Source of the DNA: Pyrodictium delaneyi
Lineage (GTDB): Archaea > Thermoproteota > Thermoprotei_A > Sulfolobales > Pyrodictiaceae
Assembly: GCF_001412615.1 (NCBI RefSeq)
Contig: NZ_CP013011.1
Location: 1,320,001-1,352,000, forward strand
Direction: 5' to 3'
DNA length: 32,000 nt
Shown here: piece by piece, positions 1 through 32,000 of the stretch
Layout: the number at the start of each line of letters is the position of its first letter
How positions within the stretch are numbered: the first letter of the stretch is position 1
Notes under the pieces: model-generated
What the model was told of the DNA's origin: nothing
What the model saw: only the letters and a program-made list of their open reading frames with translations
Database searches by the model: none
Translations under genes and position numbers: made by a program

Positions 1-644
1 GTTACAAGGGGGAGCGATGGCTGCTTCTTTGCACGGAAAGGTCTCGGCCTCCTAACAGGCCATCTATGTACAAGCTTTACCTCAAAACGTTTACCATTGT
101 TCTCGACTACAGCTACTACGTCGTCTACCCTATAGTCACCCTCTACTGCAAGCTCCCGTAGTCTACCACGTACACCCGGTGGAATCATCACGTAGTGCCG
201 TACAAGACTAGTCTCCTCTACTATACCCAGGATATCTCCTGCCCCGACACGGTCTCCTAGAGCTACATGCCTTGACGGGGTGAAGTGCCACCTCCGGTTC
301 CTAGGAAGAGGCTCGACCCTTAATCCGCGCTTAATCCAGGGCCCCGAGAGCTGAGCGAGAAGCGGGAGAGGCCTCTGAACGCCATCAAATATCGTCGATA
401 ATAGGCCTGGGCCTAGCTCTACACTGAACAATGCGCCAGTAAAGTAGGCGGGGTCGCCTGGTCTGAGCCCACTAGTATCCTCGTAGACCTGAACGACGGC
501 CTCGCCGCCCTCGAGGGCGACTACCTCGCCTAGAAGCCTCTCCTCGCCAACCTCCGCTACCTCGTAGAGCCGGGCAGTTCTAGCACCCTCAACCCGTACC
601 ACGGGGCCGCTAATCCACGTGATGACTCCCTTCACGGTTCTCAT
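1..644 (-). CDS. atpA: A-type (A1A0) ATP synthase catalytic subunit A, N-terminal fragment (continues beyond window start)
   Basis: Absent from the ORF track because it runs off the window. Reverse complement from the ATG at 644 reads MRTVKGVITWISGPVVRVEGARTARLYEVAEVGEERLLGEVVALEGGEAVVQVYEDTSGLRPGDPAYFTGALFSVELGPGLLSTIFDGVQRPL..., typical of the N-terminal barrel of A/V-ATPase subunit A. ATGA overlap (641-644) with the stop of the upstream E-subunit ORF. Confidence 0.85.
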   Translation of the reverse strand, partial: MRTVKGVITWISGPVVRVEGARTARLYEVAEVGEERLLGEVVALEGGEAVVQVYEDTSGLRPGDPAYFTGALFSVELGPGLLSTIFDGVQRPLPLLAQLSGPWIKRGLRVEPLPRNRRWHFTPSRHVALGDRVGAGDILGIVEETSLVRHYVMIPPGVRGRLRELAVEGDYRVDDVVAVVENNGKRFEVKLVHRWPVRRPRPFRAKKQPSLPLV

Positions 645-1228
645 CCGAAGAGGATACGATAGACCCGGGCACGTAGACGTGGAAGCGCCAGTCTTAGACG
701 AGACTCAAACCTACAGTCATAGACCACCTTGCCGTCGACACTCCGCGCTACAAGCCCGAAGACCGTGTCAATGGGATCGCCTATACGTATCTCTACGCCT
801 AGCCTGGAGGAGACGCGCCTAGCTATAGTAGCCAGTAGCTCGCTATCCTCGCTACGGGTAGAGACTACGACTACAGGCTCGCCTATAGCACTAACAGCCT
901 CTTCTAGGAGGCGTTCAAGCGCTCTAGTGTAGGCCTCTGTACCGCGGAGGCTCTCTATGAGTTGCTGTGCCAGCCTAAGGGCTTTTTGGAAAACCTCTTC
1001 CCGGGCTCGGAGCTCCTCTGTACGTAGGAGCCTAGAGTACTTGGTATTGAGCGCGCCCTTTTCCTCCTCAACACGCTGAAGGATCGCCTCTCTTAGCCTC
1101 TCTACCTCGTGGAGCGCACGGCTGCGATAACTATCGATTATGCCATAGTACCGCTCACGTAAACCAGTGAGGTCTATACTGTCAGCTATGAGTCTGTCTA
1201 GGAGCTTGTCGAGATTATGGATTGTCAT
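641..1228 (-). CDS. atpE: A-type ATP synthase subunit E
   Basis: 195 aa. Charged coiled-coil N-terminal half. C-terminal ...GLVARSVDGKVVYDCRFESRLRLALPRLRARVYRILFG resembles the subunit E globular end. Sits between the F and A subunits with 4-nt overlaps on both sides. Confidence 0.8.
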   Translation of the reverse strand: MTIHNLDKLLDRLIADSIDLTGLRERYYGIIDSYRSRALHEVERLREAILQRVEEEKGALNTKYSRLLRTEELRAREEVFQKALRLAQQLIESLRGTEAYTRALERLLEEAVSAIGEPVVVVSTRSEDSELLATIARRVSSRLGVEIRIGDPIDTVFGLVARSVDGKVVYDCRFESRLRLALPRLRARVYRILFG

Positions 1229-1566
1229 GGGGATTCAGCCCCGCTGCCGGCTACGACTCTCCTAAACAACTCAAGGTAGTCTATGCCGGTCTTCCATGGG
1301 TTCCGTATACTCGGTATCTCGACGAGTAGTGGCTTCCTAAGCCGGGCCTTGAGCTCGAAGTACTTGTCGATATTCTCCTCGACTAGGTCGTAAGTGACGA
1401 CTATTAGGCCTACGTCCTCCCGGCCTACGTATTTGCCCAGAACGTCTAGCAGCTCGCTAGCTGAGGCTACGTGGCCGACGTAGCCGATGAGACGGAATAG
1501 GTTCACCGTCTCCTCGTCGCCAATGACTACTACCCGGTAGCCTCTACCATTACTAGTCCTATCCAT
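1225..1566 (-). CDS. atpF: A-type ATP synthase subunit F
   Basis: 113 aa. The stretch VVVIGDEETVNLFRLIGY is the typical subunit F signature. Overlaps atpE by 4 nt. Confidence 0.8.
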   Translation of the reverse strand: MDRTSNGRGYRVVVIGDEETVNLFRLIGYVGHVASASELLDVLGKYVGREDVGLIVVTYDLVEENIDKYFELKARLRKPLLVEIPSIRNPWKTGIDYLELFRRVVAGSGAESP

Positions 1567-1684
1567 AGCCCGGGAACACGCCCCACAGAAGGATAGAGGT
1601 CTTCTAACCGTTTAATAACTCCTATTAGGAGAGCGAGAAGCAATTCTAATGAATCCCAAACAACGCGTATAATGCTGGGAAGCC
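1567..1684. promoter_or_regulatory. Divergent intergenic/promoter region between atpF-E-A and atpI
   Basis: 118-bp gap between divergent genes. It is relatively AT-rich, with TATA-like TTTAATA (about 1611-1617) and TATAAT (about 1668-1673). Assigning either box to a gene is guesswork. Confidence 0.3.
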
Positions 1685-3640
1685 GTGGCCAGTGTAGTCC
1701 GCGTAATACTAGAAACCGATGTGAACCATGTGTACCGGTTGCTCGAGCTACTCGCGTCCTTAGAGGCGTTTGTGCCCCAACCACTCTCCCGCTACACCGA
1801 GCTACCAGAGCACATACGCAGGCTACGTGACCAAGTAGTAGAGCTTGCCGCGGGGCTACGCGAGCTGATTGAGCGATATTCTAGCCTCCTCGGGGAGAGC
1901 GAGGAGAAGCTAGTAGTAAGGGGTGAAACGCTCAAAAACGTCATCGAGGAGGCGCTGGCCGGTGCTAGAAAGCTCCTTGAAGAGATCCAGGAGCTCGAAG
2001 GCCACATAGAGAGCCTAGAAGCTGAAAAGAAGCGCCTCGAAGCACTTACCGGGCTAGCCGCGCGCCACGGCGGAGTAAGCGTGGCACGCGCCCTCCGGAG
2101 GCTAGAGAGCCTAGAGAACCTCCGGGCAAAGCTGTTCATAGTCGACGTGCGGCTCGAGTACGAGGTACGAAGGGTACTAGCAGCTACTAGCCTCGCCTAT
2201 GGGGTCTACCCCGCGTCTCCCGGCGAGAAGCTCCTCCTAGTAGTCTATAGGCCCAGTGATAGGGAGCTAGTAGAGCGCCTCGAAGCAACTATGGGTCTTC
2301 GCGAGCTAGTCCCCCCTAGAGAGCTTGTCGAGGCCCCAGAGGAAGCCATAATGCTAGCTGATATCCGGCTCCAGGAGGTCGAGGAAGCCCTAAGGGAGGC
2401 TCGCCGGGAGCTAGAGAAGCTCGTATCGAGCAAGGCCGGCCTCATACTCGGGCTCTACGAGCTACTCTCTAGGATTGCGGAGCTGTTCTCAGTGCTCGAG
2501 ACCGGGCTAGTAGTAGGCGATAGAGTCATCGTGAAGGGGTATATTGTCTCTACAGCTCTCCGGGCTCTAGAGGCGGCGGGGAAGGAGGGCTGGCTACGCG
2601 TAGAAGTCACAGAGCCCGGGGATGACGCGCCGAGACCGCCTACCCGTAACCCGTTGATAAGAGCGTTTGCCGAGCATATACGTGACCTCTACGGTCCCCC
2701 GGGGCTCCGGGAGGTAGACCCTGCCCCGGTCATCGCCGCCACTTTTCCGCTGTTCTTCGGCCTAATGTTCGGCGATATAGGTCATGGAGCTGTTCTTGCG
2801 CTTCTGGGGCTTGGGCTCTACAGGCTCCGGGAGGACTACAGAGGCTACGGCATCATCATAGCCCTCTGCGGGCTCTGGTCAATGGTGTTCGGCGTGCTAA
2901 GCGGCGAGGTCTTTGGCTTCCACATGGCCCTCTTCCCGGGCTACGAGCCTCCCCTAAGCCTCTTCGCTGGCGACCGGTTGTCGGCCGAGAAGCTCCGTCT
3001 AGCTCTAGCAGTCTCGCTCCTCGCAGGGGTAGTCCACATAGCCCTAGCGCTTGTGCTCGGGATCTATACGCGTCTCCGTAGAGGCGACTATGCTGGCGCA
3101 GCAGCCGGGCTAGCACCAGTACTCCTACTCTATACGGGTGGGGTACTCTACGTCGCCTCTAGGCTAGCAGGGCTCCCAGCGTGGCTGGGCGAGGCGGGCA
3201 TGATACTGCTTACAGCGTCCCCTATACTCCTCCTAACAGCCTCCCTCACGGCCTCTAGGCTCTCGGGCGTAAAGCCTCTACACGTGCTAGGCGAGGCTCT
3301 ACTCGAGTACGCGCTATCCGTGGTAGAGCTCGCCTCTAACACGCTATCCTACATGCGTCTCGCAATACTCTACCTCATACACGCTGTCCTCACTTCGATG
3401 CTCGCCAGGGCCTGGCACGCTATAGGCCTCCTATCCCTGCCGCTCCTCGTGCTAGGCAACGCCGGGATAATAGCTCTCGAGAGCCTTATGGCGTTTATAC
3501 AGGCGTCGCGTCTCCACTTCTACGAGTTCATGACCAAGTTCTACGAGGGGTCTGGGAGGCCCTACCGGCCTGTAAAGCTGAGCGGGAGGCATGTACGGGT
3601 AGAGCTACGCGCCGTAGCAGGGAGGCCCGGCAAGCGATGA
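1685..3640 (+). CDS. atpI: A-type ATP synthase subunit I (membrane a-type subunit)
   Basis: 651 aa with a GTG start. Long coiled-coil cytoplasmic N-terminal half, then a multi-helix membrane half containing NTLSYMRLAILYLIH (conserved essential Arg region of V/A-ATPase subunit a/I). Confidence 0.85.
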   Translation: MASVVRVILETDVNHVYRLLELLASLEAFVPQPLSRYTELPEHIRRLRDQVVELAAGLRELIERYSSLLGESEEKLVVRGETLKNVIEEALAGARKLLEEIQELEGHIESLEAEKKRLEALTGLAARHGGVSVARALRRLESLENLRAKLFIVDVRLEYEVRRVLAATSLAYGVYPASPGEKLLLVVYRPSDRELVERLEATMGLRELVPPRELVEAPEEAIMLADIRLQEVEEALREARRELEKLVSSKAGLILGLYELLSRIAELFSVLETGLVVGDRVIVKGYIVSTALRALEAAGKEGWLRVEVTEPGDDAPRPPTRNPLIRAFAEHIRDLYGPPGLREVDPAPVIAATFPLFFGLMFGDIGHGAVLALLGLGLYRLREDYRGYGIIIALCGLWSMVFGVLSGEVFGFHMALFPGYEPPLSLFAGDRLSAEKLRLALAVSLLAGVVHIALALVLGIYTRLRRGDYAGAAAGLAPVLLLYTGGVLYVASRLAGLPAWLGEAGMILLTASPILLLTASLTASRLSGVKPLHVLGEALLEYALSVVELASNTLSYMRLAILYLIHAVLTSMLARAWHAIGLLSLPLLVLGNAGIIALESLMAFIQASRLHFYEFMTKFYEGSGRPYRPVKLSGRHVRVELRAVAGRPGKR

Positions 3641-4215
3641 CCCCCAGAGAGGCCGCGGAGTGCCTCTCCCGCGCAGCTCTACAAACCGGCGGCAGCGGCT
3701 ACGCTGCGGCGGTAAACCTGGTACTAGTCTACCGGCCCTGGCCCGGCCTAGTCGTGGTAGAGAGGCCGGCCCGGCTACACGACCCCTGGGGCGGCGACAC
3801 AGTACTCCCCGGCGGCAGGCTAAAGCCCGGCGAGGACCCCGTCACGGCCGCGCTAAGGGAGACAACAGAGGAGGCCTGCATACCACTGGACTGCCTAGAG
3901 CCAGTAGGCGTCATAGGCGCCGTAGAGCCCCGTAACGCCCCCTGGCTCCGCGTAGCAGTCGTCGCTTCTCTGCTCCGCAGCAGCCACTGCCTAGAACGGC
4001 TCCACGACTGTCGTGGCCCCGAGACAGCCTGGGCCGGGATACTTGGGCTCCCATGCAGGCTAGAAACAACGCCGCAGATGCATCCTCGCCGAGGAGTCGT
4101 CGTGGAGGGCTACCGGGACTGGTACGGCACCCTAGTATGGGGCATGACCCTACGAGCGATCAGGCTACTCCACACAAGGCTAGAACAATGCGGTCTCTGC
4201 AGCACACGGGAGTAG
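3637..4215 (+). CDS. Nudix-family hydrolase
   Basis: 192 aa. GGRLKPGEDPVTAALRETTEEACI matches the Nudix box GX5EX7REUXEEXGU, with Cys in place of the last Gly. ATGA overlap with the atpI stop suggests translational coupling. Confidence 0.75.
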   Translation: MTPREAAECLSRAALQTGGSGYAAAVNLVLVYRPWPGLVVVERPARLHDPWGGDTVLPGGRLKPGEDPVTAALRETTEEACIPLDCLEPVGVIGAVEPRNAPWLRVAVVASLLRSSHCLERLHDCRGPETAWAGILGLPCRLETTPQMHPRRGVVVEGYRDWYGTLVWGMTLRAIRLLHTRLEQCGLCSTRE

Positions 4216-4328
4216 AGGCAGATGCAGACGCAACTGCACAGCCTCTACCCCCCATAGTTGAAGCTGTCCACAATAATGATTTACCCAGCCACCCGGGAAG
4301 CCCAGCCCCCGGGAGACAGAAAGGCCAC

Positions 4329-4715
4329 CTAACTGCTAGGCTTAGACGAGGTGTCGCCGCTCCCAAGTCTGCCGAGGAGCTCCTCTAAGGCACGGGGGAG
4401 GTCTCGGAGGCTCTTGGGCACCTCTAGCACCCGCTCGACCCTCATGACTAGGGCGTAGCGGCGCAGCTCCTCCAGCCCCTTCTCGTCGAGCACGGCAGCC
4501 GTGCACGCGGGGTAGGGCATCTGCTCCATGGTGCCGAGCAGCACCAGGTACCGGCCATTAGCCAGCGGCAGCGCTGGTACAACTACTGGCTGGAGACGAT
4601 GCATAAACTCAGCAGCCCGCAGCGCATCACCCGGATCCACCAGGAGCAGCTCCCGGCAGACAGGCTCACCGCCAGCCCTCTCTCCCTGGACTTCTCCAGC
4701 GTCGTGCCTAGCCAC
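4329..4715 (-). CDS. Hypothetical protein
   Basis: 128-aa ORF convergent with the Nudix gene. No recognisable motif. Kept only because it fills an otherwise empty interval and reads like a globular protein. Confidence 0.35.
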   Translation of the reverse strand: MARHDAGEVQGERAGGEPVCRELLLVDPGDALRAAEFMHRLQPVVVPALPLANGRYLVLLGTMEQMPYPACTAAVLDEKGLEELRRYALVMRVERVLEVPKSLRDLPRALEELLGRLGSGDTSSKPSS

Positions 4716-4887
4716 TAAGCGTCACCGTGACGAACGACCCCGGGGCTAGAAGGGGGTTATACAGACTCGCTTATCACGTGGCCGCAACGCCTACAGAGAT
4801 AGCCCGGCCCCGGCGGGGGGGGGCACCGGCGCTCTAGCGTCGTGGAATAGTAGCCGAAATATCCGGGGCAGTGCTGTGTAGCACACG

Positions 4888-5967
4888 GTGGCGCTGCGAA
4901 TGCCCCCAGCTATGGGCATACCTGGTGCTAGAGCCCTCAAGCTCGCAGCCGTGCTCGTAGTAGCTGTTCTAGTAGCTGTGGCCCTGACTTCGCAGTACGA
5001 GCTCGACATAGGCGAGGCAGGCGTTATCGTAGACAAGGTTCTGGGTAGGAAGGAGGTAGTATTCGGCCCTACATGGGGCATTAAAGCGCCCTGGGCAGAG
5101 CTAAAGCTCGTACCAATATACGTGCAGACAGTCCACCTAGAAGGCGATAGCGCCATAGTAGCCGTCACTAAGGATGGCGCCCGCGTGCCCGTAGAGATCC
5201 AGGTACGGTACAAGGTGCGGAAAGAACCCGGAGCAGTGCTATGGCTGGTAGAAGAGTACCAGTACGACATACACAACCGTATACGCCGCGACGTCATAGA
5301 GAGAGCAGCTAGCGAGGCCGTGAGAGCAGTAGTGGGCAAATACATGCTAGTAGATATCGTGCCGAGGATCCAGGAGATAAGCGAAGAGATAGCAGTCTAC
5401 CTCAAGAACCTACTACTAGAAGACCCCAGCGTAAAGAACGCCATAGAGGTAATCGACGTAGTAGTAAAGAAGATCGACATACCGCCCGAGCTCTCCCAGG
5501 CAATACTCCGGAAGCTCACAGCCCAGCAGGAAGCCGAGGCAGCAAAATACGAGGCACAGCGCGAGATAATCCGGGCCCAAATGGAGGCCGAGAAGAAGGT
5601 AATAGCCGCGAACGCTACAGCCCAGCAGCAGATAATCCAGGCTAAAGCCGAGGCCGAGAAGAGGATAATCGAGGCAAACGCCACAGCCACCAAGCTAGTC
5701 CTCGAGGCCAAGGGCCGGGCAGAAGCCATAGCCCGGCAGTACACCGGCGAGGCTATGGCCATCGCTGAGATAGCAAAGACACTCAACGTCACGGTGGATA
5801 AGGCCGCAGAGATATACTACTACATAAAGATGGTCGAGCTCTACCGCGAAGTACTCCCATCAGCACTCCAGAACGCCAAGATAACAGTCGTAACAGTACC
5901 AGGAAACGCCACACTACCCCTAGGCATACCGATCATAGGCATACTACCCCTAGACGAGAAGAGCTAG
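4888..5967 (+). CDS. SPFH/band-7 (prohibitin/flotillin-like) membrane-anchored protein
   Basis: 359 aa. N-terminal hydrophobic anchor (LKLAAVLVVAVLVAVAL). SPFH-like core (GEAGVIVDKVLGRKEVVFGPTWGIKAPW...VTKDGARVPVEIQVRYKV). Then an Ala/Glu-rich coiled coil with a 22-codon tandem duplication (5581-5646 / 5647-5712). Start uncertain: GTG 4888, ATG 4900 or ATG 4912. Confidence 0.8.
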   Translation: MALRMPPAMGIPGARALKLAAVLVVAVLVAVALTSQYELDIGEAGVIVDKVLGRKEVVFGPTWGIKAPWAELKLVPIYVQTVHLEGDSAIVAVTKDGARVPVEIQVRYKVRKEPGAVLWLVEEYQYDIHNRIRRDVIERAASEAVRAVVGKYMLVDIVPRIQEISEEIAVYLKNLLLEDPSVKNAIEVIDVVVKKIDIPPELSQAILRKLTAQQEAEAAKYEAQREIIRAQMEAEKKVIAANATAQQQIIQAKAEAEKRIIEANATATKLVLEAKGRAEAIARQYTGEAMAIAEIAKTLNVTVDKAAEIYYYIKMVELYREVLPSALQNAKITVVTVPGNATLPLGIPIIGILPLDEKS

Positions 5968-5985
5968 ACAGAGGGTAGCACAGCA

Positions 5986-6162
5986 GTGCTACGGCGGTAC
6001 CTCAAACAAGCACTCATAACGCTCATAGCGTTCGACACGCTGCTCGCAGCAGCACTACTCCTAAAACTAGCACGTACACCCACACTGCTAAAAATGACTG
6101 TAACAGCGACGCTAGTACTCCTAGCAGCATACATCACATCTCTGGCGATTGAGAGGGACTAG
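5986..6162 (+). CDS. Possible small two-helix membrane protein downstream of the SPFH gene
   Basis: 58 codons from GTG 5986 to TAG 6160-6162, below the track cutoff. Reads VLRRYLKQALITLIAFDTLLAAALLLLKLARTPTLLKMTVTATLVLLAAYITSLAIERD, i.e. two hydrophobic segments, 18 nt after the SPFH stop. No homology evidence. Confidence 0.3.
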   Translation: MLRRYLKQALITLIAFDTLLAAALLLKLARTPTLLKMTVTATLVLLAAYITSLAIERD

Positions 6163-6313
6163 CCTACCATCGACATCAAGCCCAGGAGAGGTCCCCCATA
6201 ACGCTAAGGCCTCGGCAAGAGCTCAAAAGGAGAAACCTGCCGAGGGGCAGCAATTTATGCTATCCCGGTGCTTCGTTAACTCGCTGCTTTGCTGCACGCA
6301 GCCCCAACGCATG

Positions 6314-7846
6314 CTAGGCGGCCTCCTCCACTCCCTGTACCAATGATGCGATCCTATCTGCCAGTTCGTCATGAATTTGATCTAGCCGCCTAACCTTTCT
6401 CCTGCCTCTCGGAGCAAGTGCATCCCGGCAGAAGCGGACGAGAAGTGTCTCCCCATTTTCCCTCTTGGCCTCTATCAGGTTCCTCTCAAAGCCAGCGTGA
6501 GCTATATAGTTCCTAGTATTGGTGTCAGCGCGTCTACCCTTCTCGCCTAGCCACGTCCACTCGGGGCCTGCCCGTCTCAATGGAGTAGAAGGGCTAGTGA
6601 GTTCGCTTTTTACAAGCTCCTGCTGAGCTGGTGGCAAGTATTTCTCTGCAAGACCACGTATAGTGTCCACAGGTACCTCTAAGGCGCCATAATCGCTGAT
6701 CCGTATATTGCCGCGGTACTCGAGGTATGCTCTGCATGCATAGTCTAGGAGTGCAGCAGAAGCGAGAATAGCTTTGACGTCATCGTAATCAAACCCCACA
6801 AGTCTTAGTACACGCACCCAGCTGACACCAGTACGGATAATTACAGAGGACTCTAGGCTCCTCGACACTATGTCCACGAGTTTGTGAGTCACGTATGCTA
6901 GCCATGAGCTTCCCGGTGGCTGGGCGTTCTCATACCCGTACTGTAGCAGTGCCAGAGGGAGGCCATAGTGGAGTGTTGCTGAAGCCCTCTTACCCATAGT
7001 GTATACCTGGCGCCATGCCTTCTTAGCCTCTGCAATCCCTAGCTCCTTCGCCACATAGTTTGCAGTGTCGCTGCCGAGCCCTAGCCTCTCTAGAGTAGGC
7101 TTGTCGGTTATGCGTACAGGTGTAGGATCTCTCGCCCTCGCCATGGTGTATACGAGCCTCGTCGCAGCCTTGACGCTAGTGACAGCCTCGCGGTCTACTA
7201 GGTGTATCTCTAGAGTCTGGTCAGGCACGTATGGCTCGCTATTGAATACGTCAACGTTGATCCTTACACCGGCTGAAGCAGAGAGAATCCTCGCTGCAGC
7301 CATTACGGCCCGGAAAGCGGCTAGAGGCATGTAGTTTATACCATGCGTGATGTCCAAAGCTATCTCTACTTTCCCATTCACTTCTCCACGACTGTTGATC
7401 TCCGCTAGTTCTTCAAGCGTATAGGCTATGACGCAAGAAGCATAGTCAGAGACAGGGTTGCCGAGGAAGCTACGCCACTCACACCCAATAGAGGCTTCCT
7501 GCGGCTTAAAATGGCCGTGGGCTGGACAGACTGCGATACGCACAGCTCTGCCAGCAATATCGACGCCACTATTTTCCCGAACGTATTCTACTATGGCTGT
7601 CTTGAGTTCGTCTAATGCCTCTCCGTAGCTGTCTCTCTGAATGCTCTCTAGAAACTTGTTTATCATCTTGTTGCTGCATAGTGCACTCTCGGAGATGACT
7701 ATCAGGATGCGTCTCGGGTTTAGCGCCTTAGCTAGGCACGAGAGACTCGTGGTAGACTCCTCCTCGTAGCCCATAAACACGTACTTAGCTGGTCTCCAGC
7801 TCCACGGTAACCCCCACGGCGCTATAAGAAGGTCAGTTTCACGCAT
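6314..7846 (-). CDS. csx1: Csx1-family CRISPR ancillary protein (CARF domain + HEPN RNase)
   Basis: 510 aa. LDITHGINYMP is the DxTHG signature of Csx1-type CARF proteins. C-terminal TRNYIAHAGFE fits the HEPN R-x4-H motif (RNxxxH). A sampled 60-nt line has ~48% G+C, lower than neighbouring genes. Confidence 0.8.
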   Translation of the reverse strand: MRETDLLIAPWGLPWSWRPAKYVFMGYEEESTTSLSCLAKALNPRRILIVISESALCSNKMINKFLESIQRDSYGEALDELKTAIVEYVRENSGVDIAGRAVRIAVCPAHGHFKPQEASIGCEWRSFLGNPVSDYASCVIAYTLEELAEINSRGEVNGKVEIALDITHGINYMPLAAFRAVMAAARILSASAGVRINVDVFNSEPYVPDQTLEIHLVDREAVTSVKAATRLVYTMARARDPTPVRITDKPTLERLGLGSDTANYVAKELGIAEAKKAWRQVYTMGKRASATLHYGLPLALLQYGYENAQPPGSSWLAYVTHKLVDIVSRSLESSVIIRTGVSWVRVLRLVGFDYDDVKAILASAALLDYACRAYLEYRGNIRISDYGALEVPVDTIRGLAEKYLPPAQQELVKSELTSPSTPLRRAGPEWTWLGEKGRRADTNTRNYIAHAGFERNLIEAKRENGETLLVRFCRDALAPRGRRKVRRLDQIHDELADRIASLVQGVEEAA

Positions 7847-7889
7847 AAACCATACACCACACTGCTAGCTTAGAACCAGCACTAGCATG

Positions 7890-10193
7890 TTATGGCTTCG
7901 GGCTCCTTGCAAGCCTTTCGACTCTTACCAGGAGAGGTATACGGCGCTCGGGTACTGCGAGACCTGATACGAGGGCTTGGCCTGGCTCTAGGTCTGGAAG
8001 CCTCTCAACAGTCTCCTGGCTTACCGACCCGACACCCCTCTTTATCCCCGTCAAGTCGTCGGGGTTAGTTATACGGAGGGCTATCAGGGTAGCTGCTTGG
8101 CTGAGTATCCCGGGGTCTATGAAGCCGGGCCTCTGGCTGACCAGGATCAGGCTTAGCCCCCACTTTCGGCCTTCACGTGCCACCCGTAGCAGCAGGCTCT
8201 TGGAGGCTCGGTTCTCTCCGGCAGGAGCCAGGTTGTGGGCCTCCTCGACGACTATTAGGGTGCGGCGCTGGGGGCTATAGCTTGTAGTCGATACTGTGAA
8301 GGCTTCCGCTATGAGCCTGGCTACTGCGTGGTCGGTGTCTCCGCGGCTCGGGGGAGCTAGGTGTACTATGCTGAAGCCCTCGACAAGCCTCTGAGCGATG
8401 AGCCGGTAATGTGTAGCGTCTAGATGGGGTGACACGTGGCGGGCTACGCGGCGTAGGCCGCGGGCTAGGCTCTCTACTGTGCCCTTTGCATAACCTTCAA
8501 GGGAGCTTTTGACCCGGGAGAAGCTGGCACGGAGCGAGCCTACTAGCTCTCCGCTAGCCTTCTCGGGTAGCTTTTGCGGCTTCAAGCTGGCAAGTTTTTC
8601 GTCGTGCTCTAGTGCTGTGGCTATCACCTCCCAGGGGCTTATACTCGGGTCGCTTGACCCCCTACTAGGTGCTGGGAGGTAGCTTGCGATCTTGTAGAGA
8701 AAACCTGCTAGAGGGCTCTCATCTACCCCGGGCTGGCTAAGCCTCTCCTCAGCCTCTGATGCCAGGTTATAGGCTACGATCCCTGCTATGCTGCGGCAGT
8801 CCACAAAGGGGACACCCATGCTCTTGAGCTTCCTCCAGAGCGTAATGCACGCCTCCTTCTCGGCTTCGGCGGGGCTCTTACGGCCTACTAGTACACGTCT
8901 ATACTCATCTGCAGCATCTATTACGTGCTGTAATAGAATCCTGGGCTCAACTTTGTATCGTGTAAGCATATCCATTATGTCTGCTAGGCCCTTGACTTCG
9001 TTCACTACACCTACGTCGAGGAGCCCTAAAATATCGGCTACGGTTTCCAGGGCGTCTACGAATGCCGACGACGTTGTATGCGAGAGCTCGTAGACTTCCT
9101 CGACGCTGAGCCTCGAGGGAAGCGGAGTAGCAACCACGAGCATAGGCTCGTACTTGATGAGGCTAGCTGCAGTCTCCCTGGAGACGGATTTTATGCCACC
9201 ACTTGAATCGACCAAGTATATACTGTGGCGGCCATATACTAGCCCCCGCAAGTTCCTGCCAAAGCGCTTCTCCAGGTCTCCTAGGAGGCCCACAAGACTT
9301 GCTGCATACCTCTCGTCGCTCGCCCTCTTGAACCCAACCGATGAGAGATCGTAGGGAACTAGAATGGTCTTATTCGTGTTCCTAGCCCATGTTGCCGGCA
9401 AGCTGGTATACAGTTCGGGCTGCATCACGGCGTCGAGCAGGGGTACGATGTCCTCCCTGCGGTAGGGGTAGCCTGTATACTCCCCCGCTATATCGAAGAC
9501 TATGACCCCGCCGGAGTCGCTGAACTCGTCCTTCCTCCAGGCGTACTCCGCTACGATCCTCTTCACGGTCTCCGTCTTGCCGCTGCCTGTCTGCCCGAGC
9601 ACAGCCAGGTGCATTGTAAGCCTATCGGGGTCGAGATAGACGCGTATACCGGTATTGTATGCTAGCTTGCCGAGATAGATCCCCCTGCCGCCTTCGATAC
9701 CGCGGTGCAACAACGCCTCGATGGTGCTGGTGTCTGGCTCCTCTATGATGCTGCTTGGCCGCGGCGGCTGCTCGGGGAGGACTAGTACTGGACGGCCCTT
9801 CTCGTCTTGGGCTAGTTGGCCGAGGAGGCGCAGCTTTATCTCCCGTAGGCTGTGCCATGCGACTAGGCTGCTCGTGGGCGAGAATAAGGCCTCCAGTATG
9901 CGGCGGGCATCGGCTAGGCTCGAACCCCTCTCCTCGAGTATCCTTGCTATCTCTTCTAGCCTCTTGGTGTCGAGGGCTGGTATGAGGCTCTGCTCGGACA
10001 CGTCCACCACTAGTGCTAGGTAGTGGCGCTTGTTCTGCTCGTCGCGTACCAGCGCTAGGGCGCCGTAGCGGAGTAGCGTGGTAGCCGACTTGTAGACTAC
10101 GCCGCGTAGCTCGCTGTAGGACTCGACCGAGGCTATGAAGCCTACGAAGCCCTGGCTGCCTGGAGGGGGCGTGGAGCTAGGCGGCGTAGTCAA
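7890..10193 (-). CDS. HerA/FtsK-superfamily ATPase (HerA-like, enlarged)
   Basis: 767 aa with a TTG start. N-terminal HerA-barrel-like segment (GFVGFIASVESYSELRGVVYK...YLALVVDVSE). Walker A is VLGQTGSGKT (residues 198-207, nt ~9571-9600). Walker B is LIVVEEAHNL (residues ~646-655, nt ~8241-8262). Followed by RKWGLSLILVSQRPGFIDPGILSQAATLIALRITNPDD, typical of DUF87/HerA ATPases. Confidence 0.8.
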   Translation of the reverse strand: MTTPPSSTPPPGSQGFVGFIASVESYSELRGVVYKSATTLLRYGALALVRDEQNKRHYLALVVDVSEQSLIPALDTKRLEEIARILEERGSSLADARRILEALFSPTSSLVAWHSLREIKLRLLGQLAQDEKGRPVLVLPEQPPRPSSIIEEPDTSTIEALLHRGIEGGRGIYLGKLAYNTGIRVYLDPDRLTMHLAVLGQTGSGKTETVKRIVAEYAWRKDEFSDSGGVIVFDIAGEYTGYPYRREDIVPLLDAVMQPELYTSLPATWARNTNKTILVPYDLSSVGFKRASDERYAASLVGLLGDLEKRFGRNLRGLVYGRHSIYLVDSSGGIKSVSRETAASLIKYEPMLVVATPLPSRLSVEEVYELSHTTSSAFVDALETVADILGLLDVGVVNEVKGLADIMDMLTRYKVEPRILLQHVIDAADEYRRVLVGRKSPAEAEKEACITLWRKLKSMGVPFVDCRSIAGIVAYNLASEAEERLSQPGVDESPLAGFLYKIASYLPAPSRGSSDPSISPWEVIATALEHDEKLASLKPQKLPEKASGELVGSLRASFSRVKSSLEGYAKGTVESLARGLRRVARHVSPHLDATHYRLIAQRLVEGFSIVHLAPPSRGDTDHAVARLIAEAFTVSTTSYSPQRRTLIVVEEAHNLAPAGENRASKSLLLRVAREGRKWGLSLILVSQRPGFIDPGILSQAATLIALRITNPDDLTGIKRGVGSVSQETVERLPDLEPGQALVSGLAVPERRIPLLVRVERLARSPKP

Positions 10194-10337
10194 GGCCAGC
10201 TACAGCCCCGAGCAGGGTATATGTCTCCCCTGGGCTCTAGATAAGGGTTCTAGATATGCTGCCCCAGGGCGTGGATAGCATAGCATGTCCTCCAACGCTG
10301 CTACGCCCATAGCATCGTCTCCGCTACGCTGTATGTG

Positions 10338-11939
10338 CTATGCTAGGAGGGTGCGGGTCTCCCAGCCCCTTATGAAGCTGAGGTATGGCTGACTCTTCTT
10401 GGACATGTTTTCGAGGAGTGTTTTGAGGATATGCGCCTCGTCTAGGCTAAGACGGCTATACTTGTCCACTACCAGGAGCTGCGGGGGATACCCGTAGACT
10501 GTTAGGGATGCCGAGAGGCCGGTGAAAGACAGCAGAGTGTCCCAGCCCTGCATGCCATCCACGTACTCAACCCTTAAAGCTGGCGGCACTACTAGGAGCC
10601 GCGCTGCCTCGCACGGCGAAAGGCCTGCCTCGCCTAGGCTCCCGCGTAGCTCGCTACAGCCCGGCGGGCGGCGGGGCATTATGTAGGCGTATCTTATCTT
10701 GCGTAGCTCGTCTAGGGTCCTATACGCCTCGTCGATGTGGCATCGGAGCCTCTGCTCGCCCCCACGCTCCTCGAGCACTATCTCTAGCCAGCCTGTGTCC
10801 CCGCGCCGGGGCCTCGGCCGCGTAGCAGCGTAGACCCCGCCGCCGGGGGCAGGGCTAAGGTAGTAGAAGCCGTAGACAAGGTCGCTATCACTATAGCTCG
10901 TGGGGAGTACCCCGCTACTCCGTATCGCGGCCTCTAGCTGCTCCCTGGAGGCCGTCTCTAACCCAGTACCGTAGCGGAGCTGGAGCTCCTGCTCAAGCTC
11001 TGTGAGCATCTGTTCCCACTCACGCCTAGAGTCCAGCGCATCGGCTACAGCGCCCGGGTCGTCGCAGAGACAGTCCGCCGCATAGTCTGGGCCTCCCAGA
11101 GCCTTCAACGCGTCAACAATCTTCCGTTTCAGCAGCTCGCTCATCCACCATATCTTGCTGGCTACATTCTCGCTAGCAGACCTTCTCGCTACGTCGTGGA
11201 CTATGTCGGCTACCACCGAGGCTGCTAGGATGCGGCTCCTCTCGACACTCTCTACAACGCCCCCTACGCCGCAGTCGCCGTGGGAGGCGTCCTCGGCTAG
11301 ACGGCGGAGCAGGGAGAGCACAGCAAGCCCGATGTTAGCCCGGCCGCTATCCCTGCAGAGCCTAGCATCACCGACAATGCTATTCACCGTCCCGGGACCT
11401 AGCCCGGCGTAGCCTAGGGCAGCCCGGAGCACCCGCTCCGGCACATCGTATGCCCTGGAGAGTAGATGGTGTACCTGCTGTAGGAGAGGGCCATGGCGTA
11501 CTACGATGGCGTGCTCTGCCCCTGGTAGGCCGTGGCTATCGAGGAGCCTCTGCCATCCCTCGCATAGTGTGAGCAGCATGGCGAGTTCGACTAGGTAGCT
11601 TATGCCCTGCCTAGCTCTATCACTCCCCGCCATGGTGAAGATTGAGGGCCCTAGCCTCCCGTCGTCGTGCACGGGTGCTGGGTGGAGAACACGCTCCTCA
11701 ACTCTGCCTCCGCTGCTAGCCCTAGCGAGTACAGCTAGCTTGACCGCGAAGGCTTCTCCGCCCGGCTGCCTGACAGTCCTCGAGCCGGCGTCCACGTAGA
11801 AGAACGCCGTATCGGCGTCGAGGAGCCTCTCGGGGCCGGGCAGGCTCTCCCCTGGGAGCCAGAAGCCGCCGCTGCCGTAGCGGGCTAGGGCGGCGAAGAG
11901 TAGCTGGTAGGGCTCCAGCGTCAACGTATCCCTGCCCAC
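10338..11939 (-). CDS. NurA-like nuclease (putative partner of the HerA-like ATPase)
   Basis: 533 aa with a GTG start. N-terminal FFYVDAGSRTV resembles the NurA catalytic (V/I)DGS motif. C-terminal VYGYPPQLLVVDKYSRL resembles the NurA GYP...(A)D motif. Position immediately upstream of a HerA-like gene fits the HerA-NurA pairing. The call rests on short motifs only. Confidence 0.55.
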   Translation of the reverse strand: MGRDTLTLEPYQLLFAALARYGSGGFWLPGESLPGPERLLDADTAFFYVDAGSRTVRQPGGEAFAVKLAVLARASSGGRVEERVLHPAPVHDDGRLGPSIFTMAGSDRARQGISYLVELAMLLTLCEGWQRLLDSHGLPGAEHAIVVRHGPLLQQVHHLLSRAYDVPERVLRAALGYAGLGPGTVNSIVGDARLCRDSGRANIGLAVLSLLRRLAEDASHGDCGVGGVVESVERSRILAASVVADIVHDVARRSASENVASKIWWMSELLKRKIVDALKALGGPDYAADCLCDDPGAVADALDSRREWEQMLTELEQELQLRYGTGLETASREQLEAAIRSSGVLPTSYSDSDLVYGFYYLSPAPGGGVYAATRPRPRRGDTGWLEIVLEERGGEQRLRCHIDEAYRTLDELRKIRYAYIMPRRPPGCSELRGSLGEAGLSPCEAARLLVVPPALRVEYVDGMQGWDTLLSFTGLSASLTVYGYPPQLLVVDKYSRLSLDEAHILKTLLENMSKKSQPYLSFIRGWETRTLLA

Positions 11940-12005
11940 TATACTGCATAGAATCGCTACCGATATAGCTAGCGCGCTGCCGCTTCAACACGGGGTGCCC
12001 CCTTA

Positions 12006-12980
12006 TTGCCTGAGCCTCTATACAGCAGCTGCGAGGCCCACCTAGCCACAGTCGGGACAAGCCTGCTAGCCAACACGCTCCGCCTAGTACGCCAGGCCCT
12101 GGCCTCCGGCTCCACCCAGGCAAGGCTGGCCACGCCCCTGGGCAGCGTCACGGTGGACTTCAGCCAGCTCGGCGGCCCCGGGGCCCTCAGGGAGGTGGAG
12201 GAGTGTCTTGCCAGCTGCGCCGACCCAGCCCGTATCGACGAGGAGAAGTGTAGGCGCTGCATGTCGGGCGACACGCCGGCCAGGAGAGCGGTCGAGCTAG
12301 TCCTATACGCTGAGCCGTACACGGCCTCGGCGGAGCTTAACGCGGCCCGGTGGAGGCTTGGGAGCCCCCCGCGCTGCCCCGGCGGCGTGTTCTTCGTCCT
12401 CTACGCCTCCGACACCATTGCCGGGCAGCTAGCCGCGGAGATCCTAAGAGGCTACCTGGAGGACATCGGCTGCCGGGCCCGGGTAGAGGTCGTCAAGGGC
12501 CTCGGCCAGGAGCTGTGGGAAGGCATCGCTGAGCTAGCCCGGAGGATAATCTGCCACACAGACTGCCTAGCAGCCCGGGGTTGCCGGGTCTACGTAAACC
12601 CGACTGGCGGCTTCAAGCCCGAGTCAGCGGCGGCGGTGCTGGCAGCGGGCCTCGCCGGGGCGACAGCAGCCTACTACGTCCACGAGGCCATGAGGGAGCC
12701 CGTGTTCATACCGTTCCCACCGCTGGTAGTAGATGCGCGGCAGGCCTCCAGGCTCCTCCACGGAGCTGCGGCGCTCGAGACACGGAGCAGCGTCTGCCAG
12801 GGCGAGGTAGACGACCAGCTACTCGCGCTAGCAGTGCAGGCGGGCGCCGCCAGGCCCATGCCCAGGCAGCCCGGCTGCTACATGGTGGACGAGGAGAGGG
12901 CCCGGGAGCTCACGAGGCTACTCCGCGTAGTCCTCGGCGCCGGTGGCTGCGAGCCAGGCTGCCCAGTCCCCGGGCAGTAG
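12006..12980 (+). CDS. CARF-domain protein (Csm6/APE2256-like CARF) with short uncharacterised C-terminal tail
   Basis: 324 aa with a TTG start (the first start after the in-frame stop at 11970). HLATVGTSLLAN at the N-terminus, ASAELNA, and VYVNPTGGFKPES are hallmark CARF (APE2256/Csm6-type) motifs. The ~85-aa tail has no clear effector motif. Confidence 0.7.
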   Translation: MPEPLYSSCEAHLATVGTSLLANTLRLVRQALASGSTQARLATPLGSVTVDFSQLGGPGALREVEECLASCADPARIDEEKCRRCMSGDTPARRAVELVLYAEPYTASAELNAARWRLGSPPRCPGGVFFVLYASDTIAGQLAAEILRGYLEDIGCRARVEVVKGLGQELWEGIAELARRIICHTDCLAARGCRVYVNPTGGFKPESAAAVLAAGLAGATAAYYVHEAMREPVFIPFPPLVVDARQASRLLHGAAALETRSSVCQGEVDDQLLALAVQAGAARPMPRQPGCYMVDEERARELTRLLRVVLGAGGCEPGCPVPGQ

Positions 12981-13004
12981 AGGGGCGACGAGGGCGCGGC
13001 TGCC

Positions 13005-14711
13005 GTGGGCTGGGAGCAGCCCGCCGGGGCCCTCACCGGGGCGCTCCGGGGCTGCAGCCGGGTATACCTCGCCAACGCTGGCACAAGCCCCGAGGCCGTC
13101 GCCTCCGCGCTAGCCAGGCTAGCGGAGACCGGGCTACTCGACGAGACATGCATCATCCTGCTCACAACCCCGCAGAGCGCCACGGTGGCTAGGAAGGCCT
13201 CGGAGATCCTCAGCAAGGCAATGGACTTCGACTCTCTCAGGGCGCGCATAATTGTGGACGCCGACGCCGGGGAGGGGAGCGTCTACACCGGGATATTCGA
13301 CGACCCGTCCACAGCCATCGAGTCGCTACGCAGGTTGATGGCGGCTATACTGAGGGAGGCTAGGGAGGGGGATATACGGCTCATAGGTGCGGACATAACC
13401 GGCGGCACGAAGCTCATGGCGGGTGCGCTCGCGACGCTAACAGTCGCTGCAGCCATGTCCACGGGGGAGAAGAGGGCCGAAGACCAGGCGGGTAGAAGCG
13501 TCTACATATCGTATGCGCCGGGCGAGGCCTTCAGCCGCCCCGGGCTCCGGCAGAACGCCCCGGCGGGGTGGTGGGGAGGCAGAAGCTACCCCCACATACC
13601 GAGGCCCCTGCAGAAGCTAATACTGGTCGATGCAGCCCTTGTAGCCGGGAAGCCAGCCAGCGGGGGCGTTGTCCGCTACGCGTGCATGCCTGGGCTACTG
13701 AGGCTCCCGGAGCGCCTAGGCCTAGTACTCGACCCGGACGCGGGGCTTAGCCCCCTCCTAGACGCGGTCGCGTGGTCCACCCGGGTCGTCAACGCCGCTA
13801 CCTGTGGAGAGGCAGCCATAACCCTCGCCATATCGGGTAGGCGGTGGAGAATAGCCACCATAGACTGGCAGAAGCCAGCCCTAGAGCTGGATACCCCCAG
13901 GCTGCTGTGGGACGAGGGCTGGGTCAATATAGCTCACAGCTACGCTGATGCTCTCGGCGTCAATGACGACAGGCAGGTGGAGCAGCTCCCCAAGTGCTTC
14001 TCGAGGCTAGCCAGGTTCGCGGTAGCCCGCCTCGCGGTACGGGACGCCAGCGGGGACTATAGCGGTCTAAGGGGGAGGCCATTCTCGGAGGCGGTGATCC
14101 GCGCCGCCCAGGATGGCAGAGGCATCGTCCTGGACACTAATGCGCTGTACAACGGTGCTCATAACAGCCTCCTAGAAGCCGAGACCATAGCCGCTCTTAG
14201 GCCGGTGCAGCCACAGCCCCGCAGCAACCCGCTACACGTGCCGTCATGCGCGCTCCGAGAGCTACGCAACAGGCTGATGGAGGAGGCTAAGCAGAAGCCA
14301 GGCCTGGCAAGCCCATGCTTCGCTTCAACACTACTAGCCCACCAGGCGGCTAGCGGGCTCCCCGTAGTGGAGACGCCCGGCGAGCAGCGCTGCGACTACA
14401 CAGTCTACGAGATGGCCAGGAAGGAGCAGTACATAGTAGCCACGTCAGACACTGGAATAGCAAACCTGGCAAAAGCCACCGGCGCACCGCTACTACACCT
14501 CCACCCGAGTAGCCCAGCGCACCCAGACCAGGAGAAGCCCTGGACACAGCACCAGGCAGCAGCCGCAGCAGCCCAGCTCATAGCATACCTCGCCATGATC
14601 ATTCCCTGCAGCAAGGGCAGCGTGCTGGTAGAAGGCGACGCCAGAACAGTAGCCCTATGCCGCCAAGACGGCTACATAGCCGCAAAGGAGGAGAACAAGC
14701 ACAGCAAATAG
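13005..14711 (+). CDS. CARF-PIN fusion protein
   Basis: 568 aa with a GTG start. N-terminal CARF-like motifs VYLANAGTSPEAV (residues ~20-32) and IGADITGGTKLMAG (~127-140). C-terminal PIN-like motifs GIVLDTNALYNG (D377), ALRELRN, and YIVATSDTGIANLAKATGAPLL (D482). About 200 unassigned residues lie between the two domains, and a ~65-aa tail follows. Confidence 0.7.
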   Translation: MGWEQPAGALTGALRGCSRVYLANAGTSPEAVASALARLAETGLLDETCIILLTTPQSATVARKASEILSKAMDFDSLRARIIVDADAGEGSVYTGIFDDPSTAIESLRRLMAAILREAREGDIRLIGADITGGTKLMAGALATLTVAAAMSTGEKRAEDQAGRSVYISYAPGEAFSRPGLRQNAPAGWWGGRSYPHIPRPLQKLILVDAALVAGKPASGGVVRYACMPGLLRLPERLGLVLDPDAGLSPLLDAVAWSTRVVNAATCGEAAITLAISGRRWRIATIDWQKPALELDTPRLLWDEGWVNIAHSYADALGVNDDRQVEQLPKCFSRLARFAVARLAVRDASGDYSGLRGRPFSEAVIRAAQDGRGIVLDTNALYNGAHNSLLEAETIAALRPVQPQPRSNPLHVPSCALRELRNRLMEEAKQKPGLASPCFASTLLAHQAASGLPVVETPGEQRCDYTVYEMARKEQYIVATSDTGIANLAKATGAPLLHLHPSSPAHPDQEKPWTQHQAAAAAAQLIAYLAMIIPCSKGSVLVEGDARTVALCRQDGYIAAKEENKHSK

Positions 14712-14737
14712 CACCAGCAACTAGAGGGGCGCCAAGG

Positions 14738-15214
14738 ATGCCCCGGCTAGTAGCGCTCATCGGCGCTAGCCCTGGGGTGCTACACACCACCCTCTGCCTC
14801 CTACGCCGGAAAGGCATACAGGTGGACGAGGTAGTAGTGGTTGCCACACGCCACGAATGGGGCACCGAGGCGATAGAGATCGCCAGGAGCTGCCCCTGCC
14901 CCGGAGAAGAAGCACCACCAGCACCACCAGCTACACGCCTCCTACTACTCCCCTCCACCGACATAACAGGCCCCCAGGACATCACCCAGCTGAGAAAAAC
15001 ACTATCCAGGCTCCTCGGCCCAGACACGATACTAGACGTCACAGGCGGCCGGAAACTCATGAGCATAGCAGCAGCCCTCGAAGCCCTAAGAAAAGGCGCA
15101 ACCATCACAGCCTCGATAATACCCATACACGAGTACGACCGGATACGCAGAGCAACCAAGCCCTGCGACAAAACAATCCAAAACCCCAGCACAGCACACC
15201 TAACAAGACTCTAA
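14738..15214 (+). CDS. Stand-alone mini-CARF protein (NE0113/Csx14-like)
   Basis: 158 aa from ATG 14738. The track start at 14657 overlaps the previous gene and adds an implausible Arg-rich extension. MPRLVALIGASPGVLHTTLCLL and ILDVTGGRKLMSIAAALEAL match the two CARF signature elements of small NE0113-type proteins. The coding strand is strongly A+C-rich. Confidence 0.6.
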   Translation: MPRLVALIGASPGVLHTTLCLLRRKGIQVDEVVVVATRHEWGTEAIEIARSCPCPGEEAPPAPPATRLLLLPSTDITGPQDITQLRKTLSRLLGPDTILDVTGGRKLMSIAAALEALRKGATITASIIPIHEYDRIRRATKPCDKTIQNPSTAHLTRL

Positions 15215-15286
15215 GAACAACTCTAAGAACACAAAAAGACACCTAGAACCACCCTCCACCGCACACAACGGCCACAAATTACACTC

Positions 15287-15797
15287 CATTCAGTTCTATT
15301 TGCCATGATTCAGAGCGTGAACAGCGGCCTCGACCGCTACGTCGGCTAGCAGGACTTTCAGTTCTATTTGTTATGATTCCTAGTAACTGAAGTCGGGTAC
15401 GAGGAGGCACAAATGATACGTGTCTTTCAGTTCTATTTGTTATGATTCATGGTGATGTTGAGGAAGCTAAGGCACTCCTAGAAGCCATAGTCTTTCAGTT
15501 CTATTTGTTATGATTCCTTCGGGAGTTGGCGCTCCTCACGCCCGAGGAGCCCCTCATTCACCTTTCAGTTCTATTTGTTATGATTCAGAATATGTAAGTA
15601 CACCATTTGTCAGGACTACAGAGTCATCTTTCAGTTCTATTTGTTATGATTCTTGAAGGCAGCTAGTGATTGGTGGCTATCCAACGTATTAACGAAAACG
15701 TTGACTTTCAGTTCTATTTGTTATGATTCCACCGGCGGCTAAGAGGGAGCAGCCCAAGGAAGAGGCTAAAGCCTTTCAGTTCTATTTGTTATGATTC
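15287..15797 (-). CRISPR. CRISPR array 1 (8 repeats, 7 spacers), transcribed on the minus strand
   Basis: The 25-nt repeat CTTTCAGTTCTATTTGTTATGATTC on the plus strand starts at 15287*, 15355, 15424, 15492, 15562, 15628, 15705 and 15773 (* = 3 mismatches). Spacers are 43, 44, 43, 45, 41, 52 and 43 nt. The degenerate copy lies at the left end and the conserved leader at the right, so the functional orientation is GAATCATAACAAATAGAACTGAAAG (GAAAG 3' end, predicted 8-nt handle ACUGAAAG). Confidence 0.95.
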
Positions 15798-15834
15798 TGC
15801 ATTTTCTCTGTCTAGTGTAGTTGTTGTGGTGCAT

Positions 15835-15844
15835 GTATTTATTT
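15835..15844 (-). promoter_or_regulatory. Putative TATA box for pre-crRNA of array 1
   Basis: The minus strand reads AAATAAATAC, 38-47 nt upstream of the first repeat. The same AATAAATAC occurs at the equivalent position of leader 2. Confidence 0.45.
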
Positions 15845-16030
15845 CTTTGTCTGGGTTTATAGTGCTTCTTCCTTTGCGTGTTAGAGGTGTCTGCATCCTA
15901 TCCATGCCGGTGGATAGTGTGGTCATCGCTGATGGTTCCATCGATGGCATTGTTTCTACGTGTTTAGCGTTTTTCTAACAAGTTCCATGGTGGAGAGGAT
16001 ATTTATGTGTTGTCCTCGGTGCCTGGGGCT

Positions 16031-16147
16031 ATGACCGCCAAAAATAAGAGGCTCTGGGCCGGCTATGACGAGGAGCTGTCATGGATCATGTTTCTCTGGG
16101 AGTGTGTGGTTTCTATACTATTGGTCTGGCTTGGTAGCTTGTTTTAA
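16031..16147 (+). other. Leader-embedded 38-codon ORF, copy 1 (paralog at 19753-19869 minus)
   Basis: ATG 16031 to TAA 16145-16147 gives MTAKNKRLWAGYDEELSWIMFLWECVVSILLVWLGSLF. A conserved TATTTATG sits ~23-30 nt upstream of the ATG (leaderless-type spacing). Coding status is unproven: this strand is A-poor, so stop codons are rare by chance. Confidence 0.3.
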
Positions 16148-16163
16148 CCTTGTGTTTGTTGTG

Positions 16164-16784
16164 TTAGGTGTTTGTTTTGTGGTAGAGTGTTAGCCATGGT
16201 GTTGGTAGGATTAGGTTTGCTCGCTGGGTTAGGAGTTGTAGTCGTTGGAGTGTCCGGGTGTGTCTTCGGATTGTCCGCTCTGAGAGGTTGAGGCTTGCTG
16301 CTAGCTGGGGTATTGTTGCCGGGCCGTTGGCGTGTATGTGGTTGGCTATTCTGCGCTGGATTCCGGGTAGGCTGTTTGTCAGTATCGTGTGGACTGTGTG
16401 GAGTGGTATGGTTGTCTCTGTTGTCCGGATTGTTGCTGTTTTTTCTGTCCGTGCTGTGTGGATGAGGAGGGCTAGGGCTATGGCTAGGGTTGTTTCTGGC
16501 GTGGTGTGCTCGATGATCGCGGTTGCCGTGGTCTTGGTGTCTAGTGTGTCGAGTATCTGTGCTATGGCTGTTGCTGGCTCGTGGGGGTTTATGGCTACTA
16601 GTCTTGGCTGGGGGTGGCCTGCTAGCTCTGCCAGGGTGGCTACCTGCTGTAGCGTTGCCTGCATCGGGATGGTTACGGGCTGTTCTGCTACTAGGACTAT
16701 CTCGGCTCCTCCGGTGGCTGTTAGTAGTGCTTTGAGGGCGGGTGTGGGCGTGGGCGTTAGTGGCGCTATGACGGTGTGGCGCGT
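16164..16784 (-). CDS. csa3: Csa3-family regulator (CARF + winged HTH), start codon anomalous
   Basis: The track ORF is 16164-16664 (166 aa), with a C-terminal wHTH (IANHIHANGPATIPQLAASLNLSERTIRRHTRTLQRLQLL). The frame stays open upstream to the TAG at 16800-16802. Those 45 codons (..TRHTVIAPLTPTPTPALKALLTATGGAEIVLVAEQPVTIP) look like the first beta-alpha-beta of Csa3 CARF domains. No ATG/GTG/TTG occurs there. An ACG at 16784-16782 lies 7 nt after a GGAGGGG Shine-Dalgarno-like run. Confidence 0.65.
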   Translation of the reverse strand, partial: TRHTVIAPLTPTPTPALKALLTATGGAEIVLVAEQPVTIPMQATLQQVATLAELAGHPQPRLVAINPHEPATAIAQILDTLDTKTTATAIIEHTTPETTLAIALALLIHTARTEKTATIRTTETTIPLHTVHTILTNSLPGIQRRIANHIHANGPATIPQLAASLNLSERTIRRHTRTLQRLQLLTQRANLILPTPWLTLYHKTNT

Positions 16785-17009
16785 AAGCCTTCCCCTCCTC
16801 TACGTGTATCCTAGTGCTGTATGTATTGTGTTTTACGCTTCTGCGGTCCATCTATCCTTGTTGGCTACGTGCTCGTCGCCTATGGTCCCTGTTGCCTGCT
16901 CCGGGCTTTGCGGGGTGCCTATGGGTGTTGGGTCCCGTGCCGCCGGGGCAGGGTGGTGCTAGATAAGTCACGGTATTACCTTATATCGGGTGGGTTCTGG
17001 GCTGCCTTG

Positions 17010-17903
17010 ATGCTCTCGCCCAGCAGTGTCGGGAGGCTGCTCCGGCGGCTCCACGCGCTGAGGAGCCGCGACCCTGTCCCCGAGGAGCTGAGGGGCTGGA
17101 GCTGGTGGAGCCCGCCGCTGCGGCCCCGGGCCCACTTAGGCCTAGGCGTGAGCGAGGCGGCGATACGCTGGTGCCCTAGCCGCCGCGACCTCTACCTCCG
17201 CCGGGTCCGCGGCCTAGAGCCGCCGCCTAGCAACGGCATGCTCCGCGGGAGAGTCGTGCACGAGGCATTCCGCCGCAGCGCCGTGGACGTGGCTAGGCTC
17301 CACGTGCTAGGCCGAGAGCCCCCAGGCATCGTGGCGGAGCTCGTCGCGGATGCCGAGGAGGCTGCGAGGGGCATAGCTGAGGAAGCAGGCGCCCCGGGGC
17401 TCGAGGACCTAGCAGCCAGGGCCTACACCCGCTTCGTGTTCCTCTGGAGCGGCTGGGTCGAGGAGACAGGGCAGCCCCCATGGTACACCGAGTACGCTAT
17501 CGACGGCTCGCTACTGGGGCTCTCCCCGAGGCTCCGGGTCAACGCGCTCGGGGTAGGCATAGTGGTCGAGGTCAAGCTCGGGGGCTGGAGAGACGACTAC
17601 CCCGCCGCGCTGGCGGGCTACGCGCTCGCCCTAGAGGCTAGCCACGAGATCCCCGTAGACTATGGCCTCGTGCTCCTCGTCTCCGGCGACGCCTCCAGGG
17701 TCGAGGCACACCCCGTCTACCTCGGCGCCGACGAGAGGATAGCCTTCATCGAGGCCAGGGACGAGGCGATAGAGATGTTCCTCAGCGGCCAGGACCCTGG
17801 CACGCCCTCTGAGTGCAGCCGGGGCTGCCCCTTCGCCCGCCTCTGTAGCCCCACAGCGCCGGCGCGAGGCGGCAGCGAGGCAGCAGGGGAGGCGGTGGCT
17901 TGA
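17010..17903 (+). CDS. csa1: Csa1-type Cas4-family nuclease (PD-(D/E)xK with Cys cluster)
   Basis: 297 aa from ATG 17010. TTATAT at ~16980-16986 lies ~25 nt upstream, a leaderless spacing. The track start at 16821 adds 63 Cys/Gly/Val-rich codons from the G+T-rich strand. Motifs: IRWCPSRRDLYL (N-terminal Cys), GIVVEVKLG (D/E-x-K), and C-terminal CSRGCPFARLC. Confidence 0.75.
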   Translation: MLSPSSVGRLLRRLHALRSRDPVPEELRGWSWWSPPLRPRAHLGLGVSEAAIRWCPSRRDLYLRRVRGLEPPPSNGMLRGRVVHEAFRRSAVDVARLHVLGREPPGIVAELVADAEEAARGIAEEAGAPGLEDLAARAYTRFVFLWSGWVEETGQPPWYTEYAIDGSLLGLSPRLRVNALGVGIVVEVKLGGWRDDYPAALAGYALALEASHEIPVDYGLVLLVSGDASRVEAHPVYLGADERIAFIEARDEAIEMFLSGQDPGTPSECSRGCPFARLCSPTAPARGGSEAAGEAVA

Positions 17904-18889
17904 CCCGCGTCCTCGTAGTGGCGGCGCACGGCGCCAGGATACGGGTCCACCGCCGCAGCCTCGTGGTGGAGAGCAACGGGGAGCGGATGGTAGCGCCCCT
18001 CCACGAGGTAGACCGCGTAGTCGTGGCCACGAGCGGGGTCTCGGTGACGAGCAGCGCTATCCGGCTACTAGCCAGGAGCGGGGTGGGCATAGTCTTCCTC
18101 GACGCCCACGGGGAACCCATAGTCTCGCTGGAGCCTCCCTGGATAAACGCGGCAGCAGAGACACGGCTCGCCCAGTACCGGGCTAGCGTGGAGCGGCCCC
18201 TCAACCTCGCCAGGGCCATGGTCGCGGCTAAGCTGGAGAACCAAGCTGGGTTCCTCCGCAGCCTAGCCCGGCGGACCAGCGCAGCCTGGCTACGCGAGGA
18301 GGCGGCCGCGGTCGAGGAGCGGATGCTCCGCGTCTACTCGGCGGGCTCGGCCGAGGAGATACGGGGCCTCGAGGCCCAGGCCGCCCGCCGCTACTGGGGC
18401 TCCCTAGCCAGGCTTCTCCCCCAGAGCCTGGGCTTCCAGGGCCGCGACCACGGGAGCCGGGACCCGGTGAACACTGTCCTCAACTACCTCTACGGCGTGC
18501 TCTACGCCGAGGTCTTCCAGGCCCTCGTGGTCCACGGGCTAGACCCCTACGTCGGGTTCCTCCACGCCCTGCGGCCTGGGAGCCCCGCACTGGTATATGA
18601 CTACGCCGAGATGTTCCGCGTCAGCGCCGTCGACAGCCTAGTCTACACGATGCTCGCGAGCCGGGACGCCCCGGGCATCAGGGTAGACCCTGAGACCGGG
18701 CTGCTAGCCCGCGAGACCCGGGCAGAGCTAGTGAAGCGCATGTACGAGTGGCTGCGCCGCCGCGCCGTGGATTCGAGGGGCCAAGCCGAGCCCCTGGAGA
18801 GGCACATCAGGCTCTATGCCCGCCGGCTAGCCCAGAGCCTCCGCGCCGGTACAGACTACCAGGGCTTCGTAGAGGCCTGGAGGCCGTGA
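17900..18889 (+). CDS. cas1: Cas1 integrase
   Basis: 329 aa with a TTG start overlapping the csa1 stop. NTVLNYLYGVLYAEVFQALVVHGLDPYVGFLHA...PALVYDYAEMFR is the conserved Cas1 C-terminal catalytic region. Confidence 0.9.
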   Translation: MTRVLVVAAHGARIRVHRRSLVVESNGERMVAPLHEVDRVVVATSGVSVTSSAIRLLARSGVGIVFLDAHGEPIVSLEPPWINAAAETRLAQYRASVERPLNLARAMVAAKLENQAGFLRSLARRTSAAWLREEAAAVEERMLRVYSAGSAEEIRGLEAQAARRYWGSLARLLPQSLGFQGRDHGSRDPVNTVLNYLYGVLYAEVFQALVVHGLDPYVGFLHALRPGSPALVYDYAEMFRVSAVDSLVYTMLASRDAPGIRVDPETGLLARETRAELVKRMYEWLRRRAVDSRGQAEPLERHIRLYARRLAQSLRAGTDYQGFVEAWRP

Positions 18890-19179
18890 TCATACTAGTA
18901 GCCTACGATATAAGCGACACGGGCCGCCGCGACCGGGCAGCCAAGCTGCTACAGAGCATGGGGCTGTCGCGTCTCCAGCGGAGCCTCTACGCGGGCCGAG
19001 GCGGCGCAGCCAAGGCCAGGGACATAGCCCGGGCTCTCGAGCGCATCCTGGACCCCGAGACCGACGTAGCAGATATCCTCGTCCTCCCAGACCACGTGTG
19101 GAGCCGCCGCATAGAGGTCGGCAATGGCAGAGCAAGGGTGCCAGGGCGTGCACATCCACCCGGAGTACACCTCGCCTAG
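18886..19179 (+). CDS. cas2: Cas2
   Basis: 97 aa from GTG 18886, with a GTGA overlap on the cas1 stop. VIILVAYDISDTGRRDRAAKLLQSMGLSRLQRSLYAG is the classic Cas2 N-terminus. The track start at 18748 lies inside cas1. Confidence 0.85.
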   Translation: MIILVAYDISDTGRRDRAAKLLQSMGLSRLQRSLYAGRGGAAKARDIARALERILDPETDVADILVLPDHVWSRRIEVGNGRARVPGRAHPPGVHLA

Positions 19180-19735
19180 ACTAGTCACCGCCACTCTCGT
19201 AAAGCTCCACGAGTGGTGCCCACTCCTCGCATGGCTAGCCGCTAACACCCTCCCCCGCATAGCCCCGACACCCTCCATGAGGGAGGGGAGGCGCAGCCAC
19301 ACCAGGGAGGAGCTAAGACGCGTAGCAGAGGAACTAGGCCTAAGACGGCCAGCAGTACAGGTAGCCCTAGCAAGCACACAATACGGCGCCACCGGCACCA
19401 TAGACATAATCGACAAGGAGACAGGGACGATAATAGAGGTCAAAGCAACGGCCAGGAGGAAGCCACACCGCAGCCACCTAGCCCAGCTAGCAGTCTACAC
19501 CCTCCTAGCAGCCGAGAACAACCTCAAACCAAGACGAGCAGCAATAGCGACACCAGAGCCCAGGATAATAGCAGAGCTCCCCGCCGACACCTACACCCTA
19601 CAATGGGCCAGAAACCTCATACAGAGAACCAGGAGGACAATAGAAAGCCCAATCCCACCCCTAGTAACACAGCCCAGAGAGAAATGCCGCTACTGCACAC
19701 ACCGCCACACCTGCCCATACCCAAACCTAGACTAA
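19124..19735 (+). CDS. cas4: Cas4 (RecB-like nuclease with 4-Cys cluster)
   Basis: 203 aa. Motifs: HEWCPLLAW (first Cys), GTIDIIDKETGTIIEVK (D...EVK), HLAQLAVY (QxxxY), CRYCTHRHTC (CxxCx5C). Start uncertain: ATG 19124 overlaps cas2 by 56 nt, and the alternative is GTG ~19148. The 3' two-thirds is strongly A+C-rich. Confidence 0.85.
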   Translation: MAEQGCQGVHIHPEYTSPRLVTATLVKLHEWCPLLAWLAANTLPRIAPTPSMREGRRSHTREELRRVAEELGLRRPAVQVALASTQYGATGTIDIIDKETGTIIEVKATARRKPHRSHLAQLAVYTLLAAENNLKPRRAAIATPEPRIIAELPADTYTLQWARNLIQRTRRTIESPIPPLVTQPREKCRYCTHRHTCPYPNLD

Positions 19736-19752
19736 ACCAGTAAACCACCAGG

Positions 19753-19869
19753 CTAAAACAAGCCAAGATACACAACCAGCGCTACACTATACACACACTC
19801 CCAGAGAAACACAGCCCATGACAGCTCCCCGCCATAGCCGGCCCGGAGCCTCTTATTTTTTGCGACCAT
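19753..19869 (-). other. Leader-embedded 38-codon ORF, copy 2
   Basis: ATG at 19869 (minus strand) to TAG at 19755-19753 gives MVAKNKRLRAGYGGELSWAVFLWECVYSVALVVYLGLF. It has the same length as the leader 1 copy and 25/38 identical residues. TATTTATG sits at the same upstream distance. Confidence 0.3.
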
Positions 19870-20046
19870 AGCCTCAGGCACCGAGGACAAAACATAAATA
19901 CAACCACAATCATCAAATAGTTTAGAAAAGCATTATGCATGCAGAAACAATACTATCGATGAGACCATCAGTAATGATCACACTATCCCCCGGCATAGCT
20001 ACAATGTAGACACCCGAGACACCAGCTAGAAGACTCTCAAGAAAAC

Positions 20047-20055
20047 AATAAATAC
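20047..20055 (+). promoter_or_regulatory. Putative TATA box for pre-crRNA of array 2
   Basis: AATAAATAC lies 37-45 nt upstream of the first repeat (20092), mirroring the element in leader 1. Confidence 0.45.
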
Positions 20056-20091
20056 AGCTATAACAGAGGCACATAGAGTGGACAACATGCA

Positions 20092-20665
20092 GAATCATAA
20101 CAAATAGAACTGAAAGACCGCTCCCCGCCCCCTACGCAGATTTCTCGATTAGCTCGCCCACGCGAATCATAACAAATAGAACTGAAAGACTTCACCGCTG
20201 TCTCTCACTTCAACCTCTGACAGTAGATGGAATCATAACAAATAGAACTGAAAGCTCCACGTAGAGCTTCTTTACTAAGAACGACTTCCCGGCCCGTCTG
20301 AATCATAACAAATAGAACTGAAAGACCTTAACGACGCGAAAACCATGCCTGAACACCTTATCGGATACGAATCATAACAAATAGAACTGAAAGTATCTCC
20401 CTTCCTTGATGTACTCTAACATTTTTTCGCTAATGGTGAATCATAACAAATAGAACTGAAAGCTGTCAAACTTCAGTGCCTCTGGTCTAGCAAAAAACGC
20501 TAGCCTGAATCATAACAAATAGAACTGAAAGTACTCGCCGTCCAAGTCCTTGATGAACGCCACTGAGTCCAGGTGAATCATAACAAATAGAACTGAAAGA
20601 TTAGGTAGCCCGGAGCCGGGAGAAACCAATGGCTGCTGTAGAATCATAACAAATAGAACTGGAAG
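20092..20665 (+). CRISPR. CRISPR array 2 (9 repeats, 8 spacers), transcribed on the plus strand
   Basis: GAATCATAACAAATAGAACTGAAAG starts at 20092, 20164, 20230, 20300, 20369, 20438, 20507, 20575 and 20641* (* the terminal copy ends GGAAG, 1 mismatch). Spacers are 47, 41, 45, 44, 44, 44, 43 and 41 nt. Confidence 0.95.
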
Positions 20666-20683
20666 GCGTTAACAATTCTGGGC

Positions 20684-21277
20684 TCATTCTGTGTGGGTGC
20701 AGATTATGCCCCATATCGACCAGTATACGTAGGCTATGTATGCTAGGAGGAGTATGGTTGCTAGTAGGAGTGTCCACTTTACTGTCTTTACAATGTATCT
20801 GGCCCGAGAAGGTAGGCGTTTTCTCGAGGTGTTGATTTTTCCGGAAAGTCGTATGAATAGGCTCTCTACTGCGGAGTCGCAGAGCATCCATACTGCGTAG
20901 AGCGTAGGGGAGGAGAGTGCTGTGATGGCGAAATAGGTGAAGGCGAGTACTGACTTGTCGGTACCCTCTTTGGCTAACCCGGAGACGAGGAGAGCAGCGG
21001 CTAGGCTCGGTAATATGATTGTGAAGGATATTGTTGCTGTGGTGTCGAGTATCTTTGCCTCTATGCCTCTAGTCTCGCGGCGTCTCAGCCTAGAGTCTGC
21101 ACTGAGGAACAGTATGGTGAACCATGGCCCTACTAGAGCCCAGAGGAGGGCAATCTCTTTCTGCGCGCATGGGCCTAGGGCTGCTACGGCTATGGGTGTT
21201 AAGGCGTGGAGGCTAATGAGCAGCACCATGGCGTTAGCAAAGTCTACGATTTTTCCAACTATCTGCATGCTATGCAC
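20684..21277 (-). CDS. Hypothetical multi-pass membrane protein
   Basis: 197 aa with about five hydrophobic segments (e.g. AMVLLISLHALTPIAVAAL, WALVGPWFTILFL, ISFTIILPSLAAALLV, WTLLLATILLLAYIAYVYW). The stop lies 18 nt beyond the array 2 trailer repeat. Its 3' end and flanks have lower G+C (sampled lines 43-48%). Confidence 0.5.
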   Translation of the reverse strand: MHSMQIVGKIVDFANAMVLLISLHALTPIAVAALGPCAQKEIALLWALVGPWFTILFLSADSRLRRRETRGIEAKILDTTATISFTIILPSLAAALLVSGLAKEGTDKSVLAFTYFAITALSSPTLYAVWMLCDSAVESLFIRLSGKINTSRKRLPSRARYIVKTVKWTLLLATILLLAYIAYVYWSIWGIICTHTE

Positions 21278-21683
21278 CTGGTCGCGGTCTCTGAAGCCCG
21301 GATAGGCCTATGTATGCTGTGCTCCTCGGGACTGTCTAGATGGGGGTAATGATATTAGACCTAGAAGATGTATCTGGTGAATGGGTGTTTGATGGTTTTT
21401 CTATCTCTTGTCTCGGTGTCCGCGCTCTCTGTCTATCACTTGGCTAGAGTACGTAAAATACTTCTATTACGCTATCATGCTTAGCGATTATACCAACAAT
21501 GTAGCCATCGCTGTTGGGAAGTAGTAAAATTGTCTGGCATGATGGTTTCTATTATGCCGTGTACGCATCTATGAAGCCAAAGATGTCGAGGCCCCTGGTA
21601 GAGAGGGGCTCAGAGGCCTACATCGTGTACATGGACGAGGGCACGGGGATAATCCTGGAGCCGGTATATAGGAGGGGCCAGGG

Positions 21684-21890
21684 CTAGGCCCGGGCTGCCG
21701 CTGTGGCTTCTGCGAGGAGCTGCTCTAGCCTCTTCTTGGCCTCCTCGTAGCTTATTCTCCAGCTTTTCCACTCCTCGTAGATGCGCCACGCCTCTTCGCC
21801 CTTCCCGGCATCCTCGGCCTCGACTACGTAGCCTAGTAGCTCTCCGGCTTGGTCGCGTAGCCTCCTCCACTCCCTGTATAGCCTTCCCAC
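21684..21890 (-). CDS. Hypothetical small helical protein
   Basis: 68 aa with a GTG start 1 nt after the stop of the PIN-like ORF. Charged, helical-looking sequence (EEWKSWRISYEEAKKRLEQLL). No motif recognised. Confidence 0.35.
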   Translation of the reverse strand: MGRLYREWRRLRDQAGELLGYVVEAEDAGKGEEAWRIYEEWKSWRISYEEAKKRLEQLLAEATAAARA

Positions 21891-21891
21891 C

Positions 21892-22319
21892 CTAGGGGCA
21901 CCCCGTGTAGTGGTTCACGTAGAGCAGGCCATATTCCCTCGCCCGCCTGGCTATGAACCTGTCCACCGCCACGACGCCGTGGCAGCCCAGCTCCACCGCC
22001 GCGAGCAGGTGCATGAGGTCTAGCCTCCTCCGGGGGCTCCAGCCCCGCTCCGCTGCCATCCTATAGGCTCTCCTAGCTAGAGCCCTCACGTCTACTCCTA
22101 CGTTCTCCACGCCCAGCCTCTCCAGCAGCTCTACAGCCTCCCTCATGGTCTCGGGCCTCCACGGCTCCTCCCAGTGCACGCTACTAACCAGGCACCGGTG
22201 CCGGCGGCAGCACTCCTCGAGGAACCCCCGGGCCCCGGGGGGTCCTCCAGGGCACGTATCACGACGCTGGTGTTGAGGTAGAGCCGTAGCCGACCAGCTG
22301 TGGCCACGGCAGTGTTCAC
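21892..22319 (-). pseudogene. PIN-domain (VapC-like) gene interrupted by a 1-nt frameshift in a G/C homopolymer tract
   Basis: The C-terminal two-thirds of track ORF 21892-22341 reads like a PIN domain (RRRLDLMHLLAAVELGCHGVVAVDRFIARRAREYG). The N-terminal third is junk. A different frame from GTG 22319 gives VNTAVATAGRLRLYLNTSVVIRALEDPPGPGG, a PIN beta1-alpha1 with N in place of the usual D. Adding one nt in the run at 22225-22242 joins the two frames into a ~143-aa PIN protein. Confidence 0.45.
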
Positions 22320-22734
22320 CCTCTAGGACACCTAAGACCATTATTTAGGCCCGGTGCGTAACTACGGCGTCCACACATACCAAGAACAAGAAGAAACGCT
22401 GGAGAGCCCTGCAAGGTGTACAGCCTGGTGCAGACATTATATATACACGTACAGTGCGGGGGAGAGGGTACCCTGGCGACTTTTTAGATAGTGTCTTGGC
22501 CCATCATAGCCTCTCTTTGGCTGCTTAACCCTGGTTGCTGGGAATCGGCGGCCCCCGGGTCCGGGGCAGTCCTTCCCGTAAGTGTAGTGTTTGTGTCTGC
22601 AGTAGCGTGCTGTGGAGCTGCATTCTGGGTGTGTATCTGCTGTTAGGATCTGGGATCCCTGGTGTCTTGTAGGGTGGTGGATTCCGGGTGAGACTGGGGC
22701 GGGCTGCGCCACCGTTTAACACTTATATATCTCT

Positions 22735-23256
22735 GTGTATACTATGTTGCTGGGCTGGCTTGGGCCTGTAGTGGTGCCGGCCGCTTTGCCGCGTAGGCCT
22801 AGTCTCCGCGGCCCCTTCCGGGTCAAGAGGCGCCGCACCTGCAAGCAGTGCGGCAGAGTACTGGGGAGGGGGAGCGAGTACTGGCTAGCCGGCGGCAGAA
22901 CCCTCTGCCCCAAGTGTACACGCAGCCTAGCAGCCAGGCGGCTGCAGGAGGACCTCCGCCAGGAGTACCAGCGCATCCTAAGGGAGCTAGAGCCCCAGCA
23001 CTGGCAGCGCCTCAAACCCGAGGTCTTCCTAACACTCCTAGTCCACGGGCTACTCCCGCCGCTAGAGAGCGACCTCTACGACGACGAGAAGCTCACAGTA
23101 ATGATCCGGCTCCTAAGGTACGCGAGGGAGCACCCATACGCGGATGCGCTAAGGCGGCTCGGCGAGACACCAGAGGCGATAGTGGACAGCTTCCTCAGCG
23201 AGAAGCAGTGGTACATCAACTGGAAGGCTAGGCACCCGCTGAGAGCATATAGGTGA
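22735..23256 (+). CDS. Hypothetical Zn-ribbon protein
   Basis: 173 aa. CKQCGRVLGRGSEYWLAGGRTLCPKC (CxxC-x17-CxxC) is followed by a helical domain. Start uncertain: GTG 22735, ATG 22744 or downstream GTGs. TTATATAT at 22723-22730. Confidence 0.5.
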   Translation: MYTMLLGWLGPVVVPAALPRRPSLRGPFRVKRRRTCKQCGRVLGRGSEYWLAGGRTLCPKCTRSLAARRLQEDLRQEYQRILRELEPQHWQRLKPEVFLTLLVHGLLPPLESDLYDDEKLTVMIRLLRYAREHPYADALRRLGETPEAIVDSFLSEKQWYINWKARHPLRAYR

Positions 23257-23334
23257 ACACCCGGGCATAGAGGGCCAGTACCTAAGACGTTTACACGGAG
23301 AGCCCCCAGAGGGTGCCCCCTCGTCTTGGGCGGC

Positions 23335-23982
23335 ATGCTTCTCGCTGCGAGCCTGGGGTTCGACGAGCGGCCAGTTACCCACGCCATGGCCGATACGCGG
23401 CCCCGCTGTGTAGCCCTCTTCGCGCCCCGTGTAGGCGGGGAGACACGGCGGCTCGATGACGCCCTGCTGCTCGTGAGGAGGTTCGCCGAGGCCCTCGGAG
23501 CGAGGCTGGAGGTCTACTGGCTCGACGTGGGCCGCGCGGGGCTCGAGGAGCTAGTCTACATGGTCAAGGAGCACGTCCGCAGACTCGTCAGAGAGTGCAG
23601 CGTCGACCGGGTGGTGTTCGCCCCGAGGGCCGGGCTACGGGTACTCACGGTAGTCCTAACAGTGGCCGCTATGGGGCTCGCCCTCGAGCCCGGCCAGAGA
23701 GTCACACTGCTCCTACGAGAGGAGAGCATCGGCGCCGTCTACGAGACCGACGCGGCGTCGCTAGCCCCGGTGGAGCTAGGCGAGGAGGAGAGGAGAGTAC
23801 TCAGACTCCTAGCCAAGCATACCCTGGAAGGCCGCGGCCTCGGCGTACGGGAGGCAGCCGAGCTACTCGGCATACCACGGTCCACCGTGCACCGGCGGCT
23901 CCAGGCACTAGCCGAGAAGGGGCTCGCCTACAGGGCCGAGGACGGCTACAGGGCGACACCCCGCGGCATAGCCTCAGCATAG
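23335..23982 (+). CDS. Csa3-like regulator (CARF + winged HTH), second copy
   Basis: 215 aa from ATG 23335. MLLAASLGFDERPVTHAM resembles the Csa3 N-terminal strand-helix (xVTxGF(N/D)E). C-terminal EEERRVLRLLAKHTLEGRGLGVREAAELLGIPRSTVHRRLQALAEKGLAY is a wHTH. Convergent with the cmr operon. Confidence 0.7.
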   Translation: MLLAASLGFDERPVTHAMADTRPRCVALFAPRVGGETRRLDDALLLVRRFAEALGARLEVYWLDVGRAGLEELVYMVKEHVRRLVRECSVDRVVFAPRAGLRVLTVVLTVAAMGLALEPGQRVTLLLREESIGAVYETDAASLAPVELGEEERRVLRLLAKHTLEGRGLGVREAAELLGIPRSTVHRRLQALAEKGLAYRAEDGYRATPRGIASA

Positions 23983-24276
23983 CGTCCCGCAGCCCCGGGA
24001 CGCATTATCGGCGGTGAAGACCGGCATAGCCTAAGCCGTCCCGGCACCTCTAGAGAGCCAGACGCTAGGATGCACGCTCCGCCCTCCAGCTATACAAGCA
24101 GTCTCTATGGGAGATGCCCTAGCAGCAGAGCTACTCCAACACCCACTGGCTGTCCTCGAAGCAGCAGACCAACTGCCCTCTCGGGGCTACAGCTAGCAAG
24201 GAGCTAGAGAAGATTATACGAGGGGATTGGAAACGCTGAGAACTGTAATCGTCTGGAGAAAAGCTGCACATGATGT

Positions 24277-25338
24277 CTAGGCGACTACCACGGTGCCCCA
24301 TCCGAGCCTCGTATAGGCTCCTAGACCTCTACGGGCGGCCTCCTTTGCAGCTCTGCAGGGGTCTTCCCGGGTAGTCGCTACCACGATTGTGCCAGCTGGT
24401 ACGAGTAGGAGAGGCGGGCGATGCACCTCCCGTGCCATACTCCAGCCAGGCATCACGGCTTCTACTGGCTCGCGTGTCAGCTGCACTATGTAGGGCTCTC
24501 TGGGCTCGAGGATGCTCTCGAGCCCCGCGGCGCTGACTAGGCTCTCGGCTAGCCTCTTCGCGGCGCTCTTTGTCAGCTCTATGACGCCGGCCCAGGGGCT
24601 CTCGTCTAGTAATGCTGGCGAGACTAGTAGCAGGAGAAGCGTGTTGTTGCCGCTGCATGCAGAGAGGAGGCCCACTGGCTCGGTGTCGGAGCTACGTAGG
24701 ACTAGCTGGGCTGGACGCTGCTCTCCCCCAAGCGTGGTCATAAATCTTTTCTCACCCTCCTCTATGGGGCTCTTGGAGGCCTCCACTAGGGCTACGAACT
24801 CCACAAGCTCTGTGCCCTGAAGGGGGTCCAGCATCCCTATAGTATAGAGCATCCCGGGGGCAGCTGTCTTACTAGAACGGTTTAGGGCTATACCGGTGCG
24901 CCTCAACACCCTAGCCTGGAGAGACGAGCCGGCCTTCAGACCCTCCATGAGCCCCTCGAAGAGGAGCCGGGGTCTACCGCTGAGCGGTGCGACGCTGGCT
25001 AGTAGCTTCTTCACAGTATCTAGGGGAGCGTAGCCCCTGCTGGTGTAGACGTAGAGCTTGCCGCTGTGCCTAGCTAGCCCGGTGTACAGGTGGTATTTCT
25101 CCCCGAAGAGCGATTCCAGGCAGGCCTCAGTGTCACCGTAGACCCCGGGTCTCTGTGCCCTGCTGCAGGCTCCCGCCTCGTAGGCTAGAGAGGCTAGTGC
25201 TCCCGCTATGGTTGAGGGCATGGGGTATGCTAGGGTCTCGCTGGCTGCGCCGGGGCCGTGGACACGGGCTTCGAACACGCCTGGACGCCGGAACGACATA
25301 GGCCAAGCCGACCTGAACGCGGCCTCCAACACGGGCAC
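24277..25338 (-). CDS. cmr3: Cmr3 (Cas5-family RAMP of type III-B)
   Basis: 353 aa with a GTG start. Motifs: YPMPSTIAGALASLAY, TGIALNRSSKTAAPGMLYT, TTLGGEQRPAQL and C-terminal RLGWGTVVVA match Cmr3 hallmarks. Sits immediately downstream of cas10. Confidence 0.8.
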   Translation of the reverse strand: MPVLEAAFRSAWPMSFRRPGVFEARVHGPGAASETLAYPMPSTIAGALASLAYEAGACSRAQRPGVYGDTEACLESLFGEKYHLYTGLARHSGKLYVYTSRGYAPLDTVKKLLASVAPLSGRPRLLFEGLMEGLKAGSSLQARVLRRTGIALNRSSKTAAPGMLYTIGMLDPLQGTELVEFVALVEASKSPIEEGEKRFMTTLGGEQRPAQLVLRSSDTEPVGLLSACSGNNTLLLLLVSPALLDESPWAGVIELTKSAAKRLAESLVSAAGLESILEPREPYIVQLTREPVEAVMPGWSMAREVHRPPLLLVPAGTIVVATTREDPCRAAKEAARRGLGAYTRLGWGTVVVA

Positions 25339-25352
25339 GCCGCGGCCACCCC

Positions 25353-28300
25353 CTAGGAGGATGTGGTGCCCTCTTTCCGCCTCGGGGGCCTCCTAGCAGC
25401 TGTACGCGTGACTCCCGCTGCATGGAAAACCATGGAGGCTAGAGGGGCTCTTACAAGGCACTCACACAGCTCGACAGCCAGTCCAGAGTTCTCCAGTATA
25501 GCGGCTACCATGCTGTCCTTCTCGGTAGCCACAGCTACAGAGGCTACTGCATTGATGAGGTCCTCTCTAGCCCTATCCGGTAGGCTAATCCTGCTACCCA
25601 GGATATCCGCCACTTTATCTAGCTCGTTCTGGGCGGCAGCGGCGAGCCTGCGTGTAGCAGCATACTCGTCCTCCTCGCCTGGCTTCTTGCAGCGGCTGCG
25701 CTCGCAGCAATTACGCATCAGATAGTGCTCGATAAGGCTCAGAGCGGCCCTCATATCTCTCTCAGCTAGTTCTGCTAGTAGCCTTGTATCGCCGGTTAGG
25801 TCGCGTATAACGCTGGCGGAGAGTGCCAGCTCGTAGCTCTTAGCTCCACATTCCTCTATAGAGAACAGTATGGCCTTGACTAGGGCGCCGGTTAGCCCGG
25901 CATCTCCTCCCCCGGGCTCTAGGCCTAGAGTAAATGGTAGCACTGCTACGCCGCTAACCTCGCTAGCAACTATCAGGGCATCCTTACATCTGGCTACACC
26001 ACCGAGACAACTACCTCCATACTCGAGATAGGCTATACTGTCCTTAGCGTCTAGCAGTTCGTGGGCAGTGCGGAATGCTAACCACATAGGAGTCTTAGCA
26101 TGTGCATAGTAGACCACTGTGCTGCGGCCAGCGCCCCGGATAGCCGGGACCACGACCCCTAGAGGCCTATGATGCTCTCTGTGGTCACCATTCCCGCCCG
26201 GCACGTAGACGTGGAACCCGTTAGGGTACGCCTTTAGCCCCCAGTAGCTCCGCCGAGCCGCTATAGCGGCAGCGAGCGCGGGGTAGGGTACACCTCTCTC
26301 CCGTGGATCCCCGGTGCCAGGCGGCAGGATGGCCACAAGGTCGTCGCCACCAGCGTAGACTAGGAAGCCGCCGAGCACCTCCACAATAGCGCGATCCATA
26401 ACAGCGGATGCCGCCAGGGCTCTGGATACCGTGTAGTGGTAGGAGGGCGTAACTACTAGTGTTAGCCTCCTCTCTGGGCACCCTAGCCTATAGCCTTGCT
26501 CCCCTCCTCCAGCCTCCGGCCTCCTGAGCACCTCATCTAGCGCGTCTACGAGTGCCGCGAAGGCCTCAGCTATAGCCCTCCTAGCCTCTGGGTCCGCTAC
26601 CTCTAGCAGCGTCTCCATGTACCTGTGGGGCTCTACGCCGAGCCGGCCCTGCAGCACCCCCCGGCCCATGAAGTCGCCGTCAGCAGCCACCACAGCATAG
26701 TAGGCTGAGCCATACCCAGCAGCCTCATCCAGGGCCTTGATAAGCCGGGCGCCGATATCGCCTGCAGCATAGGCGTTAGCAACAGAGTTACGCAGCCCAG
26801 CGTCAACAAGGAGTGAGGGCACACTAGACTCTAGAGCTCCTACTAGCCTCTCCGTGTTAATGTTCGCTGCCTCCTCATCCTCCTGAAGCTTATCCCGGAC
26901 TATCTTGATCAGCTCCTTCCTCTTGTCTTCCTCTAGCCACTTCTCCACGCCGTAGCTGAGATGGCCACTCGTGACGAGAGAGTACAGCTTACGTAGATCG
27001 TCGACGCTGAGCCCCCCTATGAACTTCTTTAAGGCCTCTGCTAGCTTGGCGCGGTTCACGTGTAGCCTGGAAGTGTAGGCGTCAACACTGCTAGCCACTA
27101 GCTTCTCTCTGTGACTCTCCTCAAGCTCTAGGCCCACGAGCTGTCCTGCTATTCCCTTCTTGCCTGCCTCCTGGATGCCTTGTAGCATGGTACGGAGCAT
27201 ACGCTTGACTAGACAGTATGGGCAAAGTCTCTCACCACGAGCCTCAGCTAGCAACCTAGCGGCTGTGGCACTTTCTGCTTCTCCACTACTTCTTCGCATC
27301 TCATCTATGACTCTTGTCAACTTTTCATACGCTCTGCTCCCCGGCTCCGGGGGGTTGATGAGCGCTACCGCGCGGCCACATACGGTACAGAGTCGTGGCT
27401 GCACCTTCTCCTGTTTATCAATGGTGCCGAGGTACGTGTTGTACATGCTCTGGGCGTAGTCTAGGTAGCCCTTCCCGCTACGGCGGCTAGCCCTTATGAG
27501 GGCCTCCTTCTCCTCCCTCGGCAGATATACTAGCTGGAGGAATGCGTAGAAGAGTAGGTCACGGTCGCCACGTAGCCCCTCTAGCACCTTGACAGCGTAA
27601 TCGTCGTCTCCGCCTCCCAGTCTCCTCCGTGCCCGATCCCATACCCGGCACTCCCGGAGCCACTCCTCATACTCCCTATAGGCCTCTGCAACGTCGACTA
27701 CCGTGATGCGTAGAGGCAGCGGCGGCTCCAGCCCCTCTAGTAGCTCTCGTATATCCCTGGCCTCGGCTAGGCGTAGAAGCACCCGGAGCCCTTGTAACTC
27801 TCTCCGTAGCTCTCCATCCTCGTACTGTTCTAGCAGCTTCCTAACCTCGCCCTCCTTAAGGACCTTTACCAGCTCCTCGACGTAGCTTGCCAGCTCGCCG
27901 ATGATACCTCGCCACACAGCAGCATAACTTGATACGATGTTCTTCTCCACTTCCTGGGGTGTTCCAGCCTCCCGCGGCAGAATGATGAGCACGCGTGACG
28001 GCACAGTGGGGTCTATTGGCCAGCCCTGGAACCAAGGCTCAAGCACACTATGGAGCACATCAACAGCACGGCTTTCCCGGGCCTCCTTCTCCAGGTCGCT
28101 CCACCTTCTGAAGCCTAGCTTGCTGAGCAGCCACGCCGTGTAGAACGGGTGTAGCCGGGCCGGCGGCTGAAGCAGTACATCCGGGCCAAATCTCTCTACA
28201 AGAGGCTCAACACTTTTCCACGCAAGGAAGCTAGCAAGCCACGATGCAGCCCACATGTCGCGTAGCCGCCGAGCCTCGCTTATCCAGCTCTGCACCGAGG

Positions 28301-29084
28301 CAAGGTCGACAACGACTAGGTAGCCCCTCGGAGTGACATCCCCATCCCTCGCGCCGCTGAACCAGTTGGCCATAGCCATAGCTGCCGAGACATGGTCGAA
28401 CACCGTATGGCCCGGTACACGTGTATCAGCAGGCGGCGCCTGCCCTGGGAACACCTTGTACCATAGATGCTCCATGAGCAAGGTCGCGACATGGACTAGT
28501 AGCAGGCCACAGCCATAGTTACCCCCGGCACTGCACGCTCTCTCTACAAGCTTGGCTACAGTACTGGCATAGACTCTGACAAACTCCTCTAAACGGTCGA
28601 TAGACGGGGCAGAGCTGTTCACGATGACGAGTTCTGGGTCGAATGGATTCTTGTAGGCAAGCCTATTGGTGCCCAGCTTCCTGCCTAGCGCGTTCTCAGC
28701 GGCATGTACCACAAGCCTATCGAGTGCAGACGAGAACGCGTCAGCCCTCTCCACGCTGGAATCGCGCCTACAGAGTAGCCGGAGAGCCTCAAACGCTACA
28801 CCAGTTGCATCCCCGACACGCCTTCTGCCTAGCTCCCCTGCAAGAACTGCTAGGAAGAGAGCACCCTGCAGCTCGTGGGCCCGGAGACTCTTCTTCAGCT
28901 CCTCGTAGCTACCGCAGCCTGCCTCCCTCAAGGCATAGTTCACGCTATCCCTAAACACCTGGTAGAGCCTCTCGTGGAGACCCGGCAGCCTACCTAGCAC
29001 CGTCCACGGCTTCCACGGCGGATCATGGAAGAGTATAGCTAGCTTGACAGCCTCGAGACGGGTCATGGAGAGCCACCCCCGCAT
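25353..29084 (-). CDS. cmr2: Cas10/Cmr2 large subunit of type III-B
   Basis: 1243 aa. Motifs: N-terminal AILFHDPPWKPW (HD at nt 29022-29027), PADTRVPGHTVFDHVSA, Zn-finger pairs CTVCGRA...CPYCLVKR, first palm VVAADGDFMG (DGD at 26673-26681), and cyclase motif VYAGGDDLVAILP (GGDD at 26340-26351). Alternative start at ATG 29066. Confidence 0.9.
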   Translation of the reverse strand: MRGWLSMTRLEAVKLAILFHDPPWKPWTVLGRLPGLHERLYQVFRDSVNYALREAGCGSYEELKKSLRAHELQGALFLAVLAGELGRRRVGDATGVAFEALRLLCRRDSSVERADAFSSALDRLVVHAAENALGRKLGTNRLAYKNPFDPELVIVNSSAPSIDRLEEFVRVYASTVAKLVERACSAGGNYGCGLLLVHVATLLMEHLWYKVFPGQAPPADTRVPGHTVFDHVSAAMAMANWFSGARDGDVTPRGYLVVVDLASVQSWISEARRLRDMWAASWLASFLAWKSVEPLVERFGPDVLLQPPARLHPFYTAWLLSKLGFRRWSDLEKEARESRAVDVLHSVLEPWFQGWPIDPTVPSRVLIILPREAGTPQEVEKNIVSSYAAVWRGIIGELASYVEELVKVLKEGEVRKLLEQYEDGELRRELQGLRVLLRLAEARDIRELLEGLEPPLPLRITVVDVAEAYREYEEWLRECRVWDRARRRLGGGDDDYAVKVLEGLRGDRDLLFYAFLQLVYLPREEKEALIRASRRSGKGYLDYAQSMYNTYLGTIDKQEKVQPRLCTVCGRAVALINPPEPGSRAYEKLTRVIDEMRRSSGEAESATAARLLAEARGERLCPYCLVKRMLRTMLQGIQEAGKKGIAGQLVGLELEESHREKLVASSVDAYTSRLHVNRAKLAEALKKFIGGLSVDDLRKLYSLVTSGHLSYGVEKWLEEDKRKELIKIVRDKLQEDEEAANINTERLVGALESSVPSLLVDAGLRNSVANAYAAGDIGARLIKALDEAAGYGSAYYAVVAADGDFMGRGVLQGRLGVEPHRYMETLLEVADPEARRAIAEAFAALVDALDEVLRRPEAGGGEQGYRLGCPERRLTLVVTPSYHYTVSRALAASAVMDRAIVEVLGGFLVYAGGDDLVAILPPGTGDPRERGVPYPALAAAIAARRSYWGLKAYPNGFHVYVPGGNGDHREHHRPLGVVVPAIRGAGRSTVVYYAHAKTPMWLAFRTAHELLDAKDSIAYLEYGGSCLGGVARCKDALIVASEVSGVAVLPFTLGLEPGGGDAGLTGALVKAILFSIEECGAKSYELALSASVIRDLTGDTRLLAELAERDMRAALSLIEHYLMRNCCERSRCKKPGEEDEYAATRRLAAAAQNELDKVADILGSRISLPDRAREDLINAVASVAVATEKDSMVAAILENSGLAVELCECLVRAPLASMVFHAAGVTRTAARRPPRRKEGTTSS

Positions 29085-29102
29085 ATGCGGGGCGACAGAG
29101 AA

Positions 29103-30029
29103 TTATGCCTTGGGTTTGGGCTTAGCTATGCGGGCTGAGACAAGCTGGAAAACACCATAGCCCTTAGTCGTCCTAGCACCGATACCGCCCTTCGCAAGAG
29201 CAGAGGACACGAGAGCAGCAACACTAACCTCTACAGAGTCGTTGTTAACGTGCAGCCCTAGAGCCCCAAGCGCCTCTGCTATCTCGTTCCTCCTATCAAG
29301 AGGAAGAGCTGTTATGAATCTGAAGACTACGCCCGGTGCCAGCACGACATGCGGTACAGGGACTGGCTGTGCCTCGTACTCGTAGCGAACCGGCTCACCC
29401 CCACGGTGATAATGAGGCGTAATGACGGCTGGCTCCACGAGGCGGCCACGGCGACCAGGCTCTACCGGGTATGCATCAAGGAAGAGCAGAGAACCCATAG
29501 AGCCGTCGGAGTCGCTACTATCGCCAAAGAGTGCTCTTAGAGCATCAAGCCTCTCAGCATGCTCCTTCTCGGCAACACATTTATCCTCCGATCCTCTACG
29601 CCTTGCACGGAGCCTATCACAGCCGGCAGACACCTCTGCAAACGCGGAGACTGCGCCCTTGAAGCTAGACCCGGGCACATACGGCAAGTCCAGCAAGAGA
29701 TCCCAGGCAAGTCCCACCTCGAACACAGAGGCTAGAAGCCCACCCCCAGCACCCACTAGGCCACGATCAGTAAGCTTGGCATCAATCACTACGACCGCGT
29801 GGCCAGTCTCCAGTAATCCCTTTACTTGTTCGTCTAGTAGATTCCGTACTAGCGCTATCCTGGCACTCGACGTCCCTACGATTAACGATGTGAGGCTTTC
29901 GCTAATCTGTCGGAGCACTTCAGGTTTTTCATCCTTTAGACTGAGGAGGCCTTTTTTCTTGACCGTACCGAGTACAGCTTCTGTATAATCATTAATTGTA
30001 CGTAGGAGGATACTACCAAACTTCTTCAC
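29103..30029 (-). CDS. cmr6: Cmr6-like RAMP with N-terminal extension
   Basis: 308 aa. LPYVPGSSFKGAV, LFGDSS...GSLLFLDAYP, VITPHYH and the G-rich loop GGIGARTTKGYGVF fit Cmr6. The first ~90 residues form an extra helical-looking segment. Confidence 0.7.
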   Translation of the reverse strand: MKKFGSILLRTINDYTEAVLGTVKKKGLLSLKDEKPEVLRQISESLTSLIVGTSSARIALVRNLLDEQVKGLLETGHAVVVIDAKLTDRGLVGAGGGLLASVFEVGLAWDLLLDLPYVPGSSFKGAVSAFAEVSAGCDRLRARRRGSEDKCVAEKEHAERLDALRALFGDSSDSDGSMGSLLFLDAYPVEPGRRGRLVEPAVITPHYHRGGEPVRYEYEAQPVPVPHVVLAPGVVFRFITALPLDRRNEIAEALGALGLHVNNDSVEVSVAALVSSALAKGGIGARTTKGYGVFQLVSARIAKPKPKA

Positions 30030-30051
30030 CGTGAACTCACCTCTTAGTGTC

Positions 30052-31917
30052 TTAATTTAGTAGTGTCTCCAACCAGTCAAAGGTAGCGTGGAGAATGTTC
30101 TCGACGAACTCCTTGCTATTTGCATTATATCCGTTGTTGTGCTGGCCCGGTTCTATGATACCGGCATCCATTGGTTTCGCCCATTTCCCGCATTGAGGAT
30201 CGTATTGATGAGGGATTATGTACTGCAGCGATGATACGGCTTCGACATCAGTTACGACTATTATTTTGCCCTTGCTGTGTTCGCCGACATGGAGTAGTCG
30301 GGCTTTGGAAGGATCTCTCTTAAGAGCGTTAGGAATATCTATTGCTGCGGTTAGTGGTAGAATGACCCCCGCGTAGCCTTTCCGGCCAGGTAGAACGCTA
30401 ATTATCACGTTGCTTATTCTTCTGCCAGCTTCAAGGTCTTTCGGTTCATTTCTCATGCATTTCAAAATTCTGTTGACTTTTATATTGCCTATAGCGTATC
30501 CCCTGCACTTTCTATACTGCTTAGCTTTCTGCTTAACTTTTTGACATTGCTGCCGGGGTAGGCCGAGGATCCACGTATGGAACCCTACGCCTGGCATCTT
30601 TACGGCTAGCCCGCTTGGCAGCTTGTTAGACGCTAAGTAGCTGTAGTAGTAGATCTTCCAGACAGCCTTAGTAGCTGCCTTACCGACGGCGCTTAATGCC
30701 TCTAAGACGCCAACTACGGGTTTTTTCTTAGAGGGGTTACAGTAGTCTAATACAAGCTGTCGGCCTTCATGGTCATTCTTTCTAGGCGCGTACTCCCTTG
30801 TTGCCAGCATGCAGGGGTGCTTTAGCTGCTCCACGTATCTCATCTCTTTGTGAGCATAGCTGAGCCGTGGCACGCTTGCAAGACTCTTGTATGGTTCGTG
30901 CGATATACCCCATGCTTTTGCTGTAGCTTTTAGCACGAGGTTGATAAGCTGCTCTATAGTGCTCTTGTCCGGCTTGGTGGCGAGTTTCTCTGCTACTTCT
31001 GCTAGCTCTCCGTTAAAGTCCCCGTCACCGGTATCGAATCTGTAGCTGCCTCTGCGGGGAAGGAAGCGGCCGAATCCTCTTGAGACGGATTTCCCGAGGC
31101 CGAGGAGTACTGGCTCTGCGAGTGCTAGGCTTGCGAGGAGGAACTTCTCTGCTGGCTCGAGCTTGGCTCCAGGCCTTTCACGGAGCCTGAGACGGAATAC
31201 GACAGTTCCGGGCTTTGCCGGCTGCAGCTCAAATAGATACTGGGCCGTTTTGTTGACGAAATCCCGGCTTTCCGGCTTTGCCTCTACCCCTAGAGCGAGT
31301 AGGTGGAACCTTGGCACCGTAAATAGACAGATAAAGTCATCATCTCCGCACTGGCCGAGACGTAGACGTCTATAGGCTTTCTCCTCGAGTACTTGCATGA
31401 CATGACTTTGTCTAAGCCTAGGGCTCTGTTTCGATTTGGATCTATCTCCTCTCCTCTCTATCCTCTTCTTTGCCTCATCAAAAGCTTCTTGTACAGCGGC
31501 TACTATGGTTTTGTACTCTGCAAATGGCTCCGGCCTAGACTCGAGCCTGGCCTCTAGGATGAATGAAGCGGCTCGTGCGTTTTTCTCAACTGAGCCGAAG
31601 AGCTTCCTGAGGAGGTCGTCCTCTGTCGCTTTATAGCCGTTCTTTCCGAGATCCTCGTCACTGATATAGCTGGCTACTGCTGTGCGGGCGAGCCAGCGGA
31701 GCATGCCGCGGAGCTGCTCTGAGCCCTGCCATAGGAACTCGTAGTCGCTGCACTCTCCGTCGACACAGTGGAAGGTTTTGCCAGTGTAGCCGCCACCCCA
31801 GTAGGGCGTGACGGAGGTAAACACTATCTCGGCAAAGACGTCTCTAGCGCCTTCCAGGCTTCTTATAGTGTCTGTAATGTCTTCGAACTCTAGAGCATCC
31901 CTAGGCTCCACGGGCAT
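30052..31917 (-). CDS. cmr1: Cmr1-like RAMP, unusually long
   Basis: 621 aa. FTSVTPYWGGGY...QLRGMLRWLARTAV...LFGS...ASFILEARL and the G-rich loop GLGKSVSRGFGRF fit the first RAMP domain of Cmr1. A long second half follows. A sampled line has ~47% G+C, against ~67% in cas1. Confidence 0.65.
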   Translation of the reverse strand: MPVEPRDALEFEDITDTIRSLEGARDVFAEIVFTSVTPYWGGGYTGKTFHCVDGECSDYEFLWQGSEQLRGMLRWLARTAVASYISDEDLGKNGYKATEDDLLRKLFGSVEKNARAASFILEARLESRPEPFAEYKTIVAAVQEAFDEAKKRIERRGDRSKSKQSPRLRQSHVMQVLEEKAYRRLRLGQCGDDDFICLFTVPRFHLLALGVEAKPESRDFVNKTAQYLFELQPAKPGTVVFRLRLRERPGAKLEPAEKFLLASLALAEPVLLGLGKSVSRGFGRFLPRRGSYRFDTGDGDFNGELAEVAEKLATKPDKSTIEQLINLVLKATAKAWGISHEPYKSLASVPRLSYAHKEMRYVEQLKHPCMLATREYAPRKNDHEGRQLVLDYCNPSKKKPVVGVLEALSAVGKAATKAVWKIYYYSYLASNKLPSGLAVKMPGVGFHTWILGLPRQQCQKVKQKAKQYRKCRGYAIGNIKVNRILKCMRNEPKDLEAGRRISNVIISVLPGRKGYAGVILPLTAAIDIPNALKRDPSKARLLHVGEHSKGKIIVVTDVEAVSSLQYIIPHQYDPQCGKWAKPMDAGIIEPGQHNNGYNANSKEFVENILHATFDWLETLLN

Positions 31918-31934
31918 CGTTTACCACCATCAGT

Positions 31935-32000
31935 CTAGCCTTTAGCGAAGAACGCTTCTGCTAGCTTCTTGACCTCGTTGAGGTATTCCACTAGTAGTCT
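31935..32000 (-). CDS. 3' end of an upstream minus-strand gene (identity unknown; possibly another cmr gene)
   Basis: The reverse complement reads ...LLVEYLNEVKKLAEAFFAKG then TAG (stop at 31937-31935), 17 nt upstream of the cmr1-like start. Only ~21 codons are visible. Confidence 0.3.
   Translation of the reverse strand, partial: RLLVEYLNEVKKLAEAFFAKG

Follow-up and report, generated by a model that had tools for sequence, protein, structure and literature searches.

The window analysed here is a 32,000-nucleotide stretch of the Pyrodictium delaneyi genome, and between positions 6314 and 15214 it carries six ORFs (Table 1) whose coordinates, strands and lengths match exactly those given in a first-pass annotation made from the sequence. 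The gaps of 144, 43 and 66 nt that it reported between island ORFs were reproduced when recomputed from coordinates, and its CARF motifs were all found in the translations: GTSLLAN/NPTGGFK in the 324-aa protein, NAGTSPE/DITGGTK in the 568-aa protein and GASPGV/DVTGGRK in the 185-aa protein. With two further Csa3-like proteins, the window holds six CARF proteins, four of them in the island, which is the number originally proposed. Direct reading of the 66-nt divergent intergenic region revealed the TATA-like elements tatact and gatata, and we regard this stretch as a putative promoter region.

Table 1. Features of the P. delaneyi window, with positions counted from its first nucleotide.
Feature	Position	Strand	Details
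Csx1	6314..7846	-	510 aa; CARF (CARF9 class) + HEPN RNase domain
HerA-like ATPase	7890..10193	-	767 aa; N-terminal barrel + RecA-like core
NurA-fold nuclease-like protein, Pyrde_1342	10338..11939	-	533 aa; identified by AF2 + Foldseek
Divergent intergenic region, NurA-like gene / CARF7 gene	11940..12005		66 nt
CARF7 / APE2256-family stand-alone protein, long Crn1-type	12006..12980	+	324 aa
CARF + probable PIN-like nuclease domain protein	13005..14711	+	568 aa
Short Crn1-type (Sso2081-like) stand-alone CARF protein	14738..15214	+	most likely start given; ORF opens at 14657, 185 aa
CRISPR array 1	15286..15800		8 repeats, core CTTTCAGTTCTATTTGTTATGATTC; leader on right side
Csa3-like CARF3 + winged-HTH, fifth CARF protein of the window	16164..16664	-	PADLOC, Pfam
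Adaptation module csa1-cas1-cas2-cas4	16821..19735	+	TIGR01896 1.8e-66, TIGR00287 8.2e-74, TIGR00372 3.6e-21
CRISPR array 2	20093..20666		9 repeats; inverted relative to array 1; leader on left side
Csa3 (CARF3 + HTH), sixth CARF protein	23326..23982	+	PADLOC CARF3 2.3e-69, Csa3 1.8e-17; TIGR01884 2e-7
Type III-B (Cmr): cmr3, cas10/cmr2, cmr6, cmr1	24277..31917	-	profile matches
cas10/cmr2	25353-29084	-	1243 aa; HD at residue 20, GGDD at residue 912

Outside the island, the Cas2 protein of the adaptation module gave a profile match of 4.2e-23, while the protein encoded at 16164..16664 matches CARF3 (3.2e-9) and Csa3 (3.6e-8) in PADLOC and HTH_24 (4.2e-6) in Pfam, together with a weak Pfam match to Csa3_N (0.0048). 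The GGDD motif of Cas10 is intact, as had been stated, and lies within the cyclase motif YAGGDDLV. This gene content supports the assignment of positions 6314-15214 as a putative cyclic oligoadenylate (cOA)-signalling accessory island of the P. delaneyi type III-B (Cmr) system, adjoining a module that appears competent for cyclase activity.

A HerA-type ATPase and its NurA-fold partner

The identification of the 767-aa protein as HerA-like was borne out by a DUF87 match (PF01935, 64.8 bits versus a cut-off of 23.2, 1.6e-17), by its Walker motifs (Walker A GQTGSGKT at residue 200, including K206, and Walker B LIVVEE at residue 646, including E650/E651) and by Foldseek analysis of an AF2 model (pLDDT 87.5). 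The best Foldseek match was T. kodakarensis HerA (E=1.7e-21) and the best 50 were all HerA-type ATPase chains (one TdpA), while a phmmer search of PDB sequences also retrieved HerA chains (3.5e-26). Both Walker motifs and further Arg residues are invariant across the family. NCBIfam HerA models match with E-values of ~1e-34 to 1e-24, where the N- and C-terminal segments of the ATPase alone align, and no equivalog-level match was obtained to the NCBIfam HerA models for DSB repair or antiphage defence (best score 118 bits versus 800-970). Similarly, the PADLOC model PDLC01055 ('HerA Type III coevolved') matches weakly (2.6e-16) and is outscored by 11 other HerA models, the best of which reaches 3.8e-40. 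The protein belongs to a distinct HerA subfamily with a long Walker A-to-Walker B stretch (~445 residues), which is unusual in comparison with published CRISPR-linked HerA proteins.

The NurA-like call for the 533-aa protein received no support from sequence profiles, but stood on the basis of its AlphaFold model. Pfam, NCBIfam and PADLOC yielded no family match, the latter across 5,027 models that may include no NurA model, while profile and single-sequence searches of the PDB were empty and no NurA profile matched any of the 34 family members. In contrast, when the model (pLDDT 91.6, pTM 0.91) was searched against the PDB with Foldseek, ranks 1-10 were all NurA (E 6.9e-7 to 6e-4, probability 0.98-1.00), followed by RNase H. 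The best match was 2ygk (E=6.9e-7), with a target-normalised TM-score of 0.55 at the top of a modest range (0.30-0.55) for NurA structures. The modelled structure is therefore described here as a NurA-type RNase H-like fold that is very divergent. Residues D50, E118, E230, D351 and D492 are invariant in homologues, while position 149, part of an xHG/xDG motif where a strand ends, is His in 29 of 34 homologues and Asp in the other five. Mapped by secondary-structure position and motif pattern, D50, E118 and position 149 are consistent with the catalytic D58/E116/D133 layout of Sso NurA, and the loop L479-x-x-Y482-x-Y484 immediately before the last helix (Y482 in 32/34) resembles its HerA-binding patch I295/Y298/F300. 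Because most members carry His at the residue mapped to the third catalytic site, nuclease activity of the NurA-like protein is an assumption.

Canonical archaeal HerA-NurA complexes, which resect or degrade DNA ends (S. solfataricus 2YGK/4D2I; T. kodakarensis 9X1L-P, PMC12977600; PMC3326311), provide the best structural matches for both proteins, and share with the Pyrodictium pair adjacent co-evolving genes, intact Walker A/B motifs, a D/E pair of acidic residues and a loop with Tyr ahead of the last helix of NurA. However, the Pyrodictium pair has no mre11-rad50 linkage, its HerA-like protein exceeds the 500-590 aa of canonical HerA, and its NurA-like protein is ~200 aa longer than Sso NurA, featuring a helical insertion at residues 237-361. 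Sequence similarity to canonical NurA is undetectable, and the residue mapped to the third catalytic site is mostly His. By analogy with these complexes, we infer that the pair would assemble as HerA6-NurA2 and degrade DNA. A CARF or SAVED module was not recognisable in either protein among the Foldseek fold matches listed. Sir2-HerA/Nezha and DUF4297-HerA (PMC11291478, PMC11514289) were close matches to the 767-aa protein in the PDB and likewise are two-gene defence modules that join a HerA hexamer to an effector enzyme, but these antiphage systems are bacterial, whereas the pair described here is archaeal, features a NurA-fold partner and is linked to CARF and CRISPR genes.

CARF proteins of the island

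The island had been described as packing four CARF sensors. Four CARF proteins are indeed encoded, but two of these are stand-alone homologues of Crn1-type ring nucleases that keep their catalytic residues. Of the CARF-fused proteins, Csx1 was confirmed as a CARF and HEPN protein with both domains above curated cut-offs (PF22230 8.8e-33 and PF09455 6.3e-7 in Pfam). It is an ordinary member of the Csx1/Csm6 family of CARF-HEPN RNases, passing TIGR01897 (133.1 bits versus a cut-off of 110), matching Csx1/Csm6 in PADLOC (3e-51) and featuring the HEPN R-x4-H motif as RNYIAH at residue 445, and is predicted to be a cA4-activated RNase. The 568-aa protein matches the PADLOC models CARF_m3--CARF_PIN (1e-9), CARF5 (1.1e-5) and CARF_m12--CARF_PIN (2.2e-4), where CARF_m3 and CARF_m12 are reportedly CARF-PIN effector classes in the 2020 scheme of Makarova. 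Its C-terminal 199 aa show weak Pfam matches to PIN (E=0.2, 12.7 bits versus a cut-off of 23.6) and Fcf1 (E=0.03), and the protein carries PIN-like LDTN...TSD motifs; searches of PDB sequences returned no match. It is probably a CARF-PIN protein, with a predicted role as a cOA-activated RNase.

The 324-aa protein was assigned to Cas_APE2256/CARF7 by Pfam and PADLOC (PF09651 1.3e-28, 100 bits versus a cut-off of 24.8; TIGR02619 1.3e-31) and matches the PDB sequences 7pq2 (1.7e-20) and 3qyf (1.7e-19). It shares the S12 and K169 equivalents of the long Crn1 proteins Sso1393/Sis0811 (CARF+wHTH), although it scores only 75 versus an NCBIfam equivalog cut-off of 600. The Lys of NPTGGFK is aligned with Sis0811 K169 in the phmmer alignment to 7pq2, while GTSLLAN repeats the S12...N16 spacing of Sis0811 and was mapped by motif, outside this alignment. 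Mutagenesis has established the catalytic importance of S12 and K169 in Sis0811 (PMC8643638).

The short form falls below the cut-off of NF040581 (84 bits versus 125, 8.4e-24), but has a significant match to the solved structure of Sso2081/Sis0455-type short Crn1 (PDB 7ygh, 6.6e-19) and to CARF_m13 in PADLOC (3e-47). Residue-by-residue mapping showed that it retains G-x-S11, D75, G104-R105-K106 and Y133 of Sso2081, where the roles of S11, D75, R105, K106 and Y133 were determined by mutagenesis (PMC10018336). These ring-nuclease residues are kept in all eight short-form homologues, save for a Ser to Thr change and the loss of Y133 at locus L013. The gene most likely starts at Met28 (position 14738) rather than at 14657, given that Met28 aligns with Met1 of Sso2081 and of all homologues, and there is consequently no overlap with the 568-aa gene. 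From Met28 the protein comprises 158 aa and aligns to approximately residue 141 of Sso2081, leaving the R172-bearing C-terminus unaligned; it also differs from Sso2081 by a Thr in place of E17, a family-specific CPCP...PCxKT cysteine pattern and the genomic tie of its genes to the NurA/HerA pair. Because their catalytic residues are kept, both stand-alone proteins are probably cA4 off-switches or timers, erasing the signal rather than acting as effectors, and we propose that both forms cleave cA4.

Association of the pair with CARF genes and its possible basis

The NurA/HerA-like family is small and every named member is from Desulfurococcales-type archaea. At each of the distinct loci (18/18), the HerA-like gene comes directly after the NurA-like gene in the same orientation. 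The two protein trees share their main groupings, and a Mantel comparison of the two proteins gave r=0.93. The suggested association with CRISPR and CARF genes holds for one clade, in which a CARF gene lies beside the pair in 10/10 informative loci (nine Crn1-like genes and one csa3 gene, the latter with type I-A genes), but it is not general to the family: no CARF neighbour was seen in the six loci of the sister clade, which feature housekeeping contexts without CARF or cas genes and in which a Crn1 HMM search found no degenerate Crn1 copy. For this difference, Fisher's test gives p ~1.2e-4 (hand-calculated and uncorrected for phylogeny), and no more than one or two evolutionary events may underlie the split between the clades. 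Likewise, the set of four CARF proteins is not conserved as a whole; the conserved partner is the small Crn1-like protein, whose gene shows a stop/start overlap or a gap of ≤26 nt at loci L004, L006, L010, L013 and L015. In the P. delaneyi window, the short Crn1-like gene is non-adjacent: it belongs to the divergent operon and is separated from the pair by 2.8 kb. The window, L002, L005/L016, L006, L010, L013 and L018 contain CRISPR arrays or cas genes. At L003, L004 and L015, the Crn1-NurA-HerA triad sits amid housekeeping genes, with no cas genes in the 8-10 kb visible on one side, and the pair is therefore linked to the CARF gene itself, beyond the cas locus. Distances between Crn1-like proteins follow those of HerA and NurA (Mantel r=0.83-0.88, p ~3e-4), a correlation that is expected of any vertically inherited genes. 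L003 and L012 have common upstream synteny (LPG synthase-TatD) and, given the CARF-free sister clade, the pair may be chiefly a chromosomal DNA-metabolism system.

A linkage of HerA/NurA to CRISPR and CARF genes is already known from publications in 2012, 2018 and 2023, and the computational surveys that the first-pass annotation mentioned do exist. Bernick (2012) reported CRISPR-associated nurA-csm6(APE2256 CARF)-herA clusters in Thermoproteales (PMC3396285), Shah (2018) described clusters 57/58 as 'HerA/NurA, Type III coevolved' (PMC6546367) and Altae-Tran (2023) included NurA/HerA among CRISPR auxiliary genes (PMC10910872). In keeping with the earlier statement, no function or biochemical characterisation of CRISPR-linked HerA/NurA was found in the literature searched. 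These systems share with P. delaneyi a co-evolving NurA-HerA pair beside CRISPR/type III genes and a stand-alone APE2256/CARF gene. The Thermoproteales CARF7-NurA-HerA clusters are an independent parallel to the Pyrodictium linkage, where the pair's lineage is Desulfurococcales-type and the family's CARF partner is a short Sso2081-like Crn1 (CARF_m13) instead of CARF7; in addition, Thermoproteales NurA paralogues match Pfam NurA (E 1e-7 to 1e-16; PMC3396285, Table A2), whereas the Pyrodictium family does not. To this picture our analysis adds a NurA-fold family that is invisible to sequence profiles, and which earlier censuses therefore probably under-counted, a naturally occurring comparison of two sister clades of the pair, one linked to CARF/CRISPR and the other free of CARF genes, and a specific conserved candidate for a coupling partner, the small Sso2081-like CARF protein.

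What the analysis shows is which genes are present, the folds of their products, the conservation of catalytic residues, the synteny and the distribution across clades. On this basis, we consider the chances about even that the island serves cA4 signalling and that a motor degrading DNA ends is coupled to this signal, most likely via the small CARF protein. Upon binding of Cmr to target RNA, Cas10 (GGDD) would make a cyclic oligoadenylate, and we infer that cA4 is the messenger of P. delaneyi Cmr. This would activate both nucleases with a fused CARF domain, the HEPN protein Csx1 and the probable CARF-PIN protein, until the long and short Crn1-type proteins bind and cleave cA4 to end the signal. 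As in canonical HerA-NurA, a HerA-type hexameric motor would feed DNA ends to a dimeric NurA-fold nuclease, leading to the destruction of linear DNA. The pair would be a cOA-controlled payload, its clade having become linked to cA4 signalling, with the short Crn1-like CARF protein as the most likely connection, a constant and often translationally coupled neighbour that could serve as both cA4 sensor and self-limiting timer of the motor-nuclease. The full ring-nuclease motifs of the Crn1-like proteins fit a plain off-switch equally well. More tentatively, the short protein might be a dissociable cA4-sensing and timing subunit of an effector comprising a CARF dimer, a HerA-like hexamer and a NurA-fold dimer, where cA4 licenses ATP-driven processive DNA degradation and the subunit's own ring-nuclease activity stops it. 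If true, such a three-component effector would be the first case, among type III ancillary effectors, of a stand-alone CARF protein governing a separate motor-nuclease in trans, and would account for the HerA/NurA-CRISPR association reported in 2012. Were the coupling real, type III signals would govern processive DNA destruction, or prespacer production, via a CARF sensor acting in trans; otherwise, the pair would add to the defence or repair modules of an island, and the four CARF proteins would form an unremarkable set of effectors and ring nucleases.

The genomic context also invites a role in adaptation, which we judge unlikely. Here the pair would provide Csa1-Cas1-Cas2-Cas4 with prespacers by resecting or fragmenting invader DNA, or by repairing the array; cOA would affect the pair solely at the level of transcription, via Csa3, or not at all, and the ring nucleases would work for Csx1 and CARF-PIN alone. 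The adaptation module and two arrays are within 1-5 kb of the island, two Csa3-like regulators are encoded in the window, and the L016/L005 pair directly adjoins an array, Csa3 and type I-A genes, whereas type III genes were not observed there. In S. islandicus, Csa3a binds the nurA-herA promoters and up-regulates both genes during spacer acquisition, for which the authors suggested a RecBCD-like role (PMC5587795), and Bernick (2012) suggested an adaptation role for the Thermoproteales cluster (PMC3396285). However, this leaves unexplained why the conserved, often translationally coupled neighbour is Crn1-like rather than cas1 or cas2, even where no cas genes are nearby, and no convincingly significant regulatory motif was common to the pair's promoter and the csa1/leader regions.

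Defence genes generally cluster in islands, and it is conceivable, but less likely still, that the pair is simply co-located as an autonomous DNA-repair paralogue or self-contained HerA defence system, with the CARF proteins serving Cmr and no mechanistic tie between them. The housekeeping contexts of the sister clade fit this reading, as does the frequent use of HerA as a motor by stand-alone antiphage systems, whose structures are among the PDB matches to the 767-aa protein. Against it stand the 10/10 versus 0/6 CARF adjacency, the stop/start overlaps between the pair and the Crn1-like gene, the retention of the triad amid housekeeping genes away from cas loci, and the independent linkage in Thermoproteales. 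We give least credence to a dead scaffold, in which a NurA fold with His for the canonical third Asp would leave the pair to work as an ATP-driven translocase or remodeller, displacing for instance proteins or R-loops, and not as a nuclease. The predominance of His at position 149, the lack of any NurA sequence-profile match and the modest TM-scores to NurA are all compatible with this, but the invariance of the acidic residues and the restriction of position 149 to His or Asp are the pattern expected of a metal site conserved by selection.

Organisation of the island

The six ORFs of the island, their lengths, the 144, 43 and 66 nt spacings and the quoted CARF motifs were all found exactly as the first-pass annotation had given them, and its six CARF proteins in the window are reached when the Csa3 and Csa3-like proteins are counted. 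The region as a whole is a standard crenarchaeal cA4 (cyclic oligoadenylate, cOA) toolkit accompanied by a lineage-specific NurA/HerA paralogue pair. The toolkit comprises a Cmr module of predicted cyclase competence and two Csa3 regulators outside the island and, within it, Csx1, a probable CARF-PIN protein and two Crn1-type proteins that look like ring nucleases.

Features of the window in left-to-right order
Feature	Position	Strand	Remark
A/V-type ATPase subunits, Nudix protein, SPFH protein	left of about 6000
Csx1	6314-7846	-	510 aa
HerA-like gene	7890-10193	-	767 aa; Pyrde_1341
NurA-like gene	10338-11939	-	533 aa; Pyrde_1342 of Pyrodictium delaneyi, 100% identity
CARF7	12006-12980	+	324 aa
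Probable CARF-PIN	13005-14711	+	568 aa
Short Crn1-like ORF	14657-15214	+	185 aa; true start most likely Met28, position 14738
CRISPR array 1	15286-15800		right of the island
Csa3-like gene	16164-16664	-
csa1-cas1-cas2-cas4			between the Csa3-like gene and array 2
CRISPR array 2	20093-20666		inverted
149-aa protein	21892-22341	-
Second Csa3 gene	23326-23982
cmr3-cas10-cmr6-cmr1			beyond second Csa3 gene
Cas10/Cmr2	25353-29084		1243 aa

The NurA-fold protein and its HerA-like partner

Neither NurA nor any other family could be detected for the 533-aa protein using Pfam, NCBIfam, PADLOC, or phmmer and hmmsearch against PDB sequences, and Pfam analysis of 34 family members gave no NurA match. Beyond the protein itself, a word-indexed search yielded a single 80% relative, also when a profile of 34 sequences was used. 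When 1.84 billion representative proteins were scanned exhaustively with HMMER, no more than 44 relatives were identified, and 34 of them served as the AlphaFold2 input alignment. The resulting model was confident (pLDDT 91.6, pTM 0.91), and a Foldseek comparison with the PDB placed NurA at ranks 1-10, with matches to S. solfataricus (Sso) NurA (2YGK, E = 6.9e-7, TM-score 0.55 normalised to the target), P. furiosus NurA (3TAI, 3TAL and 3TAZ) and the T. kodakarensis HerA-NurA complex (9X1L-N), followed by RNase H, RAG and Argonaute PIWI domains. Because the ten top ranks are all NurA and RNase H-like domains come next, the protein is predicted to be an RNase H-like protein of NurA fold. This recognition of a divergent NurA family from a modelled structure alone is new here.

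The 533-aa protein exceeds Sso NurA by about 200 residues and carries an inserted helical segment spanning approximately residues 237-361. In Sso NurA, D58, E116 and D133 are catalytic, K202 and Y298 lie close to the active site, and a HerA-binding patch is formed by I295 and F300 (Blackwood et al., PMC3326311). Residues were mapped to this structure by secondary-structure order and motif pattern, with no residue-level superposition. D50 in the first strand and E118 in the following helix are invariant across the family, and the residue that closes the next core strand, within a V-R/K-H-G-P-L motif, is His in 29/34 sequences and Asp in 5/34. The last helix, which bears an invariant D492, is preceded by L479-x-x-Y482-x-Y484-P485, and E230 and D351 are likewise invariant. 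The H/D alternation at the mapped third metal-ligand site, together with the invariant last-helix Asp, has the look of a conserved active site.

The 767-aa protein is HerA-like: DUF87 is matched above cut-off, both Walker A and Walker B are intact, and PDB HerA chains are matched at 3.5e-26 in a sequence search. It scores far under the NCBIfam HerA equivalog cut-offs. The best 50 Foldseek matches of its AlphaFold2 model (pLDDT 87.5) are all HerA-type ATPase chains, one of which is TdpA, and the top match is T. kodakarensis HerA from the HerA-NurA complex (1.7e-21). Walker A and Walker B lie about 445 residues apart, a stretch that is much shorter in canonical HerA, and the least conserved part of the protein spans roughly residues 390-570. 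This insertion was considered as a marker separating CARF-linked from CARF-free relatives, and was rejected as not decisive, as it is present in both and is merely the most variable segment. Neither protein of the pair has a recognisable cOA sensor, and no CARF or SAVED module inside either was found among the Foldseek matches listed; a novel sensor in their insertions is possible.

CARF proteins of the island

Csx1 passes curated cut-offs (TIGR01897, 133 bits versus 110), with PF22230 and PF09455 also matched, and features the HEPN motif RNYIAH. In the predicted plus-strand operon, the 324-aa protein belongs to the APE2256/CARF7 family; among solved structures it is closest to two ring nucleases, Sis0811 (7pq2, 1.7e-20) and Sso1393 (3qyf). 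S12 and K169 of Sis0811 are essential (PMC8643638); K169 aligns with the Lys of NPTGGFK, and GTSLLAN matches the S12...N16 spacing when mapped by motif. The 185-aa ORF is Sso2081-like (6.6e-19). Structure-guided mutagenesis of Sso2081 identified G9-T10-S11, D75, G104-R105-K106 and Y133 as key residues, with T10A tolerated (PMC10018336), and alignment puts these on G-A-S, D, G-R-K and Y of the short Pyrodictium protein, in which E17 is replaced by T. The 568-aa protein matches the CARF_m3--CARF_PIN profile (1e-9), and its PIN domain is called probable because the Pfam PIN match is sub-threshold; a PDB sequence search for this domain gave no match.

On the basis of these residues, both stand-alone CARF proteins look like ring nucleases, so the operon would comprise a long Crn1-type, a CARF-PIN and a short Crn1-type protein, not three effectors. 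PADLOC CARF-class profiles match end to end (CARF7, 4.5e-138; CARF3, 2.3e-69; CARF_m13, 3e-47), and the Pyrodictium CARF proteins appear to be catalogued already.

The ring-nuclease motifs are kept across eight short Crn1 homologues linked to relatives of the pair, the exception being that of locus L013, which has S to T and no Tyr. A CPCP...PCxKT pattern with three conserved cysteines is specific to the pair-linked family (window 14738-15214, L002-L015). These cysteines, which are not seen in the alignable part of Sso2081 (residues 1-141), could form a metal site or disulfide in these hyperthermophiles. Two further ORFs, 12581-13192(+) and 14599-15192(-), were rejected as genes, as they overlap supported CARF genes in another frame or strand of high-GC DNA; their translations are Arg/Pro/Gly-rich and without homologues, typical of spurious high-GC ORFs.

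Neighbourhoods of the NurA/HerA relatives

Loci encoding relatives of the pair (numbered with the prefix L) were obtained from GTDB genomes, contigs encoding HerA homologues and JGI metagenomes, where the JGI scan contributed one new locus only, and were annotated by BLASTP against the window proteins, precomputed Pfam, a Crn1 HMM and a repeat finder. The HerA-like gene directly follows the NurA-like gene in 18/18 distinct loci, with the window counted. In neighbour-joining analysis, the main groupings match between the two proteins, and two clades are seen: Clade A (window, L001-L006, L010, L015 and L016, with L013 branching deeply nearby) and Clade B (L007, L008, L009, L011, L012 and L014). 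L018 was found after tree building and was put in Clade A by identity alone (HerA, 46%).

All ten informative Clade A loci carry a CARF gene beside the pair, and 9/10 carry a short Crn1-like gene. This gene is divergent from the pair by 56-82 nt in L002 and L003 and directly upstream in L013. It lies directly downstream in L004, L006, L010 and L015, where the genes show stop/start overlap or are at most 26 nt apart, and in L018, where its start position is approximate. In the window it lies 2.8 kb from the pair in the divergent operon. L016 and the near-identical L005 instead carry Csa3, type I-A genes and a CRISPR array. Type III genes can be seen in four loci (the window, L010, L013 and L018), and L002 encodes Csx1, CARF7 and CARF-PIN homologues alongside arrays. 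Housekeeping genes surround the Crn1-NurA-HerA triad in L003, L004 and L015, and the 8-10 kb that can be seen on one side contain no cas gene. The six Clade B loci lack CARF genes, cas genes and arrays over 10 kb or over whatever flank was available (that of L014 stops soon after HerA), and no degenerate Crn1 was found in the CARF-free loci with the Crn1 HMM.

This contrast (10/10 versus 0/6) corresponds to a Fisher p of about 1.2e-4, calculated by hand with loci treated as independent; as the CARF trait is clade-specific, as few as one or two evolutionary events may account for it. Crn1-like distances correlate with those of HerA and NurA (Mantel r = 0.83 and 0.88, p about 3e-4), which shows co-inheritance as a module, as would be seen for any vertically inherited gene. 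Both the division into clades with and without linked CARF genes and the identification of the pair's conserved partner, the Sso2081-like CARF protein, are new here.

The first-pass view of the region as a cOA-responsive hub with a possible HerA/NurA payload is supported in part, and was largely anticipated by published comparative genomics. In Thermoproteales, a 'nurA-csm6-herA' cluster lies beside CRISPR arrays, where csm6 is of the APE2256 family, and a role in adaptation was suggested (Bernick et al. 2012, PMC3396285). HerA (cluster 57) and NurA (cluster 58) were subsequently listed as 'Type III coevolved', with prior reports noted in other crenarchaea and aigarchaea (Shah et al. 2018, PMC6546367), and both are among putative CRISPR auxiliary genes (Altae-Tran et al. 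2023, PMC10910872). HerA/NurA is not mentioned in the 2025 CRISPR classification paper, and a full-text literature search, with most subscription papers outside its coverage, found no biochemical study of CRISPR-linked HerA/NurA.

The T. kodakarensis HerA-NurA complex degrades both dsDNA strands in an ATP-dependent manner (PMC12977600), and by homology with known HerA-NurA the pair would be expected to be an ATP-driven DNA-end processing machine. How it relates to the CARF genes can be read in several ways. The CARF protein may have a plain ring-nuclease role while the pair serves adaptation or repair; this is a live alternative, and in S. islandicus the CARF regulator Csa3a binds nurA-herA promoters, and a RecBCD-like prespacer role was proposed (Liu et al. 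2017, PMC5587795). Simple co-location of the pair and CARF genes in one island is also live. We favour functional coupling, in which the small stand-alone CARF protein would connect the pair to the signal as a sensor and/or dedicated timer, because the pair itself lacks a recognisable sensor, the small CARF protein is the one companion gene of the CRISPR-linked clade, in nine of its ten informative loci, and the Thermoproteales clusters provide a parallel. In those clusters, which represent an independent NurA/HerA lineage, the linked stand-alone CARF gene is of another class.

An LPG-synthase TM protein and a TatD DNase are encoded upstream of the pair in both L003 (with Crn1; 1484-4176) and L012 (without; 3753-5460), which hints that the pair occupies an orthologous chromosomal site, with gain or loss of the Crn1-like gene there. 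The two loci also have genes of unknown identity upstream of the pair, and comparison of these showed no mutual similarity. In L010, a 394-aa protein with faint AAA_15/AAA_21/DUF2813 matches and a 175-aa partner (13539-14723) are encoded between the triad and the type III module, and may be another small defence module.

In Cas10, HD is found at residue 20 and YAGGDDLV, the cyclase motif, at residue 912. The protein is more than double the 510 positions of the Cmr2 profile, whose matches are split with large segments unmatched, and a second GGDD at residue 491 is probably fortuitous. Both CRISPR arrays were found by a repeat search and k-mer script, having been missed by Tandem Repeats Finder. 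They are mutually inverted and have long leader-like stretches in common on their inner sides (15795-16170 and 19730-20095), which face the csa3-like/csa1-cas1-cas2-cas4 block, so the arrays would be transcribed outward from the adaptation module. Strand composition is extreme at 16144-16851 (GC skew +0.31, AT skew -0.52), the Csa3-like protein is very Thr-rich, and a 235-aa ORF that overlaps its gene in a different frame encodes a low-complexity string of His/Pro/Thr/Asn and is probably not a gene. The 149-aa protein has no significant family match, its sole hint being a very weak match to PIN_5 (E = 0.11), and shares 58% identity with an ORF in the Pyrodictiaceae locus L002 (3919-4365), where a second, weaker partial match (34% over 56 aa) is located at the contig end (3-242).

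When the promoters of the pair and of csa1, the leaders and the region upstream of csa3 were searched for a common motif, the only match was one 11-mer, GGGTGCCCCCT, which occurs in both the NurA-like/CARF7 intergenic region (about 11990-12001) and the csa3 upstream region (23230-23330). Given about 65% GC DNA and many comparisons, this sharing is probably due to chance; the 11-mer could be a candidate Csa3 site.

Follow-up and report, generated by a model that had tools for sequence, protein, structure and literature searches.

A pair of adjacent genes in the window, the whole 32-kb stretch of Pyrodictium delaneyi DNA that was analyzed, probably encodes a NurA-HerA type machine that serves as a DNA-degrading accessory of CRISPR immunity rather than in housekeeping end-resection. 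An earlier sequence-only reading had called two open reading frames here as an enlarged, non-canonical HerA-NurA-like pair, and both were found on the minus strand as claimed. Pyrde_1341 (7890..10193, 767 aa) is a HerA-family protein and a predicted hexameric ATPase/translocase. Pyrde_1342 (10338..11939, 533 aa, or 528 aa from the NCBI start 5 codons downstream) is a NurA-like predicted nuclease.

Three lines of evidence assign Pyrde_1341 to HerA: the Pfam DUF87 match, the Foldseek comparison, and Walker and arginine motifs that do not vary among homologues. PF01935 (DUF87) matched at 1.6e-17 (64.8 bits vs a cut-off of 23.2), and the PADLOC HerA model matched at 3.8e-40, split over two stretches. 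The top Foldseek match of the AF2 model (pLDDT 90.1) was TkoHerA from the HerA-NurA complex (9x1m_A, 9e-26), SsoHerA (4d2i_B) was matched with a TMt of 0.71, and matches to solved HerA structures were also present at the sequence level. The predicted fold was that of solved HerA subunits, namely a HAS barrel, a RecA-like domain, and a helix bundle. The N-terminal beta strands of the model span residues 18-138, and the HAS-barrel model of Pfam gave no match on this protein. Walker A (GQTGSGKT, residues 200-207; 9573..9596, minus strand), both glutamates E650 and E651 of Walker B (LIVVEE, residues 646-651; 8241..8258, minus strand), and the REGRKWG (residues 673-679) and QRP motifs were invariant in 40 homologues.

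The Walker motifs lie where the sequence-only reading had placed them, and the spacing of ~440 residues that it reported was borne out, with 444 residues from K206 to E650. Canonical HerA has a spacing of about 200-250 aa. The distance was 249 residues in T. kodakarensis HerA (K191 to E440, counted on the alignment) and 251 in a Thermoproteaceae HerA whose partner is a Pfam-recognized NurA, compared to 351-451 in every scored member of the enlarged HerA family. The expanded region (residues ~241-605; 8379..9473, minus strand), delimited by profile alignment to TkoHerA, runs from the GEY strand to the FSIVHLAPPS strand and occupies the place of the ~100-aa four-helix-bundle (HB) DNA-capture domain. 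This position holds about 100-135 aa in canonical HerA vs ~365 aa in Pyrde_1341. In the AF2 model, the region consists of a small alpha/beta subdomain and ~10 helices, with a pLDDT of 90-98 for most of its length, and it was kept in 40 of 40 homologues at 276-371 aa. No polar residue between 277 and 601 was invariant in these 40 sequences, while S375, T572, R578, and D592 were conserved in at least 90% of them. The claim of a large inserted domain therefore stood in part: the models support a real, confidently predicted extra domain, but its size had been overstated at ~440 residues, as ~135 of these are normal HerA and the excess is ~200-230. Searches for relatives of the region returned no match in Pfam or among PDB sequences, which leaves the extra domain without detectable relatives.

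The canonical archaeal HerA-NurA end-resection complex is represented by structures from S. solfataricus (2YGK/4D2I), P. furiosus (3TAI), and T. kodakarensis (9X1L-P). Pyrde_1341 shares with canonical HerA the predicted P-loop hexameric translocase fold, the N-terminal barrel, the RecA core, and the C-terminal brace regions. However, the NCBIfam repair-HerA equivalogs NF040937 and NF040819 gave 101.5 and 103.2 bits vs cut-offs of 800 and 970, so that Pyrde_1341 scores ~1/8 of the equivalog cut-off. Mre11/Rad50 domains were absent from every sizeable open reading frame of the window and the pair thus lacks the mre11/rad50 linkage, as had been claimed. By these sequence criteria, the view that the pair is not a canonical repair HerA is supported.

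Pyrde_1342 was without a match in Pfam, NCBIfam, and PADLOC, and Pfam NurA (PF09376) matched 0 of 34 members of the partner family, even at E<=1. Profile searches of the partner family against PDB sequences and an hhalign comparison with one Pfam-positive NurA were not significant. The Pfam-positive NurA (L036) likewise had no match among PDB NurA sequences, suggesting that the NurA family is very divergent in general, and no PADLOC model matched a bona fide NurA either. Since the sequence searches gave no significant match, the proposed homology is based on the modeled structure, the genomic context, and the order of the motifs. The ten best PDB matches of the AF2 model (pLDDT 91.6) were all NurA, with E values from 6.9e-7 to 6e-4 and probabilities of 0.98-1.00; 2ygk came first (6.9e-7, TMt 0.55), followed by 3tai/3tal/3taz and by chain G of 9x1l/m/n, and RNase H proteins ranked after NurA. 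The NurA/RNase H-like fold on which the sequence-only reading depended is therefore supported by the model. The predicted layout comprises N-terminal helices (1-43), an RNase H/PIWI-like core in two parts (44-235 and 413-533), and an all-helical insert between them (residues 237-412; 10704..11231, minus strand, from AF2 secondary structure). This ~175-aa insert, a difference from canonical NurA, had no Pfam match and measured 152-199 aa in the 34 homologues. It lies at the position of the M domain of P. furiosus NurA, which is inserted within the PIWI domain at residues 189-286 (PMC3300031).

The YVDAGS (48-53) and GYPPQLLVVD (483-492) motifs noted earlier are present and hold D50 and D492. 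Together with E118 and E230, these two residues were invariant in 34 partner sequences of 20-80% identity, and Y482 was also conserved. The catalytic set expected of a NurA is an Asp on strand 1, a Glu on a helix, an Asp on strand 4, and a His, Glu, or Asp on a C-terminal helix. Position 149 in strand 4 was His in 29 of 34 sequences and Asp in the other five. Mapped on order and secondary-structure elements, the set D50/E118/[H or D]149/E230/Y482/D492 corresponds to the NurA active-site residues, which are D58/E116/D133/K202/Y298 in S. solfataricus NurA (PMC3326311) and D51/E105/D126/H411 in P. furiosus NurA (PMC3300031). Like canonical NurA, the partner has a predicted RNase H/PIWI-like fold, and by this mapping its acidic residues would fall on the catalytic positions without a change of order. 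Unlike canonical NurA, it is invisible to the Pfam model, has His for the second, M1 metal-binding Asp in those 29 members, and has Glu for the conserved Lys. With these substitutions, its nuclease activity could differ or be lost.

In 29 of 29 related loci that include upstream DNA, the nurA-like gene directly precedes herA and shares its strand, with gaps of -109 to +144 bp. The distance matrices of HerA and its partner were strongly correlated (mirror-tree r=0.93), and 0 of 2000 permutations reached this value. Adjacent, co-evolving herA and nurA genes are also a feature of the canonical pair. The enlarged pair forms a small family of 44 clusters, mainly from Desulfurococcales. Clade A, to which the pair in the window belongs, often adjoins CRISPR-Cas genes.

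The CRISPR ancillary neighbors that had been claimed for the pair were confirmed. Immediately 3' of herA is Csx1, a CARF and HEPN RNase protein (6314..7846, minus strand; Pfam Csx1_CARF 8.8e-33, Csx1_HEPN 6.3e-07) that keeps the HEPN motif RNYIAH at residues 445-450. Divergent from the nurA-like gene is a CARF7/Cas_APE2256 ('Csm6'-type, ring-nuclease-like) gene (12006..12980, plus strand; Pfam Cas_APE2256 1.3e-28, PADLOC CARF7 4.5e-138), whose product matched the NCBIfam ring nuclease model at 4.9e-21, under the cut-off. A 568-aa protein with weak CARF/PIN-like similarity follows (13005..14711, plus strand; PADLOC CARF_m3--CARF_PIN 1e-9). Beyond it are CRISPR array 1 with 8 repeats (15286..15800), the adaptation module csa1-cas1-cas2-cas4 (16821..19735, plus strand), and array 2 (20083..20672), whose 9 repeats are those of array 1 in the opposite orientation. 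A type III-B cassette of cmr3, cas10/cmr2, and two RAMP genes (24277..31917, minus strand) retains the GGDD motif in Cas10/cmr2. The module of the 568-aa protein gene and CARF7 on one side and NurA, HerA, and Csx1 on the other was conserved at 77% and 56% HerA identity. This arrangement is found in L041/L042 and L003/L006; in L041 and L003, Csx1 occupies the same position and homologues of the 568-aa protein adjoin the pair. Further clade-A loci adjoin Cmr3, type I-A Cas7/Csa5, or CRISPR arrays, and in a Thermoprotei MAG locus (L032) the pair adjoins an APE2256-type CARF gene. Neither Pyrde_1341 nor Pyrde_1342 contains a CARF or SAVED domain.

In the mechanism that we propose, an ATP-driven HerA hexamer would pull dsDNA through the channel at its center toward a NurA-like dimer, which would cut the DNA fed to it. 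The ~230 extra HerA residues lie at the predicted DNA-entry face, at the helix-bundle position, and the NurA insert takes the place of the M domain. The operon of Pyrodictiaceae sits within a conserved module of putative cyclic-oligoadenylate (cOA)-sensing genes, namely those of the 568-aa CARF-like protein, CARF7/APE2256, and Csx1, and this module adjoins a type III-B system and CRISPR arrays. From this location, the pair most likely serves CRISPR immunity as an accessory that degrades DNA. The predicted folds, the motifs, the operon, the synteny, and the CRISPR surroundings are results of the analysis; complex formation, nuclease activity, the role in defense, and any link to cOA signaling are inferred.

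CRISPR-linked NurA/HerA paralogues have been known since 2012 (PMC3396285, PMC3973734, PMC6546367). Clusters of nurA-csm6(APE2256)-herA beside CRISPR arrays were described in Thermoproteales (PMC3396285), and 'Cas HerA/Cas NurA' are published accessory families (PMC3973734, PMC6546367). As in these, the pair in the window is a paralogous NurA-HerA by arrays, type III/I-A genes, and an APE2256-type CARF ('csm6') gene. However, the genes in the window are arranged as nurA-herA-csx1, and csm6 is transcribed divergently from them, unlike in the published clusters. The CRISPR-linked NurAs of Pyrobaculum are recognized by Pfam NurA at 1e-9 to 1e-16, compared to none of the enlarged family, and the PADLOC model 'HerA Type III coevolved' matched Pyrde_1341 at 2.6e-16, more weakly than the generic HerA models (3.8e-40). 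The enlarged family, with a nuclease side unrecognizable by sequence, is probably undescribed so far among CRISPR-associated NurA/HerA accessory pairs such as clusters 57/58 of Shah 2018.

One alternative is that the pair is a housekeeping end-resection or repair paralogue that processes chromosomal breaks, has no immune role, and simply adjoins a CRISPR locus. The sister clade (clade B) is consistent with this, as its neighbors include beta-oxidation enzymes, transporters, FEN1/XPG, and RNase HII, with no cas genes near its pairs, suggesting that the enlarged family as a whole is not CRISPR-bound. The family is also vertically distributed within Desulfurococcales, and no viral copies were found. 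On the other hand, the CARF-gene module persists down to 56% HerA identity, independent clade-A loci adjoin Cmr3, type I-A genes, or arrays, and the pair is present two or three times in some MAGs. The missing mre11/rad50 linkage and the scores far under the repair-HerA equivalog cut-offs also argue against a repair role, which we consider unlikely. The earlier label 'defence-dedicated' is thus qualified: the CRISPR ancillary context of the pair agrees with it, but clade B, which belongs to the enlarged family too, has housekeeping surroundings. For the pair itself, such a role is plausible from gene context.

The pair could also be an accessory of CRISPR adaptation that turns linear foreign DNA into fragments for spacer acquisition by Cas1-Cas2-Cas4/Csa1, by analogy to bacterial RecBCD/AddAB. 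It lies 5 kb from csa1-cas1-cas2-cas4 with arrays flanking that module, Bernick et al. suggested that CRISPR-linked nurA-herA takes part in adaptation (PMC3396285), and the Tko HerA-NurA complex degrades both dsDNA strands (PMC12977600). However, the partners conserved in relatives are CARF genes and not cas1/cas2, and L003 and L041 have no adjacent adaptation genes, making this explanation rather improbable.

Another possible explanation is a stand-alone innate defense system, an archaeal analogue of Sir2-HerA/Nezha (8J4U/8SUB), DUF4297-HerA (8ZIQ/9C1M), and TdpAB (8WFD), that is near CRISPR through defense-island clustering. The bacterial anti-phage systems likewise consist of two genes each, and their HerA hexamer links the ATP-driven handling of DNA with an effector. 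Their HerAs were strong sequence and structure matches to Pyrde_1341, as were the PADLOC HerA models, and the self-contained operon occurs in varied contexts, including toxin-antitoxin-rich regions. In contrast to these systems, the effector here is NurA-like and not Sir2, DUF4297, or TdpB, the host is an archaeon, the HB region is far larger, and the defense role is putative. The specific and repeated APE2256-type CARF adjacency in Pyrodictiaceae, L032, and Thermoproteales (PMC3396285) is more than the general clustering of genes in islands would give, and the clade B neighbors are not defense genes; we regard this explanation as quite improbable. Finally, the partner as a catalytically dead NurA-like scaffold in a DNA translocase or remodeller that does not cut would fit the Asp-to-His and Lys-to-Glu changes in most members and the missing sequence-level NurA match, but it is highly improbable given the four invariant acidic residues, the Asp kept at position 149 in five members, and the use of His, Asp, and Glu as metal ligands in NurA/Ago active sites, where TmNurA has Glu and TtAgo has Asp in place of H411 of P. 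furiosus NurA (PMC3300031).

Within the preferred reading of a CRISPR-linked DNA-degrading accessory, the extra HerA and NurA domains may form a regulatory interface where the APE2256-type protein or another CARF neighbor docks, such that type III cOA signaling would activate a processive DNA-shredding motor-nuclease. We offer this as a speculative suggestion of low probability. If true, it would make the pair a new class of type III CRISPR effector and would explain the nurA-csm6-herA association, which has been unexplained since 2012.

The two proteins of the pair were 100% identical to Pyrde_1341, a 767-aa ATPase (7890-10193, minus strand), and Pyrde_1342, its 533-aa partner (10338-11939, minus strand); neither gene is mentioned in the genome paper of P. 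delaneyi. In the gene order, V-ATPase subunits, a NUDIX protein and an SPFH protein come first, followed by Csx1 (6314-7846, minus strand), which keeps its HEPN RNxxxH motif at residues 445-450, and then by the pair. A gene for a CARF7/Cas_APE2256 protein (12006-12980, plus strand) is transcribed divergently from the partner gene. Next to it is a gene for a 568-aa CARF/PIN-like protein (13005-14711, plus strand) that had no Pfam match and weak CARF/PIN similarity in PADLOC (1e-9). This protein is kept beside the APE2256 CARF gene in related loci (L041/L042 and L003) and is, therefore, part of the same module. No ORF of the window carries a Mre11 or Rad50 domain.

Farther along are CRISPR array 1 (15286-15800), csa1-cas1-cas2-cas4 (16821-19735), CRISPR array 2 (20083-20672), an HTH regulator and a type III-B cassette (24277-31917) with cmr3, cas10 and two RAMP genes. 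The 1243-aa Cas10/Cmr2 (25353-29084, minus strand) has its GGDD motif at residues 912-915 and, near the N terminus, an HD at 19-20. Since this cyclase motif and the HEPN motif of Csx1 are both retained, cyclic oligoadenylate (cOA) signalling is probably functional at the locus, as judged from the motifs. The two arrays share one 25-nt repeat in opposite orientations and bracket the csa1-cas1-cas2-cas4 genes. In array 1 the first repeat is degenerate, and in array 2 the last. Between array 1 and csa1, about 650 bp (16150-16800) are strongly G+T-rich on the plus strand, with a GC skew of +0.31 and an AT skew of -0.52. The ORFs on both strands of this tract give low-complexity translations rich in His/Pro/Thr/Asn or Val/Cys/Gly and look like composition artefacts.

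The 767-aa ATPase is HerA. It scored 64.8 bits with Pfam DUF87 (cut-off 23.2), matched PADLOC HerA models in two separated stretches with E-values down to 3.8e-40, and matched NCBIfam HerA models at 1e-29 to 4e-34, although these matches (101-118 bits) were far under the equivalog cut-offs of 800-970. Solved HerA structures also matched at the sequence level. An AF2 model built from an alignment of 40 homologues (pLDDT 90.1) had its best PDB matches in HerA of the Tko HerA-NurA complex (9e-26) and SsoHerA (TMt 0.71), with bacterial defence HerAs ranking after them. Walker A, Walker B, REGRKWG and QRP are invariant in the 40 homologues, which together with the HerA matches and the fold indicates that the ATPase is probably active. 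The sequence-only reading had placed Walker A at residues 200-207 and Walker B at about 646-651 with an unusual spacing of about 440 residues. These positions were confirmed (GQTGSGKT at 200-207 and LIVVEE at 646-651), and the distance from K206 to E650 is 444 residues. The same distance is 249 in T. kodakarensis HerA, as counted in the profile alignment, 251 in a Thermoproteaceae HerA paired with a Pfam-positive NurA, and 351-451 in those homologues of the window HerA that were scored.

In the profile alignment to TkoHerA, the extra material is bracketed by the conserved GEY and FSIVHLAPPS strands. About 135 residues lie between these strands in TkoHerA, including the four-helix-bundle (HB) domain of about 100 aa, compared to about 365 in the window HerA. 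The HB domain sits at the DNA-entry face of HerA, where its movement captures dsDNA (PMC12977600). The large inserted domain proposed from the sequence is, thus, real and confidently modelled, but it amounts to about 230 extra residues at the HB position and not 440. In the model, a small alpha/beta subdomain (about 275-356) precedes some ten helices (364-605), and almost all of the region has a pLDDT of 90-98. Residues 243-606 alone had no meaningful match among Pfam and PDB sequences. The region is 276-371 aa in all 40 homologues and is the least conserved stretch of the protein. No residue between 277 and 601 is invariant, and S375, T572, R578 and D592 are nearly invariant polar positions. 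This pattern of conservation favours a structural or docking function over an enzymatic one.

The 533-aa partner had no match in Pfam, NCBIfam, PADLOC or PDB, using phmmer and a 34-sequence profile. None of the 34 family members matched Pfam NurA at E<=1, and the insert of the partner alone had no meaningful match among Pfam and PDB sequences. The family profile was also aligned by hhalign to the Pfam-positive NurA of a Thermoproteaceae MAG (L036:2102-5398; 415 aa, in divergent orientation to a 629-aa HerA with Walker spacing of 251). This alignment was not significant (E 0.16), and it paired GVVED with the NurA 'SKD' strand. The L036 NurA itself matched no PDB NurA sequence by phmmer, showing that NurA sequences are very divergent in general, and it found no relatives as the query of a metagenome scan.

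The AF2 model of the partner, built from the 34-sequence alignment, had a pLDDT of 91.6 and a pTM of 0.91. Its ten best PDB matches were all NurA, among them SsoNurA (2ygk; 6.9e-7, TMt 0.55), PfuNurA (3tai/3tal/3taz) and TkoNurA (chain G of the HerA-NurA complex), and generic RNase H proteins came next. The NurA/RNase H-like fold on which the sequence-only reading depended was, therefore, recovered. The NurA-like YVDAGS and GYPPQLLVVD motifs that it had named were found at 48-53 and 483-492, where they hold residues invariant in the 34 homologues. Several positions are conserved in the partner. D50 is part of the first long strand and E118 of the long helix; residue 149, with which the next strand ends, is His in 29 homologues and Asp in five and precedes an invariant G150. 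E230 comes directly past the strand after that, Y482 is kept in 32 of 34 homologues, and D492 belongs to a C-terminal helix. By order and secondary structure, we infer that they match the active-site residues of SsoNurA (D58, E116, D133, K202 and Y298; PMC3326311) and PfuNurA (D51, E105, D126 and H411; PMC3300031). Thermotoga NurA has Glu at the position of PfuNurA H411, and TtAgo has Asp (PMC3300031). Compared to known NurA, two active-site positions are swapped, and we interpret the modelled partner as a NurA-fold nuclease whose metal site is rewired (Asp to His, Lys to Glu) but probably functional. Residues 237-412, an all-helical stretch that measures 152-199 aa in the family members, occupy the position of the PfuNurA M domain, which is inserted within the PIWI domain (PMC3300031). 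C290 and C428, in DCLC and PPxC motifs, are each present in 32 of 34 homologues; in this protein of a hyperthermophile they could pair as a disulfide or make up a metal site.

The two genes behave as a unit. The partner lies directly upstream of herA on the same strand in all 29 related loci that include upstream DNA, with gaps of -109 to +144 bp. The two proteins also had correlated matrices of pairwise distances (r=0.93; none of 2000 permutations as high), and this held across paralogous clades. When 1.84 billion representative proteins were scanned in full with HMMER, the partner family comprised 44 clusters, nearly all of 480-570 aa; a word-indexed search with the family profile gave two proteins. 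In the genome scan, the family was found in Pyrodictiaceae, Acidilobaceae, Aeropyrum and other Desulfurococcales MAGs, and in a few Thermoprotei and Thermoproteales MAGs. A viral origin was rejected, as IMG/VR viral contigs held no relatives and BFVD gave weak RNase H matches alone.

Solved complexes provide an analogy for how the pair might work (PMC3326311; PMC12977600): the HerA hexamer would feed dsDNA along its channel to a NurA dimer for cleavage of the strands. With its enlarged HB region, HerA may have a deeper or gated vestibule for incoming DNA, or else the region may provide a docking surface. We regard it as likely that the pair is a motor-nuclease of the NurA-HerA type.

The HerA tree has two main clades, A, which includes the window, and B. 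In clade A, the whole module is kept at 77% HerA identity (a 564-aa protein, APE2256, then NurA-HerA-Csx1), and a Pyrodictiaceae MAG at 56% HerA identity has NurA-HerA-Csx1-APE2256 amid five CRISPR arrays. Further clade-A contigs adjoin Cmr3, type I-A Csa5/Cas7 or a CRISPR array, and two have toxin-antitoxin surroundings. One of these two (L043, the same as L007) is dense in toxin-antitoxin and related genes (PIN, MazE, TumE, AF2212-like and PaREP1) at 1200-6000 and 12268-12747, with no cas genes in view. For the window clade, we favour a role as a DNA-degrading accessory of CRISPR immunity, and the chance that its role is an immune one is even or slightly better. Clade B is mostly from Acidilobaceae, with housekeeping surroundings and no conserved neighbour, and housekeeping repair is a rival explanation for the pair. 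Other rivals are that the pair generates prespacers or acts as a stand-alone defence system. A dead-nuclease scaffold is a further rival, in which the rewired metal site would not cleave. A direct link of the pair to cOA or CARF proteins is improbable. Some Acidilobaceae bins (L005/L011; L021/L025/L026; L023/L024) hold two to three enlarged pairs from more than one clade per MAG, and at least three MAGs are of this kind. This suggests old paralogy within one genome, although bin contamination is possible.

CRISPR-adjacent NurA-HerA pairs have been catalogued for more than a decade with their function undemonstrated. CRISPR-linked clusters of nurA-csm6-herA were described from Pyrobaculum and further Thermoproteales in 2012 (PMC3396285), a 2014 paper listed 'Cas NurA/Cas HerA' accessory families (PMC3973734), and clusters 57/58, co-evolved with type III, were recovered in 2018 (PMC6546367). 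Tagg_0814/0815 is the published Desulfurococcales example, and a defence role was still an open question in a 2026 structural paper (PMC12977600). The concept of a CRISPR-linked pair is, therefore, not new. The original interpretation as a diverged, defence-dedicated pair is supported in part: the NurA fold, the diverged HerA and the extra domain stand and dedication to defence is plausible, but the insert size does not stand and the linkage to CRISPR was already known. Both subunits of the window family are markedly enlarged compared to the known pairs. The Pyrobaculum CRISPR-linked NurAs match Pfam NurA at 1e-9 to 1e-16, whereas the NurA side of the window family is invisible to Pfam, and the PADLOC 'HerA Type III coevolved' model scored weaker on the window HerA than generic HerA models.

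The family is an extreme and well-delimited case, with confidently folded extra domains on both subunits and an operon fixed within a conserved CARF-gene module of a cultured organism. It also makes clear that current sequence models can miss NurA homologues altogether. The extra domains, the rewired NurA site and the fixed operon in a cultured host offer concrete constructs and mutants with which a motor-nuclease could be tested as an arm of type III immunity, and the sister clade outside CRISPR loci provides a natural comparison.

Follow-up and report, generated by a model that had tools for sequence, protein, structure and literature searches.

The CARF-PIN gene and its surroundings

The window, that is the whole stretch of DNA analysed (32,000 nucleotides), derives from Pyrodictium delaneyi, a member of the order Desulfurococcales. 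It harbors the gene Pyrde_1344 together with several genes related to type III CRISPR systems:

6314..7846, minus strand: Csx1 (CARF+HEPN) effector of the same island (Pfam Csx1_CARF 8.8e-33, Csx1_HEPN 6.3e-7; TIGR01897 1.4e-38)
12006..12980, plus strand: stand-alone CARF gene of the CARF7/APE2256 family, candidate ring nuclease, 24 nt upstream of the CARF-PIN gene
13005..14711, plus strand: CARF-PIN gene Pyrde_1344 (568 aa, GTG start, annotated as hypothetical; from the ORF list)
14738..15214, plus strand: Crn1-like/CARF_m13 stand-alone CARF gene, 26 nt downstream of the CARF-PIN gene
25353..29084, minus strand: Cas10/Cmr2 of a type III-B module (Pfam Cmr2_N and palm2), with Cmr3 and Cmr6 adjacent

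The translation of Pyrde_1344 is a 100% match to a P. delaneyi protein. Full-length homologs with 81–83% identity show an identical synteny, and the arrangement is kept in two metagenomic relatives. The product of the upstream neighbor is matched by Pfam Cas_APE2256 (1.3e-28) and PADLOC CARF7 (4.5e-138), and by the NCBIfam ring-nuclease model at 4.9e-21, below the cut-off of that model. The downstream neighbor is matched by PADLOC CARF_m13 (3e-47) and by NCBIfam cas_Crn1 (8.4e-24, below cut-off); judging from its 158-aa L006 ortholog, this gene probably starts at M28 of the ORF as listed.

The Cmr module lies ~10 kb from the CARF-PIN gene, with Csx1 and a HerA gene in the same neighborhood. 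The window also holds two CRISPR arrays and a csa1-cas1-cas2-cas4 set. In translation, Cas10 retains the GGDD cyclase motif (‘YAGGDDLVAI’) as well as the N-terminal HD, and it is likely the source of the cyclic oligoadenylate (cOA) signal.

Domain architecture of Pyrde_1344

Because single-sequence Pfam and PDB searches gave nothing significant, the domains of Pyrde_1344 are visible only at the level of profiles and structures. With the single sequence, Pfam and NCBIfam returned sub-threshold matches (Fcf1 0.2, DUF5615 0.14, TIGR02710 0.028) and the PDB returned none. The family itself is rare: an exhaustive search of 1.84 billion representatives yielded only 15 clusters, and the named members are all Pyrodictiaceae. 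The family alignment comprises 14 members with 20–32% identity between clades. Its profile matches PDB chains for both domains (PIN 1o4w, E = 7e-5; CARF SSO2081, E = 4e-4), and the PADLOC model CARF_m3--CARF_PIN matches Pyrde_1344 itself (E = 1e-9). From three near-identical sequences AF2 produced a model with a pLDDT of 33; the 14-sequence alignment was needed for a confident model (pLDDT 86.9, pTM 0.90). Searching for homologs by indexed words, with the family alignment as query, gave no proteins beyond the same three, and a viral fold search in BFVD gave no significant match. The domains and motifs are located as follows:

13053..13514, plus strand: CARF domain, aa 17–170, Rossmann-like beta-alpha-beta (AF2, Foldseek, profile match to SSO2081 at E = 4e-4)
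13074..13097, plus strand: CARF motif I NAGTSPEA with G26-T27-S28 (family alignment, HMMER alignment to SSO2081)
13392..13412, plus strand: CARF motif II DITGGTK, D130 to K136 (alignment to ‘DITGGRK’ of SSO2081)
13515..14114, plus strand: family-specific middle region, aa 171–370, a conserved coil followed by an alpha/beta module
14115..14513, plus strand: PIN domain, aa 371–503 (Foldseek, family profile to 1o4w, conservation, AF2 secondary structure)
14514..14708, plus strand: C-terminal tail, aa 504–568, a long helix with an AAAAAQL motif followed by a three-stranded sheet

Profile searches, the confident model and the type III CRISPR context bear out the original prediction of a CARF-PIN fusion, whose motifs are all present at the quoted residues of the 13005–14711 ORF. 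These motifs exceed chance, as attested by family conservation, the profile and PADLOC matches and the AF2 model. Structure prediction, which had been proposed as a means to confirm both folds and to assign the linker, succeeds for the CARF and PIN domains but gives no known fold to the middle region.

In the AF2 model, strands and helices across aa 19–170 form the CARF core fold. Foldseek relates this domain to Csm6, Cam1, Sis0455, Sso2081, Card1 and Cad1, with probabilities of 0.98–1.00 for the CARF domains of the first four; Tt Csm6, Cam1, Sis0455, Sso2081 and Card1 bind cA4. The CARF region is also matched by PADLOC CARF5 at 1e-5. Both motifs of the CARF superfamily are found: motif I (G-T/S-S after beta1) within RVYLANAGTSPEAV (aa 19–32), and motif II (D-x-T-G-G-x-K after beta4) within LIGADITGGTKLMAG (aa 126–140). 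Among the 14 members, G26 and T27 of motif I are invariant and position 28 is Ser or Asn, with Asn in most; D130, T132, G134 and K136 of motif II are invariant. G26-T27-S28 corresponds to G9-T10-S11 of Crn1/Sso2081 (residue roles: PMC10018336). Motif II corresponds to G104-R105-K106 of Sso2081, with Thr135 replacing R105, the main cA4-binding residue of that protein (PMC10018336). Pyrde_1344 reads G-T-K here and lacks the Crn1-type combination of G-T-S and G-R-K. The reading as a pure ring nuclease was rejected on two grounds, the incomplete motif II and the lack of conservation at S28.

The PIN domain adopts an alpha/beta/alpha sandwich with a parallel sheet (strands 374–376, 410–413, ~454, 477–480 and 496–502, with intervening helices in the AF2 model). 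Foldseek matches include 1o4w (TMt 0.69), 3ix7 (TMt 0.62), PAE0151 and HARP, and Pfam PIN is matched in 6 of the 14 family members. The three acidic residues first proposed for the active site are all present and invariant: D377 in IVLDTNAL (nt 14133–14135), E419 in ALRELRN (nt 14259–14261) and D482 in ATSDTG (nt 14448–14450). A fourth acid, D464, had been overlooked; it is Asp in 12 members and Glu in 2, and is preceded by the invariant C463. All four occupy canonical positions, at the end of beta1 (D377), in the helix after beta2 (E419), at the start of the helix after beta3 (D464) and after beta4 (D482). C463 beside D464 and C415 beside E419 make up an invariant cysteine pair. A VapC toxin of a VapBC pair was rejected, given a multidomain protein of 568 aa with CARF genes as neighbors versus a single PIN domain of ~130–150 aa with an adjacent antitoxin; hhalign aligned only 32 columns with a bona fide VapC (E = 0.033).

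The remaining parts are as initially described, an unassigned middle of ~200 residues and a tail of ~65. The coil of the middle region carries a GWWxGxxYPxxPR motif (aa 188–200, nt 13566–13604), and W189, W190, Y195, P196, P199, R200 and N263 are invariant (n = 14). This region is modeled with a pLDDT of 70–96 and is covered by the PADLOC CARF_m3 profile from profile position 116 onward; a PDB sequence search and Foldseek gave no assignable fold match. In the tail, a helix (512–532) and strands (538–562) are predicted with pLDDT >90, A520, Q524 and L529 are invariant (n = 14), and no known fold could be assigned.

Proposed function and competing readings

On balance, Pyrde_1344 is probably an ancillary CARF+PIN effector of type III CRISPR, in which cOA (likely cA4) gates a PIN nuclease acting most likely on RNA. 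Its most likely function is that of a cA4-gated PIN RNase. All solved CARF proteins are, to our knowledge, homodimers, and the CARF domain of Pyrde_1344 would form one as well. It would sense cOA released by the neighboring Cmr complex, cA4 being the likeliest ligand. Binding would be relayed allosterically through the conserved GWW..YP..PR linker and the middle module, and would activate a PIN endonuclease of the canonical, metal-dependent four-acid type, most likely one with non-specific activity on RNA. Pyrde_1344 would act alongside Csx1, and the signal would be removed by the two flanking stand-alone CARF proteins which resemble ring nucleases. The CARF domain of Pyrde_1344 keeps the G-T-S and G-x-K motifs and might itself also clear the signal.

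Observations that count against the cOA-gated model include Thr135 in place of R105 of Sso2081, the location of several family members away from cas genes, and the behavior of ST0035 from S. tokodaii. The last two also bear on a different reading, which places the protein outside type III cOA signalling. The CARF domain would then recognize some other ligand, for example another nucleotide or, as in RtcR, the end or a fragment of an RNA, or would only dimerize; the PIN domain would serve housekeeping or toxin-like RNA processing, and the position in the island would be an accident of defence-island clustering. Most distant homologs with a readable context indeed have no cas genes adjacent to them. 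Of the family members located elsewhere, P0005 and P0015 have housekeeping genes around them, P0004 adjoins TGT, and VapBC-type genes adjoin P0007, P0012 and Pyrfu_0473. Crf6 CARF+PIN proteins are typically not CRISPR-associated (PMC12669027 Suppl. Table 2). ST0035 showed weak crosslinking to cA4, which did not induce RNase activity (PMC6546367). The best PIN matches are AF0591, TTHA0540 and Fcf1-like proteins, not defence toxins. However, two distinct branches of the family occur within gene sets of type III or cOA signalling. The homolog P0008, which is 30% identical, has a Cmr module on either side, and Pyrde_1344 is itself closely flanked by two ring-nuclease-like CARF genes. Furthermore, the CARF motifs for phosphate binding, which serve in cOA recognition, are invariant. 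Several of the ‘unlinked’ homologs are known from contigs of only 2–5 kb, and CARF genes often work in trans to cas loci. We regard this reading as unlikely.

A further proposal retains cOA sensing and holds that the Pyrodictiaceae branch is a mechanistically distinct CARF-PIN effector, not simply Crf10/11. Three family-specific features, the invariant linker, the middle and tail regions and the invariant cysteine pair, could provide a second layer of control, such as a redox or metal switch or a means of substrate selection. Pyrde_1344 might also cooperate with the co-localized HerA and a 533-aa partner. We consider this proposal distinctly unlikely.

Also distinctly unlikely is a cOA-gated protein whose PIN domain acts on DNA or structured nucleic acids in place of bulk RNA, possibly in cooperation with the neighboring HerA ATPase and its conserved 533-aa partner. 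DNA flap nucleases fall within the PIN-like domains, Foldseek also matches the PIN-domain ATPase/Holliday-junction helicase 5f4h, and in both Pyrodictium and Pyrolobus the pair of HerA and 533-aa genes is close to the CARF-PIN gene. Nevertheless, most prokaryotic PIN domains with a four-acid site are RNases, and HerA is absent within 10 kb of P0008. The current classification also predicts an RNase (PMC12669027).

Lastly, it is very improbable that Pyrde_1344 is mainly a ring nuclease or a cOA sponge, its CARF domain degrading or sequestering cA4 beside an accessory or inactive PIN domain: G-T-S and the motif II lysine match catalytic motifs of Crn1/Sso2081, but S28 is Asn in most members, R105 is not conserved, the conservation of the four PIN acids (three invariant, D464 as Asp or Glu) would argue for an active nuclease, two dedicated ring-nuclease-like genes already flank the locus, and the archaeal CARF+PIN families Crf10/11 are flagged as sensor/effector with a predicted RNase, not as ring nuclease (PMC12669027 Suppl. 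Table 2).

Relation to known CARF and PIN proteins

The expectation that a cOA-activated PIN nuclease would add a new effector class was overstated, as CARF+PIN proteins are already catalogued. They form cluster 104, including Msed_1167, in Shah et al. 2018 (PMC6546367), and Crf6, Crf10 and Crf11 in the 2025 CRISPR classification (Makarova et al. 2025, PMC12669027 Suppl. Table 2). PADLOC has the CARF_PIN models CARF_m1, CARF_m3 and CARF_m12, whose names follow the pattern of the CARF clade classification and which are now covered by Crf6, Crf10 and Crf11. The accompanying statement that CARF-PIN architectures are essentially computational predictions still holds; a literature search yielded no paper in which a ligand was shown to activate a PIN domain. 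Pyrde_1344 belongs to a class which is already known as a prediction, yet biochemically unproven, and is a rare and divergent representative of it.

The current CRISPR classification lists PIN among the cOA-activated effector domains, and the sole reported test, with ST0035, was negative. The locus offers a well-defined case for deciding whether CARF-PIN proteins truly act as type III effectors. Its gene is closely integrated into a cOA-signalling island with a cyclase-competent Cas10 (GGDD), Csx1 and two ring-nuclease-like genes, and for the protein a confident structural model is now at hand. While the catalogue entry is not new, its value lies in experiments on a protein whose host, a hyperthermophile, is in culture, and in a divergent branch which existing models barely detect. 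Were cOA activation to be demonstrated, Pyrde_1344 would become the first PIN effector in type III signalling with biochemical validation.

The closest relatives in architecture are Crf10 and Crf11 (legacy CARF_m3; PDLC01983, PDLC01984), archaeal predicted RNase effectors which share the collinear order of CARF, middle region, PIN and tail. These families occur in archaea only and are associated with type III loci. Both traits are shared by Pyrde_1344, through its Pyrodictium host and the Cmr and cOA-pathway genes in the window, and P0008 likewise has Cmr modules on both sides. PDLC01984 matches Pyrde_1344 over the middle and PIN regions only (residues 188–491 to profile 116–365; E = 1e-9), whereas P0011 is matched end to end (E = 2.5e-16, residues 5–503 to profile 5–421 of 433). 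The CARF_m3 scores are weak (36 bits for Pyrde_1344, 58 bits for the family best), and at E ≤ 1e-5 no match was found in P0004, P0015, P0016 and P0017, four of the eight members scanned individually. Pyrde_1344 is ~130 aa longer than the model. By these comparisons of sequence, the Pyrodictiaceae family is homologous to CARF_m3 as an apparent remote sister branch and not as a core member.

Among crenarchaea, ST0035 and Msed_1167 of cluster 104 are CARF-PIN accessory proteins as well, with links to type III cassettes. In the exhaustive search the profile of the target clade did not detect them at E ≤ 1e-3. The PADLOC ‘CARF_PIN’ model PDLC01068 matches only the CARF part of Pyrde_1344 (E = 0.01).

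Csx1 and Csm6, both cOA-activated RNases, place a CARF sensor at the N-terminus and the RNase at the C-terminus, an order predicted for Pyrde_1344 as well, and Tt Csm6 is the top Foldseek match. The expected logic, from cA4 to non-specific RNA cleavage, is shared. However, their nuclease is a metal-independent HEPN domain, whereas the predicted PIN nuclease would be metal-dependent, and their helical or 6H domains have no counterpart in the middle region.

Crn1/Sso2081 shares the CARF fold and aligns in the G-T-S and G-x-K motifs. It differs in R105 (Thr135 in Pyrde_1344), in a serine which the Pyrde_1344 family does not conserve (S28), and in the absence of the 400-aa C-terminal extension which includes the PIN domain.

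For the nuclease, AF0591 (1o4w) and TTHA0540 (3ix7) are the best matches in profile comparison (E = 7e-5) and in fold (TMt 0.69 and 0.62, respectively), with the motifs DTN, D-x-x-L and T-x-D in register with Pyrde_1344. These are small single-domain or PIN-TRAM proteins without a CARF sensor, whereas the family of Pyrde_1344 joins the PIN domain to such a sensor and carries the invariant C415 and C463.

Domain architecture of Pyrde_1344

The ORF at 13005-14711 (+) starts with GTG and encodes 568 residues, a 100% match to Pyrde_1344, a hypothetical protein of Pyrodictium delaneyi (Desulfurococcales, Pyrodictiaceae). The gene is real, since two metagenomic relatives of 81-83% identity keep both the full-length ORF and the gene order. 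In the translated ORF, every motif string of the original prediction is found at its residue numbers: VYLANAGTSPE (residues 20-30) and IGADITGGTKLMAG (residues 127-140) on the CARF side, and VLDTNAL with D377, ALRELRN with E419 and ATSDTG with D482 on the PIN side. The unassigned middle of ~200 residues and the tail of ~65 residues are likewise present as had been stated.

Searched as a single sequence, the protein gives nothing beyond Fcf1 (E = 0.2) and DUF5615 (E = 0.14) in Pfam, one CARF model in NCBIfam (E = 0.028) and no match among PDB sequences. An exhaustive HMMER search over 1.84 billion cluster representatives (E ≤ 1e-3) matched only 15 clusters, most of them across the full length; Pyrfu_0473 of Pyrolobus fumarii belongs to one. 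Against PDB chains, the family profile matches AF0591 (1o4w, E = 7e-5), TTHA0540 (E = 0.009) and HARP (E = 0.03) on the PIN side, and the ring nuclease SSO2081 (E = 4e-4) on the CARF side. Pfam detects PIN in six and CARF_Card1 in five of the 14 aligned members.

AlphaFold2 produced an unusable model from three close sequences (pLDDT 33); the 14-sequence alignment was used instead and gave pLDDT 86.9 and pTM 0.90. Foldseek against the PDB relates this model to the CARF proteins Tt Csm6, Cam1, Sis0455, Sso2081, Card1 and Cad1, and to the PIN structures 3ix7 (TMt 0.62), 1o4w (TMt 0.69), PAE0151, HARP and the PIN-ATPase 5f4h. The predicted CARF-PIN architecture is upheld by the profile and structural matches to both domains. 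Structure prediction, proposed earlier for the two folds and the linker, recovers both folds but not a linker assignment: the middle region (residues 171-370) and the tail (residues 504-568) are confidently modelled, yet no known fold is recognised among the matches.

Distant clades share 20-32% identity with Pyrde_1344 in the 14-member alignment. Invariant residues comprise G26, T27, D130, T132, G134 and K136 in the CARF motifs, W189, W190, Y195, P196, P199 and R200 in the linker, the PIN acids D377, E419 and D482, and furthermore C415, K429, C463, G484, A520 and Q524. A fourth PIN acid, D464, had been overlooked; this position is aspartate in 12 members and glutamate in two. By AlphaFold2 secondary structure, D377 ends β1, E419 lies in the helix after β2, D464 starts the helix after β3 and D482 is just past β4, so that in the model all four acids occupy canonical PIN positions.

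In all 14 members, C415 (14247-14249) stands one helical turn ahead of the catalytic E419 and C463 (14391-14393) immediately before D464. At the PIN active site, this pair could form a disulfide or coordinate a metal. Family-specific features are the cysteine pair, the GWW..YP..PR linker and the unassigned module of middle and tail.

Genomic setting

Over its 32 kb, the window forms a CRISPR-Cas super-locus with the following features.

Features of the window
6314-7846, -, Csx1
7890-10193, -, HerA-like ATPase
10338-11939, -, 533-residue protein of no recognised family
12006-12980, +, CARF7/APE2256 stand-alone CARF
13005-14711, +, CARF-PIN (Pyrde_1344)
14738-15214, +, Crn1-like/CARF_m13 stand-alone CARF
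15286-15800, first CRISPR array
16164-16799, -, weak Csa3-like gene
16821-19735, +, csa1, cas1, cas2, cas4
20093-20665, second CRISPR array, inverted
23326-23982, +, second weak Csa3-like gene
24277-31917, -, Cmr module: Cmr3, Cas10/Cmr2, Cmr6, large RAMP protein

Pyrde_1344 is separated from its two flanking CARF genes by just 24 and 26 nt. The Crn1-like ORF as listed would begin within the final part of Pyrde_1344, at 14657; judged by a 158-residue ortholog in a relative's locus (L006), its start is probably the ATG at 14738, 26 nt past the stop codon of Pyrde_1344. Cas10 keeps its GGDD motif ('YAGGDDLVAI') and an N-terminal HD motif; therefore, synthesis of cyclic oligoadenylate (cOA) at the locus is plausible. 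As a hub of cOA signalling, the window is unusually dense.

Its CARF-type proteins number up to six: Csx1, CARF7, CARF-PIN, Crn1-like/CARF_m13 and two Csa3-like proteins of CARF+HTH type, whose weak matches to TIGR01884 (E = 2.5e-5 and 2e-7) fall short of its cut-off. The oppositely oriented arrays (8 and 9 repeats) have the ~25-nt repeat CTTTCAGTTCTATTTGTTATGATTC in common and flank the csa1-cas1-cas2-cas4 adaptation module. Strand skew is extreme at 16000-17000 (GC skew +0.31, AT skew -0.52); this stretch overlaps the Csa3-like gene on the minus strand, which encodes a very Thr-rich protein, and contains spurious long low-complexity ORFs in other frames. A 621-residue RAMP-domain protein (30052-31917, -) ends the Cmr module, with only one weak match, to Pfam RAMPs, and no NCBIfam assignment.

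The 533-residue partner of the HerA-like ATPase has no significant match in Pfam, NCBIfam, PADLOC or PDB sequences. In Pyrolobus fumarii, a pair of HerA and a homologous 545-residue protein (33% identity, E = 8e-44) lies ~7 kb from Pyrfu_0473 (locus L014, 1-2566). The 533-residue protein could be a NurA-like partner of HerA.

Outside the window, the context of the family is mixed. The homologue P0008 (30% identity) is flanked by two Cmr modules, and Pyrfu_0473 lies in a defence island with toxin-antitoxin pairs alongside and Cas6 ~8 kb off; other members, in housekeeping surroundings or on short contigs, have no visible cas genes. At three loci, a distant homologue directly follows a VapBC-type pair (MazE-like antitoxin and PIN) or a PIN gene (L004, 400-1060; L014, 9255-9915; L008, 121-525).

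Proposed mechanism and known CARF proteins

Of the readings considered, a CARF dimer that senses cOA and switches on a PIN endonuclease has the best support. The dimer would sense cOA and, once bound, allosterically turn on the metal-dependent PIN domain; Pyrde_1344 would act as a second effector alongside Csx1, with the resetting of the signal left to the ring-nuclease-like CARF proteins on either side. We infer every functional step, from dimerisation through the choice of ligand and activation to the cutting of RNA. The most likely ligand would be cA4, because most of the CARF structures nearest to the model are cA4 binders and the neighbours are of Crn1 and Csx1 type.

Two motifs of Pyrde_1344, G26-T27-S28 and G134-T135-K136, have their counterparts in G9-T10-S11 and G104-R105-K106 of the ring nuclease Sso2081 (PMC10018336). 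However, the arginine which dominates cA4 binding in Sso2081 (PMC10018336) is replaced by threonine, and residue 28, serine in Pyrde_1344, is asparagine in most of the 14 aligned members. Given these substitutions, self-limiting ring-nuclease activity is possible in the clade of Pyrde_1344 but is not predicted across the whole family.

The original prediction is borne out in part: CARF-PIN architecture and CRISPR linkage stand, but its 'new effector class' is overstated, since CARF+PIN proteins are already catalogued. Shah et al. 2018 entered cluster 104 (Msed_1167) as CARF+PIN and reported that cA4 crosslinked weakly to ST0035, 'a CARF-PIN toxin', and induced no RNase activity in it (PMC6546367), and PADLOC includes the models CARF_m1, CARF_m3 and CARF_m12, named '--CARF_PIN'. 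In the CRISPR classification of 2025, CARF+PIN proteins are entered as Crf6, Crf10 and Crf11 (PMC12669027). The literature searched yielded no demonstration of ligand-activated PIN activity; the catalogued class is a predicted kind, biochemically unproven.

CARF_m3 (Crf10/Crf11) matches Pyrde_1344 across the middle and PIN regions (E = 1e-9) and aligns end to end with the homologue P0011 (E = 2.5e-16); at E ≤ 1e-5, four of eight members scanned singly lack a match. With the match partial in Pyrde_1344 and missing in half of the members scanned, profile comparison suggests that the family is a distant sister branch of Crf10/11, collinear with it but outside the core membership. Pyrde_1344 is thus a divergent, rare and newly found member of the known predicted CARF+PIN kind, and, having a good structural model, makes a clean candidate for experiments.
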